A stretch of DNA of 64,000 nucleotides from an uncultured cyanobacterium. Lineage in GTDB: Bacteria; Cyanobacteriota; Cyanobacteriia; PCC-6307; Cyanobiaceae. Positions 1 to 64,000 of the stretch are shown piece after piece. The notes below the pieces were generated by a model. The model was not told where the DNA came from. It was given only the letters and a program-made list of their open reading frames with translations, and searched no databases. Positions within the stretch are counted from its first letter, which is position 1. Every line of letters begins with the position of its first letter. Position numbers and translations under genes: made by a program. Where the stretch lies: contig CAVONQ010000014.1 in the NCBI GenBank assembly GCA_963697335.1, positions 32,001 to 96,000 of the forward strand, written 5' to 3'.

Positions 1-1364
1 ACCAACCCGAGCACCACAAGCAGCGCCGGGATCAGGCCCATGCACAGCCGGATGGCCACCAGGGCGCTGGCGGGCTGCTCCAGGTTGGGCAGGGCTTCCT
101 TGTAGCCACTGGCGGTGAGCAGGACGCCGAGCAGGGTGATCACCAGACTGATGCACACCTTCTGGGCTAGCACCATCCAGGCGCTGTACTGGCCGGCGGG
201 TTTTTCCGGATCCGCATCAATGGCATCGGGCAGCAGCGACCACGGGATCAGATAGGCCGTAGACGCGCCGATGCCGGCGACCACGATGGTGGCCAGCAGC
301 AGCGACAGTTTGATGGCATTGCCCGGCCAGGCAAAGGCCCCCAGGGTGCTGTCGAGGGGCTGGAGCAGCATCACCATCAGGCAGGCAGCGATCCACAGAC
401 CGCCTCCGTAGCGGAGGGCCGTGATGCGACCGCTGCGATGGGACACCGCAGTCCACAGCCACAGGCCGCCCAGCGAACTCACCAGGAAGGGCAGCAGGAT
501 CAGCTTGCTGATGCTTTCGGGCACTTCCATGACCACCGGCAGGAAGAACAGGGACACGGCCTGCATCAGCTGCAGAGAACACCAGAGGAGCAAATAGAGG
601 CCCAGCACCATGGCGAAGCGGCCGTTGCCCAACACCCGGCGCAGCAGCCGCCGCGTGGTTCCCTTGGACCGCTCCGGGCGCTGGCATTGCCGGGCGGCGG
701 GGATGAGCCCCCAGCCGCAGAGGAGAGCGGAGGCCGTGATGATCAGCCCCGCCACCAGGCCCACCGGCAGGTAGCTGCTGGCGTCACTGAGATTGCCCAC
801 CAGCACTCCCGCCAGCAGGGCCGCGGTCACCGTGGCCAGGATCGATCCGGTGAAGCGGGCAGTGTTGAGCCGGGTGCGCAGGGAGACATCGGTGCTGAGC
901 TCCGCCGCCAGAGCCGTGTAAGGCAGGTTGACGCAGGTGTAGAGGCTGTTGGCCACCACAGAGATCAACAGGAAGATCGCGAATTTGGTCCAAACGCTCT
1001 CCCAGGGGGGCAGCCACCACATGGCGGCCATGGCCGCCCCAAGCGGGGCGGCGCTCCAGAGGATCCAGGGCAACCGTGGCCCCCAGGGGCTGTCGGTCTT
1101 GTCGCTGAGCCAGCCCACGATGGGGTCGTTGATGGCATCCCAGAGGCGGCCCAGCCCGTAGGCCAGCCCGGCCAGCCAAGGGGGCAGGCCGGCGGCCACG
1201 TAGAACCGCAGCAGGTAGAAGCCGATCAGCGAGGCGGCCATGCCGGTGCCGGCATCGCCAAGGCCGTAGGCCCAGAGCAGGCGCTGGCGCGCCGGTCCGC
1301 GCAGATCTGCAGCATCCGTGAAGGGCGCCTGGGGGGCTGGCGCTTCGCTTGCGGTGGACGCCAA
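1..1364 (-). CDS. MFS transporter, GPH (MelB-like) family; runs off the window edge, start (TTG) uncertain
   Basis: Manual translation (absent from ORF track): LWAYGLGDAGTG...WDAINDPIVGWLSDKT..WGPRLPW...NLPYTALAAELS...RTRLNTARF, many TM helices. Confidence 0.88.
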   Translation of the reverse strand, partial: MASTASEAPAPQAPFTDAADLRGPARQRLLWAYGLGDAGTGMAASLIGFYLLRFYVAAGLPPWLAGLAYGLGRLWDAINDPIVGWLSDKTDSPWGPRLPWILWSAAPLGAAMAAMWWLPPWESVWTKFAIFLLISVVANSLYTCVNLPYTALAAELSTDVSLRTRLNTARFTGSILATVTAALLAGVLVGNLSDASSYLPVGLVAGLIITASALLCGWGLIPAARQCQRPERSKGTTRRLLRRVLGNGRFAMVLGLYLLLWCSLQLMQAVSLFFLPVVMEVPESISKLILLPFLVSSLGGLWLWTAVSHRSGRITALRYGGGLWIAACLMVMLLQPLDSTLGAFAWPGNAIKLSLLLATIVVAGIGASTAYLIPWSLLPDAIDADPEKPAGQYSAWMVLAQKVCISLVITLLGVLLTASGYKEALPNLEQPASALVAIRLCMGLIPALLVVLGL

Positions 1365-1444
1365 GGGCTGCAGGGGAGGAGATGCCGGACGCAGGCCATA
1401 ATGACGGAGCCCGTCAGGGGCATGGCCAGTACAGGCGTACTGAC

Positions 1445-1515
<71 letters not shown>

Positions 1516-1746
1516 TCCTGTTCTCAATCAGGGTTTTTCGGCCAGAAGTCCTTCCTGATGACCAATGAGGCCTAGGCGTTCACGGCTCAGCGGTGTAGCC
1601 CCTCAGTGCATGCGAGCACGTGCCCAAGTCCTGCCCGCCTTCTGGGAGGTGGGCGCCCTGGGACTCCAGCCAGACAGCAGTCCAAGACCTAATCTGCGAC
1701 CTTGTCGGCGACCTATGGTGAAACTCCTGTCCGGTCTGATCTGCTG

Positions 1747-2001
1747 ATGGCGCACCGCGTGCTGGCCGAGACGGCCGTGAGCATCTCGGAACTCAAGAAG
1801 AACCCTATGGCCACCGTGGCGGCTGGGGACGGCATGCCTGTGGCGGTGCTCAACCGCAACGAGCCGGCCTTCTATTGCGTGCCGGCCAAGGCCTACGAGC
1901 AGCTGATGGACCTGGTGGAGGACCTGGAACTGGGCCGCCTCGCCGACGCCCGGCTGGCGGACGGCCAGGAGCCGGTGCGGGTCAGCCTCGATGCCCTTTG
2001 A
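1747..2001 (+). CDS. Type II antitoxin, Phd/YefM (StbD/YafN-like)
   Basis: SISELKKNPM...PVAVLNRNEPAFYCVP; overlaps RelE-like gene. Confidence 0.9.
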   Translation: MAHRVLAETAVSISELKKNPMATVAAGDGMPVAVLNRNEPAFYCVPAKAYEQLMDLVEDLELGRLADARLADGQEPVRVSLDAL

Positions 2002-2272
2002 TCTGGCCTTTCATCCTGAGGCCCTGCGGGAATGGCGGACGTTGACCGAAGGGATTCGGGAACAGTTCAAGAAGAAGCTGGCCGAACGGCTGAACGAACC
2101 GCGCATTCCTGCCAGCAAGCTGCAGGGGTCCATCAATCGCTACAGGATCAAGCTCCGCGCTGCCGGCTTCCGGCTGGTCTACGAGGTGCGGGATCACGAG
2201 CTGCTGGTGCTTGTCGTGGCGGTGGGCAAGCGTGAGCGCAATGCTGTCTATCGCCAGGCCGACCAGCGCTGA
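1991..2272 (+). CDS. Type II toxin, RelE/StbE family
   Basis: EALREW...QFKKKLAERL...YRIKLRAAGFRLVYEV...VVAVGKRE. Confidence 0.92.
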   Translation: MPFDLAFHPEALREWRTLTEGIREQFKKKLAERLNEPRIPASKLQGSINRYRIKLRAAGFRLVYEVRDHELLVLVVAVGKRERNAVYRQADQR

Positions 2273-2284
2273 GGTCCTCACCCC

Positions 2285-4649
2285 ATGGCCGACTCCAGGC
2301 CCTCTGAGCTGGATCAACTCCGCCGGGAAAACGCCCGACTGATGGCCCTGCTGGAGGCCCATGGCATCGCCTGGCGCTCCAGCGGACCTGCCCCAGCTGA
2401 ACCCGCGCCCGTCTCAGTCCAGTCCCCTGCCAAGGGTCCTGTTTCGCCGCAAGAGAAGGTGGCGCTGTTCCGGCATCTCTTTCGAGGCCGTGATGACGTC
2501 TATGCCCTGCGCTGGCAGAGCCGCAGCAGCGGGCGCTCGGGGTATGCACCGTCCTGCGCCAATGAATGGCAACCCGGCGTCTGCGAGAAGCCCAGGATCA
2601 GCTGCCGCGACTGCCATCACCGGAAGCTGTTGCCCCTCACCGATGCGGCGATCTACGGCCATCTGGCCGGCGAACACACCCTCGGCCTCTACCCCCTGCT
2701 GGAGAACGACACCTGTCATCTGTTGGCGGTGGATTTCGATGAGCAGGACTGGCGCGACGACGCAAGGGCCTTTCTGCGCTCCTGCCTGGAGCTGGCGGTG
2801 CCGGCCGCACTGGAGATCTCCCGTTCCGGGGAGGGCGCCCATGTGTGGGTGTTCTTCGAGGAGGCGGTACCGGCCCGAGAGGCCCGCCAGCTCGGGGCAG
2901 CCCTGATCAGTCACACCTGCGCCGCGTCACGTCAATTGCAGCTGAGCTCCTACGACCGGCTCTTCCCCAATCAGGACAGCATGCCCAAGGGGGGCTTCGG
3001 CAACCTGATCGCCCTGCCGCTGCAGAAGGAAGCCCGGCAGCGGGGTTGCAGCGTGTTCGTGGATGACGACCTGAAGCCCTATCCCGATCAGTGGGCCTAT
3101 CTGGCAACCCTGCAGAGGTTGTCGGTGGCGGGGCTGCAGACCTTGATCCAGAGCGCCACGGGCGGTGCCCATCCTCTCGATCTGGCGTTCATCGACGAGG
3201 AGGACCTGGCGACCCCATGGAAGGCAGCGGGCCGCTACCGCGCTCAGGGGACCGCTGCCCACCTCCCTCACGCTCACCCTGGCTGATCGGCTCTATGTGG
3301 AGCGCTCGGGCCTGCCGCAGCCACTGCTCAATCGCCTGATCCGCCTCGCCGCCTTCGCCAACCCTGCCTTCTACAAGGCCCAGGCGATGCGCCTGTCGGT
3401 GTGGGACAAACCGCGGGTGATCGGCTGCGCCGAGAACTTCCCCCAGCACATCGCCCTGCCGCGGGGCTGCCTCGAACCCGTGCAGACCCTGCTGCAGGAG
3501 CTGGGGATCAACTGGGAGCTGGTGGATGAACGCCAGAACGGCTCACCGATGGAGATGGCGTTCACGGGCCAGCTGCGCGCTGACCAGGAGGCCGCCGTCG
3601 AAGCGATGCTGCGCCATGACATCGGAGTGCTGCAGGCACCGACGGCCTTCGGGAAAACGGTGGTGGCAGCAGCGATCCTGGCGCGCCGCGGGGTCAACAC
3701 CCTGGTGCTGGTGCATCGGGCTGAGCTGCTGCGCCAATGGCAGGAGCGGCTGCAAGCCTGCCTGGATGTCGCTCCTGAGGCGATCGGTTGCATCGGTGGT
3801 GGCAAAGCCAAGCCCACCGGCCAGCTCGACATCGCTGTGATGCAGTCTCTGGTGCGAAAGGGGGAGGTGAACCCCGTGGTGCAGGGCTACGGACAGGTGA
3901 TCGTCGACGAGTGCCACCACATCGCCGCCGCCTCCTTTGAAACGATCCTCAGGCAGGTGAAGGCCCGTCACGTGCTGGGGCTGTCGGCCACCCTGGTGCG
4001 CCGCGACGGTCTGCAGCCGATCCTGTTCATGCAGTGCGGCCCCATTCGCCACACCGCCCAGCGACCTGCCGGGGCGCCCCAGACCCTGGAACTGGTGAGC
4101 CGCACCCATCAGCTCCCAGCACTACCCGCCGATCTGCCGATCCAGGAGCTGATGCGCCGGCTGGCGGAAGACCAACACCGAACCGATCAGATTGTGGCGG
4201 CGGCGCTGACTTGCTGGGGTGATGGTCGCAAGCTGCTGCTGCTGAGCGAGCGCACGGACCACATCACAGCGATCGACGCTGCGCTGGCTGAGCAGGTGCC
4301 GAATCTGTTTCTGCTGCATGGCCGGCTGAGCGCACGCCAGCGCAGCGCCACCCTGGCTGCGCTGGAGGCGTTGCCGCCGGAGGCGCCTCGCATCGTGCTC
4401 GCCACTGGGCGGCTGGTGGGTGAAGGCTTTGATCACCCGCCGCTCGACACCCTGCTGCTGGCGATGCCCGTGTCCTGGAAGGGCACCCTGCAGCAGTACG
4501 CCGGCCGTTTGCACCGGCAGCAAGCAGGTAAAACCAGCGTGCGCATCATCGACTGGCTCGACCTCGGCCATCCTGTGCCGCAACGCATGTGGGAGCGGCG
4601 GCTGCGGGGCTATCGGGCGATGGGGTATTCGCTGATTTCAGATCAGTAA
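2285..4649 (+). pseudogene. AEP-type primase domain (TOTE-like) fused to SF2 DEAD/DEAH helicase, split by a frameshift near 3224 (or sequencing error)
   Basis: ORF 2285-3286: LAVDFD, SRSGEGAHVW, GNLIALPLQ; ORF 3165-4649: APTAFGKT, DECHH, SAT, GEGFD, QYAGRLHR; frames join after TPWK. Confidence 0.75.
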
Positions 4650-4737
4650 CCCGGGCCGAGCTCCTGGGCCTGGCTGGGTTCCGACAGCTTGGCGTTCTGG
4701 TTGTGGTCATCGGCAAACGGGACCCAACGATCAAGCT

Positions 4738-6078
4738 TCACGCGTTGATCAGTTTCCAGAACCCCCACTTCGCCCCAAAGCTGTCATAGAGGCGCTCAAC
4801 ATAGGTGGCATGGTCAGGATGGCCCTGCCAGTCATCGATGCGGGCCGCCAGCAGTTCGCAGGTTCGGAGGTGCTCGGCTGCATAGCGGTAGCGCTTGGAG
4901 CGGCCCATCCACAGCGCGAAGAACACCATCGGCCGTAGCAGCAGCGTGGCCGCCAGGGGATGGTCGGCACTGAGGCGCTCGGCAGCGGCGCTGTGAATGG
5001 CGTAGGCATCGCCCTCCCACTCGTCCTCATGGGCCAGCACATGGCGGGCGGCACGGGGGAGGGCTGGCCATTCCACCAGGAAGTGCAAGCCCAGCAGGCT
5101 CACGGGATGCTTTTCGGCCACCTCCAGGGCCCGCTCTTCCGCTTCCACATCCTCAAAGGCTTCAAGGCGCTTGAGGTAATCGCGCAGGTGCGGGATCGAG
5201 AGCGTCCTGCTGAACCACTGCCAGCGCATCTCTTGGGCTTCCGCCTGCCGGCTCAGGGCCTCGAGCACGGCGATGCGGCTGTCGTGCCACTGCGAATCCT
5301 GAAGACCGGCGGCGTCTTCTGTGGCTCCATCGAGGATCTCCAGGGCCTGCTCAGGCCGCCCGGACGTCAGCAGGAGTTGGGCCACGCCTGCGGCGATGTC
5401 GCGCCAGCGCAGATCCTCGGCATCGAACTGGGCCAGGTAGCCCTCCACATCCCCCCGGGCCACAGCGATCTGGAGAAGCTGGGTGTCGCCGTCGCGAGCG
5501 CCGTGCTGGCGGCAGTAGCTGCCCAGCAGCTTCAGGCCCCAGTCGCCCAGGGCGTCTTTCAGCGCTGGCACCAGCGCATCGAACTGCTCATAGGTGTTCT
5601 CGGCCAGCAGCTCGGCGGCCTGCTGCGCCAGGGTTTCTGGGTCCAGCTGGGCCGCCTGGGCCAGCAGTCCCAGCTGCCCAGCGGCCCGCTCGAACACGCC
5701 GATCACCGCGCCGGTGCTGTCTGAGCTGCGCTCCAGCACACCCTCGGAGAGTTCAAGGAACCGCAGCAGGAGATCGCAGGCCTGCTTTGGGTCGCCGGCC
5801 GCGATCGGGCCTGTGATCGCCTGGAGCTGGGCTTCCAGATCACTCACCAGCGCCTTGCGTCTGGCCGAATCCACAAAGGTGCTGGCCCGATCGATCGCAG
5901 TCAGACGTTTGCGCACCTCCTGAGCGGCACCGTCGATCCCCTCGGCAGTGGCCAGGGCAAGGCGCAGTCGCCGCTGGATCACGGCGTTGCCACCGCTCAC
6001 CTCGATCAGCAGTTCCGCCAGCGCTGCAGCCCCCAGGGCTTCCAGGTTCCTGGCGTTGAGGGTGCGCTTGCTGGCCAT
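4738..6078 (-). CDS. Conserved helical hypothetical protein (DUF6880-like)
   Basis: 446 aa; MASKRTLNARNLEALGA.. start and RSKRYRYAA..L motif resemble this family. Confidence 0.7.
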   Translation of the reverse strand: MASKRTLNARNLEALGAAALAELLIEVSGGNAVIQRRLRLALATAEGIDGAAQEVRKRLTAIDRASTFVDSARRKALVSDLEAQLQAITGPIAAGDPKQACDLLLRFLELSEGVLERSSDSTGAVIGVFERAAGQLGLLAQAAQLDPETLAQQAAELLAENTYEQFDALVPALKDALGDWGLKLLGSYCRQHGARDGDTQLLQIAVARGDVEGYLAQFDAEDLRWRDIAAGVAQLLLTSGRPEQALEILDGATEDAAGLQDSQWHDSRIAVLEALSRQAEAQEMRWQWFSRTLSIPHLRDYLKRLEAFEDVEAEERALEVAEKHPVSLLGLHFLVEWPALPRAARHVLAHEDEWEGDAYAIHSAAAERLSADHPLAATLLLRPMVFFALWMGRSKRYRYAAEHLRTCELLAARIDDWQGHPDHATYVERLYDSFGAKWGFWKLINA

Positions 6079-6232
6079 GGGCTACGTCAGGGCAGGTTTC
6101 AGACACCAGGGCCATGGCAGCCTGCTGCAGCTCAACGCCGCCCTGCAGCAGTCGATCAAACAGCTCGACCGCCGCCTGGCGTGCCTGCGGGCTCAGCAGG
6201 GCGATCAGCACGCTGGTGTTGAGGGAGATCAT
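6079..6232 (-). pseudogene. Truncated PIN/VapC toxin remnant
   Basis: MISLNTSVLIALL resembles the PIN start (xxDTSV with D->N); about 50 codons only; follows AbrB-like gene. Confidence 0.55.
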
Positions 6233-6245
6233 TGACGGCCCTCCA

Positions 6246-6495
6246 TCACCAGCGCTCACTGATGCGGCAGGCCTCGATCACCGCTGGGGTGAGGGGGAGG
6301 GTGGTCTGCAACTGGCGCAGATCGGCCACAAGAGCGAAGCGATCCAACCGCTGCACAGGCTCCAGGCTCAGTCGGCCGTCGGGTCCAACGACAATCTCGA
6401 TCTGATCGCCCTCCCTCAGGCCGGCCTGACGCAGGCATTCGGCTGGCAGCCGCACCGCCAGGCTCTTGGCCCAGCGGCGGATCACCTGCTGGAAG
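6246..6495 (-). pseudogene. AbrB/MazE-type antitoxin, start codon unclear or degraded
   Basis: QQVIRRWAKSLAVRLPAECLRQAGLREGDQIEI matches the AbrB/MazE pattern (WGNSLAVRLP). Confidence 0.7.
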
Positions 6496-6822
6496 CGCCG
6501 GCCGGCATCAACACAATGGTGACCCGGCTGGGACTGCGCCAAAGAAGCCAGCTCGGCCGCGGCCGGCCTGTTGTAGATGACACTATTTTACATTGGCAGG
6601 TGGTGGCTTCCATCTTCTCAAGGTGCCACTGCAGCGGCCCCCGTCCCGGGTAGAGCACCAGCGGGCCACCGGTCGGTCACAGCAGCCGGCAGCTGGCGAG
6701 GTTGATCGCCTACGCCAGGCCTTACATGAATGGGGAAATCTGCCAGGCCTGCGCCGTGCGCGTAGTGGGGATCCTGAGGGGCCGACACACACGCTGGCGT
6801 GAACCAGCACCTTATTTTCCGA

Positions 6823-7374
6823 CTACATGTCTTCTGGAAATGCGCGGAAATAGTCGGCGCGCAGCTCATCGTGATAACCCCAGCCAATAGGGACCGAAGA
6901 CCTCATAATGGCTTCCAGTCTCACTTTGAACGCGTCCCGGCTTGCGTCGGGCAAGCTGCAAACCTTTTCGATGGCGCGATGATACATCAGGTTAAGGGCA
7001 GCATAAAATCCTTGATCGATATCGCCGTAGTCGATCGTCAAAGCGTTTCCTTGCTCCACGAAAAAAGTCATCAGCTCCGCCTCTCCCCATGCATCGCCGA
7101 CGGCCTTGCTGTAGTCAGCGATGGCTTTTTTGGCTTTTGCAATCTGAATGGGCTTGTTCTTTTGGACATCCGGGTACATGCATTCGTTGATGATTTTCTT
7201 GTAGAACTCCAGCGGGTTCTCAACGACCGCCAGCCGGGCATGCAGAAAGGCCTGATTCTCCTTCGAGAGACGATAAAGGTCTGCAACCAAGTTGACCAGT
7301 TGAGGCGCATCCAGCTTCATGGCCTTTGCCTTGACGTCTGACCAGGATGCCCCAGCTTTGTTCCCTTTCCTCAT
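6823..7374 (-). CDS. Hypothetical protein, probable integron cassette ORF
   Basis: 183 aa, lower GC, starts 26 nt after the GTTAGTA core of an attC-like site. Confidence 0.8.
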   Translation of the reverse strand: MRKGNKAGASWSDVKAKAMKLDAPQLVNLVADLYRLSKENQAFLHARLAVVENPLEFYKKIINECMYPDVQKNKPIQIAKAKKAIADYSKAVGDAWGEAELMTFFVEQGNALTIDYGDIDQGFYAALNLMYHRAIEKVCSLPDASRDAFKVRLEAIMRSSVPIGWGYHDELRADYFRAFPEDM

Positions 7375-7400
7375 GGGCTATGCCTTTCTTTCCTGCCTAT

Positions 7401-7525
7401 TACTAACGTTTGAGCTAAGCGGGGACGACGCCAGGACGCCAGGCCCGCGCGGTGCAGCATGTACCCCGGCCCCGCGCAGGCCTGGGGACCTACCGTTGGC
7501 GCTCCGCTTGAGCGAGGGGCCAGGC
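7401..7525 (-). mobile_element. attC-like site (about 125 bp) with degenerate R'' box
   Basis: Minus strand: GCCTGGC-CCCTCGCTCAAGCGG...CCAGGCCTGCGCG...CGCGCGGGCCTGG...CCGCTTAGCTCAAAC-GTTAGTA; imperfect palindrome, GCTCAAGCGG/CCGCTTAGC pair with one extra base. Confidence 0.8.
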
Positions 7526-7611
7526 CTCACCTTTAGCGTCCGTGTCGCGGTGCGGTGTGAGCTTAGTAGCATAAGTAAACATAGAATCAAATTTTTCTGT
7601 AGATCGTCACG

Positions 7612-8304
7612 ATGGTGAGAACTGTGAGAAAGCTGTTCGCTTGCCTTAATGGCGCACTTGCTCTCGTGACATGGTTCTTTCACGAGGCCATCAGGTCTTG
7701 GTTTTTCGATAAAGTGGTTCAGCAAATGAACTCCGTCGAAGCGGACTTGATTCAGTACGGCCCCCCGGTAATCTTTGCGGCGATCTGTATTTGGCTGCTC
7801 GTCGTGCCACGCCAGACGAGACATCCGGCTAAGGGTGCTGGGATCGATCGTCCGGTGGGGGAGAAGCCAGCGCTGAAGCCAACGATGTCTGGAGGAAGCA
7901 TATTTGAACCTGGCGCGCCAGACATGGCCAAGAGCCATACTGGAATTGCGATAAATGCGAAAGTCTGGAACGTTGGGGGTGCGTCCGTGGCGACGAGTTG
8001 GGCCTTGAAGGTCATCATTCCCGGTCGCCTTCCTGTGTCGGGCCAGTTGACTCAAATACCCGACTTTCTAAGTCTTAGCGGTGCCATCAATAGTGTAGTT
8101 ATTCGGGGTGACGACGCGCTTGACAGGAAGGTCGCAACGGAAGTCATTGGTGGCACGCCGATTGAAGGGACTCTGCTGTTCTACGTTCCGTTGCCGCGAA
8201 GTGCAGTGATGACGCCCGACACTGTTCTTAAACTATCGTTCAAAGACATTCTTGAGGTCCAGACAGTGAAGGCGCAGCGTCTTGGCGATTGGAAGCATCG
8301 CTAG
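7612..8304 (+). CDS. Hypothetical membrane-anchored protein (two N-terminal TM segments), inverted relative to the cassette array
   Basis: 230 aa ORF, lower GC, between attC-like and attI-like sites. Confidence 0.65.
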   Translation: MVRTVRKLFACLNGALALVTWFFHEAIRSWFFDKVVQQMNSVEADLIQYGPPVIFAAICIWLLVVPRQTRHPAKGAGIDRPVGEKPALKPTMSGGSIFEPGAPDMAKSHTGIAINAKVWNVGGASVATSWALKVIIPGRLPVSGQLTQIPDFLSLSGAINSVVIRGDDALDRKVATEVIGGTPIEGTLLFYVPLPRSAVMTPDTVLKLSFKDILEVQTVKAQRLGDWKHR

Positions 8305-8349
8305 CGAAGGCGTTCGGATTGGGTGCGTGATTGGACGTAGAGATGCGAG

Positions 8350-8492
8350 GTCTAACTTATTCTTCGGCGGTTTCCGTGCACCACTCCCAAAGTCAAATCT
8401 CTTTCCGATAACCAACCGTAGATCATGGACTGCGTGGGTGTGAACGGTTGTGATTGCAGTGGTTTTCAGCTGATTCCCTCAAACCGTAGGAC
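8350..8492 (-). mobile_element. Putative attI-like site
   Basis: Minus strand CTACGG...CTACGG...CACGGAAACCGCCGAAGAATAA-GTTAGAC; same end layout as 45604-45630. Confidence 0.45.
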
Positions 8493-9107
8493 GTGTTCGC
8501 GGGACTGAGAACCACTCGGAACCAGATCCCTACGCCTTGCCGCCTTCGTGCTGGAGACCAGCGGCCCTGGTCGATGCGCGACACCGGCAATAGCCAGCAG
8601 CGGCTGATGCGCTTGCCCCAGCTCTCCCCGGATCCACTCCCCTGGCCGCTCCACCCCACCCTGGCAGTTCCTGACAGCCACCCTCGATGCCCAGGAACCC
8701 GGAGAGCCAAGCATGACCCTCACCATCGAGACCCTGGTGGCCGACCCCCAGGCGCCATTGGGCTGGCGCAAGCGGCGTCTGGATCAGCGCGATTACCGTG
8801 GGCTCAGCCAACTCCCCGCTTGCTGGTACGCCAGCCATGGCGCAGCCTTCGGCGAGGGTGAACTGCCGCACCTGGTCCTAGCGACTAGCAGGAGCTGCTC
8901 TACCAGCCGTCGTTGCCGGTAAGTGTGCGCACCCGCGTGACCGAAGCCCTGGGCAGCAGCCCATCCAATGAACCGGTGGTGCTGGGTCCCAATACCGTGA
9001 TCGACTTGCCGGAGGGAGCCAGCCTCCAGTTCGTGGAGATCCAGGCCCGCTCGTTGGCCGAGCACCGTGCTTGGCTGGAGTCGCTCGGCGACGACGTAGC
9101 GGCGTGC

Positions 9108-9349
9108 TCAGCCGATCGGAACGCGGCAGAAAGGTTCACGCCGGAAGCGCCGGTAGACATCGAAATCGCTATCCAGGCTGAGGGTCTCGGCGACATCCAG
9201 CCGCTCCGAGAGCGTCACCAGGGTGAGATCGGTGAGGTGATCAATTGCGCGGCGGTCTGATCAAAGAAAGCCACGACCGCCTGATGGAAGGGCTCCTGCT
9301 GCTGGTAGTAGCTGAGCAGGATGCCCGAATCAATCAGGATCCGCCGCAT
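9108..9349 (-). pseudogene. PIN/VapC toxin with internal deletion and frameshift
   Basis: MRRILIDSGILLSYY...LITSPI, then another frame DLTLVTLSERLDVAETLSLDSDFDVYRR; middle of domain missing. Confidence 0.75.
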
Positions 9350-9507
9350 CAGCGCCGTTCCGCCTGTCGTGCAGTCAGTTTCTGGCCAAGCAACCGGCGC
9401 CGCTGCCAGCTCTCGCGGATCAGCGAACTCCTGTCCTGGCCGGTTGCGGCCAGGAGCTCCTTGAGGCAGTGCTCTGTTTCGGCATTCAGCCTGACCGTGA
9501 GCGGCAT
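9349..9507 (-). CDS. Short RHH/CopG-like antitoxin, possibly partly deleted
   Basis: MPLTVRLNAETEHCLKELLAATGQDRSSLIRE; stop overlaps VapC start. Confidence 0.6.
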   Translation of the reverse strand: MPLTVRLNAETEHCLKELLAATGQDRSSLIRESWQRRRLLGQKLTARQAERR

Positions 9508-9726
9508 GGCCCGCAGGGGCTTACGCCCGTATGACCGATGAAGCGACTGCAGTACCGATCTTTGAATCAGGGGCCTCGACCCGCACGGTGTAGATCCACA
9601 TTCCGGCAACCGGCCCTGGCCCTTGGGCTTCTGCGAAGGCGACGCCTTCTCGCAGAGAAGCAATAGGGCGCTCGACGCGGGGCGCCCTTTCTATTGGGGC
9701 CGTGTCCAGCACCCGAAGACACACAA

Positions 9727-9757
9727 CAAAGCCCGGCGACGAGGCCACCGGGCTTTG
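9727..9757. terminator. Terminator-like hairpin
   Basis: CAAAGCCCGG-N11-CCGGGCTTTG; T-rich tail on minus strand. Confidence 0.55.
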
Positions 9758-10112
9758 ATCATGGTGTGGTGGGCGGAGCTGCTGACGCTGGCACCTGGGG
9801 CCAGGGTTCCAGTGGGGCTTCCCGATGGGTCCGGGGCACCTGGGGCGGTGCAATGGACGGCGACGGCGTCACACGCCAGGGAAACCAGTGATCCGTTGAG
9901 AGTGTTGGAGCAGGGGCCGGATCGTCAGCGCACTCCTGGCGCCTGCTCAGGTGGGGTGTCTTCCATGCTCTGGAGCCTCCCGGTGTCGATGAACTCACAA
10001 TCGGTCGGCCAGCCGTCTGGGGCAATAGGGCTTTATGCCTGTCTCAGCCAGCTCCGGGTTGATGCCAGGCGGGCCCAGCTCCCAGAGCTGCCTAGCTGGC
10101 CAGGGTGCCTGC

Positions 10113-11444
10113 TCAGCGCAGGCACGCGCGCACCAGGAGGCCATCCTTCGGCGAGGGGCTGGGGATGACCCTGAGCGACAGGTCCTGATCGGGCTCCAGC
10201 GCCAACGTCAGCTGTTTGAGCAGCCCCACCGCTAGCAGGCGGATCTCCAGCTCGGCCAACGCCTTGCCCAGGCAGACCCGCTCACCACCTCCGTAGGGCA
10301 GCAAGGTGACAGTGCTGTTGCCTGCCAGATGCCGCTGCGGCCGGAACACCTCCAGATCCTCGTTCCCTCTTCCATAGCGATGGCTGGCGGTGATGCTCAC
10401 CTGCACCACCCGATCGGCCGGAACCAGGACATCCGCCAGGGCAATCGGCTCCCGGGTGCGGCGGAAGAAGCCCCCCACCGGCGGGGTCAGCCGCATCACT
10501 TCCTTCACCACCGCATCGAGACGCGGGGCACGGATCGCGTCGAAGGCGGTCCCGGCCTCCCCCTGCGCAGGAGGCCAGGGCAAGCCGTCGAGCTCCTGTT
10601 GCAGCCAGGCCAGCTCGGCTGGATGTTGCAGAAGGCTCAGGAGCAGACAGCTCAGCGCAGAGGCGGTGGTTTCGTAGCCGGCGAACAACAGCAGCAGCAG
10701 CTGCTCCGCCACGTCGTCATCGCCCAGGGGAAGGCCGGCTTCATCAAGGCCACCGGCCAGCAGATCGAGCCCGCCGGCGGCGAGGGGCGCTCCGGCGGCA
10801 GCGGCGCTCTGTGCCTTCTCGAGCACGGCGCCCAGGCGTCGCAGCAGCCGTTGGCGGGCCTGAAGGGCTCGGGCGTAGGGGCTGCCGGGCAGGGCGAACG
10901 GGAGGGAAAAGAGGCCCTGGCACCAGGTTTCGAAATCCACGAACAGGGCATCGCGATCGGCGGGATCGAGGCCCAGCACCGTGCTGGCGATCACGCTGAA
11001 GGCGAAGCGCCTCAGCTTGGGCACCAGGGCCACGGGCGATGCGCCGCCGAGCAGCTCCCCGCTGAGCTCATCCACCAGCGCCACGATCGCAGGGCAGTAG
11101 CGCTTGAGGGCAGTGGAAGCGAACAACTGGCCCACCACACGACGACGGGCCTTGTGATCGGCACCGTTGCGGTTGGCCAGGGACAGGGGCCCCAACAGCT
11201 TCCGCACACTGTCCGGCCACCAGCCCTGAACCGCATCGCCCTGGGCGAACAGGTCGCTGATCGCCTTCTCCCCCCGGATGAACACGGTTCGCTGCCCCAG
11301 AAGGGTGGTGCCGTACACATCGCCGTAGCGCTCGAAGCGGGAGCGGGCGAAATCCGGATCACGCAGAAAGGAGAGGGTTTCGAGCACGCCGCTCACAGCT
11401 GGCGTGATCGGCAAGGGCCGAAGGGTGGCGGGATCGAGCGGCAA
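10113..11444 (-). CDS. Cytochrome P450 (start uncertain)
   Basis: AGYETT I-helix, EVMR (ExxR), FRPQR, YGGGERVCLG heme motif. Confidence 0.93.
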   Translation of the reverse strand: MPLDPATLRPLPITPAVSGVLETLSFLRDPDFARSRFERYGDVYGTTLLGQRTVFIRGEKAISDLFAQGDAVQGWWPDSVRKLLGPLSLANRNGADHKARRRVVGQLFASTALKRYCPAIVALVDELSGELLGGASPVALVPKLRRFAFSVIASTVLGLDPADRDALFVDFETWCQGLFSLPFALPGSPYARALQARQRLLRRLGAVLEKAQSAAAAGAPLAAGGLDLLAGGLDEAGLPLGDDDVAEQLLLLLFAGYETTASALSCLLLSLLQHPAELAWLQQELDGLPWPPAQGEAGTAFDAIRAPRLDAVVKEVMRLTPPVGGFFRRTREPIALADVLVPADRVVQVSITASHRYGRGNEDLEVFRPQRHLAGNSTVTLLPYGGGERVCLGKALAELEIRLLAVGLLKQLTLALEPDQDLSLRVIPSPSPKDGLLVRACLR

Positions 11445-11512
11445 CCAGCATTCTCCAGAGTGATCTCCAGGCTGGCGGCCAGCGGCCGCCAGCGCGCCAC
11501 CATGGACGTTCC

Positions 11513-12304
11513 ATGACCACCGCGATCCCCGTGTCCACGACCGAGACCACCACAGGTCCTGCTGGCGCCGGGGCAAGGTCCATGGCAGCCCCAGCGCTGC
11601 TTGAGCGGCTGGCGAAGGTGGAGGGGATGGGGAAGGGCCGCCGTCGCCTGGTACTCCTGCTCCCCCAGCTGGGCGATTTCGACAGCATGGAATACGCCCA
11701 GGCCCTGGTGGCTGCTTGGCCCCAGCTGGAGGCCGCCGGCATCGCCGTGCTGGCCATCGGCATCGGTGATGAGTCCGGCCGCCAGCGCTTCTGCGCCTTC
11801 ACCGGCTTTCCGAGCGAGCGGCTGCAGGTGGACGCCGAACCCCAGCTGCATCAGGCCCTGGGGCTCTACGAAGGCCTGCGGCAGATCGGCGGCCCCTGGC
11901 CGAACCTGCTGCTGATGTGCGCCGGGATCGGCTCCCCCGGCACCCTGGCCGAGGTGCTGCGTGGCTACACGGGCGATCGCAGCGCGCCCCAGCGCATCGC
12001 CGACGACGAGACCATCCAGGCCGGCCCCCTGCCGCCGATCAAGGGGGCGTTCTTCGCCAGAGCTGGCGGACGTGGCTTCCAGCGGCCCTTTGAGCTGGCC
12101 ACGGTGCGGCTGCGCAACATGAGCGAAGTGCTGGGCCACTGGCGCACCTACGTGCCCCGCGACGACTTCCTCACCCAGCGGGGCGGCACTTTTCTCCTGG
12201 AGGCCGACGACACGCTTCTGTACAGCTACCGGGACCGCGGCATTCTCGGATTCTCGGAAACCATGGCCAGGCCGCTCAGTTTCCTGGATGCTTTCCTCGG
12301 CTGA
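11513..12304 (+). CDS. Peroxiredoxin-like (AhpC/TSA_2) family protein
   Basis: QLGDFDSMEYAQ...GIGSPGTLAEVLRGY...QRPFELAT...TQRGGTF. Confidence 0.75.
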   Translation: MTTAIPVSTTETTTGPAGAGARSMAAPALLERLAKVEGMGKGRRRLVLLLPQLGDFDSMEYAQALVAAWPQLEAAGIAVLAIGIGDESGRQRFCAFTGFPSERLQVDAEPQLHQALGLYEGLRQIGGPWPNLLLMCAGIGSPGTLAEVLRGYTGDRSAPQRIADDETIQAGPLPPIKGAFFARAGGRGFQRPFELATVRLRNMSEVLGHWRTYVPRDDFLTQRGGTFLLEADDTLLYSYRDRGILGFSETMARPLSFLDAFLG

Positions 12305-12371
12305 TGCCCCGCTGGCGCCACATGAGCGATGAGTCGAAGGCGGTCAGGAAGTAGGGCTCCTCTGTACTCGT

Positions 12372-12542
12372 CTATCGACCTTTCGCCCAGATCCGTTCCA
12401 AGGTTCTGCGGAAACCCTTTGCGCTCAGGGGTTTGGCGAGGCCTCGTGACCTCAGAGTGCTGCTGATCCACCAGACCTGCAGACCACCAAAAGCAAGGGC
12501 AAGCAGCCCTAATTGGACATATCCCCAGTTCAGGTGCTCCAT
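12372..12542 (-). CDS. Small single-TM hypothetical protein
   Basis: MEHLNWGYVQLGLLALAFGGLQVWWI...FRRTLERIW, 56 aa. Confidence 0.6.
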   Translation of the reverse strand: MEHLNWGYVQLGLLALAFGGLQVWWISSTLRSRGLAKPLSAKGFRRTLERIWAKGR

Positions 12543-12691
12543 CACAGTGAAATTTACTCCTTTGAAAGCCCTCGAGGACGGAGCTATGCCCTGTTCGGGG
12601 GTGGAGAGGGGTGAGGAAACGTGAAGTCGCTCCTGTGCCGAGGGAGGGGGGCCCACAATGAGGCCACCGGACATCAGGATCCTTAGGCTTC

Positions 12692-13417
12692 ATGTCCATG
12701 AAGGCACCACTGAGCGAGCGAGAGCAAGAGCGGCTTGATGCCCTTCGCGACTACCGCATCCTCGACACACCAACTGAGCAGGCCTTCGACGATCTGACAG
12801 CACTGGCGGCCTATGTCTGCGACGTGCCGATTGCCCTGGTCAGCTTGGTCGACACTGACCGGCAGTGGTTCAAATCGAAGTTAGGTCTGGAGGCCACGGA
12901 AACCAGCCGGGACGTCTCCTTTTGTGCTCACGCCATTCTCCAGAACAGCATCCTGGTGGTCCAGGACACCCACCTCGATGCACGCTTTGCCGCCAATCCC
13001 CTGGTGACATCGGAACCCAACATCCGCTTCTATGCGGGCGTCCCGTTGTTGACGCCGGAGGCCTTGCCCCTGGGCACCCTCTGCGTGATCGACCACAAGC
13101 CGAGGGAGCTGAACGCCGCCCAGATCCGGACCCTGGAGGGGATCGCCCGCCAGGTCGTGACCCAGCTGGAGCTGCGGCTGGTCTCCGCCCGGCTGGCCCA
13201 GGCCCTGGAGAAGATCAACCTGATCGAAGAGCTCATCCCGATCTGTTCGTATTGCAAGGCGATCCGCAACGACGCCGGCTACTGGTCGAGCGTGGAGGCC
13301 TTCATCAAACAGCACGCCGATGTGGCCTTCACCCATGGAGTGTGCGAGTCCTGCATCGAAAAGCACTTCCCTGAGGTGGCTGAGGCGATGCGACAGGAGG
13401 ACGCCTACAGCCCTTGA
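12692..13417 (+). CDS. Stand-alone GAF domain protein with Cys/His C-terminal module
   Basis: ERLDALRDYRILDT..E..FD, RQWFKS, SFCAHAI, RFYAGVPL, GTLCVID; tail ICSYCK...THGVCESC. Confidence 0.88.
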   Translation: MSMKAPLSEREQERLDALRDYRILDTPTEQAFDDLTALAAYVCDVPIALVSLVDTDRQWFKSKLGLEATETSRDVSFCAHAILQNSILVVQDTHLDARFAANPLVTSEPNIRFYAGVPLLTPEALPLGTLCVIDHKPRELNAAQIRTLEGIARQVVTQLELRLVSARLAQALEKINLIEELIPICSYCKAIRNDAGYWSSVEAFIKQHADVAFTHGVCESCIEKHFPEVAEAMRQEDAYSP

Positions 13418-13512
13418 CAAGTTGGTTTTTCTGCGCGCGACCACTGCGTCAAAGGCAGAAACGCCAGGGAAAGATGTGCCTCAAGCCAGCAGGTCAGCCC
13501 AGACCATCGGAT

Positions 13513-13902
13513 TCACACATTCAGATTGGGGCAGATGACGTCCTGGTTCGGGACCGGATCGCTCTTCCAGTTTTCAAGCAGATTCAGCAGTTCCGCTCTG
13601 AACTGGCGCAACTCCCGCAGGCGTTCGTCCACCAGGTCGATCTGTCGTTGGATCTGCCCATGGATGTCGTCACAGGGGAGCTGGCCGGCATCGTGGATGG
13701 CGAGACATCCCTGAATATCCTCGAGGGACAGGCCCAGGGTCTTGAGCCGCCGGATGAACTCCAGACGGCGCAGACTCTCTTCAGCGAATAGCCGGTAGCC
13801 ACCCGCGCTGCGGCCCACCGCTGGCAACAGGCCGATCTCTTCGTAGTAACGGAGCGTCTTGACGGGCAGTCCGCTGCGGCTGGCCAGTTCGCCGATCTTC
13901 AT
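13513..13902 (-). CDS. MerR-family heavy-metal-responsive regulator
   Basis: MKIGELA...TLRYYEEIGLL...GGYRLF...LGLSLEDI; Cys in LPCD and ICP; divergent from P1B ATPase. Confidence 0.93.
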   Translation of the reverse strand: MKIGELASRSGLPVKTLRYYEEIGLLPAVGRSAGGYRLFAEESLRRLEFIRRLKTLGLSLEDIQGCLAIHDAGQLPCDDIHGQIQRQIDLVDERLRELRQFRAELLNLLENWKSDPVPNQDVICPNLNV

Positions 13903-14090
13903 GCCGGCACGCACCGGCGCCGCCCCTGGAGGGCGGTCGGGCCGTGGCGGGGCGGGGGAGCGGGAGGCCATGGGGGTGGCGCTAGCGGTGGCGGCGGTGA
14001 TGGGCAAACACACTCTCCATCGCTGGGGAGACTCTAGCCATCGCACACGGCCTCCCATCTCCCGGCAAGCCCTTTCATCCCAGCCTGGCC

Positions 14091-14122
14091 TTGACTCTCC
14101 AGTCCACTGGACCCCATAGGTT
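14091..14122 (+). promoter_or_regulatory. MerR-type promoter/operator for the Cu ATPase
   Basis: TTGACT-20 bp (TCCAGT-CC-ACTGGA dyad)-TAGGTT. Confidence 0.85.
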
Positions 14123-14170
14123 GAGGAGTACGTCCCCTGCAGCGCCCCGGCCCTGCCTCCAGGTCCCCCG

Positions 14171-16270
<2,100 letters not shown>

Positions 16271-16286
16271 TGAGGATCCCAGCCTG

Positions 16287-16748
16287 ATGTCGCCTCTGCC
16301 TACCCTCGCCGCCTTCGCCGCTACGACCAGCGCCTCCACCGCCGCGCCGCTCTGGCGCAGCATCGAGCAGCCCGTGCTGCTGAAGCTGCTGGTGGCCGGC
16401 GCGGGGCTGGTGCTGATCGCCTGGGAGCTGTGGTGGTTCCTCGGCCGCCATGGCACGGGCGTGGCGGCCCGCGAGGGAGAGCACGGCCTGCAGGAGATCA
16501 CCATCACCGTGGACGGGGGCTATGCCCCCTCACGGATCCGGGTGAAGGCCGGCGAGCCGGTGCGGCTCACGTTTCACCGGATCGATCCGAGCGGCTGCGT
16601 GGCCCAGGTGATCTTCCCCGATTTCCACAAATCCCTCGACCTGCCCCTGGATGGCACCACCTCCGTGGACTTGCCAGCCAAGGCTGCCGGCACCTATCCC
16701 TTCCACTGCGGCATGAACATGGTGCGGGGCATGCTCGAAGTGGAGTGA
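16287..16748 (+). CDS. Membrane-anchored cupredoxin-domain protein (CupA-like)
   Basis: TM helix, GGYAP, SGC, FHCGMNM. Confidence 0.85.
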   Translation: MSPLPTLAAFAATTSASTAAPLWRSIEQPVLLKLLVAGAGLVLIAWELWWFLGRHGTGVAAREGEHGLQEITITVDGGYAPSRIRVKAGEPVRLTFHRIDPSGCVAQVIFPDFHKSLDLPLDGTTSVDLPAKAAGTYPFHCGMNMVRGMLEVE

Positions 16749-16783
16749 CTCCGGGCGGCGCGGTCCGGTTCGGTCGCGGGTGC

Positions 16784-18303
16784 TCAGGCGGTGATCTCCA
16801 GGGTGCCCATCATGCCCAGCTCCTCGTGATCGAGGATGTGGCAGTGATACAGCGTGCGTCCGGCGAAATCATCGAACCGGGTGCGAATCCGAACGGTTTC
16901 GCCCGGGCGCACCAGCACCACATCTCTCCAGGCACGCCAAGGTTCGGCGGTGCCGTTGCGGCTGATCACCTGGAAGGGGTTGATGTGCACGTGGAAGGGG
17001 TGATCCATCACCCCGTCGTTCACCAGGTCCCACTCCTCCGTGTCACCGAGACGCACGGAGGTATCGATCCGGCCGTGCTCATAGGCACGGCCATTGATCA
17101 GGAACACCATGCCCATGCCGGGGGCCATGCCGTGGTTGAGCACGAAGCGGCGGCGGCGCACCGGCGCCGGCAGGGGCTCCACCGGCAGCAGGCGCTCGGG
17201 CAGCGGCAGGGGCGTCACCGAGCCCGCGTAGTTCAGGGTGGCGATCGGCACCGGAGCCTGCTGCTCAAAGCCTGATCCGATCATTCCTCTACCCATTCCC
17301 ATTCCTCTACCCATGCCCCTGCCGTTGCCCATGCGGCTGCCCATGCGGCTGCCCATGCCGCCCATCATTCCGCCGGCGCCCCGGTCGTAGGGAAGGTTGA
17401 GCAGCCTGTACCGTCCGCCCTGGCGCTCACCCCGCACCAGCACATCGGCCCGCTCGCCGGGGGCCAGCAGCAGTTCCGCCAGCTCCACCGGTGCCTCGAT
17501 GGCACCGCCATCGGTGGCGATCAGGTGGAAGGGATGCTCCTCGAGGGCCAGCCGCCAGAAGCGGGCATTGGAGGCGTTCACGATCCGCAGCCGCAGCAGA
17601 CCCCCTGAGGGGATCGAAAGCGCCGGGTTCACCTGGCCGTTGACGGTGAGCACACGCTCCCTCTCGCCCCAGCATCATCCCCATGCCCATCGGGCTGCCC
17701 ACCCCCTCCCCGGGAAGATCCTTGAGGAAAAGCACCTGCTCTTCGGCGGCGCGGACTTCGGGGATCTGATCCAGGGCACCGCGCACGATGAACACCCCTC
17801 CGAGGCCGCCGAACACCTGATCGGCCGTCGTGCCGTGGTGGTGGGGGTGGTAGTAGAAGGTGCCAGCGGGGTGGTCGGCCGGCAGGGTGAAGGCGTAGGT
17901 GTGGCTCTGGCCGGGGGCCACCGCTCACGAACACGTTGTCAGCACTGCCGCCAGGAGGGATGTGGAGCCCGTGGTAGTGGAGGTTGGTGGGGCGAGCCAG
18001 GCGGTTGTGCAGCTGGATCCGCACGGCATCGCCGGGCTCGGCCTCCAGCACAGGCCCAGGCAGCAGGCCGTTGTAGGTGAGAGCCCTGGCTGGCCCGCCC
18101 AGGATCGCCACGTTGGTCTCTTGGGCCACGAGATCCAGTTCCAGCCGTCCGCCGCTGGAGCGCAGGCGGGACGGGGCTGTGGGCTGGGCGCTGCCTGCTG
18201 ATGGAAGCTGGGCGGAGCGTCCCCGCAGGCATAAGCCGGTGGCGTAAGCGGAGGCACCGGCCACAAGGCAAAAAAAGGAACGGCGCCCGAGTCGGCCGCT
18301 CAT
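16784..18303 (-). pseudogene. Tat-exported multicopper oxidase split by two frameshifts (about 17922 and 17654), or sequencing errors
   Basis: GRRSFF Tat motif; HYHG, YHPH, HPFHVH, HCHILDHEELGMM distributed over three frames; Met/Gly-rich loop. Confidence 0.85.
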
Positions 18304-18399
18304 CGCGCCCCGAAGCAGAGATCCGCAGGAAGGGGCTGGAGCAGGAACCGATTCATTGCCTGGGTTCCCATGACCGTGTGCCGCTAAAGGAGTTGTTTC

Positions 18400-18431
18400 A
18401 GCGTACGGTCTCCACAAGGGTGGAGAGTCAA
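18400..18431 (-). promoter_or_regulatory. MerR-type promoter/operator for the multicopper oxidase
   Basis: TTGACT-20 bp (TCTCCAC-CCTT-GTGGAGA dyad)-TACGCT. Confidence 0.85.
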
Positions 18432-18456
18432 GCGGGGCGGTCTGCTGCCGGGACGT

Positions 18457-19152
18457 TCAGAGAGCAAAGAGCGCGTCGTACCTGGAGTACTCCGGCTTGC
18501 GCAATCCCTCCACGGCCAGCATCCGGCGCAGCTCGATGATCTCGGCACGCTGCGCCACGATCACATTCCGAGCGAAGCGCCGGATCGTGGTGTTTGTGCT
18601 CTTGGCCAGGGCGTCATGGGCCATGATCAGTGCCCCGCCGTGGTGGTCAATCATCCCCTCGAGAAACCACACCACCCGGTTCTCTCGGGTGGGTCCGGAG
18701 CCCATCATCCGCATGCCGTCGATCTGGGCCTGGCTCATACGGGTCAGGCCGGAGAGGCTGTTCGGGTCACCACCTGGCGCCAACGCCACGGGATACACCG
18801 GCGCCTGCGGATACCAGGCCTTGCGCCACAGCCCCATGGCGCGGATTTCGCTGGCCTGGTCCTGCCAGATGGTGTTGCCCAGGGCCCCCACGCCGGGCTG
18901 GTCGATCCCGAAGACGAATTCACTCATGCGCAGGGCGCCGGTGTGGTGCTGCACCATGCCGTCGAGGAAACGCAAGTCGTAGGTGGCGCCGGCGGGGCCC
19001 ACGTCATGGGCGTGGCCGGGGGTCGTCATGCCTGGCATGCCGTCCATGCCGCGATGAGCCTCGTGGGGATCCATCTGGGCCAGGACCGGGGAGGAGGACA
19101 AGGCAGCCACGGCCAGCGCAGACATGCCGAACCGAAAGGCGGATGCAGCCAT
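18457..19152 (-). CDS. DUF305 (CopM-like) exported copper-binding protein
   Basis: Signal peptide, Met/His-rich N-terminus, FLDGMVQHH.GA and FLEGMIDHH.GA repeats. Confidence 0.88.
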   Translation of the reverse strand: MAASAFRFGMSALAVAALSSSPVLAQMDPHEAHRGMDGMPGMTTPGHAHDVGPAGATYDLRFLDGMVQHHTGALRMSEFVFGIDQPGVGALGNTIWQDQASEIRAMGLWRKAWYPQAPVYPVALAPGGDPNSLSGLTRMSQAQIDGMRMMGSGPTRENRVVWFLEGMIDHHGGALIMAHDALAKSTNTTIRRFARNVIVAQRAEIIELRRMLAVEGLRKPEYSRYDALFAL

Positions 19153-19183
19153 GGGGAAGGGGGTGGAAGAAGCGGGCCAATCC

Positions 19184-19215
19184 ACCGTATGGGCTCCACC
19201 TTGCTGGAGAGTCAA
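19184..19215 (-). promoter_or_regulatory. MerR-type promoter/operator for the DUF305 gene
   Basis: TTGACT-20 bp (CTCCA-GCAAGG-TGGAG dyad)-TACGGT. Confidence 0.85.
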
Positions 19216-20086
19216 GGAGCTGTGCGAGGGCATTGGCCCCAGGCCGCATCGGCAGTCACCCAGACGCTCTCTATCGCCAGGGAGTTCCCACCTGATTTTT
19301 AAGACCTTCATCAACGAAACCATAGAGGCCTCCATGCTTGCCCCCCCACCATCACGCAGCTACATGACATCAACGGCAGAAGGGTTGAATGATCCACGGA
19401 AGGCAAGAACCTTGATCCGGTTGCTGCTTGCGGGCTGTTCACAAACCACAGAGAGTACGCAGGCTTAGAGAGCTCCCAGGGTCGGGAAAACTCGGGCTTC
19501 ACCATCCCCTACTCTCAAGCCCAGAACCATCGCAATCCCTTGGTCCAGGACAGATCAGACACAGACCGTGGGGAACCGGATCGCTGTTCCATGGGCTCTT
19601 CGCTCCTCGCTCTTCCGGTGACTCCTGCTACTGCCGCTACCGCCAGGCAGCGTCAGCAGTGTGGCCACAGCCAGGCGAGCGAGTGATGCACAGTAAGCGG
19701 GTCAATCAGACCATCAGGTCATGGCGCAGCTGTTGTGGTGAGACATGGGGAGAGACCTGCTGAAATCAACAGCCATTCTGCCTGCAACAGACATTAAGTT
19801 TTTGAGATCCACTTTAATCGACCCTAACGGTTCACTCACACCCTGCAGCTCTTCTGGCCGGCTGGACGCGCTTCAGACGCAAGGGATGTAGAATCAACCA
19901 TTGGCATAGACCAAAATCAGACATTCAATCAGTCAACAGAGCAGGCCCACTGCAAATCAAGCGCTGTCTGGTTGAAGCTGGGCCTTCCAGCAAGCAAGAA
20001 ACTCGTAACTACTCCATTGGACTGTTTGGCTCAATCACAGCCAACAAAGCCTGCCAACAGTCAGCCAGGTCAAGCATCCCAACCCC

Positions 20087-20881
20087 ATGATAGTGAGACC
20101 ATTCAGATCCCCACTGCCACAGCCCTTATCAGACGGCGCCTTTGCATCAGCACCAGAGCTGATTCCTGATCTGCCGCTCCATCTCTCGCGGCTTCTGATC
20201 AGCGCTGCAGGCACGAAAGCCTCGTATCACTTCATCGAGCGAGTTCCCGCTGCTCATCGGATCATTCTTGTCAGCAACCACCGCAGCTTGCTGGATGTTC
20301 CATTGCTCATGGCAGCGCTGAATCGGCCCATACGATTTGCATGCCACTACTACATGAGCAGGGTCCCAGGACTGAGGGAGATGGTCTCAGCGATGGGAGC
20401 ATTCCCTCTCGATGCACCACAACAAAGGCACAAGGACTTTTTCCAGAAGGCCATCAGCCTGCTGCACGAGAAGGAAGTTGTCGGGATCTTTCCAGAAGGT
20501 GCCGAACCCATGGTTCAATCAGCGACTCCAAATCAAATCAGCCCCTTCCACCGCGGCTTTGCCCACCTCGCCATGCGGGCTGGCGTTGGTGATGTGGCCA
20601 TCCTGCCAGTGGGCATCGCTTCACTTCAAGAGCAGACAAGCAACCTCGCCCCACTCAGCCTGTTCAAACTGGCTGACCCGTCAGAACCCTTGTTTGATCG
20701 TGGTGGCTGGCACCACAGCGTTCGTTATCAGCATGTACGCGTGCTTGTTGGGCACCCCATCTGGGTCAAAGACAAAGAAAGAGAGGAGTATTCCGGGCGA
20801 AGGGCTGGCTTACTTGCACGAGAGATAACCAATACCTGCCAGAATCAGATCGTTGAACTGATACGCCAAGGCTGCTCGTAA
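20087..20881 (+). CDS. Lysophospholipid (PlsC-like) acyltransferase family protein
   Basis: SNHRSLLD (HX4D), GIFPEG. Confidence 0.88.
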   Translation: MIVRPFRSPLPQPLSDGAFASAPELIPDLPLHLSRLLISAAGTKASYHFIERVPAAHRIILVSNHRSLLDVPLLMAALNRPIRFACHYYMSRVPGLREMVSAMGAFPLDAPQQRHKDFFQKAISLLHEKEVVGIFPEGAEPMVQSATPNQISPFHRGFAHLAMRAGVGDVAILPVGIASLQEQTSNLAPLSLFKLADPSEPLFDRGGWHHSVRYQHVRVLVGHPIWVKDKEREEYSGRRAGLLAREITNTCQNQIVELIRQGCS

Positions 20882-20896
20882 CCGGCTCTGTCCTCC

Positions 20897-21721
20897 ATGC
20901 CATTCTTGATCAATCCACGGCCGTCCCCCCTTGGCGAGTCTGCCAAGCCATCTCGTCCTCTGTTTATCTATCTGCCCGGGATGGATGGCACTGGAGACCT
21001 GTTGCGAACTCAACTTTCCGGGTTGCAAGCCTCATTCGATATCCGATGCCTTTCCATTCCCTCTAATGACATCACTGGTTGGGATAGACTGGTTGAACAG
21101 GTAGCTCGGTTGATCGCCAAGGAGCAGCGCCCGGTTCAATCTCGCCCCATCTATATCTGTGGCGAATCCTTTGGTGGCTGCCTGGCTTTGCGGCTTGCAG
21201 CTTCCTTCCCTGACATCTGCCAACATCTGATTCTTGTCAATCCTGCCACATCTGCTTTCCATCAACCGTGGGTCAGCCTAGGAGCATCAATCACACAACG
21301 CTTGCCTCCCTCACTATATCGGTTATCAACCTTTGGTCTGCTCCCTCTTCTGATCCAGCCACAACGAGTCTCCCTGGCTAATCAACAGGCTTTATTGCAA
21401 GCCATGCAATCGGTTTCCCCCAGAAGTGCGGCCTGGAGGATTTCCCTGCTTGCCAAGTTCGCGGTTGAGTCGCTGCCGTTGAGACGAATCCTGCAGCCCG
21501 TCCTGCTGCTGGCGTCAGGTGCAGACCGGCTCCTTCCATCCCTTGACGCAGCAGGGAGACTCGCCCGACAACTGCCGAACGCCCGTACCGTGCAGCTTCC
21601 AGACAGTGGTCACGCCTGCCTGCTGGAATCCGAGGTGAACCTCGCCAAGCTGTTGAAGTCAACAGATTTCTTTGATCCTTCCAGCCGCGCCCGTCCCCTA
21701 AGCCTGAGCCACGGTCATTGA
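20897..21721 (+). CDS. Alpha/beta hydrolase (esterase/lipase)
   Basis: YLPGMDGTG, GESFGG nucleophile elbow, DRLLPS, SGHACLLE. Confidence 0.9.
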   Translation: MPFLINPRPSPLGESAKPSRPLFIYLPGMDGTGDLLRTQLSGLQASFDIRCLSIPSNDITGWDRLVEQVARLIAKEQRPVQSRPIYICGESFGGCLALRLAASFPDICQHLILVNPATSAFHQPWVSLGASITQRLPPSLYRLSTFGLLPLLIQPQRVSLANQQALLQAMQSVSPRSAAWRISLLAKFAVESLPLRRILQPVLLLASGADRLLPSLDAAGRLARQLPNARTVQLPDSGHACLLESEVNLAKLLKSTDFFDPSSRARPLSLSHGH

Positions 21722-21748
21722 GATGGCGAGTCCTGACGATCAAGACAA

Positions 21749-21773
21749 AACCTCCGGGCTAAGCCCGGAGGTT
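21749..21773. terminator. Perfect hairpin between convergent genes (terminator or REP-like)
   Basis: AACCTCCGGGCT-A-AGCCCGGAGGTT. Confidence 0.55.
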
Positions 21774-21823
21774 GACGACCATCTCGCATCAGCGAGGGTA
21801 GGGAATCGGCTATGGGGTGCCGA

Positions 21824-21943
21824 TCATCGAGGCTCCAAAGGAGCGAGATCGCTGGGGCGGGAGAGAACAAATCCCACCATCCCGGTCAGGAGGACGACAA
21901 GGGCGATGACACTGATAATGGCGGCGGAGTAGTCAGTACTCAT
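21824..21943 (-). CDS. 39-aa single-TM small protein downstream of hli (not in ORF track)
   Basis: MSTDYSAAIISVIALVVLLTGMVGFVLSRPSDLAPLEPR; ATG 5 nt after hli stop. Confidence 0.6.
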   Translation of the reverse strand: MSTDYSAAIISVIALVVLLTGMVGFVLSRPSDLAPLEPR

Positions 21944-21948
21944 GGCGA

Positions 21949-22092
21949 TCAACCCAGGCCGATCTGGGACAGGATGCCCTGGCCGGTGAGCAACTCGGTG
22001 GAGAGTCCGATCACGAAGCCGAGCATGGCGAGACGGCCGTTCCAGGTTTCAGCAAAAGCGCTGAAGCCAAAGCGGGCGGAGGAGTCGGACAT
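21949..22092 (-). CDS. hli: High light-inducible protein
   Basis: AETWNGRLAMLGF...TGQGI. Confidence 0.95.
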   Translation of the reverse strand: MSDSSARFGFSAFAETWNGRLAMLGFVIGLSTELLTGQGILSQIGLG

Positions 22093-22115
22093 GGCTGTGG
22101 TGCGGTGTTCTGACA

Positions 22116-22133
22116 ATTGTAACACTATGTAAA
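22116..22133 (-). promoter_or_regulatory. HLR1 (RpaB-binding) direct repeat
   Basis: TTTACATA-GT-GTTACAAT fits (G/T)TTACA(T/A)(T/A)-N2 repeat just upstream of hli. Confidence 0.85.
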
Positions 22134-22455
22134 GGGCGTGTCGAGGCATCCGCCGGCACGGACCCGTCACCCATCGCTGCCTTCCTCAGCGATCCGATGA
22201 CCCCATGGATCAGGCCGTATTGGCCATCGTCCGGGGCTTGGGAAGGGACCTGGACAGTGGCAGCTTCTTGGAGGTGGCCACGGAGGGCTCGGCACTGGAG
22301 GCTCCGATTGCTTCCCCGGTGGCCCGCATCAGACCGGGCAGGGAGACCACCAACAGATGGCAAGCTCGGCAATGGAATTGGTCATGAAAAGTCTCTAACC
22401 TTTTTGTAATGTGGATTGGGATGTGACCCGTTAAGGGATCTGGTTGACAGGCAGA

Positions 22456-22749
22456 TCAGCCGTGATGGAGCAAGGCGCCCAAGCCGATTTGCTGAAGAAT
22501 TCCCTGACCGGATATCATCTCGACTACCAAGCCGATCACAAAACCGAGCATGGCCAAACGTCCATTGAGAATCTCCGCGCGGCGGTGAAATCCCCAGCCG
22601 CTGTCATTATTCTGGTCGGCCAGGTACATTCGCGGTTCAATCACACGTGGATCGAGCAACTGGTTGTCTTCGGAATCCCACATTCCGCCTTCTGATTCAG
22701 CATGGCTGGCGATAGACGGCGGCTTTTGGCTCTTGCTTGAAGCTGACAT
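22456..22749 (-). CDS. hli: High light-inducible protein with N-terminal extension
   Basis: WGFHRRAEILNGRLAMLGF...SGQGI. Confidence 0.9.
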   Translation of the reverse strand: MSASSKSQKPPSIASHAESEGGMWDSEDNQLLDPRVIEPRMYLADQNNDSGWGFHRRAEILNGRLAMLGFVIGLVVEMISGQGILQQIGLGALLHHG

Positions 22750-23110
22750 GGCGATAAGTCCCTTGGAGAATTCTGAGATTGGCTCGAAGAAGTAGCGCTT
22801 GACAGGAATAGTCAGACCATGAAGCACTGGCCCAAGGAGCTTCGTGAATTTTTGATGCGCTTCGACACGGACCTGATCGATCACGATCAGGTTTCCTCTT
22901 CATGAGTTCAGCCTAGGTCGAAAAGATGGCTCCGCATCACCTGAGCTTTCACCATGCCAGTCAATGACGGATTCCCCTTCCTGCTCTGATCAGCCAGGCA
23001 AGGCCAATCGGTGCATCCAGGCGGGAACCCGCACCAGCTGGCGAGATCCAGGGTCAGTTTCTGAAACCGTGCGAAGAGATCGTTCGGCCCCTCACGGCAA
23101 GCCAGCCTGC

Positions 23111-23503
23111 TCAGCCCAGCGCAGGGGTGCAGAGCTCGACGAGGATGCCCTCCGGTGCGCGCCCATAGGACACCAGCTGCCCCGAGGCTTTCCGTAGGGG
23201 AGCTGACAACTCGGTGGCGCCTTGATCGAGGACTGAGCGATAGGCAGTGGGCACATCGGCTGTCACCAGGGCGATCTCCATGCCCAGGGGCTTGTGGGAG
23301 TCGCTGGCTCGCACGTGGCCTTGAGGTACGTTGCTCTCGCCCAGGCCGTGGGCTGCGAAGGCCAGCGTGGTGTCCCCGGTCGCCAGCTCGCCGTAGTCAC
23401 CGGATTCGTGCCGAAACTTCTGCTGGAGCTGGAAGGCCTGCGTGAAAATTACCATGGAGGCCTCCACGCTTGGCACATCAATAATCACGTATCCGAGTTT
23501 CAT
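23111..23503 (-). CDS. VOC/glyoxalase family protein
   Basis: HESGDYGELATGDTTLAF...EIALVT.DV...GQLVSY..PEGILVELCTP. Confidence 0.82.
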   Translation of the reverse strand: MKLGYVIIDVPSVEASMVIFTQAFQLQQKFRHESGDYGELATGDTTLAFAAHGLGESNVPQGHVRASDSHKPLGMEIALVTADVPTAYRSVLDQGATELSAPLRKASGQLVSYGRAPEGILVELCTPALG

Positions 23504-23566
23504 CGATGACAGAGGGGTTGGGTGCTTGATTGGCGAGGTGAAGGGCCTTCATGGCCGCTGCCCCCG

Positions 23567-23800
23567 ATGACGCCTCCGCCCAGCCCCCAGCGCTCGACCA
23601 GGCCCACGCCCCACGCACGCGACGACGGGGATGCCGATGACAGGCTTGTGGATCGGGGCATGCCCCTCGGCATGCGGTTGCTGGCCCTGGTGGGGGCGTT
23701 GTCGTTCGTGATGCTGGGCGTGAACAGCCTGCTTCCCGTGTTCCAGGTGCCACCATCCCCCCCTCCGATGCCGGATCGGCGCGACGGCGGATCAGCGTGA
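23567..23800 (+). CDS. Small membrane hypothetical protein
   Basis: RLLALVGALSFVMLGV TM segment, Pro-rich tail. Confidence 0.55.
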   Translation: MTPPPSPQRSTRPTPHARDDGDADDRLVDRGMPLGMRLLALVGALSFVMLGVNSLLPVFQVPPSPPPMPDRRDGGSA

Positions 23801-23849
23801 TGGCAACGCCAGCTGAGCTGACGCCCCGTCGCCCTTTGATTGCATCGGC

Positions 23850-24539
23850 ATGAACGACCCCGCCGTCTGGGATCAGCTGCTGCAGCGCTATGTGGACGGT
23901 GACGGCAGGGTGGATTACGCGGGCTGGCAGAGCAGGGATCGCCACACCCTCCACGCCTGGCTGGCCGCTCAGACGGCCCATACGGAAGGCCGCCAGGAGC
24001 AGCTGGCCCACTGGATCAACCTCTACAACGCCTTCACGATCCAGGCCGTGCTGGAGGCCTACCCGATCGCCTCGATTCGCCCCAGCCTGCTGGGGCTGCC
24101 GAACTGGATCGGTTTTCTGCGCTTCTTTCAGCGGCCGGTGCATCGGCTTCAGGACGGTTGCTTCAGCCTGGCCCAGATCGAAAATCAGCTGCTGCGTCAG
24201 CTGGGGGATCCACGCATTCACTTCGCGATCGTGTGTGCCTCGCTGGGTTGTCCGTTGCTCCGCCAGGGCGCCTACCGCGCCGACGGGGTGGAGCAGCAGC
24301 TCGAGGGCGACCTCAGCCGTTTCATCACCAACCCCACCAAGGTGCGCTTCGAGCGGGAGCGCAACATCCTCTGGTGCAGCCGGATCTTCCAGTGGTACCG
24401 GGCTGACTTTCTGGCGGTGAGTGCCTCTCTGCCCAGCTACATCCTGCCGCAGTTGTGTGACGGGCTTGTCCCGGGCCCAGAGCCCCGGGTGCGGTTCCTG
24501 CCCTACGACTGGAGCCTCAATCAGCGGATGTCTTCATAG
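23850..24539 (+). CDS. DUF547 domain protein
   Basis: G.VDY, WINLYNA, DPRIHFAIVCASLGCP, SRIFQWY..DF, YDWSLN. Confidence 0.92.
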   Translation: MNDPAVWDQLLQRYVDGDGRVDYAGWQSRDRHTLHAWLAAQTAHTEGRQEQLAHWINLYNAFTIQAVLEAYPIASIRPSLLGLPNWIGFLRFFQRPVHRLQDGCFSLAQIENQLLRQLGDPRIHFAIVCASLGCPLLRQGAYRADGVEQQLEGDLSRFITNPTKVRFERERNILWCSRIFQWYRADFLAVSASLPSYILPQLCDGLVPGPEPRVRFLPYDWSLNQRMSS

Positions 24540-25252
24540 AAGCGCCGCAGGTGACGCGGTGGCAGGCCCAGGCCCCAGAGGATGCCGATGCCGAGATAGG
24601 TGGCCATGGCCTTGCCGGCCCCCCAGGCCCGCACGCGGCGATCGGAGCTCACCACCACCCGGTGGATCAGCCTGATCCTGCCCTGTTTCAGCAGCCTCAG
24701 GCAGAGGTCGCCATCCTCCAGCAGGGGCAGGGCTTCATCAAAGCCACCGCCACTCCAGAAGGTGTGGCGCCGGGTGATCATCACCTGATCGCCAAACAGC
24801 AGCCTCAGCCCCTTCAGGAACTGCAGAGGCCGAAACAGCAGTGGCGCCAGATAGGTTTTGAGCAGGTTCAGCCCCGACACCCCCCAGCAGGTGCGCTGGC
24901 CGGAGCGCATCAGGGACACAAAGCCGGCACAGGCCACCGAGGGATCGGCCAGGGCGCGTTCCGCCACCGCCACAAGATCCGTCGGGATCAGGGTGTCGGC
25001 ATGCAGGAAACAGAGCAGCGCTCCACTGGCCTGGCGGGCACCCTCATTCATCTGCACCGCCCGGCCGGTGGCCGGCGACTGGAGCACCCGCACCCCCGCC
25101 GCCGCGGCAATGGTGGTGGTGTGATCGTGGCTGCCGCCATCCACCACCAGCACCTCCCAGGCCGGTGGGTCGAGGGCCTGCACCCGCTCCAGGGTGCCGG
25201 CCAGGCAGGCGGCCTCATTGAGGGTGGGGATGATGATCGAGAGGCGCTGCAT
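24521..25252 (-). CDS. GT2 glycosyltransferase (TIGR04283-like)
   Basis: SIIIPTLNE, VDGGSHD, GRAVQMN.GA, FLHADT, FGDQ, SSDRR. Confidence 0.88.
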   Translation of the reverse strand: MQRLSIIIPTLNEAACLAGTLERVQALDPPAWEVLVVDGGSHDHTTTIAAAAGVRVLQSPATGRAVQMNEGARQASGALLCFLHADTLIPTDLVAVAERALADPSVACAGFVSLMRSGQRTCWGVSGLNLLKTYLAPLLFRPLQFLKGLRLLFGDQVMITRRHTFWSGGGFDEALPLLEDGDLCLRLLKQGRIRLIHRVVVSSDRRVRAWGAGKAMATYLGIGILWGLGLPPRHLRRFYEDIR

Positions 25253-25263
25253 GGGGAGTGCGC

Positions 25264-26487
25264 TCAGGGCCGGCCCACCAGGCCAAAACACGGGCCCAGG
25301 GGGCCCAGGCGCCGGATCAGGCCCTCGTAGAGGCCCACGCTGATCAGCAGGGAGCCGCCGCAGATCAGGGCGAATTTGGCGCCGATGGTGAGCGGCAGCG
25401 GCACCACCCACCAGCCCAGGCCCACCAGCACCGGCTGGTGCAGCAGGTAGAGCGGCATGGCGGCCTTGCTGCCGTAGCGCAGCAGCGGATGGGGCGCCTT
25501 GAGGAAGCGGCGCGCCAGGGCCACCAGGGCCAGCACGGCGCACCAGCTGTTCCAGCCGCGAAAGGCCTGGAACAGCTGGGCGGCACGGGACCCATCGCCC
25601 GCGGCGGGCGTGGCGCCGCAGACCGTGAGGGCCAGGAACACCGCCATGCTCAGCGCCGCCAGGGCCAGGAGGAGCCGGCGATGCCGATCCAGCACCTCCC
25701 AGAGGCCGCTGTGGTGGCAGAAGAGGTAGCCGTAGACGAAATAGAGCAGATACAGCAGCAGATTGGCCCAGTCGTCGTAGAGGTTCTGAAAGCCCGGCCA
25801 GCGGGGCCGCAGCAGGGCCTCCGAGAGCATCAGGGGCAGGGCCAGCAGCAGCACCGAACCCAGACTCACCCGCCAGCCTGGATCCCCTTCAGCTGGGCTG
25901 GGGCTGGCCTGTGTACTCAGCCAGCCCAGCAGCGGCAGGCAGAGCAGGGTGATCACCAGCAGGTAGGCCAGAAACCACAGATGGGCCCACTCGAAGTGAC
26001 CCGCCGGCCGAATCCCATCGAAGAAGTGGGGGTAGAAGCGCAGGTAGCCCAGGGCTGAATCCACGCTCTGCAGTTCGTGCACATACACCTGGGGCGGCAC
26101 CAGCACCAAAATGCCCACGCCCAGGGGCAGCAGCAGCCGTTGCAGGCGTTCCCGCAGGTACGCCCCCGCACCCCGGGCCTGCAGGGAGTACCAGCTCGCC
26201 GAGCCCGCCAGAAAGAAGAAGAAAGGCATATGCCACTGGTGCACCAGCACCAGAAAGCCCCCCAAGGCCCTGCTGCTCTCGGGATTGGTCACATAGAACG
26301 CGCCCAGATCGCCCGCGTAGAAGATCGCCGCGGCGTGGAAGGGAATCAGCAGCAGCACCGCCAGCACGCGGGCGCCGTCGAGGGCATGGCAGCGGAGATG
26401 GCCCACACCAGGCGTCGCTGCCGGGCCATCGACAGGGAGAAGGGCCAGGGGGCGGCGGCCATGGCGGCGGAGGCGCATCGATGTCAT
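25264..26487 (-). CDS. Acyltransferase_3 family (OpgC-like) membrane acyltransferase
   Basis: LDGARVLA...FH, MPFFFFLAG, RLQRLLLP, HLWFL, YLLHQP. Confidence 0.88.
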   Translation of the reverse strand: MTSMRLRRHGRRPLALLPVDGPAATPGVGHLRCHALDGARVLAVLLLIPFHAAAIFYAGDLGAFYVTNPESSRALGGFLVLVHQWHMPFFFFLAGSASWYSLQARGAGAYLRERLQRLLLPLGVGILVLVPPQVYVHELQSVDSALGYLRFYPHFFDGIRPAGHFEWAHLWFLAYLLVITLLCLPLLGWLSTQASPSPAEGDPGWRVSLGSVLLLALPLMLSEALLRPRWPGFQNLYDDWANLLLYLLYFVYGYLFCHHSGLWEVLDRHRRLLLALAALSMAVFLALTVCGATPAAGDGSRAAQLFQAFRGWNSWCAVLALVALARRFLKAPHPLLRYGSKAAMPLYLLHQPVLVGLGWWVVPLPLTIGAKFALICGGSLLISVGLYEGLIRRLGPLGPCFGLVGRP

Positions 26488-26526
26488 CGCTTTACGCGCT
26501 TAGGCACATGATGCGTCTTGATTGGA

Positions 26527-27000
26527 TCAGGGGATCGCGACGCAGGCGAACTCGCTCCAGCGGCGTTCCACCAGCTCAAAGCAGGCCGGAGGCGCCGCGG
26601 GCAGCTTCCTGAGCAGGGCGATCAGCTCAGGCCCATGGCCACTCAGCAGCAGCACCAGTTCCCGCGCCGGGTCGTAGCTGTCCAGGGCTCCCAGACTCGG
26701 ACGGATCGCCGCGGGCCCCAGCCCCTGTCGGCGCAGCTGGGCAGCCACCTGGCCGCGCTCGACGTACTGGCAGCTGAAGGGCACTCCCTGCAGGCGCCAG
26801 TCGTGCTGAGGGCCGATTGGCGCAGCCAGGTGACAGATCAGCAGCCCTCGCCCGCCGGCCCGGAAGCCCCGCCAGGCGGCGTGGCCGATCAGCAGGCTGT
26901 TCTGCTCCAGAAAGCGCGGCTCCCAGGCCCCATGGCATCCCGACCCCTGGCCATGCCCGGGCATGGGCCCCCGCCAGGGCAGCGACTCAGGCCACGGCAT
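26527..27000 (-). CDS. Hypothetical protein overlapping the desaturase stop
   Basis: IGHAAWRGF...GRGLL...YDPARELVLL...ERRWSEF; start uncertain. Confidence 0.6.
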   Translation of the reverse strand: MPWPESLPWRGPMPGHGQGSGCHGAWEPRFLEQNSLLIGHAAWRGFRAGGRGLLICHLAAPIGPQHDWRLQGVPFSCQYVERGQVAAQLRRQGLGPAAIRPSLGALDSYDPARELVLLLSGHGPELIALLRKLPAAPPACFELVERRWSEFACVAIP

Positions 27001-28012
27001 CGGCCTGCCCCGGTCGCGGCACCAGGCGCTCTTCCACCTGATCCCAGAGCATGAACCGCGCACAACCGAGCATGTCGCCCAGGCGCAGGGTGGGCACATC
27101 GGCCAGCAGATGGGCATTGGCCTTGTGGGCCGCCCGCAGGTTGTAGTTGGGAATGCGCTCCGAGAGGTGATGGATGTTGTGGTAGCCGATGTCGGCCGTG
27201 AACCAGCGCAGCAAGGCCGGCAGTTGCAGATAGCTGGTGCCATCCAGGGCTCCCTGCAGATGGCTCCAGCCCTCGGTGTTGTGGGCATAGGAGCCCTCGA
27301 AGATGTGCTGCACGAAGAAGATCCAGATAAAAATCGCCGCCGAGCAGGCCAGGGTCACCCCGTAGAGCCCCAGCACCAGGCCGAAACCCCAGCGCTGCCC
27401 CGCCAGGATCAACAGGCCGATCACCGCCACGTTGTTCAGCAGCAGATCCCAGAACTCAGCCGAGCGCGGCATGGCCTGGGCCCGGATCGCTCGGGAGAGC
27501 GCCTTCAGCAGCTCCAGCCTGGGCTGGATGGCGAGATAGTAAAAACCGCCCGGAATCCCCATCAGCGGATGGCGCAGCAGCCCATAGGTGGCCTGCTGCC
27601 TGGCACTGAGCTGGGCGTAGTCCGCTGTGGTGATCAGGTCAGTGACGCCGCGATAGCGCTCCCAGTCGCCATTGGTGCGGTGGTGGAAGGCGTGGTCGTT
27701 GGACCAGGCCAGCTGGGGGATGGCATTCACCAGCCCCAGGGTGAAGCCACCCACCCGGTTGAGCCAGCGGCTGCGGAACAGGGAATGGTGACCGCAGTCA
27801 TGCATCAGGGAGAAGCAGCGCAGCGAGAACAGCACCAGGGGAATCACCAGCAGGGGCAAGGCCCAGACCGCCCGCTGGGCGGCCTCAATGGCCAGGGCCC
27901 AGCAGGCCAGATAGGGGCCCACGGCGCTGAGGATCTGGAAGGCGCCGCGCCAATTGCTGCTGCGGGCGTAGGGGGCCAGGACGAAGTCGGCTGGCCGAAG
28001 ATTGGTGATCAT
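26987..28012 (-). CDS. Membrane fatty acid desaturase
   Basis: Three His boxes HDCGH, HAFHH, HNIHH; IPNYNL. Confidence 0.92.
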   Translation of the reverse strand: MITNLRPADFVLAPYARSSNWRGAFQILSAVGPYLACWALAIEAAQRAVWALPLLVIPLVLFSLRCFSLMHDCGHHSLFRSRWLNRVGGFTLGLVNAIPQLAWSNDHAFHHRTNGDWERYRGVTDLITTADYAQLSARQQATYGLLRHPLMGIPGGFYYLAIQPRLELLKALSRAIRAQAMPRSAEFWDLLLNNVAVIGLLILAGQRWGFGLVLGLYGVTLACSAAIFIWIFFVQHIFEGSYAHNTEGWSHLQGALDGTSYLQLPALLRWFTADIGYHNIHHLSERIPNYNLRAAHKANAHLLADVPTLRLGDMLGCARFMLWDQVEERLVPRPGQADAVA

Positions 28013-28189
28013 GCAGGGGGGCGAAGGGACAAGGCCGAGGCGGGGCCCATGGGAGCCATGGCCGGGCCATGGGGCTCTCGATCGGGCGGAGTGAACGTCT
28101 GCGGCGCGTCTCAGCGCCCCTCCAGGCCCTGGCAGGCCGACAGGGGATGGGATCCGGTGCTGGAAGGAAAGGCTGTGCTCATCGTGAAA

Positions 28190-28376
28190 CCCGGTCCGCG
28201 CCGGGAGAGAGGGGGCTGATCACAACGGCGAGCGTTCTGACTGAGGGGTGCTCCCCTGAGCGAACCCCATCACAGCTGCGGGACAGCGCCGGAGTCGCAG
28301 AGGGTCCAAGAACCCTCTCCCCACCGGACTTTCCTCCTTGCGTCCAGGGTGTGAACCACTGGAACCGTCACCCCAT
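28190..28376 (-). ncRNA. Cobalamin riboswitch upstream of the desaturase, with a 24-nt insertion
   Basis: GGTTCC...GAGGAAAGTCCGGTG[insert]CGACTCCGGCGCTGTCCCGCAGCTGTGA...GTCAGAACGC; downstream hairpin CCCGG-CGCGGA-CCGGG whose loop is complementary to CCCGC. Confidence 0.82.
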
Positions 28377-28413
28377 TCTGGTCAGGATGGACTGGAACTG
28401 ACGCATCAGGCGT

Positions 28414-29022
28414 TCAGCGGGCTCCCAGGGCGATCGGGCCGAGCGTCAGGGCTGCGCCAGCCAGGGCGAGCAGCAGGGCCACGGCGGCGGTCCAGCGGCT
28501 GGGCAGCCGCCGCAGCACCAGGTAGCTGCTGCCGCTCACCAGCAGCGAGGCGCAGAAGGCCCCCGCCCACCACAGGGCTGAGGCGGCACCGGCCGGAGCC
28601 TCCTGCCCATGGAGCATGGCGTGCACCGCCACGGCGGTGGCAATCAGGGCGCCGCACAGCCCCAGGGCCGGAGCCCGCGGCGACTGGTGGCTGCGCAGCA
28701 CCAGCAGGGCCACCGCTGGGATGGCCAGGGCCGCCAGCAGCTCGGCACCGGGCAGGCCGCCGCCCATGGCGCCGAACACGCCTCCGGCCAGGGCACCCAC
28801 CAGCCCCCAGAGCAGCAGTTCGGCCGAGAGGTAGGAGGCCGCGGCGCCAACGGCGATCAGCAGCAGCAGATGATCGGTGCCGGCCAGGGGGTGCAGGAAG
28901 CCTCCCGCCAGGCCGCCTGAGGCCACGCTGTGGGCCTGGGCGGGCTGGCCCAGGAGCAGGGTCGTGGCAGTGGCGAGGGCCACCAGAAGGCCGAGGGAGC
29001 GGCTGGAGCGGAGGTGTTGCAT
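28414..29022 (-). CDS. hupE: HupE/UreJ family Co/Ni transporter
   Basis: Signal peptide AQAH, GFLHPLAGTDHLL, HAMLHGQE; preceded by B12 riboswitch. Confidence 0.9.
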   Translation of the reverse strand: MQHLRSSRSLGLLVALATATTLLLGQPAQAHSVASGGLAGGFLHPLAGTDHLLLLIAVGAAASYLSAELLLWGLVGALAGGVFGAMGGGLPGAELLAALAIPAVALLVLRSHQSPRAPALGLCGALIATAVAVHAMLHGQEAPAGAASALWWAGAFCASLLVSGSSYLVLRRLPSRWTAAVALLLALAGAALTLGPIALGAR

Positions 29023-29029
29023 GGATTCT

Positions 29030-29183
29030 CCCGGTTTCCGCGCCGGGCAGGAAAGAACTCAAAGCGGCGAGCGTTCTGGCTCAGGAGCAGGTCTCTCCTT
29101 CACAGCTGCGGGACAGCGCCGGAGTTGCACCGGACTTTCCTCGTTGCCTTCCGGGCCTGAGCCACGGAAACCACTCCTCCCCC
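29030..29183 (-). ncRNA. Cobalamin riboswitch upstream of hupE
   Basis: GAGGAAAGTCCGGTGCAACTCCGGCGCTGTCCCGCAGCTGTGA...GCCAGAACGC plus hairpin CCCGG-CGCGGAAA-CCGGG next to the start codon. Confidence 0.9.
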
Positions 29184-29223
29184 ATTGTGCTCCTGCCACG
29201 GGGATTCGGCCGCAGCCCACTGC

Positions 29224-29787
29224 TCAGGGATTCAGCCCTTCCTCGCGCCAGCCGTGCTCAAGGCGCCAGCGGCGGCGCCGGTGGGGGTGGCCCCCCAGCT
29301 CCAGCAGCTCCACCTGCTCCAGCTGGATCTGCAGCAGCTGAAAGTGGGGTGGCAGCGGTGTGTCGTCGTCGAGGGTGGCGGGGAAGGCGGCTCCGGGCTC
29401 CAGGGGCGCCCCCGGTTCGGGCCAGCCCCAGAGGGCCCGGCCGCCGGGGCTGAGGGCCTGCCAGTGCCTCAGCCGTGCTGCCCCATCGGCCGCCGCATCG
29501 GGGGCGAGCACGCGCCCCCGCAGACGGAACTGGCTGCGGGCCCTCACCAGCAGCCAGCAGAGCTCCACGGCCGGCTGCCGGTGCAGTTCAGCGGCCTTGG
29601 CGCTGCGGCCATCAGTGAGCAGCTCCAGCACGCTGCCCTCCGCCCAGCCGCGGAACACCAGGGTGCGCACCCGGGGGGTGCCATCGGTGGCCACGCTGGC
29701 CAGCTGCAGCCAGCGGGCCGCCGGGGAGCGTCCTTCGCGCTGACGTGCTGCCCGCAGCAGGGGGCGCCAGGGGGCGAGTTCGATCAC
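29224..29787 (-). CDS. Pyridoxamine 5'-phosphate oxidase-related FMN-binding protein
   Basis: QLASV..DGTPRVRTLVFRG, TDGRSAK, QFRLRG, LNP end. Confidence 0.88.
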   Translation of the reverse strand: MIELAPWRPLLRAARQREGRSPAARWLQLASVATDGTPRVRTLVFRGWAEGSVLELLTDGRSAKAAELHRQPAVELCWLLVRARSQFRLRGRVLAPDAAADGAARLRHWQALSPGGRALWGWPEPGAPLEPGAAFPATLDDDTPLPPHFQLLQIQLEQVELLELGGHPHRRRRWRLEHGWREEGLNP

Positions 29788-29815
29788 ACCATCCCAGCGT
29801 CACGCCGCCCCACCC

Positions 29816-30073
29816 TCACGCCGGTTGGGCCTGGCGGCGCTGGAAGGCGAGGGCCCCACCGCCCACGGCCGCCAGCCCGAGACCTCCCGCCACGGCCAGA
29901 AACACCAGCGTCTGCAGGGCCAGCAGAAAGAGCCCCAGGGCCGAGGCGGCCTTGATCTGGATGCGGGCCTTGATCAGCAGCGTGAGCAGCAGCAGCACCG
30001 TGGCCTGCAGGCCGGCGGCCTTGGCGGCGAGGGCCGCGGTGGTGAGGAGACCGAAGGGACAGGGAAGCAGCAT
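29816..30073 (-). CDS. Small membrane hypothetical protein
   Basis: 85 aa, very hydrophobic, collinear with phoX. Confidence 0.55.
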   Translation of the reverse strand: MLLPCPFGLLTTAALAAKAAGLQATVLLLLTLLIKARIQIKAASALGLFLLALQTLVFLAVAGGLGLAAVGGGALAFQRRQAQPA

Positions 30074-30130
30074 GGGCTCAAGGCGGTGGGCCCATGCTGG
30101 CGTGTGGAGCGGGCGGGCCGCTGCCCCCCC

Positions 30131-32314
30131 TCAGGGCAGCAGTGGCCCGCCCGCCTGGCGGCTGATGGCCACGATCCCCGGCCGGGGCACCCTGCCGGGC
30201 ACGCCTGAGGGCCAGTTCGAGCCCGTCGGCACCCAGCGCTCCTGCTCAAAGCCCACCCCGTCGCGATCCACCAGGGAGGTGGTGTGGCGGCTGGCGCCCT
30301 GGGCCCTGCGGGTGCCGTGCACTTCGCCGGGGTGCTGCACGGCCAGAAACAGGCTGTGTTCGGAGCTGTCGAAGCAGGGTCCCGTGAGCTCGCACTCCAT
30401 GGGCCCGGTGGCAAAGCAGAGGGCCTCGCCCTGGGCCGGCCCGCGCCTGGGCAGCACCCAGCAGCCGTTGTTGCCGAAGGCGTCGCCTGGCCTGGTCCCG
30501 GAGGAGCGATCGGTCACCACCCAGATGTTGCCGGCGCCATCCACCTCCAGGTTGTCGGGGTTGGCGAAGCCCATGCCCCCCTCCCAGGGCAGGCCGCCCA
30601 CCGCCACCATCTGCCAGCGGAACCCATCGGCACTGGAGCCGCTCTCGCTGAGCCGCATCACCCAGCCGTGGGGCCAGGTGGGCTCCCCGGCGGGACCGGA
30701 GAAGATGGCGGGGTCGGCCCGGCCCTCCCGATCGGCTCCCCCGGCCGTGAAGGCGATCAGCAGATCGCCCGTGGCCGGATCGATCACCGTGTCTTCCGGG
30801 CGGGCGGCGGCGGTGGCTCCCACGGCGTTGGCGGCCAGATGGGCGTCGATCAGGATCGCGCCGAGCTGGGCCTCGCCGCTGCCGGGGTAGAGGGCGGCCA
30901 GGCTGCCGAACTGCTCGAGATAGCGCGCCACCTCGGCATCGCTGCCTAGGTCGACGGCGCCGGGCTGGCGACGGTCGGGGTGGGGCAAGCGCGTGGCCTG
31001 GCTCAGGCCCCAGCGCTGGTAGTGGCTGGGGAGCTGGGGAGCCAGGGGAGTGGAGGGCAGCAGCGGAATCCAGCGGCCCAGGCCGCCGGCGCTGAACTGG
31101 GCCACCTCCAGTTGGCCGGCACTGAACAGGGCGGAGTTGGCCGGATCCAGGGGGTCGCTGATCCGGTCCGCGCTCACGTAGCGGTAGAGGTGGCCGCCGT
31201 GGCGGTCGCAGCCGGAATAGAGCACCAGGGGCTGGCCGGCCGCCGCCTTCACGGCCACGGCCTCGTGGCGGCAGCGCCCCAGGGCCGTGTGCTTCACCGG
31301 CGGCCGCTGGGGCCGGCGCGGATCCACCTCCACGATCCAGCCGTACTTATTGCCCGCCAGGGCGAAGGGGTTGCCCAGGCCGCGGAGCCGCTGGCCATCC
31401 CAGTGGAAGGGCCGTTCGGAGGGATCCATTGAGGAGCCGTCGGCATACACCGCTTCGCACACCTCGTTCTGGATGTTCTCCTCGGCGCTGAGCACGGTGC
31501 CCCAGGGGGTGGTGCCGCCGGCGCAGTTGGCGAAGGTGCCGATGATCCGCTCGCCGAGGCCGTCGTCGTAGCCGAGGCGGCGCTCGGCGCGGAACACCGC
31601 CACGGCCGGGCCACTGGCGCGCAGGGCCTGGGCGGGATCCTGCAGGCCGCTCAGGCCGGTGATGCGGCGGTCGAAGCGCCCTGGCTGGCGGCGCCAGCGA
31701 CCTTCGGGACCCAGCTCAAGGCCCGCCACGCCGATACCGAGGTCTTCGAGGGCGGCGCCGGCCACCTGCCGCACCATGGCCAGCAGGGGATCGCCATGGG
31801 CCAGGGCGGTGGCATCCAGCGTGGAGTCGCGATCGGCGAGGGCGGCCTGGAGCTGCTGCAGGGGCAGGCTGAGGCCGCGGGCTTCGCGCAGCCCTTCGGC
31901 CCAGGGAAGGGGGCTGATGTATTCGAAATTCACCGTGAGCAGGGCCTGGCCCGGCGCCAGGGCCAGGAAGGCGAGGTGGTCGTTGTTGTATCCGAAGCTC
32001 CCCTCCCCCAGCGGATCCCCCCACACCGCCAGCAGATCGGCCCGGTAGCCCACCGGCACCACGAGGCGGTCCTCCAGGCGCACCTGGCCGTAGTGGCGGC
32101 GCTGCTCCGCGGCGGTGAGGCCATCGAGGGGCAGGGGCAGCGGCGTGGGCAGCGGCTCAAAGGGCAGCTCGCCGCTGCGGCCACCGCCGACACCTCCAGC
32201 GAGGCCGCTGCCCCGGATCGGGCTTGGCGAGGCGCGCCCAGGCCTGGCCCGAGCGGCCTGGGCCGATCCGGCCGTCGCCAGGCCGAGCAGCATCAGCAGG
32301 GAACGACGCTTCAT
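30131..32314 (-). CDS. phoX: PhoX (DUF839) Tat-exported alkaline phosphatase
   Basis: MKRRSLL Tat signal; NCAGGTTPWGTVLSAEEN, KHTALGR.RHE, RPED, NPDNL, ELTGP, VQHPGE. Confidence 0.9.
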   Translation of the reverse strand: MKRRSLLMLLGLATAGSAQAARARPGRASPSPIRGSGLAGGVGGGRSGELPFEPLPTPLPLPLDGLTAAEQRRHYGQVRLEDRLVVPVGYRADLLAVWGDPLGEGSFGYNNDHLAFLALAPGQALLTVNFEYISPLPWAEGLREARGLSLPLQQLQAALADRDSTLDATALAHGDPLLAMVRQVAGAALEDLGIGVAGLELGPEGRWRRQPGRFDRRITGLSGLQDPAQALRASGPAVAVFRAERRLGYDDGLGERIIGTFANCAGGTTPWGTVLSAEENIQNEVCEAVYADGSSMDPSERPFHWDGQRLRGLGNPFALAGNKYGWIVEVDPRRPQRPPVKHTALGRCRHEAVAVKAAAGQPLVLYSGCDRHGGHLYRYVSADRISDPLDPANSALFSAGQLEVAQFSAGGLGRWIPLLPSTPLAPQLPSHYQRWGLSQATRLPHPDRRQPGAVDLGSDAEVARYLEQFGSLAALYPGSGEAQLGAILIDAHLAANAVGATAAARPEDTVIDPATGDLLIAFTAGGADREGRADPAIFSGPAGEPTWPHGWVMRLSESGSSADGFRWQMVAVGGLPWEGGMGFANPDNLEVDGAGNIWVVTDRSSGTRPGDAFGNNGCWVLPRRGPAQGEALCFATGPMECELTGPCFDSSEHSLFLAVQHPGEVHGTRRAQGASRHTTSLVDRDGVGFEQERWVPTGSNWPSGVPGRVPRPGIVAISRQAGGPLLP

Positions 32315-32404
32315 GGCCAGCAGTCTCGGCGCAGGCGGTGGTGATCCAGGCGACAGCCCGCCCGCAGCGCCGCCTCTTCACGGCTCCCCCAGAAGGATGC
32401 CAGG

Positions 32405-32614
32405 ATGAACACACTTCGTAACATCGCCATGACCATGGGCGAACTGTTTCTCGAGTCGATGGCCTCCGGGGTGATCACCCCCGAAGAGCTGAGCTGGCTG
32501 GCCAGGCGCCAGACGGAGTTTTCCCGGGTGGAGGAGGCCGCAGCCCTCCGCCTCGGCAGGCTTCTGGATCAGGGGGTGATCCAGCTCGGTTGCCGACTGC
32601 CACGGCTGGCCTGA
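32405..32614 (+). CDS. Small conserved cyanobacterial-type protein
   Basis: TMGELFLES...GVIT...FSRVEEAAALRLGRLLDQG.I. Confidence 0.7.
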   Translation: MNTLRNIAMTMGELFLESMASGVITPEELSWLARRQTEFSRVEEAAALRLGRLLDQGVIQLGCRLPRLA

Positions 32615-32675
32615 GGGTTCGCCGCCATGCTGGATCCCCAGGGGGGCTGTTCACCCAGAAGCAGGAGCTCAGCTC

Positions 32676-33425
32676 ATGTCCGCGTCATTGGCTTTCGTGC
32701 TGGCTCCTGAGTCGGGCCTTCCCCCCGATGGCACCACCGACTGGGACCAGCTGCGGCTGGCCCAGCGCCGCGGCATCCGCGAAGCGGCCGCTTTTCGGCT
32801 CTATGCGCTGCCGGAGGCGGGGTCTCCAGCCCTTGCCCAGCCAGGCCAGGGTCTGGAGGCGCTTCCCTTCAACGGCACCATCCCCGAGGGCCTGCCCCAG
32901 GCCGCGGCGGCCCAGCTCTATTGCGATGCGGTGATCCCGCGCTTCGACCCGCCGCAGTTGTGGCTGGCGGTCTACGCGCTGGAGGACGACCGGACCAAGG
33001 CCCTCGCCCTGGACCGTTTCCCGTTGCACCAGGCCGAAAACGAAGCCTGCTGGTTTTATCCCACCGACGACGGCACCTACCTCTGCTGGGAACGGGCTGA
33101 GGCCATCACCCTGGCGCCCGGCTTCATCGCTGACCCTTCCTGCTGCCCCTCGCCCGCGGACTACCGCCGCAGCTCCCTGCACCTGTTGTGGTCGCTGATG
33201 GCCGACGACCCCGATCTCACCTGCGTGGGGATCACCTACGCGGGGGTGCGGCTCGAATGGCCGCTGCTGAGCGATGAGCCTGCGGCTGCCGCCTCCTGGA
33301 CCGCCTTCGACGTGGACAGTGCCGCCAGCCCCCATTACCGGGAGATCGCCACCGTGCGGACCCATGACCCTCAGCGCAGCGATTCACAGGCCTCGCCGTC
33401 GCCATGGCCATCCAGGCAGCTTTAG
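32676..33425 (+). CDS. Hypothetical protein
   Basis: 249 aa ORF with protein-like composition. Confidence 0.65.
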   Translation: MSASLAFVLAPESGLPPDGTTDWDQLRLAQRRGIREAAAFRLYALPEAGSPALAQPGQGLEALPFNGTIPEGLPQAAAAQLYCDAVIPRFDPPQLWLAVYALEDDRTKALALDRFPLHQAENEACWFYPTDDGTYLCWERAEAITLAPGFIADPSCCPSPADYRRSSLHLLWSLMADDPDLTCVGITYAGVRLEWPLLSDEPAAAASWTAFDVDSAASPHYREIATVRTHDPQRSDSQASPSPWPSRQL

Positions 33426-33774
33426 CGGCTGCCTGAGCTTCCGCCCTTTCCACCACGGCGGAACTCCCACGGGCGGGTGATGCCACCCACCACCTGCCAC
33501 ACGCCGCTGCGCCGCCGGCTGGCCCGCTTTTCGGCGGAGAGGTAGGCGCTGGCATTGCACTGGCCCAGGTAGCGGCGATAGACGAAGGCCTGGCCGGATT
33601 CCACCAGCGCCAGGCCGACGTTCACCGGATCCGAGGCGTTGCTGACCACCTCGGCCACCGTGCGCCCGAAGCGGTCGGTGGTCTTGATGTTCAGATTCAC
33701 CGAACTGCTGCTCCGCAGATGGCGGCGGAGGGGAGCGACGCGACCAGGCAGAGGGCGATCAGCAGGCGACCCAT
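33422..33774 (-). pseudogene. Thermonuclease (SNase-like) remnant lacking its N-terminal catalytic part
   Basis: DRFGRTVAEV...LVESGQA.VY..Y...AE..A...GVW...PWEFRR; signal-like MGRLLIALCL start is in another frame. Confidence 0.7.
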
Positions 33775-33815
33775 GGGGCCATTGTCCAGGCCCCGGGTGT
33801 TGTGAAGCCGCGCGC

Positions 33816-34469
33816 TCAGGCGCCCTGACCGGCGCTGACCACGACCGCCTGGGGCTGGGCAGCAAGACGGCCGCCGCGGGGGCCATCGACCGACTCGCTC
33901 ACCAGCTCGGCGGTGATGGCGCCGTCAAAGGAGAGGCGTCCAGGGCCGAGCAGCAGCAGGGCCAGGCTGCCACCCAGATAGAGCACCACCAGTTCCAGCA
34001 CATAGATGTTGAGCCCGGCGGTGAGGATGTGGTGGTAAGCGGCCACGGCCATGGTGCCGGTGATCGCCAGGGCTCCCAGCGGCGTCAGCAGGCCCAGGAT
34101 CAGCAGCCAGCTGCCCACCACCTCCGAGAAGCCGGCCACGTAGGCGAGCAGCAGGGGGAAGGGCAGGTGCAGCGGCGCCACATAGGTGTCGGCGAAGGCC
34201 TGGGGATTGGCGAGCTTGTCCTGGCCGTGGTGGATCATCATCAGGCCGATCGCCAGCCGCAGGGCCAGCAGGCCGATGTTGGCGGCAGTGCCCTTCTGCA
34301 GCACGTAGCGCCGCAGGCCGCCCTGCACAGCCGGGCGCTGCAACAGGCGGGTGAGCGGGCCGACGCCCTCGGCGGGGGCGAGGTCTGGACGGTTGAGGCG
34401 CAGCAGCCAGAGGGCCATCAGGGAGCCGGTGAGGCCGGCGAAACCCTCGAGGAGTTGGGCGGTGGTCAT
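33816..34469 (-). CDS. DoxX family membrane protein
   Basis: LLALRLAIG..MIHHGQDKL...E..G...ILGLLT...GPGRLSFD. Confidence 0.88.
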   Translation of the reverse strand: MTTAQLLEGFAGLTGSLMALWLLRLNRPDLAPAEGVGPLTRLLQRPAVQGGLRRYVLQKGTAANIGLLALRLAIGLMMIHHGQDKLANPQAFADTYVAPLHLPFPLLLAYVAGFSEVVGSWLLILGLLTPLGALAITGTMAVAAYHHILTAGLNIYVLELVVLYLGGSLALLLLGPGRLSFDGAITAELVSESVDGPRGGRLAAQPQAVVVSAGQGA

Positions 34470-34636
34470 CGCTCAGGGGAGAAGTCCCCAGACTCTGGCA
34501 AGCCGGGTAACGAAACGTGAAGCGCTGGCTGAGAAGGGAAGGGGGCGGGAAACCGGCTCCTTTCGGGCCAGCACGGCGCCCCAAAGCGCCCCAACCACTG
34601 TTACTATTTCTTCACGTTTCGCAACCAAGCGCAACC

Positions 34637-34780
34637 ATGTCTGATTCCGCTTCCCGCTTCGGCTTCGTGGCCTTCGCCGAAACCTGGAATGGCCGCCTGG
34701 CCATGCTCGGTTTCGTGATCGGCCTTGCCACCGAAGTTCTCACCGGCCAGGGCATCCTGGGTCAGATCGGCCTCGGCTGA
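34637..34780 (+). CDS. hli: High light-inducible protein
   Basis: AETWNGRLAMLGF; near-identical to 21949-22092. Confidence 0.95.
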   Translation: MSDSASRFGFVAFAETWNGRLAMLGFVIGLATEVLTGQGILGQIGLG

Positions 34781-34806
34781 GCTGCGCCCCAAGCCCCCAA
34801 CGCAAC

Positions 34807-34840
34807 AGCGGCGCTATCCCTAGGGACGGCGCCGCTTTTT
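34807..34840 (+). terminator. Rho-independent terminator after hli
   Basis: AGCGGCGC...GCGCCGCT stem followed by TTTT. Confidence 0.8.
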
Positions 34841-34920
34841 GCTGGGCTGTCGTAACCCCTGATCAGCCCTAGCGATGCTGGCAGGCCCCGCGGACGCAGG
34901 TCCGCCGAGGCCCGGGACAT

Positions 34921-35124
34921 TCAGGAGGCCTGCTGGTAAAGCGCCTCGAGGCGTTCACGGTTGAGGTCCACATAGAGGAGCCGCTCGCCGGGCTCCGGGG
35001 CTTCCGGGTGGCGGCTGCGGATCCGCGGCCGGGCCGAGCCGCCACCGAAGCCCTGGCTCATCAGGGCGAAGGTGCTGCACAGCAGCACGGCTGCAGCCAC
35101 GGCGTAGAGAAGGGCAAAGACCAT
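34921..35124 (-). CDS. Small membrane protein (DUF2973-like)
   Basis: TM helix then RHPEAP..GE.LLYVD. Confidence 0.65.
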   Translation of the reverse strand: MVFALLYAVAAAVLLCSTFALMSQGFGGGSARPRIRSRHPEAPEPGERLLYVDLNRERLEALYQQAS

Positions 35125-35231
35125 GGCTTTCAGCTCGGAACGGCCACCAGCCTAGTGTGAAGAAGTGTTAATCGTGACAGATTGTTAAGCCAGTGTCCGT
35201 GCTGCTGCGGCAGCGGCCTGGCCCAGGCACT

Positions 35232-37331
35232 TCAGTCCAGCTTCACCCCGTCCAGGCGCCGACGCGCCACCAGCAGCATGAGGCTGCGGCTCTCCAGGGG
35301 AATCCCCGGCGGGCTCCAGATCCCGGGACGGGCCGGCAGGTCCTGACCGGCGGGCAGGGCGGTGTCGATCACCCGCAGCCAGCCGGAAGTGGACACGGGC
35401 AGGTCGAAGTGCACGGCCTTGCTGTAGGCGTTCATGGCACACCACAGCAGCGGCCCCTGGGTGTGGTCGTTGACGCTCCAGGCCACGGTGTGCGACCAGC
35501 TGGCCCAGTTCGGCCGGGTGATCTCCACGCCGTGCCACTGGCGCCAGCGCTGCTGGGGATCGTCCTGGCGGCGCTGGGGGTGCTCCGCCAGGGGCAGCAC
35601 CGGGTTGAGCAGATCGACCAGATGCCGCCTCAGGCTCAGCAGCCGGCGCACGAAGCGGCGCAGGGCCAGATCGCCGCTGTCGGGCTGCCAGTGCATCCAG
35701 CCGAGGGGGTTGTTCTGGCACCAGGCGTTGTTGTTGCCCCCCTGGCTGCGGCGCACCTCATCACCCATCAGCAGCATGGGCACCCCCGGAGCGAGCAGCA
35801 GGGTGCTCAGCAGGTTGCGCAGCTGCCGCTCCCGCAGGGTCGTCACGGCATGGTCGCTGCTGGGGCCCTCCACGCCGTGGTTCCAGCTGCTGTTGTGGTT
35901 GTCGCCGTCCCGGTTGTCCTCGCCGTTGGCCAGGTTGTGCTTGCCGTTGAAGCTCACCAGATCGGCCAGGGTGAAGCCGTCGTGGGCCGTGAGGAAGGTG
36001 ATGGCCTGGCCCGGGTGAGCGGGCATCAGGTTGTAGAGGTCGGGGCTGCCGCTCAGCCGCTGGCCCACCGCCCAGGAGCAGTTCTCATCGCCCTTCCAGA
36101 AGCGGCGCAGGTCGTCGCGGAAGCGGCCGTTCCAGGTGGCCACCCGCCGGGCCGGGAAGTCGGCCAGCTTGTAGAGGCCGCCGCAGTCCCACGGTTCGCT
36201 GATCAGCTTCAGGTCGGCGAGGTCGGGGTCGGCCTCCATGGCCTCAAACAGCGGTGGCTGGGCCAGGGGCGCCAGGTTCTCACCCCGGCTCAGGGCGATG
36301 CCCAGGTCGAAGCGGAAGCCATCCACCCCCAGCTCCGTGGCCCAGCAGCGCAGGGATTCCAGGATCAGGTGCTGCACCAGCGGCCGGTTGGCCGCGATCG
36401 TGTTGCCGCAGCCGCTCACATCCTGGTACTCGCCCAGGACGCTCTGCTGGTAGTAGAGGCGGTCGGCGAAGCCGCGCCAGCTCAGGGTGGGGCCGTGCTG
36501 GTTGCCCTCACTGGTGTGGTTGTAGACCACATCCAGCAGCACCTCGATGCCCGCCAGGTGGCAGGCCTTCACCAGCTGCCGCACCTGGTCGCGGGCTCCC
36601 AGGGGATCGTTCCCCACCAGGTAGTCGGGATGGGGGGCCATCCAGCTCAGGGGGCTGTAGCCCCAGTGGTTCTCGCGGCCCGGCGGCGCGTCGCTCGGAT
36701 CGAAGGCCATCACCGGCAACAGCTCGATCGCGGTGATGCCCAGCTCCCGCAGCCGGGGCAGGGTGTCGATCAGACCCAGCAGGGTGCCCTGGCGCTCCGG
36801 CACCACCGGGCAGCCGGCCCCCTGGGTGAAGCCCCCCACGTGCAGTTCATAGATGACGCTGCGCTGCCAGCTGTGGCGCGGCCTGGGGGCGGCTTCGAAA
36901 TCGAAGCGGTCGCGCTCGGTGACCACTCCCCTCAGGCAGCAGGAACTGTTGGGGGCGGCGCCGACGGCCGCGGCACGGCGGTAGCCCTCCCAGCCGGTGA
37001 TGGCCCGGGCGCAGGGATCCAGCAGCACCTTGGACGGGGCGAAGCTGTGGCCTCCCGGTTGCAGGGGGCCGAACACCCGGTAGCCGTAGCAGCAGCCCAG
37101 CCCCAGGCCCTCCACCTCCACATGCCAGTGATCGCCGGAGCGGTGGCGGTCATCGAGAACCACCACCCGGCTGGGTTCGCTGGCGTCCGGGCGGCTGAAC
37201 AGCACCAGCTCCACCCGGGTGGCTCTGGGGGCCACCACAGAAAAATTCACCCCCCTGGAGGTGATGGAGGAGCCCAGGGGGCCTGGGCGCCCGAGATGGA
37301 CGGCTCCGAAACGTCTCCGACGGGTCGCCAC
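35232..37331 (-). CDS. glgX: Glycogen debranching enzyme / isoamylase (start uncertain)
   Basis: YELHVGGF, WGYSP, DVVYNHT, DGFRFDL, EPWD, HDGFTLADLVS. Confidence 0.93.
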   Translation of the reverse strand: MATRRRRFGAVHLGRPGPLGSSITSRGVNFSVVAPRATRVELVLFSRPDASEPSRVVVLDDRHRSGDHWHVEVEGLGLGCCYGYRVFGPLQPGGHSFAPSKVLLDPCARAITGWEGYRRAAAVGAAPNSSCCLRGVVTERDRFDFEAAPRPRHSWQRSVIYELHVGGFTQGAGCPVVPERQGTLLGLIDTLPRLRELGITAIELLPVMAFDPSDAPPGRENHWGYSPLSWMAPHPDYLVGNDPLGARDQVRQLVKACHLAGIEVLLDVVYNHTSEGNQHGPTLSWRGFADRLYYQQSVLGEYQDVSGCGNTIAANRPLVQHLILESLRCWATELGVDGFRFDLGIALSRGENLAPLAQPPLFEAMEADPDLADLKLISEPWDCGGLYKLADFPARRVATWNGRFRDDLRRFWKGDENCSWAVGQRLSGSPDLYNLMPAHPGQAITFLTAHDGFTLADLVSFNGKHNLANGEDNRDGDNHNSSWNHGVEGPSSDHAVTTLRERQLRNLLSTLLLAPGVPMLLMGDEVRRSQGGNNNAWCQNNPLGWMHWQPDSGDLALRRFVRRLLSLRRHLVDLLNPVLPLAEHPQRRQDDPQQRWRQWHGVEITRPNWASWSHTVAWSVNDHTQGPLLWCAMNAYSKAVHFDLPVSTSGWLRVIDTALPAGQDLPARPGIWSPPGIPLESRSLMLLVARRRLDGVKLD

Positions 37332-37381
37332 GGACGCCGCTGGGGCCGAGGTGGATAGGGCAGACAACGGCTCGGGCCAGC

Positions 37382-38086
37382 TTGCCCAACAAACTAGACA
37401 GACCTTCCGGTTCCAGGCCACTGTCAGCCCTTGCCCTTCCGCCTGAGCCCGGCCGCCCTCCCCAGCTGGTGCGGCCCGGCCTGTGGCTGTTCGCCCCCAG
37501 CCGCGACAGCCAGGGCGGCAGCAGCTGGCTGCTGGAGTCCGGCGCCAGCGGCCTGGCCGTTGATCTGCTGATCGACTGCCCCGGCTACAGCCAGGCCAAC
37601 CTCGACTGGCTGGCCGCCCGTGGGCCAGGCCTGCTGCTGCTCACCAGTCGCGAGGGCCACGGCCGCTGCCGCCGCCTGCAGCAGGCCATCGGCTGGGAGG
37701 TGCTGGTGCAGGAGCAGGAGGCCTACCTGCTGCCAGGGGTGGCGCCCCTGCGCTGCTTCGGAGCGGAGAGTGAGCTGTCACCGGAGGTGCGCCTGCTCTG
37801 GACTCCTGGGCCCACGCCTGGATCCTGCGTGGTGCATTCCCGCGGCCCGGACCTGGATGTGCTGTTCTGCGGACGGCTGCTGGCGCCGGTGGGGCCTGGC
37901 GCCCTGGCGCCGCTGCGCACGGCGCGCTGCTTCCACTGGGCGCGCCAGCTGGCCAGCCTGGAGACCCTGCGGGGCTGGCTGCCGGCGGGCTCCCCCCAGT
38001 GGATCGCCTGCGGCGGCGGGCTGGGGGCCCTGCGCGGCGCCAAGCTCGTGCCCGAGGGGGCCGCGGCGTTGCGATCCGCACCCTGA
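37382..38086 (+). CDS. MBL-fold hydrolase-like protein (start uncertain)
   Basis: LIDCP, LTSREGHG, QEQEAYLLP, WTPGPTPGS. Confidence 0.75.
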   Translation: MPNKLDRPSGSRPLSALALPPEPGRPPQLVRPGLWLFAPSRDSQGGSSWLLESGASGLAVDLLIDCPGYSQANLDWLAARGPGLLLLTSREGHGRCRRLQQAIGWEVLVQEQEAYLLPGVAPLRCFGAESELSPEVRLLWTPGPTPGSCVVHSRGPDLDVLFCGRLLAPVGPGALAPLRTARCFHWARQLASLETLRGWLPAGSPQWIACGGGLGALRGAKLVPEGAAALRSAP

Positions 38087-38293
38087 TTTGGGCGATTCAG
38101 CACCAAACGGGCACCAGATCCGTTGCAGCAAGGCGCTTTTCTGTTGCAGTCCAAGGGCAGCACCCATACCATTGGCGCGCTGAACCCCGCTACGACGGGC
38201 CGGCCAGCCCCCAGAGGCCTCCAAACCTCCAAGCCCTGGCGCCGCTGCCCCACCATCGCTCTGAACGCTGCCCCAGAGGCCATCCCCGCTCTT

Positions 38294-38569
38294 ATGAACA
38301 AAGCAGATCTCGTCAACCTCGTGGCCGCCCGCACCGAGCTCACCAAGACCGACGTCTCCCAGGCCATCGACGCCGCCATCGAGACCATCATCGATTCGGT
38401 GGTGGAGGGCAACAAGGTGTCGATCCTCGGCTTCGGATCCTTCGAACCCCGGGAACGCTCCGCTCGCCAGGGCCTCAACCCCAAGACCGGAGAGAAAATC
38501 AAGATCCCAGCCAAGCGCGTACCCGCCTTCACCGCCGGCAAGATGTTCAAGGACCGCGTCCAGGGTTGA
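38294..38569 (+). CDS. hup: HU DNA-binding protein
   Basis: MNKADLV...GFGSF..RERSARQGLNPKTGE.I.IPA..VPAFTAGK. Confidence 0.97.
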   Translation: MNKADLVNLVAARTELTKTDVSQAIDAAIETIIDSVVEGNKVSILGFGSFEPRERSARQGLNPKTGEKIKIPAKRVPAFTAGKMFKDRVQG

Positions 38570-38608
38570 GGCAGCAGGCGGGGTCCGCAGCTCCGCCCGC
38601 TGATCCCG

Positions 38609-39577
38609 TTGCCGCTCCCCCGCCATGTCGAGGCCCTGATCGAAGCCGGGGTGCACCGGCGCGATCAGGGCTACCGCGGCCGTTTTGCCCCTTCCCCCAC
38701 GGGGGCCCTGCACCGTGGCAATCTGCGCACCGCCCTGCTGAGCTGGCTGGAAGCCCGCCTCGCCGGCGGCGAATGGCTGCTGCGCATCGACGACCTCGAC
38801 ACGCCCCGCAACCGGGCCGGTGCCGAGGAGGCGATCCTGGCGGATCTCACCTGGCTGGGCCTGGCCTGGGATGGCCCCCTATGGCGCCAGAGCGAGCGCC
38901 GCGGCCTCTACGCCAGCGTGCTCTCGGCCCTGCGGCGGGACGGCCGCCTCTACCCCTGCCGCTGCAGCCGCAGGCTGCTGGCCGATGTGTCGGCCCCCCA
39001 CGGGGGCTGGGCGGTGTACCCGGGGTTCTGCCGGCAGGGGCAGGGGGGCTGGGGGGAAGAGGATGGCCGCTGGCCCAGCTGGCGGCTGCGGCTCCCGGCC
39101 GGCCCCATCGCCTGGGATGAGGCTGCGGCCCTGGTGCCGGTGTCAGCGTCGGGCCGGCTGGACGGCGCCAGCCAGGTGGGCGATGTGGTGCTGCGCCGGG
39201 CCGACGGCTTCATCACCTATCACCTGGCCACGGCCGTGGACGAGCTCAGCCTCGGCATCACGACAGTGGTGCGCGGTGAAGACCTCTGGCGCTCCACCGC
39301 GGCCCAGGTGGCCGTGATGCGGGAACTGGGCGCCCCGCCCCCCACCTACGCCCATGTCCCCCTCTGGCGCGAACAGGGCACGGGCCAGCGGCTCAGCAAG
39401 CGCAGCGGCGCCGAGGGGCTGGAGGGGCTGCGGGCCCGGGGGTTTGATGCCGCCGGGGTGGTGGGGCTGCTGGCAGCCAGCGCCGGTCTGGTGTCGCCGG
39501 GGTCACGGCTGAGCGCCACCGAACTGCTGCAGCACCTGGAACGCCGGGGCGTGCCTAGGCGCAAACCACCGGCCTGA
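38609..39577 (+). CDS. gluQ: Glutamyl-Q tRNA(Asp) synthetase
   Basis: GRFAPSPTG.LH.GN, RIDDLD, YPCRCSR, VVRGEDL, RLSKR; no anticodon-binding domain. Confidence 0.9.
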   Translation: MPLPRHVEALIEAGVHRRDQGYRGRFAPSPTGALHRGNLRTALLSWLEARLAGGEWLLRIDDLDTPRNRAGAEEAILADLTWLGLAWDGPLWRQSERRGLYASVLSALRRDGRLYPCRCSRRLLADVSAPHGGWAVYPGFCRQGQGGWGEEDGRWPSWRLRLPAGPIAWDEAAALVPVSASGRLDGASQVGDVVLRRADGFITYHLATAVDELSLGITTVVRGEDLWRSTAAQVAVMRELGAPPPTYAHVPLWREQGTGQRLSKRSGAEGLEGLRARGFDAAGVVGLLAASAGLVSPGSRLSATELLQHLERRGVPRRKPPA

Positions 39578-39701
39578 ACCCACTTCTTAAGGAAGCTTTC
39601 GGAAGCATGGTGTGCGAATCCACGCACACTGGTGAGGTTCCTACGGCTGGCGCGAGGCCGCATTGATGACAACCCCAGCCCGGCAGCTCTCGGGCGCCGG
39701 C

Positions 39702-39926
39702 ATGGCCGACGTCGGTTTTTCCGGAATCCTGTCCGGAACCTTGTGCTGCCAGTGCGGCGGCAGTGGCGTGCTGCGGCTGGATGGCCAGCGCTATCGCACC
39801 TGCATGGACTGTGTGGGGGAGGGCCGGCAACGGCCCAGGGCCGTGCCGGCCGCCGAGGTGCTGCGGGTTCCGCTGCCCCGGTTGCAGGAGGCGATCAGCG
39901 GGTCGGCTTCTTCTGCTGCTGCCTGA
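39702..39926 (+). CDS. Small protein with two CxxCxG motifs
   Basis: CCQCGGSG...CMDCVGEG. Confidence 0.5.
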   Translation: MADVGFSGILSGTLCCQCGGSGVLRLDGQRYRTCMDCVGEGRQRPRAVPAAEVLRVPLPRLQEAISGSASSAAA

Positions 39927-40038
39927 TGAAGAAGGCGGCGGTGGCCACGACCACGGCCAGAGGAACTGCGGTGAGCAGCAGGAGGATCACGGCCGTCCAG
40001 TCGGTGTACATCGCCGCCAAGTCACTGTGTTCCATCAT
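39895..40038 (-). CDS. Small single-TM protein
   Basis: YTDWTAVILLLLTAVPLAVVVATAAFFIRQQQKK. Confidence 0.5.
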   Translation of the reverse strand: MMEHSDLAAMYTDWTAVILLLLTAVPLAVVVATAAFFIRQQQKKPTR

Positions 40039-40080
40039 CCCAGCCAGGATTCCCCTGAGTGCCGCCCCCGTGCCTTTGTG

Positions 40081-40353
40081 ATGCGACTCCTCCCCTGCGC
40101 CCTGCTCGGCGCCTTGCCTGTTGCTGCCGCCCTGGGCCTGGGGGGCGCTCTCCCCTCTGCGGCCGATGTGGTGTTCGACGACTGCCAGCCCGCGGCTGGC
40201 GGTGGCGTCACCTGCGACACCCGCCCCACCGGTGACACCCTGGTGGATGACGAGGCTGCCCGTTTCGGCCTGTACAACCAAGCCAGCCCCGGCTGGAACG
40301 AGTTCGAACCGTTCGAGGCCGACGACGACATGTTCGGCGGCAACGAGACCTGA
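40081..40353 (+). CDS. Small exported hypothetical protein
   Basis: Signal peptide, two Cys, acidic tail. Confidence 0.55.
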   Translation: MRLLPCALLGALPVAAALGLGGALPSAADVVFDDCQPAAGGGVTCDTRPTGDTLVDDEAARFGLYNQASPGWNEFEPFEADDDMFGGNET

Positions 40354-40425
40354 GCCCTGATCCGCCCTCCGCGCTGACAGCGCCCTGATCCCTTGCTAGG
40401 TCTGGACTGGCGATCGGTCCAGGCC

Positions 40426-40968
40426 ATGGCAGCGACGCTTCTCCCGCCCCCCCCTCCCGCCGGGACACCGCCGCCCCAGGACGAGCGCATCAGCCACATC
40501 GTGCGCCGGCATGGCGCCAGGCCCGGGGAGCTGATCGAGGTGCTGCACCGGGTGCAGGAGCTGCAGGGCTGGCTGCCGCCCCAGGCCCTGGCCCAGGTGG
40601 CCCGGGAGCTGCAGCTGCCCCAGGCCCGCGTCTACGGGGTGGCCAGCTTCTACCACCTGTTCCGGCTGAGGGCCCCCACCGCCCACCGCTGTTCCGTGTG
40701 CCTGGGCACCGCCTGCTTCGTGAAAGGCGGGGCCGAGCTGGCGGCGCAGCTGGAGCGGCGGCTGGCGCTGCGGCTCGATGATCCCGCCGGCAACGGCGCC
40801 TGGAGCCTGGAGACCGTCAGCTGTCTGGGGGCCTGCAGCCAGGCGCCGGTGCTGGTGGTGGACGGCCAGCTGGAGGCGCAGCTGCCGTTGGATCAACCCG
40901 AGCGGCTTGAGGAACGGCTTTCTGCCCGGATCCCGGCTGTGGCTGAACCCACCGGGGGAAAGGGCTGA
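40426..40968 (+). CDS. hoxE: Bidirectional hydrogenase diaphorase subunit HoxE
   Basis: YGVASFY, CSVCLGTACFVKG, CLGAC. Confidence 0.93.
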   Translation: MAATLLPPPPPAGTPPPQDERISHIVRRHGARPGELIEVLHRVQELQGWLPPQALAQVARELQLPQARVYGVASFYHLFRLRAPTAHRCSVCLGTACFVKGGAELAAQLERRLALRLDDPAGNGAWSLETVSCLGACSQAPVLVVDGQLEAQLPLDQPERLEERLSARIPAVAEPTGGKG

Positions 40969-42581
40969 TGGCGGCCGCGACCCAGCTGCGTTGCTGCGGG
41001 GCCAGCGGCTGCCGCGCCGCGGGCAGCGAGGCCCTGCGGCAGGCCCTTGAGCAGGCGGCCCCGCCTGGGGTCGACGTCAAGAGCGTGGGCTGCCTGCGCC
41101 TGTGCGGCCGCGGCCCCCTGGTGGCCGTCGATCGGCCGGGGCAGTGCTCTGGCGCTGATGCTGGCGCTGGCTCTCCCGGCGACTCCCTGCTGTTCGGGGA
41201 GCTCCAGCCCGGCGAAGCTGGCGCGCTGGTGGAGGTGGCCCTGGGCCAGGGCCAGGGCCAAGGCGTTCTGGCGGATCGGCAGCTCGATCTGAGCCAGCCC
41301 TTCTTTGCCCTGCAGTGCCCGGTGGTGCTGGAGAACTGCGGGCTGATCGATCCCACCAGCCTGGACGACGCCCTGGCCCATGGGGCCTACGGCCAGCTGC
41401 GGCGGGTGCTGCAGGAGTGCAGCCCCGAGCAGGTGCGCGAGCAGGTGAAGCACAGCGGCCTGCGGGGGAGGGGCGGCGCCGGCTATCCCACGGGCCTGAA
41501 GTGGGACACGGTGGCCCTGCAGCCGCCCGCCCCCCGCATCGTGGTGTGCAACGCCGATGAGGGTGACCCCGGCGCCTTCATGGATCGCAGCGTGCTGGAG
41601 GGCGACCCGCACCGGCTGATCGAGGGCCTGGCGATCGCCGCCTACGCCGTGGGCGCCGAGCAGGCCTATGTGTATGTGCGGGCCGAGTATCCGCTGGCGA
41701 TCGAACGGCTGCGGCTGGCCTTGGAGCAGGCCCGCAGCCGCGGGCTGCTGGGGGCCCCGATCGACGGCAGTGGCTTCCAGCTGCAGCTGGAGCTGCGGGT
41801 GGGGGCCGGCGCCTATGTGTGCGGCGAGGAAACGGCGCTGCTGGCCTCTATCCAGGGGGAGCGCGGCACGCCTCGGCCACGGCCGCCCTTCCCCGCCGAG
41901 GTGGGCCTCTGGGGCGCCCCCACCCTGATCAACAACGTGGAGACCCTGGCCGCGATCCCGGCGATCCTGCGCCAGGGCGGCGCCTGGTATGCGGCCATCG
42001 GCACCGAGGGCAGCAAGGGCACCAAGGTGTTCGCGCTCTCGGGGGCGGTGGCGAACCCGGGCCTGGTGGAGGTGCCGATGGGCACCAGCCTGCGCACGTT
42101 GGCCCAGACCATCGGCGGCGGTGTGCCCGGCGGAGAGGGTGCCCACGCCGGCGTCAAGGCGGTGCAGACCGGCGGTCCCTCGGGCGGCTGCATTCCGGCC
42201 CGCCTGCTCGACACCCCGGTGGACTACGAGCGCCTGCGGGAGCTGGGTTCGATGATGGGCTCCGGCGGGCTGGTGGTGATGGGCGAGAGCACCTCGATGC
42301 CGGCGCTGGCCCGCTACTTCATGGGCTTCAACGTCAACGAGAGCTGCGGCAAATGCCTGCCCTGCCGGGCCGGCACCGTGCAGCTGGCCCAGCTGCTGGA
42401 TCGCTTCGTGGGGCGGCGGGCGACGCTGGCCGACCTCGAGCACCTGGAGGAGCTGTGTCGCATGGTGGGCGCCACCAGCCTCTGCGGCCTGGGCCAGGCG
42501 GCGCCCAACCCGGTGCTGAGCACCCTGCGCTACTACCGGCAGGAGTACCTGGAAGCCTGTCAGCCGGAGCTGAGCCCATGA
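40968..42581 (+). CDS. hoxF: Diaphorase subunit HoxF
   Basis: GLRGRGGAGYP, NADEGDPG, GAGAYVCGEE, ESCGKCLPCR, SLCGLG. Confidence 0.95.
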   Translation: MAAATQLRCCGASGCRAAGSEALRQALEQAAPPGVDVKSVGCLRLCGRGPLVAVDRPGQCSGADAGAGSPGDSLLFGELQPGEAGALVEVALGQGQGQGVLADRQLDLSQPFFALQCPVVLENCGLIDPTSLDDALAHGAYGQLRRVLQECSPEQVREQVKHSGLRGRGGAGYPTGLKWDTVALQPPAPRIVVCNADEGDPGAFMDRSVLEGDPHRLIEGLAIAAYAVGAEQAYVYVRAEYPLAIERLRLALEQARSRGLLGAPIDGSGFQLQLELRVGAGAYVCGEETALLASIQGERGTPRPRPPFPAEVGLWGAPTLINNVETLAAIPAILRQGGAWYAAIGTEGSKGTKVFALSGAVANPGLVEVPMGTSLRTLAQTIGGGVPGGEGAHAGVKAVQTGGPSGGCIPARLLDTPVDYERLRELGSMMGSGGLVVMGESTSMPALARYFMGFNVNESCGKCLPCRAGTVQLAQLLDRFVGRRATLADLEHLEELCRMVGATSLCGLGQAAPNPVLSTLRYYRQEYLEACQPELSP

Positions 42582-43309
42582 GCGTGCTCACCCTCACGGT
42601 GGATGGGCTGGAGGTGGCGGTGCCCGATGGCGCCTCGCTGCTGGATGCGGTGCGGGCCGCCGGCGCCGAGCTGCCCACGCTCTGCCACCTGGAGGGGCTC
42701 ACCCCGGTGGGGGCCTGCCGGCTCTGCCTGGTGGAGTTGGAGGAGACCGGCAGGCTGCTGCCCGCCTGCGCCACCGCCGCCGCCGAGGGCATGACGGTGC
42801 ACACCGACACGGCCCAGGTGCGCGACTACCGGCGCATGGCGGTGGAGCTGTTTTTCGCTGAGGGCAACCACGTGTGCGCCTTCTGTGTGGCCAGCGGCAG
42901 CTGCGAGCTCCAGGCCCTGGCGGTGGCGGTGGGCATGGACCACTCCCGCTTTCCCTACCAGTACCCCCAGCGCCGGGTGGATGCCTCCCACCCCCGCTTC
43001 GTGATCGACCACCACCGCTGCATCCTCTGCACCCGCTGCGTGCGCGTGTGCGATGAGGTGGAGGGGGCCCATGTGTGGGACGTGGCCCGCCGCGGTGCCC
43101 AGTGCTCGATCATCGCCGGTCTCGATCAGCCCTGGGGCGAGGTGGAGGCCTGCACCTCCTGCGGCAAGTGTGTGGACGTGTGCCCCACCGGCGCCATCTT
43201 CCACAAGGACGACACCACTACCGAGAAGCAGGTGCACCCGCCCCGGCCCCAGCTGCTGCGCCGCGCCCGGGAACAGAAGCAACAGAAGCAGCCGAACCCG
43301 TGGCCGTGA
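42578..43309 (+). CDS. hoxU: Diaphorase subunit HoxU
   Basis: PTLC...[35 protein letters not shown]. Confidence 0.95.
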
Positions 43310-43316
43310 GCCCGCC

Positions 43317-43892
43317 ATGACCATCCCGTCCCCGAAACTGCGCTTCGCCACGGTGTGGCTGGCCGGCTGCAGCGGCTGCCACATGTCGTTCCTCGATCTC
43401 GACGAATGGCTGTTCGAACTGGCGGCCCACGTGGATGTGGTGTATTCACCGGTGGCCAGCGACGCCAAGACCTATCCCGACAACGTGGATGTGTGCCTGG
43501 TGGAGGGGGCGGTGGCCAATGCCGACAACCTTGAGCTGGCCCTGCAGCTGCGTCAGCGCACCAGGCTGGTGATCTCCTTCGGCGACTGCGCCGTGACCGG
43601 CAATGTGCCGGCCCTGCGCAACCTCTGGAGCGACGTGGACGGCGGCAGCCGCCAGAGCGTGCTGGATCGCGGCTACCTGGAGCTGGCCGACACGGGCGGC
43701 CAGCACCCCCATGCCCCCGGCATCGTGCCGGAGCTGCTGGAGCGGGTGCTGCCCCTGCATGAGGTGATCCCGGTGGACCTCTATCTGCCGGGCTGCCCGC
43801 CGTCGGCGCAGCGCATCCGCGCCGCCATCGAACCGCTGCTGCGGGGCGAGATGCCGCTGATGGAAGGCAAGGCGATGCTGCAGTTCGGCTGA
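43317..43892 (+). CDS. hoxY: [NiFe] hydrogenase small subunit HoxY
   Basis: [17 protein letters not shown]. Confidence 0.95.
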
Positions 43893-43899
43893 GGCCCCC

Positions 43900-45360
43900 A
43901 TGACCCGCACGATCACGATCGATCCCGTGACCCGCATCGAAGGGCACGCCAAGATCACCCTCCACCTCGATGGGGCCGGGCGCCTGGCCGATGCCCGCTT
44001 CCACGTGGTGGAGTATCGCGGCTTCGAAACCTTCTGCGAGGGCAGGCCATTCACCGATATGGCCGGGATCACGGCCCGCATCTGCGGCATCTGCCCGGTG
44101 AGCCACCTGCTGGCGGCGGCGAAAACCGGCGACAAGCTGCTGGCAGTGCAGCCGCCGCCGGCGGCGCGCCAGTTGCGGCGGCTGCTCAACCTGGCCCAGA
44201 TCTGCCAGAGCCATGCGCTCTCGTTCTTTCACCTGAGCAGCCCTGATTTCCTGCTGGGCTGGGAGAGCGATCCGGCGCGGCGCAATGTGTTCGGCCTGAT
44301 GGCCGCCGATCCCGATCTGGCCCGCGCCGGCATCCGGTTGCGACAGTTCGGCCAGCAGGTGCTGGAGCTGCTGGGGGGCCGCAAGATCCATTCGGCCTGG
44401 GCCGTTCCCGGCGGCGTGCGCACGCCCCTGAGCGCTGAGGCAAGGCAGTGGATCCTGGAGCGCCTGCCGGAGGCGAAGGCCACGGTGGCCATGGCCCTGG
44501 AGCTCTACAAATCCCTGCTGGATGGTCCGCTGCAGCGGGAGCAGAGCAGCTTCGGCGATTTCCCCTCGCTGTTCATGGGGCTGGTGGGGCCTGGCGGGCG
44601 CTGGGAGTGCATCGACGGCCTGATCCGCTTCACCGGCAGTGACGGCCGGATCGTGGCCGATGGCCTCAGCGAAGACGACTACGCCAGCTACCTGGGCGAG
44701 GCGGTGGAGAGCTGGAGCTACCTGAAATTTCCCTATTACAAGCCGCTGGGCTATCCCGAGGGGATCTACCGGGTGGGGCCACTGGCGCGGCTGAATGTGT
44801 GCGACTCGATCGGCACCCCCTGGGCCGACGCCGAACTGGCCGAGTTTCGCCAGCGCAGCGGCACTGAGGAGAGCGGCAGCCGCATCGTGACCTCCTCGTT
44901 TGCCTATCACCACGCCCGGCTGGTGGAGATCGTGGCCTGCCTGGAGGGGATCGAGCAGCTGGTGGCCGACGACAGCCTGATGGGCGGCCGCATCCGTGCT
45001 CGCGCCGACCTCAACGCCAACGAGGCGGTGGGCGTGAGCGAGGCACCGCGCGGCACCCTGTTTCACCACTACCGGGTGGATGACAACGGCCTGATCACCC
45101 GGGTGAACCTGATCATCGCCACGGGCCAGAACAACCTGGCCATGAACCGCACCGTGGCCCAGATTGCCCGGGAGTACTTCCCCGAACGGGTCGCCGACGG
45201 CGCCGAGATCCCCGAGCCGCTGCTCAACCGGGTGGAGGCGGGCATCCGCTGCTTCGATCCCTGCCTCTCCTGCAGCACCCATGCGGCGGGGCAGATGCCA
45301 CTGCACATTGAGTTGCGGGATGCGGGAGGTGAGTTAGTCGCGGAGCGGTTGAGGGATTGA
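43900..45360 (+). CDS. hoxH: [NiFe] hydrogenase large subunit HoxH
   Basis: [24 protein letters not shown] plus cleavable C-terminal tail. Confidence 0.97.
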
Positions 45361-45458
45361 GGGGTGGGCACCAGGGGTCAAGCCCCACGGCTGAGGAACC
45401 TCCCTCAAAGAGTCCACGCTCTTGCCTGGGATGGCAGCGGTACTTGGCTGTGTAGTCG

Positions 45459-45630
45459 CGTGAACGGTCTTATGCGGACCCGCATAAGACGCAAGGGCCT
45501 CGAAGTGGCCACCCAGAAGCCGCTGCGATCAAAGGGCTCTTGTAGTGTGGCCCTGAGATGGGGGCGCTCTTATGCGGCTGCAGGTAGATGGGGTCAGATT
45601 TTATACGGGTCCGCCCAATCAGCGTTAGCC
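45459..45630 (+). mobile_element. Array-leading recombination site (attI-like, or unusually long attC)
   Basis: TCTTATGCGG twice, palindrome TCTTATGCGG-AC-CCGCATAAGA, ends TTATACGGGTCCGCCCAATCAGC-GTTAGCC; core complementary to the next attC R''. Confidence 0.65.
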
Positions 45631-45676
45631 AAATGAACAGCTCCCTGCTCTTAGTGCATTTCTAGAGGATGGACTT

Positions 45677-46372
45677 ATGTTTCCAGCTTATTCACTGAAT
45701 GAAGTCTTGCGCGAGATTGCCACAGCCTTTAGATCTCGCTACCAAAAAGAAGACGGTCAAAGAGTTCGCATGGTCGGGCTGCTATTTGCCCCACCTGGCG
45801 CGGCAATTAGTAAAGCCGAGATACTGCCTCGCCTTGATGACTTTCATCATCGTTCAGGGAACAACATCGATTTCTTCTGTGCAGGTTATGGCGCTTATTG
45901 GCCAGAGAGCTGGGTTTCCGATGCACAGCCAGTAACAACTACTACTGACCCCAGACTTGGCCTAAAGACAGATTGGCTTTACAGTTCAAAATACTTTCAC
46001 GACTTTCGCAAGGAGATAGAATCTACGGCGAAAAGCTGGAAATATAGTGGCGAGGTTGATCTTGTCTTGTTAAACGCCTATCCAGATACCGATGATCTGG
46101 CCAGACTCGATTTCACAGGTGCTGTTGTACTACGTATTGACCAGCTAAGAAACGATAAATTGATCGAGTCTGCACCTAAATTGCTCGAAAAGATCTTTCG
46201 TTATGCCGAAGTGCAAAGAGGGGATGATCCGACATGGGGTTTTAGTGATGAGATGGGATTTAAGGAGGGCCGTTCCTGGTTTGTAGAACTAGTTCTGTCT
46301 CGGCTCCCTCTGAAAACAGGAGAATTATGGAAGAGAGGGAGTCACTATGCCGTTTTAAATCTTACCCAGTAA
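45677..46372 (+). CDS. Cassette 1: hypothetical protein
   Basis: 231 aa, AT-rich, GAGG RBS, bounded by GTTAGCC and attC. Confidence 0.85.
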   Translation: MFPAYSLNEVLREIATAFRSRYQKEDGQRVRMVGLLFAPPGAAISKAEILPRLDDFHHRSGNNIDFFCAGYGAYWPESWVSDAQPVTTTTDPRLGLKTDWLYSSKYFHDFRKEIESTAKSWKYSGEVDLVLLNAYPDTDDLARLDFTGAVVLRIDQLRNDKLIESAPKLLEKIFRYAEVQRGDDPTWGFSDEMGFKEGRSWFVELVLSRLPLKTGELWKRGSHYAVLNLTQ

Positions 46373-46437
46373 AATGCTCGCATGGGAGAACTCGTCTATT
46401 CTATTGCTCACCACTATTGCAGCCAATTCCGCATTCT

Positions 46438-46527
46438 GGCTAACATCACCATTCACCAAAGCCACCGCCGAGAGGATTCTGGTTATCTCAGAAACTCCCT
46501 CCGGACTGGTGATGATGGGCGTTAGCC
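46438..46527 (+). mobile_element. attC site 1
   Basis: GGCTAAC...CATTCACCA...TGGTGATG...GTTAGCC; 90 bp, L boxes pair with one extra base. Confidence 0.88.
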
Positions 46528-46559
46528 TATGCGCAATTAAGACATGTTAATTCAAACGG

Positions 46560-47339
46560 ATGGCCAAGAGAAAACCACATTCGCTTGAATCACTTTCTGA
46601 TCGGGGCAGGCGACTGCTGCACGATTCGCATGATCCCACCGGAACACACAGTGAGTTTGAGAGCTGGGACCACGATGTTGCCAAATGGCTGGACACGGAA
46701 TTTCCTGACAGAGGGTTCTCCGCTCAATGGTCATCCATCTCCACGTCGCCGCTCGTTTTGGGAGGTTACTACAACGATGACCCAGGGTCATGGGCTGCCT
46801 TTCGAACTGCTGTGCAACGCCGCCTAAAATTTCTCAGCGAGGTAATACAAACGAAGTCGCATCGACCACCGACACGCACTAGTGCTACAGACACTAGACG
46901 GGTATTCTTGGTACACGGTCATGATGAGGCGGCTCGTGAAAAGGTCGCTCGATTTCTCGAAAAACTGGGGTTTACACCCATCATTCTCCACGAGCAACCA
47001 AACATGGGGCGGACGATTATCGAGAAATTCGCCGACTATTCCGATGTTGCTTATGCCGTCGTATTGCTAACGGCTGATGATATTGGCGGCACGAAAGACA
47101 CAAACGCAAATCAACTTGCAGCAAGAGCAAGGCCCAATGTGCTTTTTGAACTTGGCTACTTCATTGGCAAACTGGGTCGTGATCGCGTCTGCGCCCTCCA
47201 TGAAACAGGTGTCGAGATCTTGTCAGATTACAGTGGCGTGCTTTACGTGACATTGGATGTGACGAATGCTTGGCGCCTACATCTGGCAAGAGAAATGAAA
47301 GCCGCGGGGCTTCCCGTAGACATGAACAAAGCGATTTGA
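46560..47339 (+). CDS. Cassette 2: TIR-like nucleotide-binding domain protein (Cap12/PycTIR-type domain) with unknown N-terminus
   Basis: VFLVHGHD, PIILHEQ, TIIEKF, AVVLLTADD, ARPNVLFELGYFIGKLGR, SDYSGV. Confidence 0.9.
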   Translation: MAKRKPHSLESLSDRGRRLLHDSHDPTGTHSEFESWDHDVAKWLDTEFPDRGFSAQWSSISTSPLVLGGYYNDDPGSWAAFRTAVQRRLKFLSEVIQTKSHRPPTRTSATDTRRVFLVHGHDEAAREKVARFLEKLGFTPIILHEQPNMGRTIIEKFADYSDVAYAVVLLTADDIGGTKDTNANQLAARARPNVLFELGYFIGKLGRDRVCALHETGVEILSDYSGVLYVTLDVTNAWRLHLAREMKAAGLPVDMNKAI

Positions 47340-47422
47340 TTACCGGCTAACAATGAAGTCATGTTCAACTGCATGCCAGTGAGGAAATGAGGGAATTTAT
47401 GAACCTAAGTCGTTCCTGGCTA

Positions 47423-47515
47423 GGCTAACAAGCCCCTCGAGTGGACAGGCCGCCACTAAACTCTCTGCTAAGCCACCCCAAGTTCCTTGCCTGCCACTCA
47501 GGGGCAGCGTTCGAA
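47423..47515 (+). mobile_element. attC site 2
   Basis: GGCTAAC-AAGCCCCTCGAGTGGACAGGC...GCCTGCCACTCAGGGGCAGC-GTTCGAA; two extra-helical bases. Confidence 0.9.
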
Positions 47516-47801
47516 GGGTCAAGCCATTTCCTGAAGGATGTTGGAAGAAGATCTTTGGTGGCCTGAGAAGCGGTCTGCCATGGTAGAGAGTATAGCCCGT
47601 CTTGAAAAGCAGTTCGCAAAGTTGTTAGGAGGACTTTGTTATCTCAGGAGAATGTCAAGATTCTAATCTAGGTATGAGCTCCTTCGCGACGGAAATCCAG
47701 CAGATGCTTGGTCTGCAGGCAAGAGCTCTGCTCCACTCGCTGAAGACATCGTTAAATTTCCTCTCTGTTCACTGCATGGCGCTGCGATGGGGGCATAACA
47801 G

Positions 47802-49841
47802 ATGAAACGCCTCGTTTACATGACAAGCCCCCGCAAGAGCAGATCCGCTGCAGCATCAGCATCAAGGCAGCGCGTTTCGGCAGCGCCCACGATGGAATCC
47901 GGCGGCGTGGAGCGGCGCCTCACCGCACGACCCGACAGCGTTGACTTCCGGGATCTGATGTACGTGCCAACGTTGGTGGAAGTTCCACCAGAAAAACCGA
48001 TCGCCGACTATCGAGCGCTCGGCATTCCGGTGCTTGATCAGGGCAGTGAAGGCGCCTGCACGGGCTTCGGGCTTGCAACTCTGGCCAACTACCTGCTGGC
48101 CACCCGAAAAAGCCAGCCTGATTCGGAATCGGTAAGTCCGCATATGGCCTATAGCCTCGCCCGCCGTTACGACGAATGGGCCGGAGAGGACTATGACGGC
48201 TCCAGTTGCCGCGGTGCCATGAAAGGGTGGCACAAGCACGGAATCTGCACCAAAAAGCTCTGGACGAAATCGAGTCCGGCTAACAAGGGCCTCACACAGA
48301 GCGTGAGTGCTGATGCAGCCAAACGACCGCTTGGTTCCTACTTCCGGGTCAACCACACCGATTTCGTCGCCATGCACGCGGCGATCACGGAGGTGGGTGT
48401 GCTCTACGCAAGCGCCCGAGTTCATGAGGGATGGCAAAAAGTGGACAGCGATGGCCGCATCCATCCAAGCGACATCCCGCTCGGTGGTCACGCCTTCGCG
48501 ATCGTTGCCTATGACGCCGATGGCTTCTGGATCCAGAATTCCTGGGGGCCGACATGGGGGAATGAAGGGTTCTGCCATCTCGGCTATGCCGACTGGCTAG
48601 CGAATGGCAGTGATGCCTGGGTGGCCCGCCTGGGAGCGCCGGTGTCCATGCGATCCCCCGAGGGCACGGCTACGGGCCCGGTGGGCGCTGTTCGATCGAA
48701 CGCTTTCCAATACAACCAGATTCGCCCCCATGTGATCAGTTTGCGGAATGATGGTCAGCTCGATCCGCACGGCAACATCGCGACCACAACCGACCTGCTG
48801 GGGGAGATCATCAATCAGGATTTCATTCGCATCAGCGAGGGATGGAAGCGGCGACGGTTGGTGCTGTATGCCCACGGTGGGCTGGTTCCCGAAAATGCGG
48901 CGCTCCAGCGGACATCCGAATTCCTTGAGGAGATGCTACCCAAGGAATGCTATCCGCTGGCATTCATCTGGAAGAGCGATTATTGGAGCACCCTGCGCAA
49001 CATTCTCGAGGAAGCCACTCGCCATCGCCGCAATGAGGGTTGGATCGATGCGACCAAAGACTTCATGCTCGATCGCCTTGATGACGCGCTGGAACCCGTA
49101 GCACGTCATCTCACCGGTAAAGCGCAGTGGGACGAGATGAAAGAGAACGCTCAGCGCGCCACCACCTCGGCCCGCGGTGGCGCACGCCTGCTCGCCGCCG
49201 AGTTGGCGAAGCTGATGGCGAAGGAGCCCTCCATAGACCTCCATCTGGTGGCCCACAGTGCCGGCAGCATCCTCCATGCCCATCTGCTGCGTCACCTCAC
49301 GGAAGACCTTGGAATTACCGTGGCGTCCTGCACACTCTGGGCACCAGCCTGCACCACTGAGCTCTTCGAAGCCACGTATCTCCCTGCCCTCAAGAGTGGA
49401 CTTCTGCAATCTCTCCATCTCTACACTCTCAGCGACGTGGCCGAACAGAATGATCACTGCGCCCGCATCTACAACAAGTCCTTGCTCTATCTGGTGTCGC
49501 ATGCCTTTGAGGAACATGTGCGGATACCCCTGGTCGGTCCCCATGGAGAACCACTGCTTGGCATGGAGAGGTGGATCAAAGCAAACCCTGATCTGGCCAG
49601 ACTCTTCAGCGGGAGTTACCCCGGCGTGAGCTGGACCCGCTCACCGAACGACGCTCCGTCCGATTCACCATTGGCGGCGCGTGCCACCAGCCATGGAGAC
49701 TTCGACAGCCGCCGCTTCCATGTCGTGACATCCACTATCGCCCGCATCCGGGATGATGCCGTCACCTCGATGGAGGTAAGCCGGCTCCAGCGCACAGCGG
49801 CATCTCGTTCGGCACGCCGTGGAATCCTGAATGATCTCTGA
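47802..49841 (+). CDS. Cassette 3: C1 (papain-like) cysteine peptidase fused to an alpha/beta-hydrolase-like domain
   Basis: DQGSEGACTGF, GGHAF, QNSWG; C-terminal YAHGGL and HLVAHSAGS. Confidence 0.85.
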   Translation: MKRLVYMTSPRKSRSAAASASRQRVSAAPTMESGGVERRLTARPDSVDFRDLMYVPTLVEVPPEKPIADYRALGIPVLDQGSEGACTGFGLATLANYLLATRKSQPDSESVSPHMAYSLARRYDEWAGEDYDGSSCRGAMKGWHKHGICTKKLWTKSSPANKGLTQSVSADAAKRPLGSYFRVNHTDFVAMHAAITEVGVLYASARVHEGWQKVDSDGRIHPSDIPLGGHAFAIVAYDADGFWIQNSWGPTWGNEGFCHLGYADWLANGSDAWVARLGAPVSMRSPEGTATGPVGAVRSNAFQYNQIRPHVISLRNDGQLDPHGNIATTTDLLGEIINQDFIRISEGWKRRRLVLYAHGGLVPENAALQRTSEFLEEMLPKECYPLAFIWKSDYWSTLRNILEEATRHRRNEGWIDATKDFMLDRLDDALEPVARHLTGKAQWDEMKENAQRATTSARGGARLLAAELAKLMAKEPSIDLHLVAHSAGSILHAHLLRHLTEDLGITVASCTLWAPACTTELFEATYLPALKSGLLQSLHLYTLSDVAEQNDHCARIYNKSLLYLVSHAFEEHVRIPLVGPHGEPLLGMERWIKANPDLARLFSGSYPGVSWTRSPNDAPSDSPLAARATSHGDFDSRRFHVVTSTIARIRDDAVTSMEVSRLQRTAASRSARRGILNDL

Positions 49842-49870
49842 AAGAAGCTCTCTGACCCTGAACTTCTCTG

Positions 49871-50053
49871 TTGGGTGATCTTCGGGCGAAGAGTAAGATC
49901 AGGTTTGAACGACTTGTCGGCGGCAGCCCTGATGATGTCAGGGCCGTTGGATCTGGCGCCCCTGAGTTAAGCATCAATGATGGTGCCAGCTCCAGGGTTA
50001 ATTGCCAGCAGAAGGGCCCGACATTCATAATCCTGTTGACCGGTGGCGAATAG
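49871..50053 (+). pseudogene. Decayed RelE/HigB-like addiction-module toxin
   Basis: ERLVGGSPDDVRAVGSGAPELSINDG...QKG..IILLTGG aligns with the toxin at 50506. Confidence 0.7.
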
Positions 50054-50342
50054 CCTTCACAGAGCATCGTTATTGAAGAAGCAGATGGAGGTGCGGCCTT
50101 AACGCAGATGCACTGGGAGAAATCGCACGTGCACAAGGAATGACACTGACCGAGCTCCAGACTGGCCATGCGCGCAAAAGCCTCGAAATGACGTTTTAAG
50201 GTGCTGGCAGCCAAGGCATTGAGGAGGCCCCAAAGGTCATCCGTTCTCTGGCGTGAAGTTGGGCTGAAGTGTGCTCAAGGATTTTCCCCTGAGTTGCAGC
50301 ATCACGGCAAGAGTACAAGATGGTGGCAACATTACCGCGCCC

Positions 50343-50433
50343 TTCGAACACACTCTTAGATTGGACAGGCCACCCTCAGATCCCTACTACGCCCCCAAGG
50401 CTCCCTGCCTCCCACTCAAGGGGAGCGTTCGAA
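50343..50433 (+). mobile_element. attC site 3 (diverged)
   Basis: TTCGAAC...TGGACAGGC...GCCTCCCACTCAAGGGGAGC-GTTCGAA; same family as attC 2 and 4. Confidence 0.85.
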
Positions 50434-50470
50434 GGATGTGTCGTGCTTGAGGGGAGCCAGCAAGGCAGCG

Positions 50471-50499
50471 TTGCGCGGTCGTAGCCAGGAGGCTACAGT
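50471..50499 (+). promoter_or_regulatory. TA promoter with palindromic operator
   Basis: TTGCGC-17 bp-TACAGT overlapping GTAGCC-AGGA-GGCTAC. Confidence 0.7.
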
Positions 50500-50505
50500 T
50501 GGTGG

Positions 50506-50810
50506 ACGGTTGAAGTCCGCCAGGCAGAGCGGTTCGTCCGATGGCTTTCAGGTCTACGTGATCTGAGGGGCCGAGCGAAGGTTCTGGCCAGGATCGAGCG
50601 CCTCATCGGTGGTAATCCTGGTGACGTCAAGCCCGTTGGGGCAGGCGTGTCGGAGTTGCGGATCAACTACGGCCCTGGATATAGGGTCTACTACCTGCAG
50701 AAGGGAACTGAGTTGATCATTCTTTTGCTGGCGGAGACAAGAACTCACAAGCCAAGGACATTGATGAGGCCCTTCTGTTGGCAGACAACCTGACGGAGGA
50801 GACCTTATGA
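50506..50810 (+). pseudogene. Cassette 4: RelE/HigB-like addiction-module toxin, ACG in place of start and 1-nt frameshift near 50727
   Basis: VEVRQ.ERF..WL...RIERL..GNPGDVKPVGAGVSELRINYGPGYRVYY; GGDKNSQAKDI lies in another frame. Confidence 0.82.
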
Positions 50811-51115
50811 AAACCACGACCACTCCCTACGACGTTGCCGAGCATCTCCGCACACCTGAGGAGATGGCGGCCTACCTCGATGCCTGCATCGAGGAGGCGG
50901 ATGGAGATGCTGCCTTCATTGCCAAGGCCCTGGGCGACATTGCTCGGGCCCAAGGGATGACCCAGGTGGCCAGAGATTCCGGACTGTCCAGGGAGAGCCT
51001 CTACAAGGCCTTGTCTGGAGAGCGCAGCCCGAGCTTCGACACCATCCTGAAGGTGGTCACGGCCTTGGGTCTGAAGTTGAGCGCGAGTGTGAGAAGCGAT
51101 GCGGAAGTGACTTGA
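50807..51115 (+). CDS. Cassette 4: addiction-module antidote (HTH, HigA-like)
   Basis: ALGDIARAQGMTQVARDSGLSRESLYKALSG..SPSFDTILKV. Confidence 0.92.
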   Translation: MKTTTTPYDVAEHLRTPEEMAAYLDACIEEADGDAAFIAKALGDIARAQGMTQVARDSGLSRESLYKALSGERSPSFDTILKVVTALGLKLSASVRSDAEVT

Positions 51116-51168
51116 ACATTGCAGATGCGGCGTTGGTCCGCATACGCTGGCTATGGAGATGCGACACC

Positions 51169-51258
51169 TTCGAACAAGCCCCTCGAGTGGACAGGCCGCC
51201 GTCGAGTCTGCTTCGCGAGCTATAGCTTCTTGCCTGCCACTCAGGGGCAGCGTTAGCC
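51169..51258 (+). mobile_element. attC site 4
   Basis: TTCGAAC-AAGCCCCTCGAGTGGACAGGC...GCCTGCCACTCAGGGGCAGC-GTTAGCC; outer arms identical to attC 2. Confidence 0.9.
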
Positions 51259-51307
51259 GCATCAGATGCCGAGGCTGGGTAGACTGGAGATTGTCTCTTT
51301 GGTGGCG

Positions 51308-51541
51308 GTGCCAACAATCCTGAGGAGTGGGCCATACCGGGTCTATTTCCACAGCCACGAGCCTAATGAACCTCCTCATGTTCATGTTGATCGTGATCGA
51401 GCAAGCTGCAAGATGTGGTTAAATCCTGTCGCGCTGGCCTCAAGCCTGGGATTCAAGGCGGCAGAGCTTCGAGACATTGAGCGGCTTGTGAGTGCCAACA
51501 GGGCTATGCTGGTAAAAGCATGGGAGGAGTTTCATGGTTAA
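51308..51541 (+). CDS. Cassette 5: DUF4160 family protein (putative toxin)
   Basis: PTILRSGPYRVYFHSHE..EPPHVHV...K.WL...AWEEF. Confidence 0.88.
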   Translation: MPTILRSGPYRVYFHSHEPNEPPHVHVDRDRASCKMWLNPVALASSLGFKAAELRDIERLVSANRAMLVKAWEEFHG

Positions 51542-51794
51542 TCCTGGGGCGCGTGTCATGAACGTGAGTTCTACAGATGACGTTCTTGTTGTCGAGCTTG
51601 AGGACGGCAGAACTATTTCCGTTCCACTCGCTTGGTATCCAAGGCTGCTGCATGCGTCTCAGAAGGATCGTGATGACTGGCAAGTCGCCGGTGGTGGCTT
51701 TGGCATTCACTGGCCGACTATTGATGAGGATCTCAGCGTCGAAGGTCTGCTCCGTGGAGCACCAGCTCCCCGAGTCCGTGTGATGAGCAGCTAA
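51534..51794 (+). CDS. Cassette 5: DUF2442 family protein (putative antitoxin)
   Basis: LEDGRTISVPLAWYPRL..A...GIHWPTIDEDLSVEGLL; TAA stop lies in the attC R'' box. Confidence 0.9.
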   Translation: MVNPGARVMNVSSTDDVLVVELEDGRTISVPLAWYPRLLHASQKDRDDWQVAGGGFGIHWPTIDEDLSVEGLLRGAPAPRVRVMSS

Positions 51795-51891
51795 CACAGT
51801 CATGCACCTGACCCGCCACCGCAGATTCAATTCGCCCTTTGAGTTGCGTTCACCCCAGCTCTTTGCTGGCAGGTGACGGCAAGCGTTAGCC
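51789..51891 (+). mobile_element. attC site 5
   Basis: AGCTAAC...GCACCTGACC...GGCAGGTGAC...GTTAGCC; 103 bp. Confidence 0.8.
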
Positions 51892-51933
51892 CCCCCAAGC
51901 AGCTCGCAACCCATCAACTAGCCCTGTGTTGCC

Positions 51934-52329
51934 GTGTCCAAGACCATCCAAGCCGGCCTCACTTACTTCGCCATGGTGTTGGGTGCGGGGTTTCTACTTG
52001 GCATGATCAGGATTCCGTTCCTGGTGCCACGCATCGGCGAGCGTTGGGCGGAACTGGCGGAGATGCCCATCATGGCGATGGTCATCTACCTGGCGGCGGG
52101 AGCGATCCTTCGCCGATTCCCTGAGATTGGCTCTCCGAGCCGGTCCTTGATCGCAGGCCTGCTGGCCCTGGCGCTGATGGTGGCGGCGGAATTGGCGCTG
52201 GTCAGCGTGGTGCAAGGCATGCCACTCATGGAATTCATCGCCAGCCGAGACGTGGTGTCGGGCTCGGTCTATCTCGTTCTGCTGCTGGTGTTTGCCGTGA
52301 TGCCACGGCTTCGGCTCTCAGCACGATGA
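51934..52329 (+). CDS. Cassette 6: four-TM hypothetical protein (no attC found after it)
   Basis: YFAMVLGAGFLLG.IR...AELAEMP...RD.VSG. Confidence 0.75.
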   Translation: MSKTIQAGLTYFAMVLGAGFLLGMIRIPFLVPRIGERWAELAEMPIMAMVIYLAAGAILRRFPEIGSPSRSLIAGLLALALMVAAELALVSVVQGMPLMEFIASRDVVSGSVYLVLLLVFAVMPRLRLSAR

Positions 52330-52351
52330 AACCAGCTCCCTTCTGCCGGCT

Positions 52352-52804
52352 TTGAGCCTTTCTTCAGCGCCGCCCCAGTGCCTGGTGATCGGCATCGGCA
52401 ACCCCCTGCGCGGCGATGACGGCGTCGGGGCCCTGCTGGCCGAGCAGGTGGGCGGCCGTTGCATGCACCAGCTCACGCCGGAGCTGACCGCCGATCTGGC
52501 GCCGTTGCAGCGGGTGCTGTTCATCGATGCCTGGCTGGCACCAAAGCAGCCCGGCCCCGCGCCCCAGCCCCGGCTCGACCCACTGCCGGTCGCTTCGCGG
52601 CCCGCTGGCAGCGGCGCCAGCCATCACCTCGAGCCCGCCCAGTTGCTGGCGATCACCGCGGCCCTCTACGGCCGTGCCCCCAACGCCTCCTGGCTGCGCA
52701 TCCCCGCCCACAGCTTCAGCCACGGCAACGCTTTCTCCCCCCAGCTCCAGGCCTCACTGCCAGCGGCTCGCCGCCTGCTGCGTCGCTGGCTGGGGGAGTG
52801 CTGA
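52352..52804 (+). CDS. hoxW: Hydrogenase maturation protease
   Basis: VIGIGNPLRGDDGVG, HQLTPEL, FIDA, SHH. Confidence 0.88.
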   Translation: MSLSSAPPQCLVIGIGNPLRGDDGVGALLAEQVGGRCMHQLTPELTADLAPLQRVLFIDAWLAPKQPGPAPQPRLDPLPVASRPAGSGASHHLEPAQLLAITAALYGRAPNASWLRIPAHSFSHGNAFSPQLQASLPAARRLLRRWLGEC

Positions 52805-52920
52805 GATCCAATCGGCTGGCCAGGCGGTAGTCGTTCGGCCGCGCGCTGCTCCGCCCAGCTGGCCGCGCTCGATCCTTCGTTTTCCATCCCCCAATCCGAT
52901 GAACACTCCTCAGGCACCCC

Positions 52921-53175
52921 ATGCTCGCGGTCAGCACCGCCATCTCCGGCCTTCTGGCCCTCGGGCTGGTGGCCGCCACGGGCGGCGAAGCCCTGGCCGG
53001 CAAGGCCGGCATGGAAAAATGCGCCGGCATCGCCAAGGCCGGCATGAACGACTGCGGCACCAGCAAGCACTCCTGCGCCGGCGAGGCCAAGGTGTCCGGC
53101 GACCCGGAAGAGTGGGTCTACGTTCCCACAGGCACCTGCAAGAAGATCGTGGGGGGAAAGCTGAAGAAGTCCTGA
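52921..53175 (+). CDS. DUF2282 (BufA-like) exported Cys-rich precursor peptide
   Basis: Signal peptide; EKCAG.AKAG.NDC...HSCAG...W..VP.GTC.KI.GG. Confidence 0.88.
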
Positions 53176-53257
53176 GCCTGCGTTGATCCAGGGGGCTCTG
53201 GTGTGGTGTGTCCTCCACCCTCCAGAGCCCCCGCCCTTCTGTTGCTCTGCGCCTGCC

Positions 53258-54082
53258 GTGGCTGATTCCAACATCCAGGGCGTAGGCGTGGGCCTGCGCC
53301 CTCCCCACTACGCCGACATCCTCAGCCGCTGGCCGGCACTTCCCTGGTTCGAAGCCCTCTCGGACAATTACCTCGGCGGGGGCCTGCCCCTGCATCACCT
53401 CAGCCTCATCCGCGAGCGCTATCCGATCACCCTGCACGGGGTGGGCCTCTCGCTCGGTTCGGTGGATCCGCTCAATCAGGCCTATCTCCAGCGCCTGAAA
53501 GCGCTGGTGGATCGGGTTGAGCCCAGTGTCGTGTCGGATCATCTGGCCTGGGTGTCCCAGGGGGGCCGCTATTTCCATGACCTCGCCCCACTCCCCTACA
53601 CCGAGGAGGCCCTGGTGCACGTGGCGGAACGCATCCAGCGCGTGCAGGACTTTCTGGGGCGACAGATCCTGATCGAGAACCTCTCCCCCTACGTGAGCTT
53701 TGCCGGAGCCGACTACCTCGAATGGGAGTTTCTCAGTGAGCTGGCCCGCCGGGCCGACTGTTTTCTGCTGTTGGATGTGAATAATGTGTTTGTCAATGCC
53801 TTCAATCACGGCTTCGATCCACTCCCCTATCTCGATGCCCTGCCCGCCGAGCGGGTGAAGGAAATCCATCTCGCCGGCTATGAAGAAGAGGGCAGCTTCC
53901 TGTTCGACACCCATGGCCGCGCCGTGCAGGATGGGGTCTGGGCGTTGTACCGGCAGGCCCTGCAGCGCTTTGCGCAGGTGCCGGCCCTGATCGAGTGGGA
54001 CACCGACATCCCCTCCCTCGATGTGCTGATGGCGGAGGCTGCCAAGGCGGAGGCGCTGCGCTCGGATCGAGCCCGGCCATGA
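53258..54082 (+). CDS. DUF692 multinuclear non-heme iron oxidase (MNIO, BufB-like)
   Basis: GVGLR..H, HGVGLSLG, SDHL, IENLS, LDVNN, EIHLAG, DTH, LIEWD. Confidence 0.93.
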   Translation: MADSNIQGVGVGLRPPHYADILSRWPALPWFEALSDNYLGGGLPLHHLSLIRERYPITLHGVGLSLGSVDPLNQAYLQRLKALVDRVEPSVVSDHLAWVSQGGRYFHDLAPLPYTEEALVHVAERIQRVQDFLGRQILIENLSPYVSFAGADYLEWEFLSELARRADCFLLLDVNNVFVNAFNHGFDPLPYLDALPAERVKEIHLAGYEEEGSFLFDTHGRAVQDGVWALYRQALQRFAQVPALIEWDTDIPSLDVLMAEAAKAEALRSDRARP

Positions 54083-54894
54083 AGCTGGCAGCGCTCCAGC
54101 AGCTCTTCGCCGCAGCGGCCCTGGGCACGGCCACTGAAGCCGAGCAGGCCCGGCTGGCCGCCCACCTGCAGGGCAGCCGGGTGCTGCCGGCCCGGCAGGG
54201 CATCGAGGCCTACCGCACCAGCGTCAACGGCAAACTGCGGCGCAGTCTTGAGCAGATCTATCCCGTGTGCCAGCGGCTGGTGGGCGAGGCGTTCTTCCAG
54301 GCCATGGCGTCTGCCTTCCTGGAGCAGAGCGTCTCCAACTCACCAGACCTGGGCGACTACGGCGCCGGGTTGCCCGCGTTCCTGGAGGAGTTCCAACCGG
54401 CCAGGAGCCTTCCCTACCTCGGGGATGTGGCGCAGCTGGAATGGCTCTGGCACCGGGCCTTCAATGCCCCGGATCAACCCAGCCTCAATCTGGAAGCCCT
54501 GGCTGCTGTGCCTCCCGAGCACTGGGATCGGCTCGTGTTCCGCTTGCCGGCCGGGGCCGCCCTGATCGCCTCCGACTACCCCATTCACCGCATCTGGGAG
54601 GTCAACACCCTCGCGGAGGCGGAGCACGACGAGATCGATCTCGATCAGGGAGGAGTGAGGATCTTGGTGTGGCGCAACGGCCACACCACCCGCCTCGATC
54701 TGCCCAGCGAGCCGGAGTGGCCGCTGCTCCAGGCCTTCGCGCGGGGATTGCCCTTCGGCGAAGTCTGCCGCCAGGGCGTGGAGATCCCCGGCGCCTCGAT
54801 CGCCGCCCTCCTGCCCCTCTGGGTGCAGCGCGGCTGGCTGCGGGAGTTCGAGCTGCAGGCTGCCGCTAGTGGATCAGAACAGGGCGATCCATAA
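54079..54894 (+). CDS. DUF2063 (BufC-like) partner protein
   Basis: YR......L...YP....LVGE.FF, DLGDYG, YLGDVAQLEW; ATGA overlap with DUF692 gene. Confidence 0.88.
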   Translation: MKLAALQQLFAAAALGTATEAEQARLAAHLQGSRVLPARQGIEAYRTSVNGKLRRSLEQIYPVCQRLVGEAFFQAMASAFLEQSVSNSPDLGDYGAGLPAFLEEFQPARSLPYLGDVAQLEWLWHRAFNAPDQPSLNLEALAAVPPEHWDRLVFRLPAGAALIASDYPIHRIWEVNTLAEAEHDEIDLDQGGVRILVWRNGHTTRLDLPSEPEWPLLQAFARGLPFGEVCRQGVEIPGASIAALLPLWVQRGWLREFELQAAASGSEQGDP

Positions 54895-55092
54895 ACTGCT
54901 GCGCCAGAAGGGTGTTGATGATGGCGCGCTGAGGGAAAGCGGATTTCAACAGGTGCTCGAGACACGATGAAGCGTCGCAACGCGCAGCAGCGATGCAGAA
55001 CATCAGAATGCCCAACAGCGTTAGTCTTCAACCAATCAGCCGCATGCGCTCTACAATGGTTGGCTTGTCATGAAAGAAGCCTGCTTCCAACA

Positions 55093-56796
55093 ATGTTGTC
55101 TCCATCCAAGCCATCTACCAAGCCCTGCGCAACAACCTTTGAGGAATTTGCGCGATTGGCAGACTATTCATTACTGGATGGCTTGAATGCTGATCCGGAT
55201 GCCACCGAAGATGGTGATGATCACCGGGTCAGGCAGGTCTTTTCAGGCCATTTCGTACCTGTCACGCCCACACCACTTGCCAACCCTGCCTATGTCGCCC
55301 ATAGCAGCACCTTGTTTGCTGAGCTTGGCCTGAGCGACGAGCTGGCCCTGAACAAGGACTTTCGCCAGGTCTTTTCCGGTGATCTGTCTGCCGCCCCCGA
55401 GCCCATGCATCGGGCTGGCTGGGCGACGGGTTATGCCCTGTCGATTTATGGCACCGAGTACATCCAGCAATGTCCGTTTGGCACGGGGAATGGTTATGGC
55501 GATGGTCGGGCCATCTCTGTCTTTGAAGGGGTGTTCAAGGGCCAGCGCTGGGAGATGCAGTTAAAAGGTGGCGGTCCCACACCCTATTGCCGTGGAGGTG
55601 ACGGGCGTGCCGTGTTGCGTTCCAGTGTGCGTGAGTTTCTGGCCCAGGAGCACATGCACGCTTTGGGTGTTCCCACATCGCGCTCGTTGACCCTCTATGT
55701 GTCAACATCCGAGACCGTCCTGCGGCCTTGGTATTCGCCGGAGTCCCGCTCCAGCGACCCCGATATCGTGGTGAGCAATCCTGTGGCTATTTCCACTCGC
55801 GTTGCACCATCTTTTCTGCGGGTTGGTCAACTGGAGCTGTTTGCTCGTCGTGCCCGGAGTAAGGCGCATCCGGGCGCCCTGGAAGAACTGCGCATGATCG
55901 TGTCCCATCTCATCGAGCGGGAGTATCGACAGGACATTGACCGAGGTCTTGCCTTTGTCGATCAGCTCGTTGAGCTGGCCAGGTGTTTTCGCGGCCGCCT
56001 CACCGCCCTGATCGCCAACTGGCTGAGGGTGGGGTACTGCCAGGGCAACTTCAACAGTGACAACTGCGCCGCTGGTGGCTTCACGCTCGACTATGGCCCA
56101 TTCGGATTCTGCGAGCTCTTTGACCCTGCCTTCCAGCCCTGGATCGGCGGCGGTGATCACTTCGCCTTCTTCAATCAACCCATGGCAGCCGAGGCGAATT
56201 TCCATATGTTCTGGACAGCTCTGCGACCACTGCTCGCAGACGATGCAGAAGCCTTGGACAGTTTCGACCACGTGCGTGGTGACTTTGCAGCAGCGATGGA
56301 AACGGAACTCCAAGCCATGTGGGCCGCCAAGCTTGGCTTGACCGAATCCAATCCGCCCCTTGTGACGGCATTGCTGCAGTTGATGGCGGAGACAAAGGTG
56401 GATTACACCATCTTCTTCCGCGAATTGTCTCATCTGCCAGACCAGGTCTCGGCCCTGAAAAGCAGCTTCTACGTCAACCCATCACAACAACTCGATCAGC
56501 AATGGCAGTCTTGGCTGCAACGCTGGCGCGACCTCGTCGGCAACGACCGTGATCCGGTTGAGGTGTCAGCACAGATGAAACAGGTGAACCCCAAATACAC
56601 CTGGCGAGAGTGGCTGATTGTTCCCGCTTACGAACAAGCCATGAAGGGCGACTACGCCTTGGTGAGGGAGTTGCAGGACGTTCTTTCCCATCCGTACGAT
56701 GAGCAATCGCAGGAGGTGGAAGCTCGCTACTACCGCTTGAAGCCTGAACAGTTTTTCCATGCAGGTGGCGTTTCGCACTACAGCTGTTCGTCGTGA
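55093..56796 (+). CDS. selO: Protein adenylyltransferase SelO/YdiU family
   Basis: [46 protein letters not shown]-terminal SCSS. Confidence 0.92.
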
Positions 56797-56842
56797 TGCT
56801 GCATGACGGCGACGGTTCATCAACGCCCCCGCCTGAACGCCC

Positions 56843-57199
56843 ATGCATGAGCTCAGCATCATGGAAGCCGTGCGCGATCAGGCCCTGGCGCAGGCCGAGC
56901 GCCACGGCGGCGGCCTGATCACCGCCATCACCCTGCGCATCGGCAGCCTGGCCGGGGTGGAGCCCGACGCCCTGACGCTGGCCTTCGAGGTGGTGATGGC
57001 CGGCACCCCTGCCGCCGCGGCGCGGCTGCTGATCGAGCCGGTGGCGGCGGAATGTTTCTGCGCCGGTTGCCAGGCGCCGTTTCCTGCCCAGGATGGGGTG
57101 TGTGAATGCCCCCGCTGCGGCGCCATCAGCCGCCAACTGCTGCGGGGCCGCGAGCTGCAACTGGCCTCCCTCGAGCTGGCCGATCCGGAGCCCTGCTGA
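56843..57199 (+). CDS. hypA: Ni metallochaperone HypA
   Basis: MHELSI, CAGC and CPRC. Confidence 0.95.
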   Translation: MHELSIMEAVRDQALAQAERHGGGLITAITLRIGSLAGVEPDALTLAFEVVMAGTPAAAARLLIEPVAAECFCAGCQAPFPAQDGVCECPRCGAISRQLLRGRELQLASLELADPEPC

Positions 57200-57200
57200 G

Positions 57201-57926
57201 ATGTGCACCACCTGCCACTGCGGCCAGAGCGAACCGGCCGTGATCAGCGCCCCCGCCCCCAGCCCCCGGCGACTGGAGCTGGGAGCGGCCCTGCTCGCCC
57301 GCAACGACACCCGGGCGGCGGCCCTGCGGCAGCGGTTTGCAGCAGCAGGCCTGCCGGTGCTCAACCTGCTCTCCTCCCCCGGCTCCGGCAAAACCGCCCT
57401 GCTGGAGCGGTTGGGGCGCGAGTGGAGCGGCAGCGGCCGCCTGGGCGCGATCGTGGGCGACCTGGCCACCGACAACGACGCCCGCCGCCTGCGCGCCGCC
57501 GGCATCGAGGCAGTGCAGATCACCACCGGCCAGGCCTGCCACCTGGAGGCCGCGATGCTGGAGCCCGCGCTCGATCGCTTTGATCTGGCCGCCCTGGAGC
57601 TGCTGGTGATCGAGAACGTGGGCAACCTGGTGTGTCCGGCCGCCTACGACCTGGGCGAGAGCCTGCGGCTGGTGCTGCTGTCCGTCACCGAAGGGGAGGA
57701 CAAGCCGCTCAAATACCCCGCCATGTTCCACAGCGCCGATCTGGTGGTGATCAACAAGATCGACCTGGCCGCCGCTGTTGACTTCGACCGCGACCACGCC
57801 CGCCGCCACATCGCCCGGGTGGCGCCGGCCGCCCCCATCGTGGAGGTGTCGGCCCGCACCGGGGAGGGCATGGCCCAGCTGCGCGACGCCATCGCCGCCG
57901 GGCTGGCCGCACCGGCCCCGGCCTGA
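57201..57926 (+). CDS. hypB: Ni-incorporation GTPase HypB
   Basis: MCTTCHC, SSPGSGKT, CHL, ENVGNLVCP, EGEDKP, NKID. Confidence 0.95.
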   Translation: MCTTCHCGQSEPAVISAPAPSPRRLELGAALLARNDTRAAALRQRFAAAGLPVLNLLSSPGSGKTALLERLGREWSGSGRLGAIVGDLATDNDARRLRAAGIEAVQITTGQACHLEAAMLEPALDRFDLAALELLVIENVGNLVCPAAYDLGESLRLVLLSVTEGEDKPLKYPAMFHSADLVVINKIDLAAAVDFDRDHARRHIARVAPAAPIVEVSARTGEGMAQLRDAIAAGLAAPAPA

Positions 57927-57938
57927 GGCCACAGGTCC

Positions 57939-60404
57939 ATGTCCGATCCGGCCCGGTTGCTGCTGCACTGCCGCGGCACGGTGCAGGGGGTGGGCTTCCG
58001 GCCATTCGTGCACCGCCTGGCTAGCGCCCTCGCACTCACCGGCGAGGTGGAGAACGTGGACGGGGCGGTGCGGGTGGACCTGCACGGGGAACGCCCGGCC
58101 CTGGAGCGCTTTCTGGGCCGCCTCAGCCGCGAGCTGCCCGTTCCGGCACGCCTGGAGCCAGTGGAGCCCACCTGGTTGCCGCCCCTCTCCCAGCCACCGG
58201 CGGGCCTGCGCATCGCCGCGGCCGCCCCCCGGCCCCTGGGCACCGGCCTGATCGCCCCCTCCCTGGTGGCCGATCGGGCCCCCTGCCGTGCCTGCCTGGC
58301 CGAGCTGGCCGACCCCGCCAACCGCCGCCACCGCTACCCCTTCATCAGCTGCAGCGCCTGCGGGCCGCGCTACTCGATCGCCACCGCCACGCCCTTCGCC
58401 CGCGCCCACACCACTCTGGCGGCCTTCCCCCTCTGCCCCGCCTGCCGGCGGGAGTTCAGCGATCCGGCTGATCGCCGCTTCCACGCCGAGACGATCGGCT
58501 GCCCGGCCTGCGGGCCGCAGCTGAGCCTGACCCTGGCGGCGGCGGCAGATCCGGCCTGGGCCCGATTCGTTCAGGCGGCTGTAGCGCAAAGCGAACCGAT
58601 CCAGGCCGCGGCGGCGCTGCTGCTGGCCGGCGGCATCCTGGCGTTGCAGGGGGTGGGCGGCTTTCAGCTGCTGGTGGATGCTTCCCAGCCCGAGGCCATC
58701 GCCCGGCTGCGCCGGCTCAAGCGGCGCCCCCACAAGCCCCTGGCCCTGCTGGTGAGCGATCCAGCCGCCCTGGAGGGCTGCGTGCAGATCTCGCCCCTGG
58801 AGAGTGATCTGCTGCACGCCCCGGCCGCCCCGATCGTGCTGCTGAGGCGGGCCGATCCCCTGGCCCCGGAGGCCTGGCCGGGGGTGGCACCAGGCAGCGC
58901 CCAGCTGGGGGTGATGCTGAGCGCCTCGCCCCTGCACCTGCTGCTGGCCGAGGCCGTGGGCCGCCCCCTGGTGGCCACCAGCGGCAATCTCAGCGGTGAT
59001 CTGCTCTGCACCGAGCCTCTGGAGGCCCGCCAACGGTTGGCCGGCATCGCCGATGCGCTGCTGCACCACAACCGCCCCATCGCCCGCCCCCTCGACGACT
59101 CCCTGGTGCAGGTGGTGGAGGGCCGGCCACGGCTGCTGCGCCGGGCCCGGGGCCATGCCCCTGCCCCCCTGGCCCTGCCCCTGGGCCCGCCCGCCGACTG
59201 CTGCGCCCTGGCCCTGGGCGGCGACCTCAAAAACGCCGCCGCCCAGGCGAGCGAAGGGCGCATCTGGCTGGCGCCCCACCTGGGAGATCTGGCGGGGGCG
59301 CGCCAGCACAGCTTGCTGGAGGCCTGGTTGCAGGAGCAACTGGCGGGGCCGCAGCCGCCCCAGGCGATCGCCTGCGATGCCCATCCGGGCTATGCCAGCC
59401 AGCGGCTGGCATCCGCCGTCCAGGGCCGCGAGCAGCTGGTGCAGGTGCAGCACCACCGGGCCCACGGCCTCGCTGTGGCGGCGGAGCACGGCCTGCCGCT
59501 GCCCTTGCTGGTGTGGGCCTGGGATGGCCTGGGCTACGCCCCCGGCAACGGCAGGGGCAACAGCAGCAGCCAGCTCTGGGGCGGCGAACTGCTGCGGCTC
59601 CACAGTGCCGGATCCGAGCGGCTGGCCGCCCTGCGGCCCTTTCCCCTGCCCGGCGGCGAGCGGGCCATGCGGGAGCCCCGCCGGGTGGGGCTGGGCCTGC
59701 TGGCGACCCTGGAAGAAGGGCGCTGGCTCGACCACCCGGCCACGCAGCCCTGTCGCGAGGCCTTTGCCGAGGGGGAGCTGCCCCTGCTGCTGGAGGCCCT
59801 GCGGGCCGGCTGCCAGGCGCCCCAGACCTCGTCGGTGGGGCGGCTCTTCGATGGGGTGGCGTCGCTGCTGGGGGTGTGTCAACGGCAGAGCCATGAGGGC
59901 CAGGCCGGCCAGCTGCTGGAGGGTCTCGCCCGCCGCGCCCAGGCCCAGAGGGAGGCCAAGGGCCAGCGGGGGCCCCAGTCCAGGCGGGCCGGTGGCTCAC
60001 CGCTGTTGCCGCTGCTCCCGGCGCCGGACCTGCCCCTGGGCTGGCTGGACTGGCAGCCCTTGCTGCTCCACCTGCTGGAGCGGTGCAGCCAGGGGGTGGA
60101 CGCGGCCAGGTTGTCCCTGGCTGTGCACCAGGCCCTGGCCGATGCGATGGCGGCGGCTGCCGCTGCGGCCGTGCCTCCCGGGGCGCCGCTGGCCCTGGCG
60201 GGGGGCTGCTTCCAGAACGCCCTGCTGCTGGAGCTCTGCGCCGCGGCCGCCCGCTCCGCCGGGCTGCGGCCCTTCTGGAGTGAGCAGGTGCCCTGCAATG
60301 ACGGTGGCCTCGCCCTGGGCCAGCTGTGGGCAGTTCTGGGTGGCCCTCCTAGAACAGAAGCAGCCCTCGCGGCGCGGCCATGTGCCTGGCCACAGCTGGA
60401 TTGA
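57939..60404 (+). CDS. hypF: Carbamoyltransferase HypF
   Basis: GTVQGVGFRP, four CxxC motifs, QHHRAH, TSSVGRLFD, NDGGLALGQ. Confidence 0.95.
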   Translation: MSDPARLLLHCRGTVQGVGFRPFVHRLASALALTGEVENVDGAVRVDLHGERPALERFLGRLSRELPVPARLEPVEPTWLPPLSQPPAGLRIAAAAPRPLGTGLIAPSLVADRAPCRACLAELADPANRRHRYPFISCSACGPRYSIATATPFARAHTTLAAFPLCPACRREFSDPADRRFHAETIGCPACGPQLSLTLAAAADPAWARFVQAAVAQSEPIQAAAALLLAGGILALQGVGGFQLLVDASQPEAIARLRRLKRRPHKPLALLVSDPAALEGCVQISPLESDLLHAPAAPIVLLRRADPLAPEAWPGVAPGSAQLGVMLSASPLHLLLAEAVGRPLVATSGNLSGDLLCTEPLEARQRLAGIADALLHHNRPIARPLDDSLVQVVEGRPRLLRRARGHAPAPLALPLGPPADCCALALGGDLKNAAAQASEGRIWLAPHLGDLAGARQHSLLEAWLQEQLAGPQPPQAIACDAHPGYASQRLASAVQGREQLVQVQHHRAHGLAVAAEHGLPLPLLVWAWDGLGYAPGNGRGNSSSQLWGGELLRLHSAGSERLAALRPFPLPGGERAMREPRRVGLGLLATLEEGRWLDHPATQPCREAFAEGELPLLLEALRAGCQAPQTSSVGRLFDGVASLLGVCQRQSHEGQAGQLLEGLARRAQAQREAKGQRGPQSRRAGGSPLLPLLPAPDLPLGWLDWQPLLLHLLERCSQGVDAARLSLAVHQALADAMAAAAAAAVPPGAPLALAGGCFQNALLLELCAAAARSAGLRPFWSEQVPCNDGGLALGQLWAVLGGPPRTEAALAARPCAWPQLD

Positions 60405-60598
60405 TCCTGGCGATCGCGGACCCTGCCGATCCCCTCTGGCGCCGGGCCGATGTGGATTTCGGCGGCGTGCGCCAGCAGGTGAGCCTGGCCTGTCTGCCCC
60501 AGGCGCTGGTGGGCGATCGGGTGCTGGTGCACGTGGGGGTGGCCCTGGCGCTGGTGGACGACGACACCGAATCCCTCCTGGCGGAGCTGGAGCCATGA
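60380..60598 (+). CDS. hypC: HypC chaperone
   Basis: MCLA..G, VGD.VLVHVG. Confidence 0.93.
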   Translation: MCLATAGLILAIADPADPLWRRADVDFGGVRQQVSLACLPQALVGDRVLVHVGVALALVDDDTESLLAELEP

Positions 60599-63500
60599 CC
60601 ATTGCCGCAACGCCTGATCCGGGTCCGTGCATCACGGTGGACGGCAACGAGGCCGTCGCCCGGGTGGCCTACCGCCTCAACGAGGTGATCGCCCTCTACC
60701 CGATCACGCCGGCTTCGCCGATGGGGGAATGGGCTGATGCCTGGGCCGCCGAGGGGCGCCCCAATCTCTGGGGAGCGGTGCCGGAGGTGGTGGAGCTGCA
60801 GAGCGAGGCGGGGGCGGCCGGCACGGTGCACGGAGCCCTCCAGGCCGGGGCGCTCACCACCACCTTCACGGCCTCCCAGGGGCTGCTGTTGATGGTGCCC
60901 AACCTCTACAAGCTGGCCGGCGAGCTCACGCCTGCGGTGCTGCATGTGGCGGCCCGCTCCCTGGCGGCCCAGGGGCTCTCGATCTTCGGGGACCACAGCG
61001 ACGTGATGGCCACCCGGGGCAGCGGCTGCGGCATCCTCTGCTCCGCCTCGGTGCAGGAGGCCGCCGATGGCGCCGTGATCGCCGCCCGGGCCAGCCTGCT
61101 CAGCCGCGTGCCCTTCCTGCATGTCTTCGACGGCTTCCGCACCTCCCACGAAATCCAGAAGGTGCACGGCCTCGACGACGCGCTGCTGCGCCAGATGATC
61201 CCGGAGCAGGCGATCCGGGAGCACCGCGCCAGGGCCCTCAATCCGGCCCATCCGGTGCTGCGCGGCACCGCCCAGAACCCGGACGTCTACTTCCAGGCGC
61301 GGGAAGCGGTGAACCGGTTCTATGACGCTGCGCCGGGCCACCTGCTGGAGGCGATGGAGCGGTTCGCCGCCCTCACCGGCCGCCGCTACCGCCCCTACGA
61401 CTACGCCGGCCCCGCCGATGCCGAGCGGGTGCTGGTGCTGATGGGCTCGGGGGCCGAAACCGCCCTGGAGGCAAGCGAGGCCCTGCAGGCCCGCGGCGAG
61501 CGGGTGGGGGTGCTGAAGCTGCGCCTGTTCCGGCCCTTCGCGGCCCGCTGGCTGGTGGAGGCCCTGCCCGCCAGCACCCGGGCGATCGCCGTGCTGGATC
61601 GCTGCAAGGAGCCCGGGGCGCCGGGGGAGCCGCTCTACCTCGACGTGCTCGCCGCCGTCAGCGAGGAGTGGCGCCAGGTGCATGGCCTCAAGCAGCCGCC
61701 CCTGTTGCTGGGGGGGCGCTATGGCCTCTCCTCCAAGGAGTTCACCCCGGCGATGGTGAAGGCCGTGTTCGATCACCTCCAGGCGGCGCTCGCCTGCCCA
61801 GGGGATGGTCCAAGGCCCCTCAATCACTTCACGGTGGGCATCCACGACGACGTGACCCGGCGCTCGCTGGCCCTCGACGGGGCCTTCGTCACCGAGCGTC
61901 CCCGGGCCGAGAGCGGCCAGGTGCGGGCCGTGTTCTACGGCCTCGGCTCCGATGGCACGGTGGGTGCCAACAAGGCCGCCATCAAGATCATCGGCGAGGG
62001 CACCGATCTGCATGCCCAGGGCTACTTCGTCTACGACTCCAAGAAGGCGGGCTCGGTCACGGTGTCGCACCTGCGCTTCGGGCCGCAGCCGATCCGCTCC
62101 ACCTACCTGATCCAGCGGCCCACCTTCGTGGCCTGCCACCAGTGGGACTTCCTGCGCCGCTTCGATCTGCTGGCCGGCATCGAGCCCGGCGCGGTGCTGC
62201 TGCTGAACAGCCCGTTCGAGCGGGCCGAAACCTGGATCCGGCTGCCCGCAGCCCTGCGGCAGCAGATCAGGGACGCCGACCTGCAGGTGCATCAGATCAA
62301 CGCCGAGCGGGTGGCCCGCGAGGCCGGCATGGGCCCCCACATCAACACCGTGATGCAGGCCTGTTTCTTTGCCCTCAGCGGCGTGCTGCCCCGGGAGGAG
62401 GCGATGGCCCGCATCCGCGCCTCGATCCACCACAACTACGGCCGCAAGGGCGAGGCGGTGGTGGCGATGAATCTGGCGGCCCTCGACGCCAGCCTCGATC
62501 ACCTGGAGCCCGTCGACTGGCGCCTGCTCGACGCCCAGGCTGCCGCAGACAGCAGCGACGGCCAGGCTGCCACACCCCATCCGGCCACCCTGCCTGGGCC
62601 GGGCGAGCGCCTGGCCAGCGCGCCGGCCTTTGTGCGGGAGGTGATCGGGCCGATGCTGGAGCGCCGCGGGGACGGGCTGCCGGTGAGCGCCCTGCCCTGT
62701 GATGGCACCTGGCCTGTGGGCACGGCCCAGTGGGAGAAGCGCAACATCGCCACGGCCGTGCCGGTGTGGGAGAGCGACCTCTGCGTGCAGTGCGGCAAGT
62801 GCGTGCTGGTGTGTCCCCACGGGGTGATCCGCGCCAAGGTGGCGGAGCCTGAGGCCTTCTCGGCGGCGCCTGAGGGGTTTCGCACCGCCCCCTGCCGGGA
62901 CCGGACGTTCGCCGGCCAGACCTTCACCCTGCAGGTGGCCGTTGAAGACTGCACCGGCTGCTCCCTGTGCGTGGAGGTCTGCCCGGTTCGCGATCGCCTT
63001 CAGCCGAAGCGCAAGGCGATCAACATGGCCCCCCAGCGTCCGCAGCTGCCGGCCGCCCGCGGCCACTGGGACTTCTTCCTGCAGCTGCCCAATCCGCCCC
63101 GGGAGCAGCTGGATCCGCACCGCGTCGCGCACCAGCAGTGGCTGGAGCCCCTGTTCGCCTTCTCGGGCGCCTGCGCCGGCTGTGGCGAAACCCCCTACCT
63201 CAAGCTGGCCAGCCAGCTGTTCGGCGATCGCATGCTGGTGGCCAATGCCACCGGTTGCAGCTCCATCTACGGCGGCAACCTGCCCACCACCCCCTGGAGC
63301 GCCAATGCCGAGGGGCGGGGCCCCGCCTGGAGCAACTCCCTCTTTGAAGACAACGCCGAGTTCGGCTACGGCATGCGGGTGGCCCTGGATCAGCAGCGCA
63401 GCACGGCCCTCGACCTGCTGGCTCAACTGGCGCCGCTGCTGCCGCCCAAACTGGTGGAGGCGACCAGTGAGGTCGGTGAGGGCGGTGAGGCCGCGATCCT

Positions 63501-64000
63501 GGAGCAGCGCCAGCGGGTGGCGGAGTTGAAGCGCTGCCTGCAGCAGTTGCTCGGCCTCGATGGCGGCCAGGAGTCGGCTGGGCTGAGCGGCTCCGATCGC
63601 CCGCTGGCCGAACGCCTGCTGGATCTGGCCGATGCCCTCACCAAGACCAGCGTTTGGCTGGTGGGCGGTGATGGCTGGGCCTACGACATCGGTTTCGGCG
63701 GGCTCGACCACGTGCTGGCCAGCGGTCGCGATCTGAATGTGCTGGTGCTCGACACCGAGGTGTACTCCAACACCGGTGGTCAGGCCTCCAAGGCCACACC
63801 GCTCGGGGCCGTGGCCAAGTTCGCGGCCTCGGGCAAGGCCGCCGCCAAGAAGGATCTGGGCCTGATGGCGATGACCTACGGCCACGTCTATGTGGCCAGC
63901 GTGGCGATGGGCGCCCGCGACGAGCACACGATCCGGGCCTTCCTGGAGGCCGAGAGCTATCCGGGCCCGTCCCTGATCCTGGCCTACTCCCACTGCATCG
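60595..64000 (+). CDS. nifJ: Pyruvate:ferredoxin/flavodoxin oxidoreductase; runs off the window edge
   Basis: Manual translation: DGNEAVA...YPITPASPMGE, QSEAGAAG, CVQCGKC..VCP, GACAGCGET, GGDGWAYDIG. Confidence 0.96.
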   Translation, partial: MTIAATPDPGPCITVDGNEAVARVAYRLNEVIALYPITPASPMGEWADAWAAEGRPNLWGAVPEVVELQSEAGAAGTVHGALQAGALTTTFTASQGLLLMVPNLYKLAGELTPAVLHVAARSLAAQGLSIFGDHSDVMATRGSGCGILCSASVQEAADGAVIAARASLLSRVPFLHVFDGFRTSHEIQKVHGLDDALLRQMIPEQAIREHRARALNPAHPVLRGTAQNPDVYFQAREAVNRFYDAAPGHLLEAMERFAALTGRRYRPYDYAGPADAERVLVLMGSGAETALEASEALQARGERVGVLKLRLFRPFAARWLVEALPASTRAIAVLDRCKEPGAPGEPLYLDVLAAVSEEWRQVHGLKQPPLLLGGRYGLSSKEFTPAMVKAVFDHLQAALACPGDGPRPLNHFTVGIHDDVTRRSLALDGAFVTERPRAESGQVRAVFYGLGSDGTVGANKAAIKIIGEGTDLHAQGYFVYDSKKAGSVTVSHLRFGPQPIRSTYLIQRPTFVACHQWDFLRRFDLLAGIEPGAVLLLNSPFERAETWIRLPAALRQQIRDADLQVHQINAERVAREAGMGPHINTVMQACFFALSGVLPREEAMARIRASIHHNYGRKGEAVVAMNLAALDASLDHLEPVDWRLLDAQAAADSSDGQAATPHPATLPGPGERLASAPAFVREVIGPMLERRGDGLPVSALPCDGTWPVGTAQWEKRNIATAVPVWESDLCVQCGKCVLVCPHGVIRAKVAEPEAFSAAPEGFRTAPCRDRTFAGQTFTLQVAVEDCTGCSLCVEVCPVRDRLQPKRKAINMAPQRPQLPAARGHWDFFLQLPNPPREQLDPHRVAHQQWLEPLFAFSGACAGCGETPYLKLASQLFGDRMLVANATGCSSIYGGNLPTTPWSANAEGRGPAWSNSLFEDNAEFGYGMRVALDQQRSTALDLLAQLAPLLPPKLVEATSEVGEGGEAAILEQRQRVAELKRCLQQLLGLDGGQESAGLSGSDRPLAERLLDLADALTKTSVWLVGGDGWAYDIGFGGLDHVLASGRDLNVLVLDTEVYSNTGGQASKATPLGAVAKFAASGKAAAKKDLGLMAMTYGHVYVASVAMGARDEHTIRAFLEAESYPGPSLILAYSHCI

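Follow-up and report, generated by a model that had tools for sequence, protein, structure and literature searches.

The window, i.e. the whole stretch of 64,000 nucleotides from an uncultured cyanobacterium of the Cyanobiaceae that was analysed, contains the hydrogenase genes hoxE-F-U-Y-H, in which neighbouring genes overlap or abut. The first-pass annotation had noted that about 7 kb separate hoxH from its protease gene and had proposed that an integrase-less integron cassette array (CALIN) is inserted here. Indeed, 6,991 nt lie between the end of hoxH (45360) and the start of hoxW (52352), and the cassettes have a GC content of 46-60% compared to 66-75% in hox, in line with the lower-GC ORFs described before. 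The features are as follows (R1 and R2 are our models for attC sites and attI modules, respectively).

43900..45360, plus strand: hoxH, large subunit of the NiFe bidirectional hydrogenase, intact upstream flank (PF00374; ORF of 486 aa)
45450..45627, plus: attI module, about 180 bp (E 1.3e-11 in the genome by an HMM trained solely on 17 intI-linked modules)
45452..45465, plus: left-end motif GTA-N8-AAC
45467..45490, no strand: perfect palindrome with two IntI-box-like arms, a putative accessory or operator site (sequence; fold z -4.4; conserved columns)
45570..45577, plus: middle direct repeat of the box, a DR-like accessory site (conserved columns, alignment A3)
45601..45630, plus: attI core with L box, 5-nt spacer and crossover G|TT at 45624/45625 (in 21 genomes, homology does not extend beyond this point)
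45625..46521, plus: cassette 1, ORF 45677-46372, 231 aa, no named family
46438..46527, minus: attC 1 (R1 54.1 bits)
46522..47509, plus: cassette 2, ORF 46560-47339, CAP12/Pycsar-type TIR protein (PF10137; PADLOC PDC-S35, E 4.5e-75)
47423..47515, minus: attC 2 (R1 75.4 bits)
47510..50427, plus: cassette 3, ORF 47802-49841, 679 aa, C1 (papain-like) peptidase with C-terminal extension (PF00112)
50343..50433, minus: attC 3 (R1 47.8 bits)
50428..51252, plus: cassette 4, RelE/ParE-family toxin and HTH antidote 50807-51115 (TIGR02683, TIGR02684)
51169..51258, minus: attC 4 (R1 75.4 bits)
51253..51885, plus: cassette 5, DUF4160 and DUF2442 pair (PF13711, PF10387)
51789..51891, minus: attC 5 (R1 51.9 bits)
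51886..52329, plus: cassette 6 remnant, ORF 51934-52329, membrane protein of 131 aa (core site opens the unit; closing attC absent)
52352..52804, plus: hoxW, hydrogenase maturation protease, intact downstream flank (TIGR00072 above cut-off)
8352..8515, minus: second orphan attI module in the window (R2 23.1 bits, E 1.2e-5; absent from the R2 training rows)

All five attC sites that the annotation had placed were recovered by covariance model R1, whose 41 training sites all come from intI-adjacent arrays of other genomes. On the bottom strand they scored 47.8-75.4 bits (E 1e-8 to 1e-14), values to be read with the fact that the training sites were chosen with an HMM partly seeded by the window's own attC sites. 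With filters off, R1 found no other site above 13 bits in the rest of the 64 kb. A heuristic attC scanner was dropped, because it returned false matches and failed to find three of these five sites. Folding of the bottom strands gave hairpins (z -1.4 to -3.2), the form in which IntI would recognise and recombine these sites. The core pairing was as described earlier, with GTTAGCC/GGCTAAC twice, GTTCGAAGG/CCTTCGAAC twice and GTTAGCC/AGCTAAC once: the opening core (G|TT) is complementary to the closing R'' in five of five co-oriented cassettes, and the sixth unit lacks a closing attC. An Rfam search of the array returned no family. The proposal of a cassette platform inside the hox locus was supported, as an array built by IntI, and misassembly was not upheld. 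Cassette arrays often break assemblies, and in several relatives hoxH and hoxW lie on different contigs; however, the same junction type was present in 21 genomes and nine metagenome loci, and a 199-nt public contig matches 45284-45482, spanning the hoxH stop into the attI module, without difference, so that the probability of an assembly artefact is negligible.

The protein of cassette 1 had no match in Pfam, NCBIfam or PADLOC and has 729 homologues; its predicted structure (pLDDT 89.9; best Z 9.4, rmsd 2.6, 109 aligned) suggests a thioredoxin-like fold without the CxxC motif. The TIR gene of cassette 2 is a candidate anti-phage gene, and a 96% identical cassette lies at a different position in the hox array of G012. 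The cassette 3 protein belongs to Atlas C1-peptidase clusters (0.98-0.99). In cassette 4 the toxin gene shows a frameshift near 50726, where homologous contigs of all four runs carry one additional base, and 83-89% identical cassettes are found in three further arrays. The DUF4160/DUF2442 pair of cassette 5, which we take to be toxin-antitoxin-like, has relatives of about 70% identity in further arrays. Cassettes 2, 4 and 5 may serve phage defence or array stabilisation. The ORF of the cassette 6 remnant also precedes hoxW in G012 (96%), G007 and G016, and this unit is probably the oldest, fixed insertion.

The leading site with GTTAGCC (45624) turned out to be the end of an attI module that is present in full (45450-45627). 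In inverted-integrase integrons of the family, the homologous sequence is the spacer that separates the first cassette from intI. Model R2 gave the window's hox module 90 bits, the row of this module being part of the R2 training set. IntI inserts cassettes at GWT sites, which has been proposed as one origin of small CALINs (bioRxiv 10.1101/2022.09.11.507474), and the array might likewise have started at a chance attG and grown by attC x attC or attC x attG recombination, with no attI involved. However, the 180 bp before the first crossover are homologous to intI-linked attI modules and are missing where hoxH and hoxW are adjacent; such an off-target pile-up appears largely refuted by the module homology and is in our view highly improbable. 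Because the conserved attI module is retained, the array is more than a CALIN, although the label fits in that it is an attC array without intI.

Columns conserved in the intI-linked modules were 92% conserved in 20 hox modules, compared to 63% for variable columns; the p-value of this comparison overstates the difference, because the genomes are related and the profile holds 11 hox rows. The spacers of the hox modules have a median pairwise identity of 0.45, below the 0.76 of hoxH four-fold sites, and spacer identity tracks hoxH identity (rho 0.42; 0 of 2000 permutations). We infer that the conserved boxes bind IntI; alternatively, a promoter role, and not recombination, might account for their conservation. 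A consensus scan of the module found no Pc promoter, and only some modules have a TAN3T-like hexamer behind the palindrome. The left-end motif GTA-N8-AAC, which the scoring favoured, occurs in 11 of the 20 hox modules and, overall, in 41 of 92 scored modules. It resembles an NtcA box or, alternatively, an IntI half-site. Perfect GTA-N8-TAC occurs in seven of 92 modules and in none of the 20 hox modules. The motif lies 19-20 nt from a -10-like hexamer, and an NtcA box lies 22 nt from its -10; a literature search on this NtcA reading yielded nothing relevant. Given the resemblance of the left end to AAC-N5-GTT, the module might carry a second attI facing left; this reading was rejected, as no leftward array started from any module inspected. 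In a tree of 111 module rows (rows with at least 60 gaps excluded), 19 hox rows group with one long-branch orphan (SH-aLRT 83), and the sister of this group was not resolved.

The interval between hoxH and hoxW, which the annotation had suggested comparing across Cyanobium genomes, varies among relatives. The label Cyanobium proved loose: in named Cyanobium and Synechococcus records outside the window's genus, hoxW directly adjoins hoxH. Within the genus, 21 of 23 genomes have a module behind hoxH, starting 0-90 nt after the stop. In 22 stretches downstream of hoxH, the HMM of 17 intI-linked modules had 20 matches (E<=1e-7 in 16 cases, 5e-4 to 0.04 in the other four); it found none in the two genomes with adjacent hoxH-hoxW; G022 is the 21st genome, by R2. 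This survey was done without G001, G011 and G025, where hoxH matches end before the C-terminus, and the HoxH tree did not place G017 and G030, the genomes without hox dock. Eleven relatives have hoxH, module and hoxW on one contig, with intervals of 2.1-16.9 kb; none of these contains intI, and ten have attC matches, one of them weak. Among 41 metagenome hoxH loci, nine have the module and none has intI. In the G002 interval we observed an eroded hoxH 3' fragment with no module behind it.

Such arrays could be frozen relics, in which a complete hox integron lost intI and has been inert since, the differences being old indels or homologous replacement of the interval. Loss of intI is described as a recognised route to CALINs in the part of the literature used here (PMC8618304). 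Many other docks carry 3' intI relics (13 of 28 docks in G115, one being an intact gene), some hox modules are degenerate, and the distal parts of long intervals hold few attC matches. The modules that look decayed (24 bits in G009; altered crossover in G003, G023 and G028) indicate that not every hox dock is live, and G022 has a hox dock and no intI match in an assembly of 140 contigs. Against a relic speaks, however, that no 3' intI remnant was found within 120 nt after hoxH at 22 loci, that box columns are still conserved while the spacers approach random, and that one closed genome has an identical cassette at hox and at another orphan module. We consider a relic unlikely.

This closed genome is G012, the closest relative, whose hox array has cassettes 2 and 6 in common with the window and two different cassettes at the attI end. 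Comparison of 21 first-cassette stretches revealed a sole match, between G008 and G012. In public contigs, too, alignments begin or end right at the crossovers 45624 and 51885: that of two contigs begins at 45624, and that of a 28-kb contig begins at 51885 and runs onward. At most 17% of the sequence words occurred in the sequencing runs, and the contigs of these runs were compared. In G012, one 138-bp cassette without ORF is first at four docks. It is identical (138/138) between the hox dock and the unrelated orphan dock L143, 98.6% identical at the intI-linked dock and 88% at the fourth. Since the hox/L143 identity is limited to the cassette and the flanks differ, homologous recombination is an unlikely cause, and the identity points to a recent insertion in trans. 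A 2.5-kb unit with recombinase and IS91-like parts, first at four of ten docks in the closed genome G148, was rejected as proof of IntI acting in trans, because the unit has its own recombinase.

A genome-wide integron-integrase search found no TIGR02249 match on the window's contig (C14), in agreement with the reported absence of intI from the window. The genome's sole match above cut-off (G000:C16:4662-5597; 466 bits) has no stop, its catalytic motifs are intact, and it is a candidate source of functional IntI for the hox dock. This intact gene, the turnover across relatives and the identical cassette at unrelated docks of one closed genome make the suggested integrase in trans well supported at the level of sequence. 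No second copy of any of the six cassettes (0 of 6) is present in the rest of the window's assembly, and recent activity at the window's own hox dock therefore rests on the relatives. The genome has about five docks, the hox dock among these. The second orphan module in the window (8352..8515) heads a short array toward about 6700, with an attC-like hairpin at about 7403-7530 (z -1.9) and no R1 match.

Across the family, modules were found in 49 of 121 genomes, with up to 28 copies per genome, and outnumber intI genes several-fold; seven of the 49 have no intI at E<=1e-40. Of 20 further modules, taken from four genomes that are closed or nearly so, 16 are followed by an attC in the correct orientation. 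We favour, with a probability of about 0.8, that the hox stretch is a satellite integron platform served by an IntI encoded elsewhere. The attI module would have entered between hoxH and hoxW a single time, in a common ancestor from which most species of this picocyanobacterial genus descend, and would have been inherited together with hoxH, with no integrase of its own. IntI from elsewhere (C16 here) would insert incoming attC cassettes at the G|TT crossover of the module, and new cassettes would push older ones toward hoxW; cassette excision by attC x attC recombination is assumed from known integron behaviour. All docks (about five here, up to about 28 in relatives) would use a common cassette pool. 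The attC sites, attI homology, genus-wide position, turnover at the crossover, box conservation, intI elsewhere and sharing between docks are read directly from the DNA; that the IntI of the window's genome carries out insertion today is what we infer from them.

The site might in addition be maintained by transcription that starts at the hox promoter and reads through the first cassettes as far as hoxW, which would link cassette expression to hydrogenase-inducing conditions. The tight packing of hoxE-F-U-Y-H with the module directly behind would fit this, as would several other orphan modules that follow the stop of a co-oriented gene (by eye, uncounted) and the lack of a plus-strand terminator-like site in a consensus scan of 45200-53000, a sigma-70/terminator scan that performs at chance level (promoters 3 vs 2.6, terminators 6 vs 6.3). 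Hox is not needed, however, because equivalent modules occur at many unrelated loci and also after divergent genes, and a reliance of hoxW on read-through is unlikely in general, since relatives' intervals reach 11-17 kb, some with long opposite-strand ORFs. We regard read-through as doubtful and, if it occurs, as an add-on compatible with the satellite platform.

Modules themselves may also have moved. Seven (in G015, G018, G026 and G115) lie at the 3' end of ORF-less units that start at another attI/attC crossover. On G115:C2 a host-gene fragment plus module is present in two copies, each starting directly after an attC, and the fragment start corresponds to GTT in the intact host gene. On G115:C17 an intact intI with its own module is the first unit at an orphan attI. 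The 33 full-length intI copies occur in 13 upstream contexts, and the two modules nearest the hox family by spacer identity are cassette-borne (0.45 and 0.43, vs <=0.39 for 93 others). Most intI relic junctions of G115 were too eroded for a GWT-site test, and a TTCGRARGATC pattern was discarded as not specific to module-bearing units. Since some modules, once a whole intI plus module, lie at other att crossovers, we suggest that docks spread by IntI recombination. We give even odds to a distributed, self-propagating integron, in which IntI also moves the module, at times intI plus module, and one integrase serves the docks. With the same balance of doubt, the moves might proceed by attI x attI, attI x attC or attC x attG recombination and seed chromosomal docks, and the hox dock could just as evenly be one seeded module fixed inside the operon.

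Descriptions present the integron as a single platform that does not move on its own, and integrase-less arrays are usually seen as relics or donors. The hox array keeps a selected attI and appears to turn over at a fixed site, with many docks per integrase. If true, intI-based counts underestimate the active capture sites in abundant freshwater and brackish picocyanobacteria, and dispersed docks might explain the arrival of chromosomal integrons at new loci. The hox module offers a testable attI sequence for a non-proteobacterial, inverted-type IntI. Moreover, hoxH and hoxW, coupled ancestrally, can be as much as 17 kb apart and still both remain intact. Our literature search, covering few subscription papers and no supplements, found no published description of the hox locus or of dispersed cyanobacterial attI modules; some of these arrays may be entered as CALINs in the supplementary tables of IntegronFinder.

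The following comparisons refer to the parts of the cited sources used here. CALINs are defined without reference to attI and treated as donors or relics (PMC4889954), whereas the hox array keeps a full attI module under selection at a locus fixed across the genus and should therefore also be able to receive cassettes. Inverted-integrase chromosomal integrons have been noted (PMC4889954; PMC8352920). The host's complete integrons are alike, with intI co-oriented with the array and then the same module, and attC families are common to complete and intI-less arrays; the hox platform, in contrast, is the module without intI. Xanthomonas CALINs at conserved loci such as lamG and secF, read as ancestral activity (bioRxiv 10.1101/2025.06.18.660453), are likewise intI-less arrays at one chromosomal position across species with intI elsewhere, but no attI is reported in the sections of that preprint on which we draw, whereas the hox attI is retained and selected, with cassettes that by sequence were recently shared. 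The CALIN of Shewanella prophage M16-3 (PMC9892861) is also an intI-less array headed by a cognate attI copy, yet it is a single case beside a complete integron in a prophage, compared to a genus-fixed dock and up to about 28 docks per genome here. Finally, Delta-attI-type cassettes of class 1 and 2 integrons are units bounded by attI-derived sites that IntI can excise and insert (PMC12901181). The relatives' units are bounded by attI-derived sites as well; however, Delta-attI-type cassettes carry a truncated attI and resistance ORFs, whereas the relatives' units end in a complete, cassette-capturing module.

The first-pass annotation had proposed an integrase-less cassette array between hoxH and hoxW, based on five palindromes and a separation of about 7 kb. 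A covariance model (R1), trained on 41 attC sites from intI-adjacent arrays of other genomes, matched all five palindromes as attC sites at 47.8-75.4 bits; its training sites were picked by an HMM partly seeded with the window's own sites, so that their selection is not fully independent. Searching with filters off, R1 found no further attC above 13 bits in the window. The opening core of each cassette pairs with its closing R'', as had been described, and the gap between the two intact hox genes is 6,991 nt. The array is real and no artefact.

Features of the hox region (window positions; attC rows are R1 matches)
43900-45360, hoxH, intact
45450-45627, attI module at hoxH (hox dock), crossover G|TT at 45624/45625
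46438-46527, attC 1
47423-47515, attC 2
50343-50433, attC 3
51169-51258, attC 4
51789-51891, attC 5
52352-52804, hoxW, intact
within 52921-54894, DUF2282/BufA2-like precursor, below cut-off
within 52921-54894, BufB maturase, above cut-off, then another ORF
54967-56796, selO, between the Bufferin-type cluster and hypA

An extra GGCTAAC at 47344-47353, 76 nt upstream of attC 2 and directly past the TIR gene stop, may be what remains of an older attC, with no folding of the stretch between it and attC 2.

Judged by its sequence, the hox array begins with a complete attI module. An HMM built only from 17 intI-linked spacers matched the hox site (E 1.3e-11) in the genome under study (G000), together with the spacer on contig C16, a site on C2 (E 3.9e-12) and two weaker sites, on the minus strand of the window and on C7. 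Reading from its left end, the module has a GTA-N8-AAC motif, a palindrome whose two arms are boxes, a direct repeat in the middle and, last, the core (L box, 5-nt spacer, G|TT). We read the boxes as putative IntI sites because they resemble the core and the layout resembles that of attI1. The weaker window match (8364-8516, minus strand) is a second orphan module, lacking an adjoining intI, and heads a short array spanning 6700-8520: one cassette with an opposite-strand ORF is followed by an attC-like hairpin of 125 nt (about 7403-7530) and another ORF. Elsewhere in G000, a lone attC (C9:7964-8055) lies past a restriction-type gene cluster and adjoins tRNA and ribonucleotide reductase genes (labels by eye); two relatives (G013 and G015) carry a module directly 3' of that ribonucleotide reductase gene.

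An integrase acting in trans had been suggested for this array. A genome-wide search recovered one intact intI, away from the window's contig (C16:4662-5597, 466 bits), and a second, broken copy at the start of C15. The C16 integron is of the inverted type, with intI, a spacer of about 180 bp and cassettes all on the same strand, a layout that relatives share at their intI loci. Some 25 nt before most intI genes (L001, L036-L065) we observed a conserved GGCAAC/GGCAAT-N-CTG motif; it could serve as a promoter element or form one half of an att-like site. First at the C16 attI stands a cassette-like unit of 2.5 kb (C16:2050-4485) that encodes a tyrosine recombinase and what looks, by eye, like an IS91-like transposase. 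Such a unit is also first at 4 of the 10 docks of G148 (L292-L295), where the copies are nearly identical. In the closest relative, G012, the sole intI-linked module (C1:994150-995573; L040, L090) is split by an insertion sequence, and the orphan docks are intact.

Among 23 same-genus genomes with a readable hoxH 3' end, 21 carry a module 0-90 nt past the hoxH stop; G017 and G030 have hoxW directly after hoxH. The interval between the genes indeed varies: where a single contig carries hoxH, module and hoxW (11 relatives), it spans 2.1-16.9 kb, with attC matches in 10 of the 11 and an intI in none. In the four closed or near-closed genomes, over 0.5 Mb separates the hox dock from the closest intI match. 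In the distal parts of their long intervals, where attC matches are few, G002, G013, G023 and G005 (L069, L076, L073, L080) carry gene sets that resemble one another and look by eye like type I restriction-modification systems. Modules were found at 2 of 76 named hoxH loci searched, which may duplicate genomes already counted, and at 9 of 41 metagenome hoxH loci, with intI matches at 0 of these 41. In 20 other picocyanobacterial records, named Cyanobium isolates among them, hoxW lies within about 220 nt of hoxH. On these grounds, adjacency of the two genes is probably the ancestral state.

We consider the hox array a satellite attI platform served in trans, with a probability of about 0.8. The integrase part of this reading is supported by turnover at the crossover, by a G012 cassette found at several docks and by the intI on C16. 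The dock appears to be both kept up and in use. Across 20 hox modules, the 30 columns that are conserved in intI-linked modules show 92% conservation, compared with 63% at 112 variable columns. Median pairwise identity of the hox-module spacers (0.45) is lower than that of hoxH four-fold sites (0.76), and spacer identity tracks hoxH identity (rho 0.42, 0/2000 permutations, a significance overstated by the non-independence of relatives). Conservation ends at the crossover, past which only G008 and G012 match each other among 21 downstream stretches compared. G012 shares cassettes 2 and 6 with the window and, next to attI, has two cassettes that differ from those of the window. One public contig aligns from exactly 45624 across cassettes 1-2, with other sequence upstream; another, of 28 kb, aligns from exactly 51885 through hoxW. 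In G012, a closed genome, four docks have the same 138-bp ORF-less cassette in first place, and the copy at the hox dock (L066:421-558) is 138/138 identical to that at an unrelated orphan dock. Since this cassette carries no enzyme gene and its surroundings differ between the two docks, site-specific insertion by IntI in trans is the simplest cause. The same cassette occurs in G000 at C16:1875-2006 and C7:221370-221507, in copies 97% identical to each other; it is often first at docks, carries a -10-like hexamer (TAGAAT/TAGGAT) in its body and is possibly a promoter cassette. Counting against general dock use, some hox modules are decayed and G022 has no intI match; against recent use here counts that no cassette of the window recurs elsewhere in the same assembly.

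Docks are more numerous than integrases. A module model (R2), built from 29 modules, matched 15/15 same-genus genomes 2-20 times each, a few matches being reverse-strand echoes. Across 121 genomes sampled from the family, modules occur in 49, intI in 45 and both in 42; G115 has 28 modules versus 2 intI matches, and the closed G148 has 10 versus 1. Another 20 modules were examined in four closed or near-closed genomes: an attC in the correct orientation lies within about 5 kb of 16, and two show a clear intI relic. Docks might spread by the arrival of a whole integron whose intI then decays. Directly upstream of 13 of the 28 G115 modules we found intI 3' sequence, the longest stretch being an intact gene and the shortest about 35 nt. 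Three kinds of arrangement suggest that IntI may also move the platform itself. First, modules in G015, G018, G026 and G115 close ORF-less units starting at another attI or attC crossover (an attC match lies within 1.4 kb upstream of 7 of 74 modules with flanks). Second, a block on G115:C2 (host-gene fragment, intI relic and module) is present three times, and both extra copies begin directly past an attC, at the position matching a GTT of the intact gene with 1-2 changes. This would fit an attC x attG reaction at genomic target sites, for which a preprint gives a GWT consensus (bioRxiv 10.1101/2022.09.11.507474). Third, one orphan attI has as its first unit an intact intI accompanied by its own module (G115:C17:42255-43512; L239, L383), with a third module 2.4 kb further down that array. 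At hox modules no intI relic was seen; their two nearest by spacer identity are cassette-borne modules, and the tree gives no clear nearest relative. That docks self-propagate by IntI we rate at even odds.

The 231-aa product of cassette 1 belongs to an unnamed family, with 729 homologues, and has a predicted thioredoxin-like fold without CxxC. Cassette 2 encodes a TIR protein of the CAP12/Pycsar type that matches the PADLOC candidate PDC-S35, cassette 3 a C1 peptidase of 679 aa, cassette 4 a RelE/ParE-family toxin (frameshift near 50726) with its antidote and cassette 5 a DUF4160/DUF2442 pair. The sixth unit, a 131-aa membrane protein without closing attC, is found before hoxW in three relatives too. 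Going by family names only, the cassettes may have defence or stabilising roles. They may be read through from the hox promoter, and no plus-strand terminator was found in the array. Dependence of hoxW on such read-through is unlikely, since the intervals in relatives are long and some contain opposite-strand ORFs. A promoter inside the module is possible, its sole sign being partial -10-like hexamers. Directly past hoxW lies a Bufferin-type cluster (52921-54894), and selO-like genes adjoin hoxW in some relatives (by eye). The window also holds two cobalamin riboswitches (28210-28384 and 29049-29190, minus strand) and a tRNA gene (1445-1515).

Our literature search, of partial coverage, returned no description of an array at hox or of attI modules dispersed over a genome. 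Cyanobacterial integrons receive a passing mention in PMC8618304, PMC3108266 and PMC8352920. The hox array falls under the definition of a CALIN, an integrase-less cassette array, as worded in PMC4889954. Both PMC9668308 and a Xanthomonas preprint speak of CALINs that are served in trans, the preprint also of CALINs at conserved loci, and one attI-bearing CALIN comes from a Shewanella prophage (PMC9892861).

Follow-up and report, generated by a model that had tools for sequence, protein, structure and literature searches.

Two integron cassettes of a picocyanobacterium: a TIR protein of the candidate defence family PDC-S35 and a protein of an unnamed family

The first two genes of a small attC array in a Cyanobium-type picocyanobacterium are carried by two real and separate integron cassettes, and the protein of the second cassette, ORF2, joins PDC-S35, a family that is already listed among the defence candidates. 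Both genes lie in a stretch of 64,000 nucleotides, which is called the window here. A sequence-only reading of this DNA had taken them for single-gene cassettes with candidate new anti-phage functions. On balance we regard it as somewhat probable that the two cassettes are independent units, ORF2 being a single-protein abortive infection system and ORF1, the gene of the first cassette, either a module of a conflict system or an accessory gene.

The array is inserted after hoxH and consists of five cassettes without an integrase, and ORF1 and ORF2 occupy the first two positions. The GC content is 0.49-0.60 over 46-52 kb versus 0.68-0.74 in the flanks. Both open reading frames are found on the + strand as first described, together with every motif quoted for them. 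The features of this part of the array are:

45455..45627, + strand: attI-like conserved element ahead of cassette 1; it contains three TTATGCGG-type repeats and has a GTT recombination triplet at its end
45626..46521, + strand: cassette 1 (896 bp), beginning with TTAGCC and closing with the G of the attC1 R' box
45677..46372, + strand: ORF1, 231 aa, unnamed family; predicted thioredoxin-like fold without CXXC, and a C-terminal helical hairpin
46436..46529, - strand (the bottom strand folds): attC1, R'' GGCTAAC, R' GTTAGCC
46522..47509, + strand: cassette 2 (988 bp)
46560..47339, + strand: ORF2, 259 aa, PDC-S35-type protein
47344..47422, + strand: spacer with a second GGCTAAC box; bottom-strand dG -5.1, z 0.1
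47421..47517, - strand: attC2, R'' GGCTAAC, R' GTTCGAA, of the genus-wide attC type

Canonical attC sites have inverted core sites (..AAC / GTT..) and an imperfect bottom-strand hairpin with extrahelical bases. This anatomy is found in attC1 (bottom-strand dG -18.2, z -2.9; 71.1 bits with our model R1) and attC2 (dG -18.6; 87.7 bits). All five attC sites of the array (46436-46529, 47421-47517, 50341-50435, 51167-51260 and 51787-51893) share one consensus hairpin, in which 14 of the 30 pairs show compensatory changes and two single bases bulge out; their bottom-strand dG ranges from -13.5 to -21.3. The R'' box of every cassette is complementary to the first six bases of the same cassette. TTAGCC at 45626 pairs with GGCTAAC at 46438 (GGCTAA(C), 46438-46444, in cassette 1) and TTAGCC at 46522 with GGCTAAC at 47423, while the later cassettes of the array have TTCGAA/TTCGAAC in place of TTAGCC/GGCTAAC. 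Hairpins and R'' complementarity together bear out the proposal of two single-gene cassettes at positions 1 and 2. The boundaries fall at G|TT, and the homology to another genome of the same genus (G012) and to environmental contigs breaks at those points. Repeats resembling attC2 are present in 14 of 18 other genomes of the genus. A strict consensus scan (RYYYAAC...GTTRRRY) returned zero pairs, since GGCTAAC/GTTAGCC and TTCGAAC/GTTCGAA, the boxes of this array, depart from that pattern; an energy-filtered hairpin scan of the whole window picked up just GC-rich hairpins in coding DNA. The spacer behind ORF2 was considered as a further attC for its second GGCTAAC box and rejected, as it does not fold like one.

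No integron integrase is encoded on the array contig (no match to PF00589 or TIGR02249). One is found on a second contig, C16 (TIGR02249, 466 bits versus a cut-off of 265), and another copy on a third, C15, is broken. A complete integron has an integrase and an attI side by side; no such pair is adjacent here, and the array is thus a CALIN-type cluster. The element upstream of cassette 1 is probably attI-like, judging from its sequence. It is present at full length in two genomes of the same genus, G012 (71%) and G159 (79%), and in the alignment of the window with G012 homology is lost directly after its GTT. The two cassettes had been called array-proximal. With no integrase on the contig, this term holds in the sense that they stand beside the attI-like element, but not in the sense of a position next to intI. 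Our literature search on picocyanobacterial integrons found nothing directly relevant.

Copies of the cassettes occur elsewhere. G012 holds cassette 2 as one unit with 96% DNA identity (window 46510-47513) and 98% protein identity for ORF2. A contig from an RNA library (X19) carries cassette 1 with a different flank, beginning at 45624, and on a lake-water contig (X1) the likeness to the window ends after 47510. Among 150 other genomes of the host's family ORF1 is found in none and ORF2 in three. It might be argued that ORF1 and ORF2 form a two-gene system, in which a thioredoxin-fold sensor, antitoxin or regulator would control the TIR effector. The genes are indeed adjacent and co-oriented, and they are found in the same order with about 98% identity on two lake-water contigs, X1 (1984 nt) and X3 (1641 nt); these are possibly close kin of the host genome and thus no independent support for the pairing. 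We consider such a system very unlikely: a complete attC separates the two genes, the array of G012, likewise after hoxH, has the TIR cassette second, behind a different 459-aa first cassette and without ORF1, and PF10137 is found in none of the scanned neighbours at 92 loci of ORF1 homologues.

The expression of the array is uncertain, since neither an integrase nor a Pc promoter is adjacent. On the + strand of 45300-47900 no sigma-70-like promoter is found ahead of ORF1 or ORF2, a weak null result because cyanobacterial promoters fit the consensus of the scan poorly. No terminator-like site is found on the same strand and interval, and the array lies on the hoxH strand just downstream of the gene, so that read-through from hoxH may be possible. 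The missing promoter-like site, the absence of intI from the contig and the broken second integrase would fit a decaying array in which the cassettes are silent stored cargo without current function in the host. This we hold to be quite improbable. Both genes are intact and of full length relative to their families, ORF2 stays 98% identical in another species, and the possible read-through would provide transcription. Parts of both genes are also covered by short contigs from two RNA libraries, for which contaminating DNA is a possible source. With at least 6860 homologues of ORF2 among 8000 scored candidates and 220 of ORF1, these mostly of full length, at E<=1e-3 among 638, both are real genes and not chance reading frames.

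ORF2 contains the motifs VFLVHGHD and NVLFELG and is built of two domains:

46584..46859, + strand: N-terminal domain, residues 9-100, four helices and a short hairpin, no known family
46899..47333, + strand: TIR domain, residues 114-258; the codon of E197 is 47148-47150

The PADLOC model PDLC05005 matches ORF2 with E 4.5e-75 and 250.8 bits, aligning residues 8-258 to positions 6-262 of a 264-position profile; the assignment to PDC-S35 is made by this full-length match and not by PADLOC's own thresholds. Four further PDC-S35 models match the TIR half. By this profile evidence ORF2 is a member of an already listed candidate family and the idea that it is a new candidate has to be dropped. In PADLOC, which had been proposed as a check for both proteins, ORF1 has no match. 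The whole architecture of ORF2 is found in 101 of its 120 best homologues, and in 7 of the 120 a different N-terminus is joined to a TIR domain of 59-70% identity.

A complete TIR domain behind about 110 unassignable residues was seen correctly. PF10137 (CAP12/Pycsar TIR) covers residues 114-233 (E 1.8e-37, 128.4 bits versus a cut-off of 24.7), and the roughly 110 residues ahead of it have no Pfam match. The N-terminal domain is seen in an AF2 model with a pLDDT of 90.3 and has invariant residues W36, W57 and R88. It has no recognisable sensor fold, and its Atlas scores are at most 0.87. We presume it to be a sensor or regulator. In the TIR domain, R191, N193, E197 and D223 align with R78, N80, E84 and D110 of SfSTING, which identifies the glutamate of NVLFELG as the equivalent of the catalytic one, as predicted. 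The RxNxxFE motif and D223 are invariant or nearly so in 52 sequences, and E197 is invariant. The TIR domains of TIR-STING (9lmq and 7un8, E 1.3e-5) are the best Foldseek matches. The Foldseek comparison had been proposed as a check for both proteins; for ORF1 it returns nothing at E<=0.001 against the PDB and viral models (best E 0.05). Relatives of the ORF2 TIR domain are also present in 167 stretches of viral or proviral contigs.

A homodimer model of ORF2 reaches a score of 0.69, the best of three controls 0.00. Among proteins of solved structure, 20 of 30 pairs and one of 23 single chains attain this mark. Between runs at least 59% of the contacts agree, and the partner pLDDT is at least 74. 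The modelled interface consists of helix 192-204, loop 172-179 and residues 219-226. Helix alphaC, the core interface in SfSTING, is also part of the predicted ORF2 dimer; the high dimer score may reflect the likeness to solved TIR-STING dimers.

We infer that ORF2 is most likely a single-protein abortive-infection effector that depletes NAD+. The four-helix domain, joined to the TIR domain by a flexible linker, would sense a phage cue, the putative trigger, or hold the TIR domain off. Contacts via helix alphaC would then bring the TIR domains together in pairs and in further assemblies, where D223 from one subunit would complete the active site that the partner forms around its E197. Hydrolysis of NAD+ by this presumed NADase would stop the infected cell from supporting phage growth and would thereby give protection. 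TIR domains of the PF10137 class are described as NADases that act by oligomerising in the available portions of PMC9402430 and 10.64898/2026.04.30.722052.

ORF2 shares the TIR subclass PF10137 with CBASS Cap12/TIR-STING, and SfSTING is its best match in sequence and fold among the solved structures (SfSTING, 7un8; 9lmq), with four catalytic residues conserved. In contrast to TIR-STING, ORF2 has no STING domain, and its presumed regulatory domain lies at the N-terminus, is helical and belongs to no known family. The NCBIfam Cap12 models give 39.1 and 37.1 bits versus a cut-off of 450 and cover the TIR part only, so that Cap12 is no direct guide to how ORF2 behaves. No cyclase or STING gene had been seen nearby, and this is extended by our results: the other cassettes carry unrelated cargo (a papain-like/hydrolase protein, an antidote protein and a DUF4160/DUF2442 pair), and a SMODS search for a CD-NTase finds no match in the whole genome, which is 98.8% complete and has one PF10137 gene. 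Membership in Cap12 is not supported by these results. With the PycTIR of Pycsar, ORF2 shares the Pfam TIR family and a weak PADLOC match (E 3.9e-8); unlike PycTIR, it has no detected cyclic-nucleotide-binding domain, and no cyclase gene is found in its cassette or array.

A different chemistry or role of the TIR fold has to be weighed against a suicide effector depleting NAD+. ORF2 could be a producer of a signal like ThsB of Thoeris with its partner elsewhere, an N-glycosidase of the DNPH1/MilB type, or a growth-control toxin of a mobile element. DNPH1 (E 3e-3, TM on target 0.64) and the SPARTA TIR-APAZ are indeed among the Foldseek matches, the N-terminal domain has no known function, and two of three amoeba TIR proteins of the PF10137 clade lack NADase activity according to the available part of 10.64898/2026.04.30.722052. 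We nevertheless consider these variants unlikely, as the equivalents of the residues by which SfSTING binds and cleaves NAD+ are conserved and the nearest structures are the NADase TIRs of TIR-STING. Specifically for ThsB, no PADLOC model matches ORF2 at E<=1, and TIR_2 gives E 0.067 only. Since ORF2 moves alone in its cassette, it is not expected to have a conserved neighbour.

For the NAD+-depleting effector, the closest described relatives are the PDC-S35 proteins themselves. ORF2 matches the family end to end without structural difference. PDC-S35 is one of 145 candidates that the authors list as untested, and its prediction comes from genes found inside BREX, DISARM or type I R-M loci, as given in the accessible part of the preprint (Payne et al., bioRxiv 10.1101/2024.01.29.577857); in contrast to these defining loci, ORF2 belongs to a picocyanobacterial integron cassette. 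The family is absent from the eight candidates tested in 10.1101/2024.09.26.614923, and the name PDC-S35 was not found in the literature searched.

The protein of cassette 1 had been described as matching no nameable family, and this stands: ORF1, which contains LLFAPP, FHHRSGNNIDFFCAGY and WKYSGEVDL, has no match in Pfam, NCBIfam or PADLOC. A PDB sequence search gives nothing meaningful, and the ESM Atlas returns unnamed clusters only. At E<=1e-3, the family numbers at least 1343 cluster representatives. The AF2 model has a pLDDT of 86.6, and every one of the top 50 rows of its VIA comparison is a thioredoxin-fold protein or a thioredoxin fusion tag. The best match (Z 7.9, rmsd 2.8, 109 of 111 residues aligned) lies below Z 8, where matches are common by the tool's own note, and the predicted thioredoxin-like fold is thus borderline. 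The model superposes on whole thioredoxins; in contrast to them, it has an inserted beta-hairpin (84-102) and the C-terminal helical hairpin (185-224) but lacks CXXC, and none of the thioredoxin-like Pfam families matches its sequence. Strand 31-37 is followed by APPGAAIS, a segment without a CXXC or CXXS redox motif; by the order of secondary-structure elements it would take the CXXC position. The sole nearly invariant cysteine, C68, is located in a strand. A redox role of ORF1 is unlikely.

The ORF1 cassette apparently moves in several lineages, as seen from its homologues. In other metagenomes a model R1 attC stands beside the gene: of 92 loci, 13 show this at E<=1e-3 and 19 at E<=1; all 22 attC matches have cassette orientation, and the loci bearing them form seven protein groups at 70% identity. 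Homologues are also found on other mobile elements, sometimes beside defence genes. After clustering of 286 neighbour ORFs, no conserved partner is found, and sharing is confined to near-identical loci. Of the 14 genome loci, 7 have a restriction or defence-type gene within about 5 kb, and among the 78 short metagenome loci defence-type neighbours occur at about 6; both counts are without background control, and we claim no enrichment because no background set was analysed. At the metagenome loci 13 of 150 scanned neighbour ORFs match PADLOC at E<=1e-8, six of which we judge specific. In the closest relative with flanks (L029, 82% identity) the next gene is AIPR/AbiU-like. Family members are fused to LRR (two), CHAT (one), FRG and SET (one), NuiA (one) or a helical tail of about 160 residues. 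Fusions to LRR, CHAT and FRG/SET are typical of conflict systems.

ORF1 may be a self-contained module of a conflict system, in defence or immunity, with the conserved face of its fold as the presumed binding site for a ligand or client. We put this at about one in three, and the genomic context is a lead only for a defence role. Otherwise ORF1 would have an unrelated accessory function. That it is an ordinary accessory protein, for example a binder or modifier of small molecules or a stress-related, chaperone-like thioredoxin-fold protein, whose company of defence and mobile genes merely reflects mobile DNA, is a serious alternative to which we give somewhat less than even weight. ORF1 lacks a PADLOC match and a conserved partner, 137 of the 150 metagenome neighbours have no PADLOC match at the same threshold, and many neighbours are ordinary cassette or housekeeping genes (hydrolases, SnoaL, NifU). 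Integron arrays mix functions, as the present one does, and the large number of invariant polar positions hints at an enzyme or at a pocket for a ligand. Against it speak the LRR, CHAT and FRG/SET fusions, the seven genome loci with restriction or defence-type genes and the AIPR/AbiU-like gene next to the closest flanked relative. More tentatively, and doubtful in its full extent, the conflict module could be a new and widespread unit of immunity or counter-immunity that consists of a single gene, with a redox-dead thioredoxin fold, partner-free, wireable to LRR, CHAT or FRG, and spread by integrons and other mobile elements across many phyla. A phage-borne anti-defence role was also considered; it is unlikely because just one contig of viral origin codes for a relative.

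According to the available text of 10.1101/2024.07.02.601686, anti-phage systems are the cargo of many cassettes in sedentary chromosomal integrons, and integron-borne defence cassettes are reported by Darracq 2025 and by Kieffer 2025 and Getz 2025, as far as these are cited in the accessible part of 10.64898/2026.03.17.712381. Like the cassettes described there in Vibrio and on mobile class 1 integrons, the two cassettes here are one-gene units bounded by attC, with a defence-type gene in one of them; unlike them, they stand in a small integrase-less array of a cyanobacterium, and their genes are candidates for defence.

The ORF1 family is a well-defined target: it counts at least 1343 clusters, its model is confident and its conserved motifs are clear. 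It is unnamed in the current annotation libraries. Picocyanobacteria are major primary producers in freshwater and coastal waters. If ORF2 protects against cyanophages, this would be the first functional evidence for PDC-S35, of which more than 6860 relatives were scored. ORF2 would then be a CBASS-type TIR NADase whose built-in N-terminal sensor replaces the cyclic-nucleotide signal, and the role of integrons as stores of defence genes, known from Vibrio and class 1 integrons, would extend to picocyanobacteria.

The host assembly (2.58 Mb, 18 contigs, 98.8% complete) comes from a Cyanobium-type picocyanobacterium, since its HoxH clusters at 90% identity with proteins that, where named, come from Cyanobium and Synechococcus strains. 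Around the hox hydrogenase genes of the window the GC content is 0.68-0.74, and directly after hoxH a lower-GC stretch (0.49-0.60) begins, extending from about 45.4 to 52 kb. A sequence-only reading had described here two candidate new single-gene anti-phage cassettes. Its observation as such is confirmed: both genes, ORF1 and ORF2, lie where it had them, in separate cassettes, and every motif it quoted is found in the translations. Short ORFs overlapping them (45699-45935, 46374-46550 and several on the minus strand) were regarded as artefacts, being short.

Features of the array (window coordinates) and of the integrase genes (host genome G000)
45360, + strand: 3' end of hoxH
45455-45627: attI-like element upstream of cassette 1, about 170 nt, non-coding, conserved between the window and the same-genus genome G012
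45626-46521, + strand: cassette 1, crossover placed between G and TT
45677-46372, + strand: ORF1, 231 aa
46436-46529, bottom strand folds: attC site, from alignment and consensus hairpin (as for the four below)
46522-47509, + strand: cassette 2, crossover placed between G and TT
46560-47339, + strand: ORF2, 259 aa
47421-47517, bottom strand folds: attC site (attC2)
50341-50435, bottom strand folds: attC site
51167-51260, bottom strand folds: attC site
51787-51893, bottom strand folds: attC site
G000:C16:4662-5597: integron integrase, intact, 370 aa; TIGR02249 score 466 bits (cut-off 265)
G000:C15:5-680, start of contig C15: second integrase copy, broken by TAA

A repeat of about 95 nt is located 3' of each of ORF1 and ORF2. 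The five aligned repeats of the window share one bottom-strand hairpin of 30 pairs, 14 of which are preserved by two-sided changes, with folding energies of -13.5 to -21.3 kcal/mol. In the consensus an outer stem is followed by a short unpaired stretch and by an inner stem with two single-base bulges. attC sites are built of R boxes, an unpaired central spacer, L boxes with extrahelical bases and a variable loop, and we take the shared hairpin to have this anatomy. A stronger internal test is that the opening six bases of each cassette are complementary to its own R'' box: TTAGCC opens cassettes 1 and 2, against GGCTAAC at the start of their attC sites, and TTCGAA opens cassettes 3 and 4, against TTCGAAC. 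With the hairpins, these starts and the homology breaks described below, the assignment of ORF1 and ORF2 to integron cassettes of their own is solid. No integrase gene was found on the window's contig (C14). A search of the host genome with R1, a covariance model built from the five sites, added only two attC sites (C16:1065-1171 and C9:7965-8055). An extra GGCTAAC box is observed directly 3' of the ORF2 stop, 79 nt upstream of attC2 (spacer 47344-47422); no hairpin was found at it, and it may be the remnant of an older attC site.

The complete genome G012, of a sister species, carries an array at the matching position after hoxH (locus L115, G012:C1:2172001-2190000, at 5939-8388; further attC sites at 7311-7401, 8293-8388 and 14352-14443). 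Its cassette 1 differs, encoding a 459-aa protein without known family, while its cassette 2 is the TIR cassette, with 96% DNA and 98% protein identity to that of the window. Homology across the upstream element ends exactly at GTT. This element contains three TTATGCGG-like repeats, one of them within a perfect palindrome; two other genomes of the genus contain it at full length and another eight match it in part. Such features suggest that it may be an attI-type site, now without adjacent integrase. X19, a contig from an RNA library, joins cassette 1 to a different upstream flank, which starts at 45624, and the lake-water contig X1 diverges from the window beyond 47510. Among 150 other genomes searched of the host's taxonomic family, ORF1 was found in none and ORF2 in three; both are rare genes gained horizontally. 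Of 18 other same-genus genomes, 14 contain the attC2-type repeat, which was found in none of 12 genomes searched from other families. This type (about 47423-47517) is also very abundant in environmental data, joined to many different flanks in lake-water contigs and reaching depths in the thousands on contigs of one RNA library.

Joint action of the two proteins would fit the lake-water contigs X1 (1984 nt) and X3 (1641 nt), where cassettes 1 and 2 are adjacent at about 98% identity, but these may derive from close kin of the host strain. Moreover, a complete attC separates the two genes, G012 has ORF2 without ORF1, and the TIR domain of ORF2 (PF10137) was not found in any scanned neighbour of an ORF1 homologue. 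Thus, ORF1 and ORF2 probably do not act together. A scan of the + strand at 45300-47900 gave neither a sigma-70-like promoter nor a terminator-like site; read-through from the hydrogenase operon is possible, since the array is co-directional with hoxH and immediately 3' of it. Short contigs of two freshwater RNA libraries, which by the tool's own warning are not proof of transcription, match 45624-45894 and 46819-47103 (X19) and 45685-45936 (X20), with two differences each.

Residues 114-233 of ORF2 match PF10137, the CAP12/Pycsar effector TIR domain (E 1.8e-37), and residues 8-258 match the PADLOC model PDLC05005, one of those for the candidate family PDC-S35 (E 4.5e-75); four further PDC-S35 models match the TIR half only. 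The PDC families are 145 single- or multi-gene candidates, termed untested by their authors and drawn from genes lying inside BREX, DISARM and type I R-M loci (Payne et al., 10.1101/2024.01.29.577857). A subsequent study reports tests of eight candidates, S35 not being among those it names (10.1101/2024.09.26.614923), and the name PDC-S35 was not found in the literature searched. The proposal of a candidate new function thus gives way for ORF2, which is a new member of an already catalogued candidate family, the host and the kind of mobile context being new as well. The AlphaFold model (pLDDT 90.3, pTM 0.59) has three parts.

Parts of the ORF2 model
Residues 9-100: N-terminal domain, four helices and a short hairpin
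Residues 102-108: disordered linker
C-terminal to the linker: TIR domain (PF10137 match at 114-233)

The closest structures are TIR domains of TIR-STING (9lmq, E 1.3e-5; 7un8), followed by SPARTA TIR-APAZ and DNPH1. In the alignment with SfSTING, a solved TIR-STING NADase, Arg191, Asn193, Glu197 and Asp223 correspond to Arg78, Asn80, Glu84 and Asp110; Glu84 is catalytic and Asp110 completes the active site of the mate (PMC9402430). The first three of these ORF2 residues are invariant in 52 full-length homologues and the fourth nearly so. A two-copy complex prediction passed with a score of 0.69 against 0.00 for the best of three controls. Of 30 proteins solved as pairs, 20 attained this mark, and of 23 solved as single chains, one did. 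Since similar TIR dimers are already solved, the pass may reflect no more than likeness to them. Contact agreement between runs is at least 59% and partner pLDDT at least 74, and the predicted interface is symmetric, formed by helix 192-204, loop 172-179 and residues 219-226. Among the best 120 homologues the whole architecture is common to 101, and in seven an unlike N-terminal region of 75-180 residues precedes a TIR domain 59-70% identical, which fits a swappable regulatory module. ORF2 differs from Cap12: it scores far under the cut-offs of the NCBIfam Cap12 models, and no SMODS-type cyclase was found in the host genome, in agreement with the earlier remark that none lies nearby. It is the only PF10137 gene of that genome. 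Viral and proviral contigs frequently encode relatives of its TIR domain; of 167 such stretches, a few span nearly the full length, at 31-39% identity. A mechanism can be proposed from TIR-STING. As the most probable reading, ORF2 would be an abortive-infection NADase that acts as a single protein, the chemistry and the required assembly being carried over from studied PF10137 TIRs; its trigger and the role of its N-terminal domain we infer.

ORF1 had been placed outside any nameable family, and indeed no match was found in Pfam, NCBIfam, PADLOC or PDB sequences. A word-indexed search gave 220 homologues, and a profile search of 1.84 billion representatives gave 1343 at E<=1e-3 and 424 at E<=1e-30, mostly of 220-235 aa. 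They share the motifs VRMVGLLFAPP, FHHRSGxxIDFFCAGY, WxYSGExDLxLxN and DPTWGFSD, with Phe67, Gly70, Tyr71, Trp100, Gly125, Leu129 and Pro211 invariant. For the model (pLDDT 86.6, pTM 0.85), all of the best 50 structural matches are thioredoxin-fold proteins or thioredoxin fusions, and the best whole thioredoxin gives Z 7.9 (rmsd 2.8, 109 of 111 residues aligned), where Z below 8 is frequent between unrelated pairs according to the fold-comparison tool. Foldseek returned only weak peroxiredoxin and thioredoxin matches (E 0.05). We accept the thioredoxin-like fold because the matches are concordant and cover whole targets, not on score. A CXXC motif is absent; by the order of elements, APPGAAIS would occupy its position. 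We read ORF1 as a redox-dead, thioredoxin-like protein, whose core fold is extended by a beta-hairpin (84-102) and, towards the C-terminus, by a helical hairpin (185-224).

We collected 92 ORF1 loci, 14 from named genomes (including Acidobacteriota, Desulfuromonadales, Planctomycetota, Nitrospinota, Flavobacteriales, Pseudomonas and Calditrichaceae) and 78 from metagenomes. Hairpins of attC type found with R1 adjoin the homologue in 13 loci at E<=1e-3 and in 19 at E<=1, the latter forming seven protein groups at 70% identity. All 22 matches have the orientation expected of cassettes and lie 13-65 nt past the stop codon or 8-262 nt ahead of the start, except for two weaker or more distant matches and one frameshifted copy. 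R1 probably misses other attC types because it was built from host-genome sites only. No common neighbour was found in the 92 loci outside sets of near-identical ones.

Neighbours and fusions of ORF1 homologues
14 genome loci, defence-type neighbours in 7: UvrD/GajB-like helicase; PDC-S15 FRG protein; Mrr; PDC-M51A-like radical SAM; BglII with MT-A70; GmrSD; NucC-like with Orf5/HEC-06
14 genome loci, mobile-element genes in 3: integrases, relaxase/coupling protein, Rep
78 metagenome loci, PADLOC match at E<=1e-8: 13 of 150 scanned ORFs, 6 judged specific (AbiU/AIPR, IetA, PDC-S15, PDC-S48, a TIR, PDC-S07)
78 metagenome loci, mobile genes: resolvases, transposases, integrases; also toxin-antitoxin genes
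Fusion to LRR repeats: P0264, P0346
Fusion to CHAT protease domain: P0375
Fusion to FRG and SET domains: P0382, a long homologue
Fusion to NuiA-like segment: P0110
Fusion to recurrent helical tail of about 160 aa: 388-aa forms

The metagenome loci are mostly short contigs, of whose 180 de-duplicated neighbour ORFs of at least 100 aa 150 were scanned, and numerous ordinary enzymes are found there too. The defence-neighbour counts are a hint, not an enrichment, because the ORF calls are crude and come without a background set. FRG-domain (PDC-S15) genes lie directly upstream of ORF1 homologues at two unrelated loci (L008, 4802-5682; L042, 774-1616), with an attC in between at L042. Fused forms are rare. 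A phage-borne anti-defence role is unlikely, given that a relative turned up on a single viral contig. ORF1 is best described as a mobile accessory gene, complete in itself, from a large family without name that is repeatedly carried as an integron cassette. Some conflict-related role, in defence or immunity, is tentative and at best evenly balanced, while single-gene anti-phage defence specifically is rather improbable; for ORF1, defence is only a lead.

The remaining cassettes are of mixed content. The product of the cassette 3 gene (47802-49841), 679 aa long, has a papain-like Peptidase_C1 domain at its N-terminus (E 3.9e-6), weak alpha/beta-hydrolase (DUF900-like) similarity in its C-terminal region and no PADLOC match. 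Cassette 4 (50490-51115) carries an addiction-module antidote gene at 50807-51115 (dnstrm_HI1420, E 3.9e-30), and the frame just 5' of it resembles the matching killer protein, whose gene may be truncated because no + strand ORF of at least 50 aa is present there. Cassette 5 (51266-51794) holds an overlapping pair of DUF4160/DUF2442 genes, a pair frequent in cassette arrays.

Carriage of defence genes by integrons is already known (10.1101/2024.07.02.601686) and is also described in 10.64898/2026.03.17.712381. Our finding extends this picture of integron-borne defence genes and does not change it.
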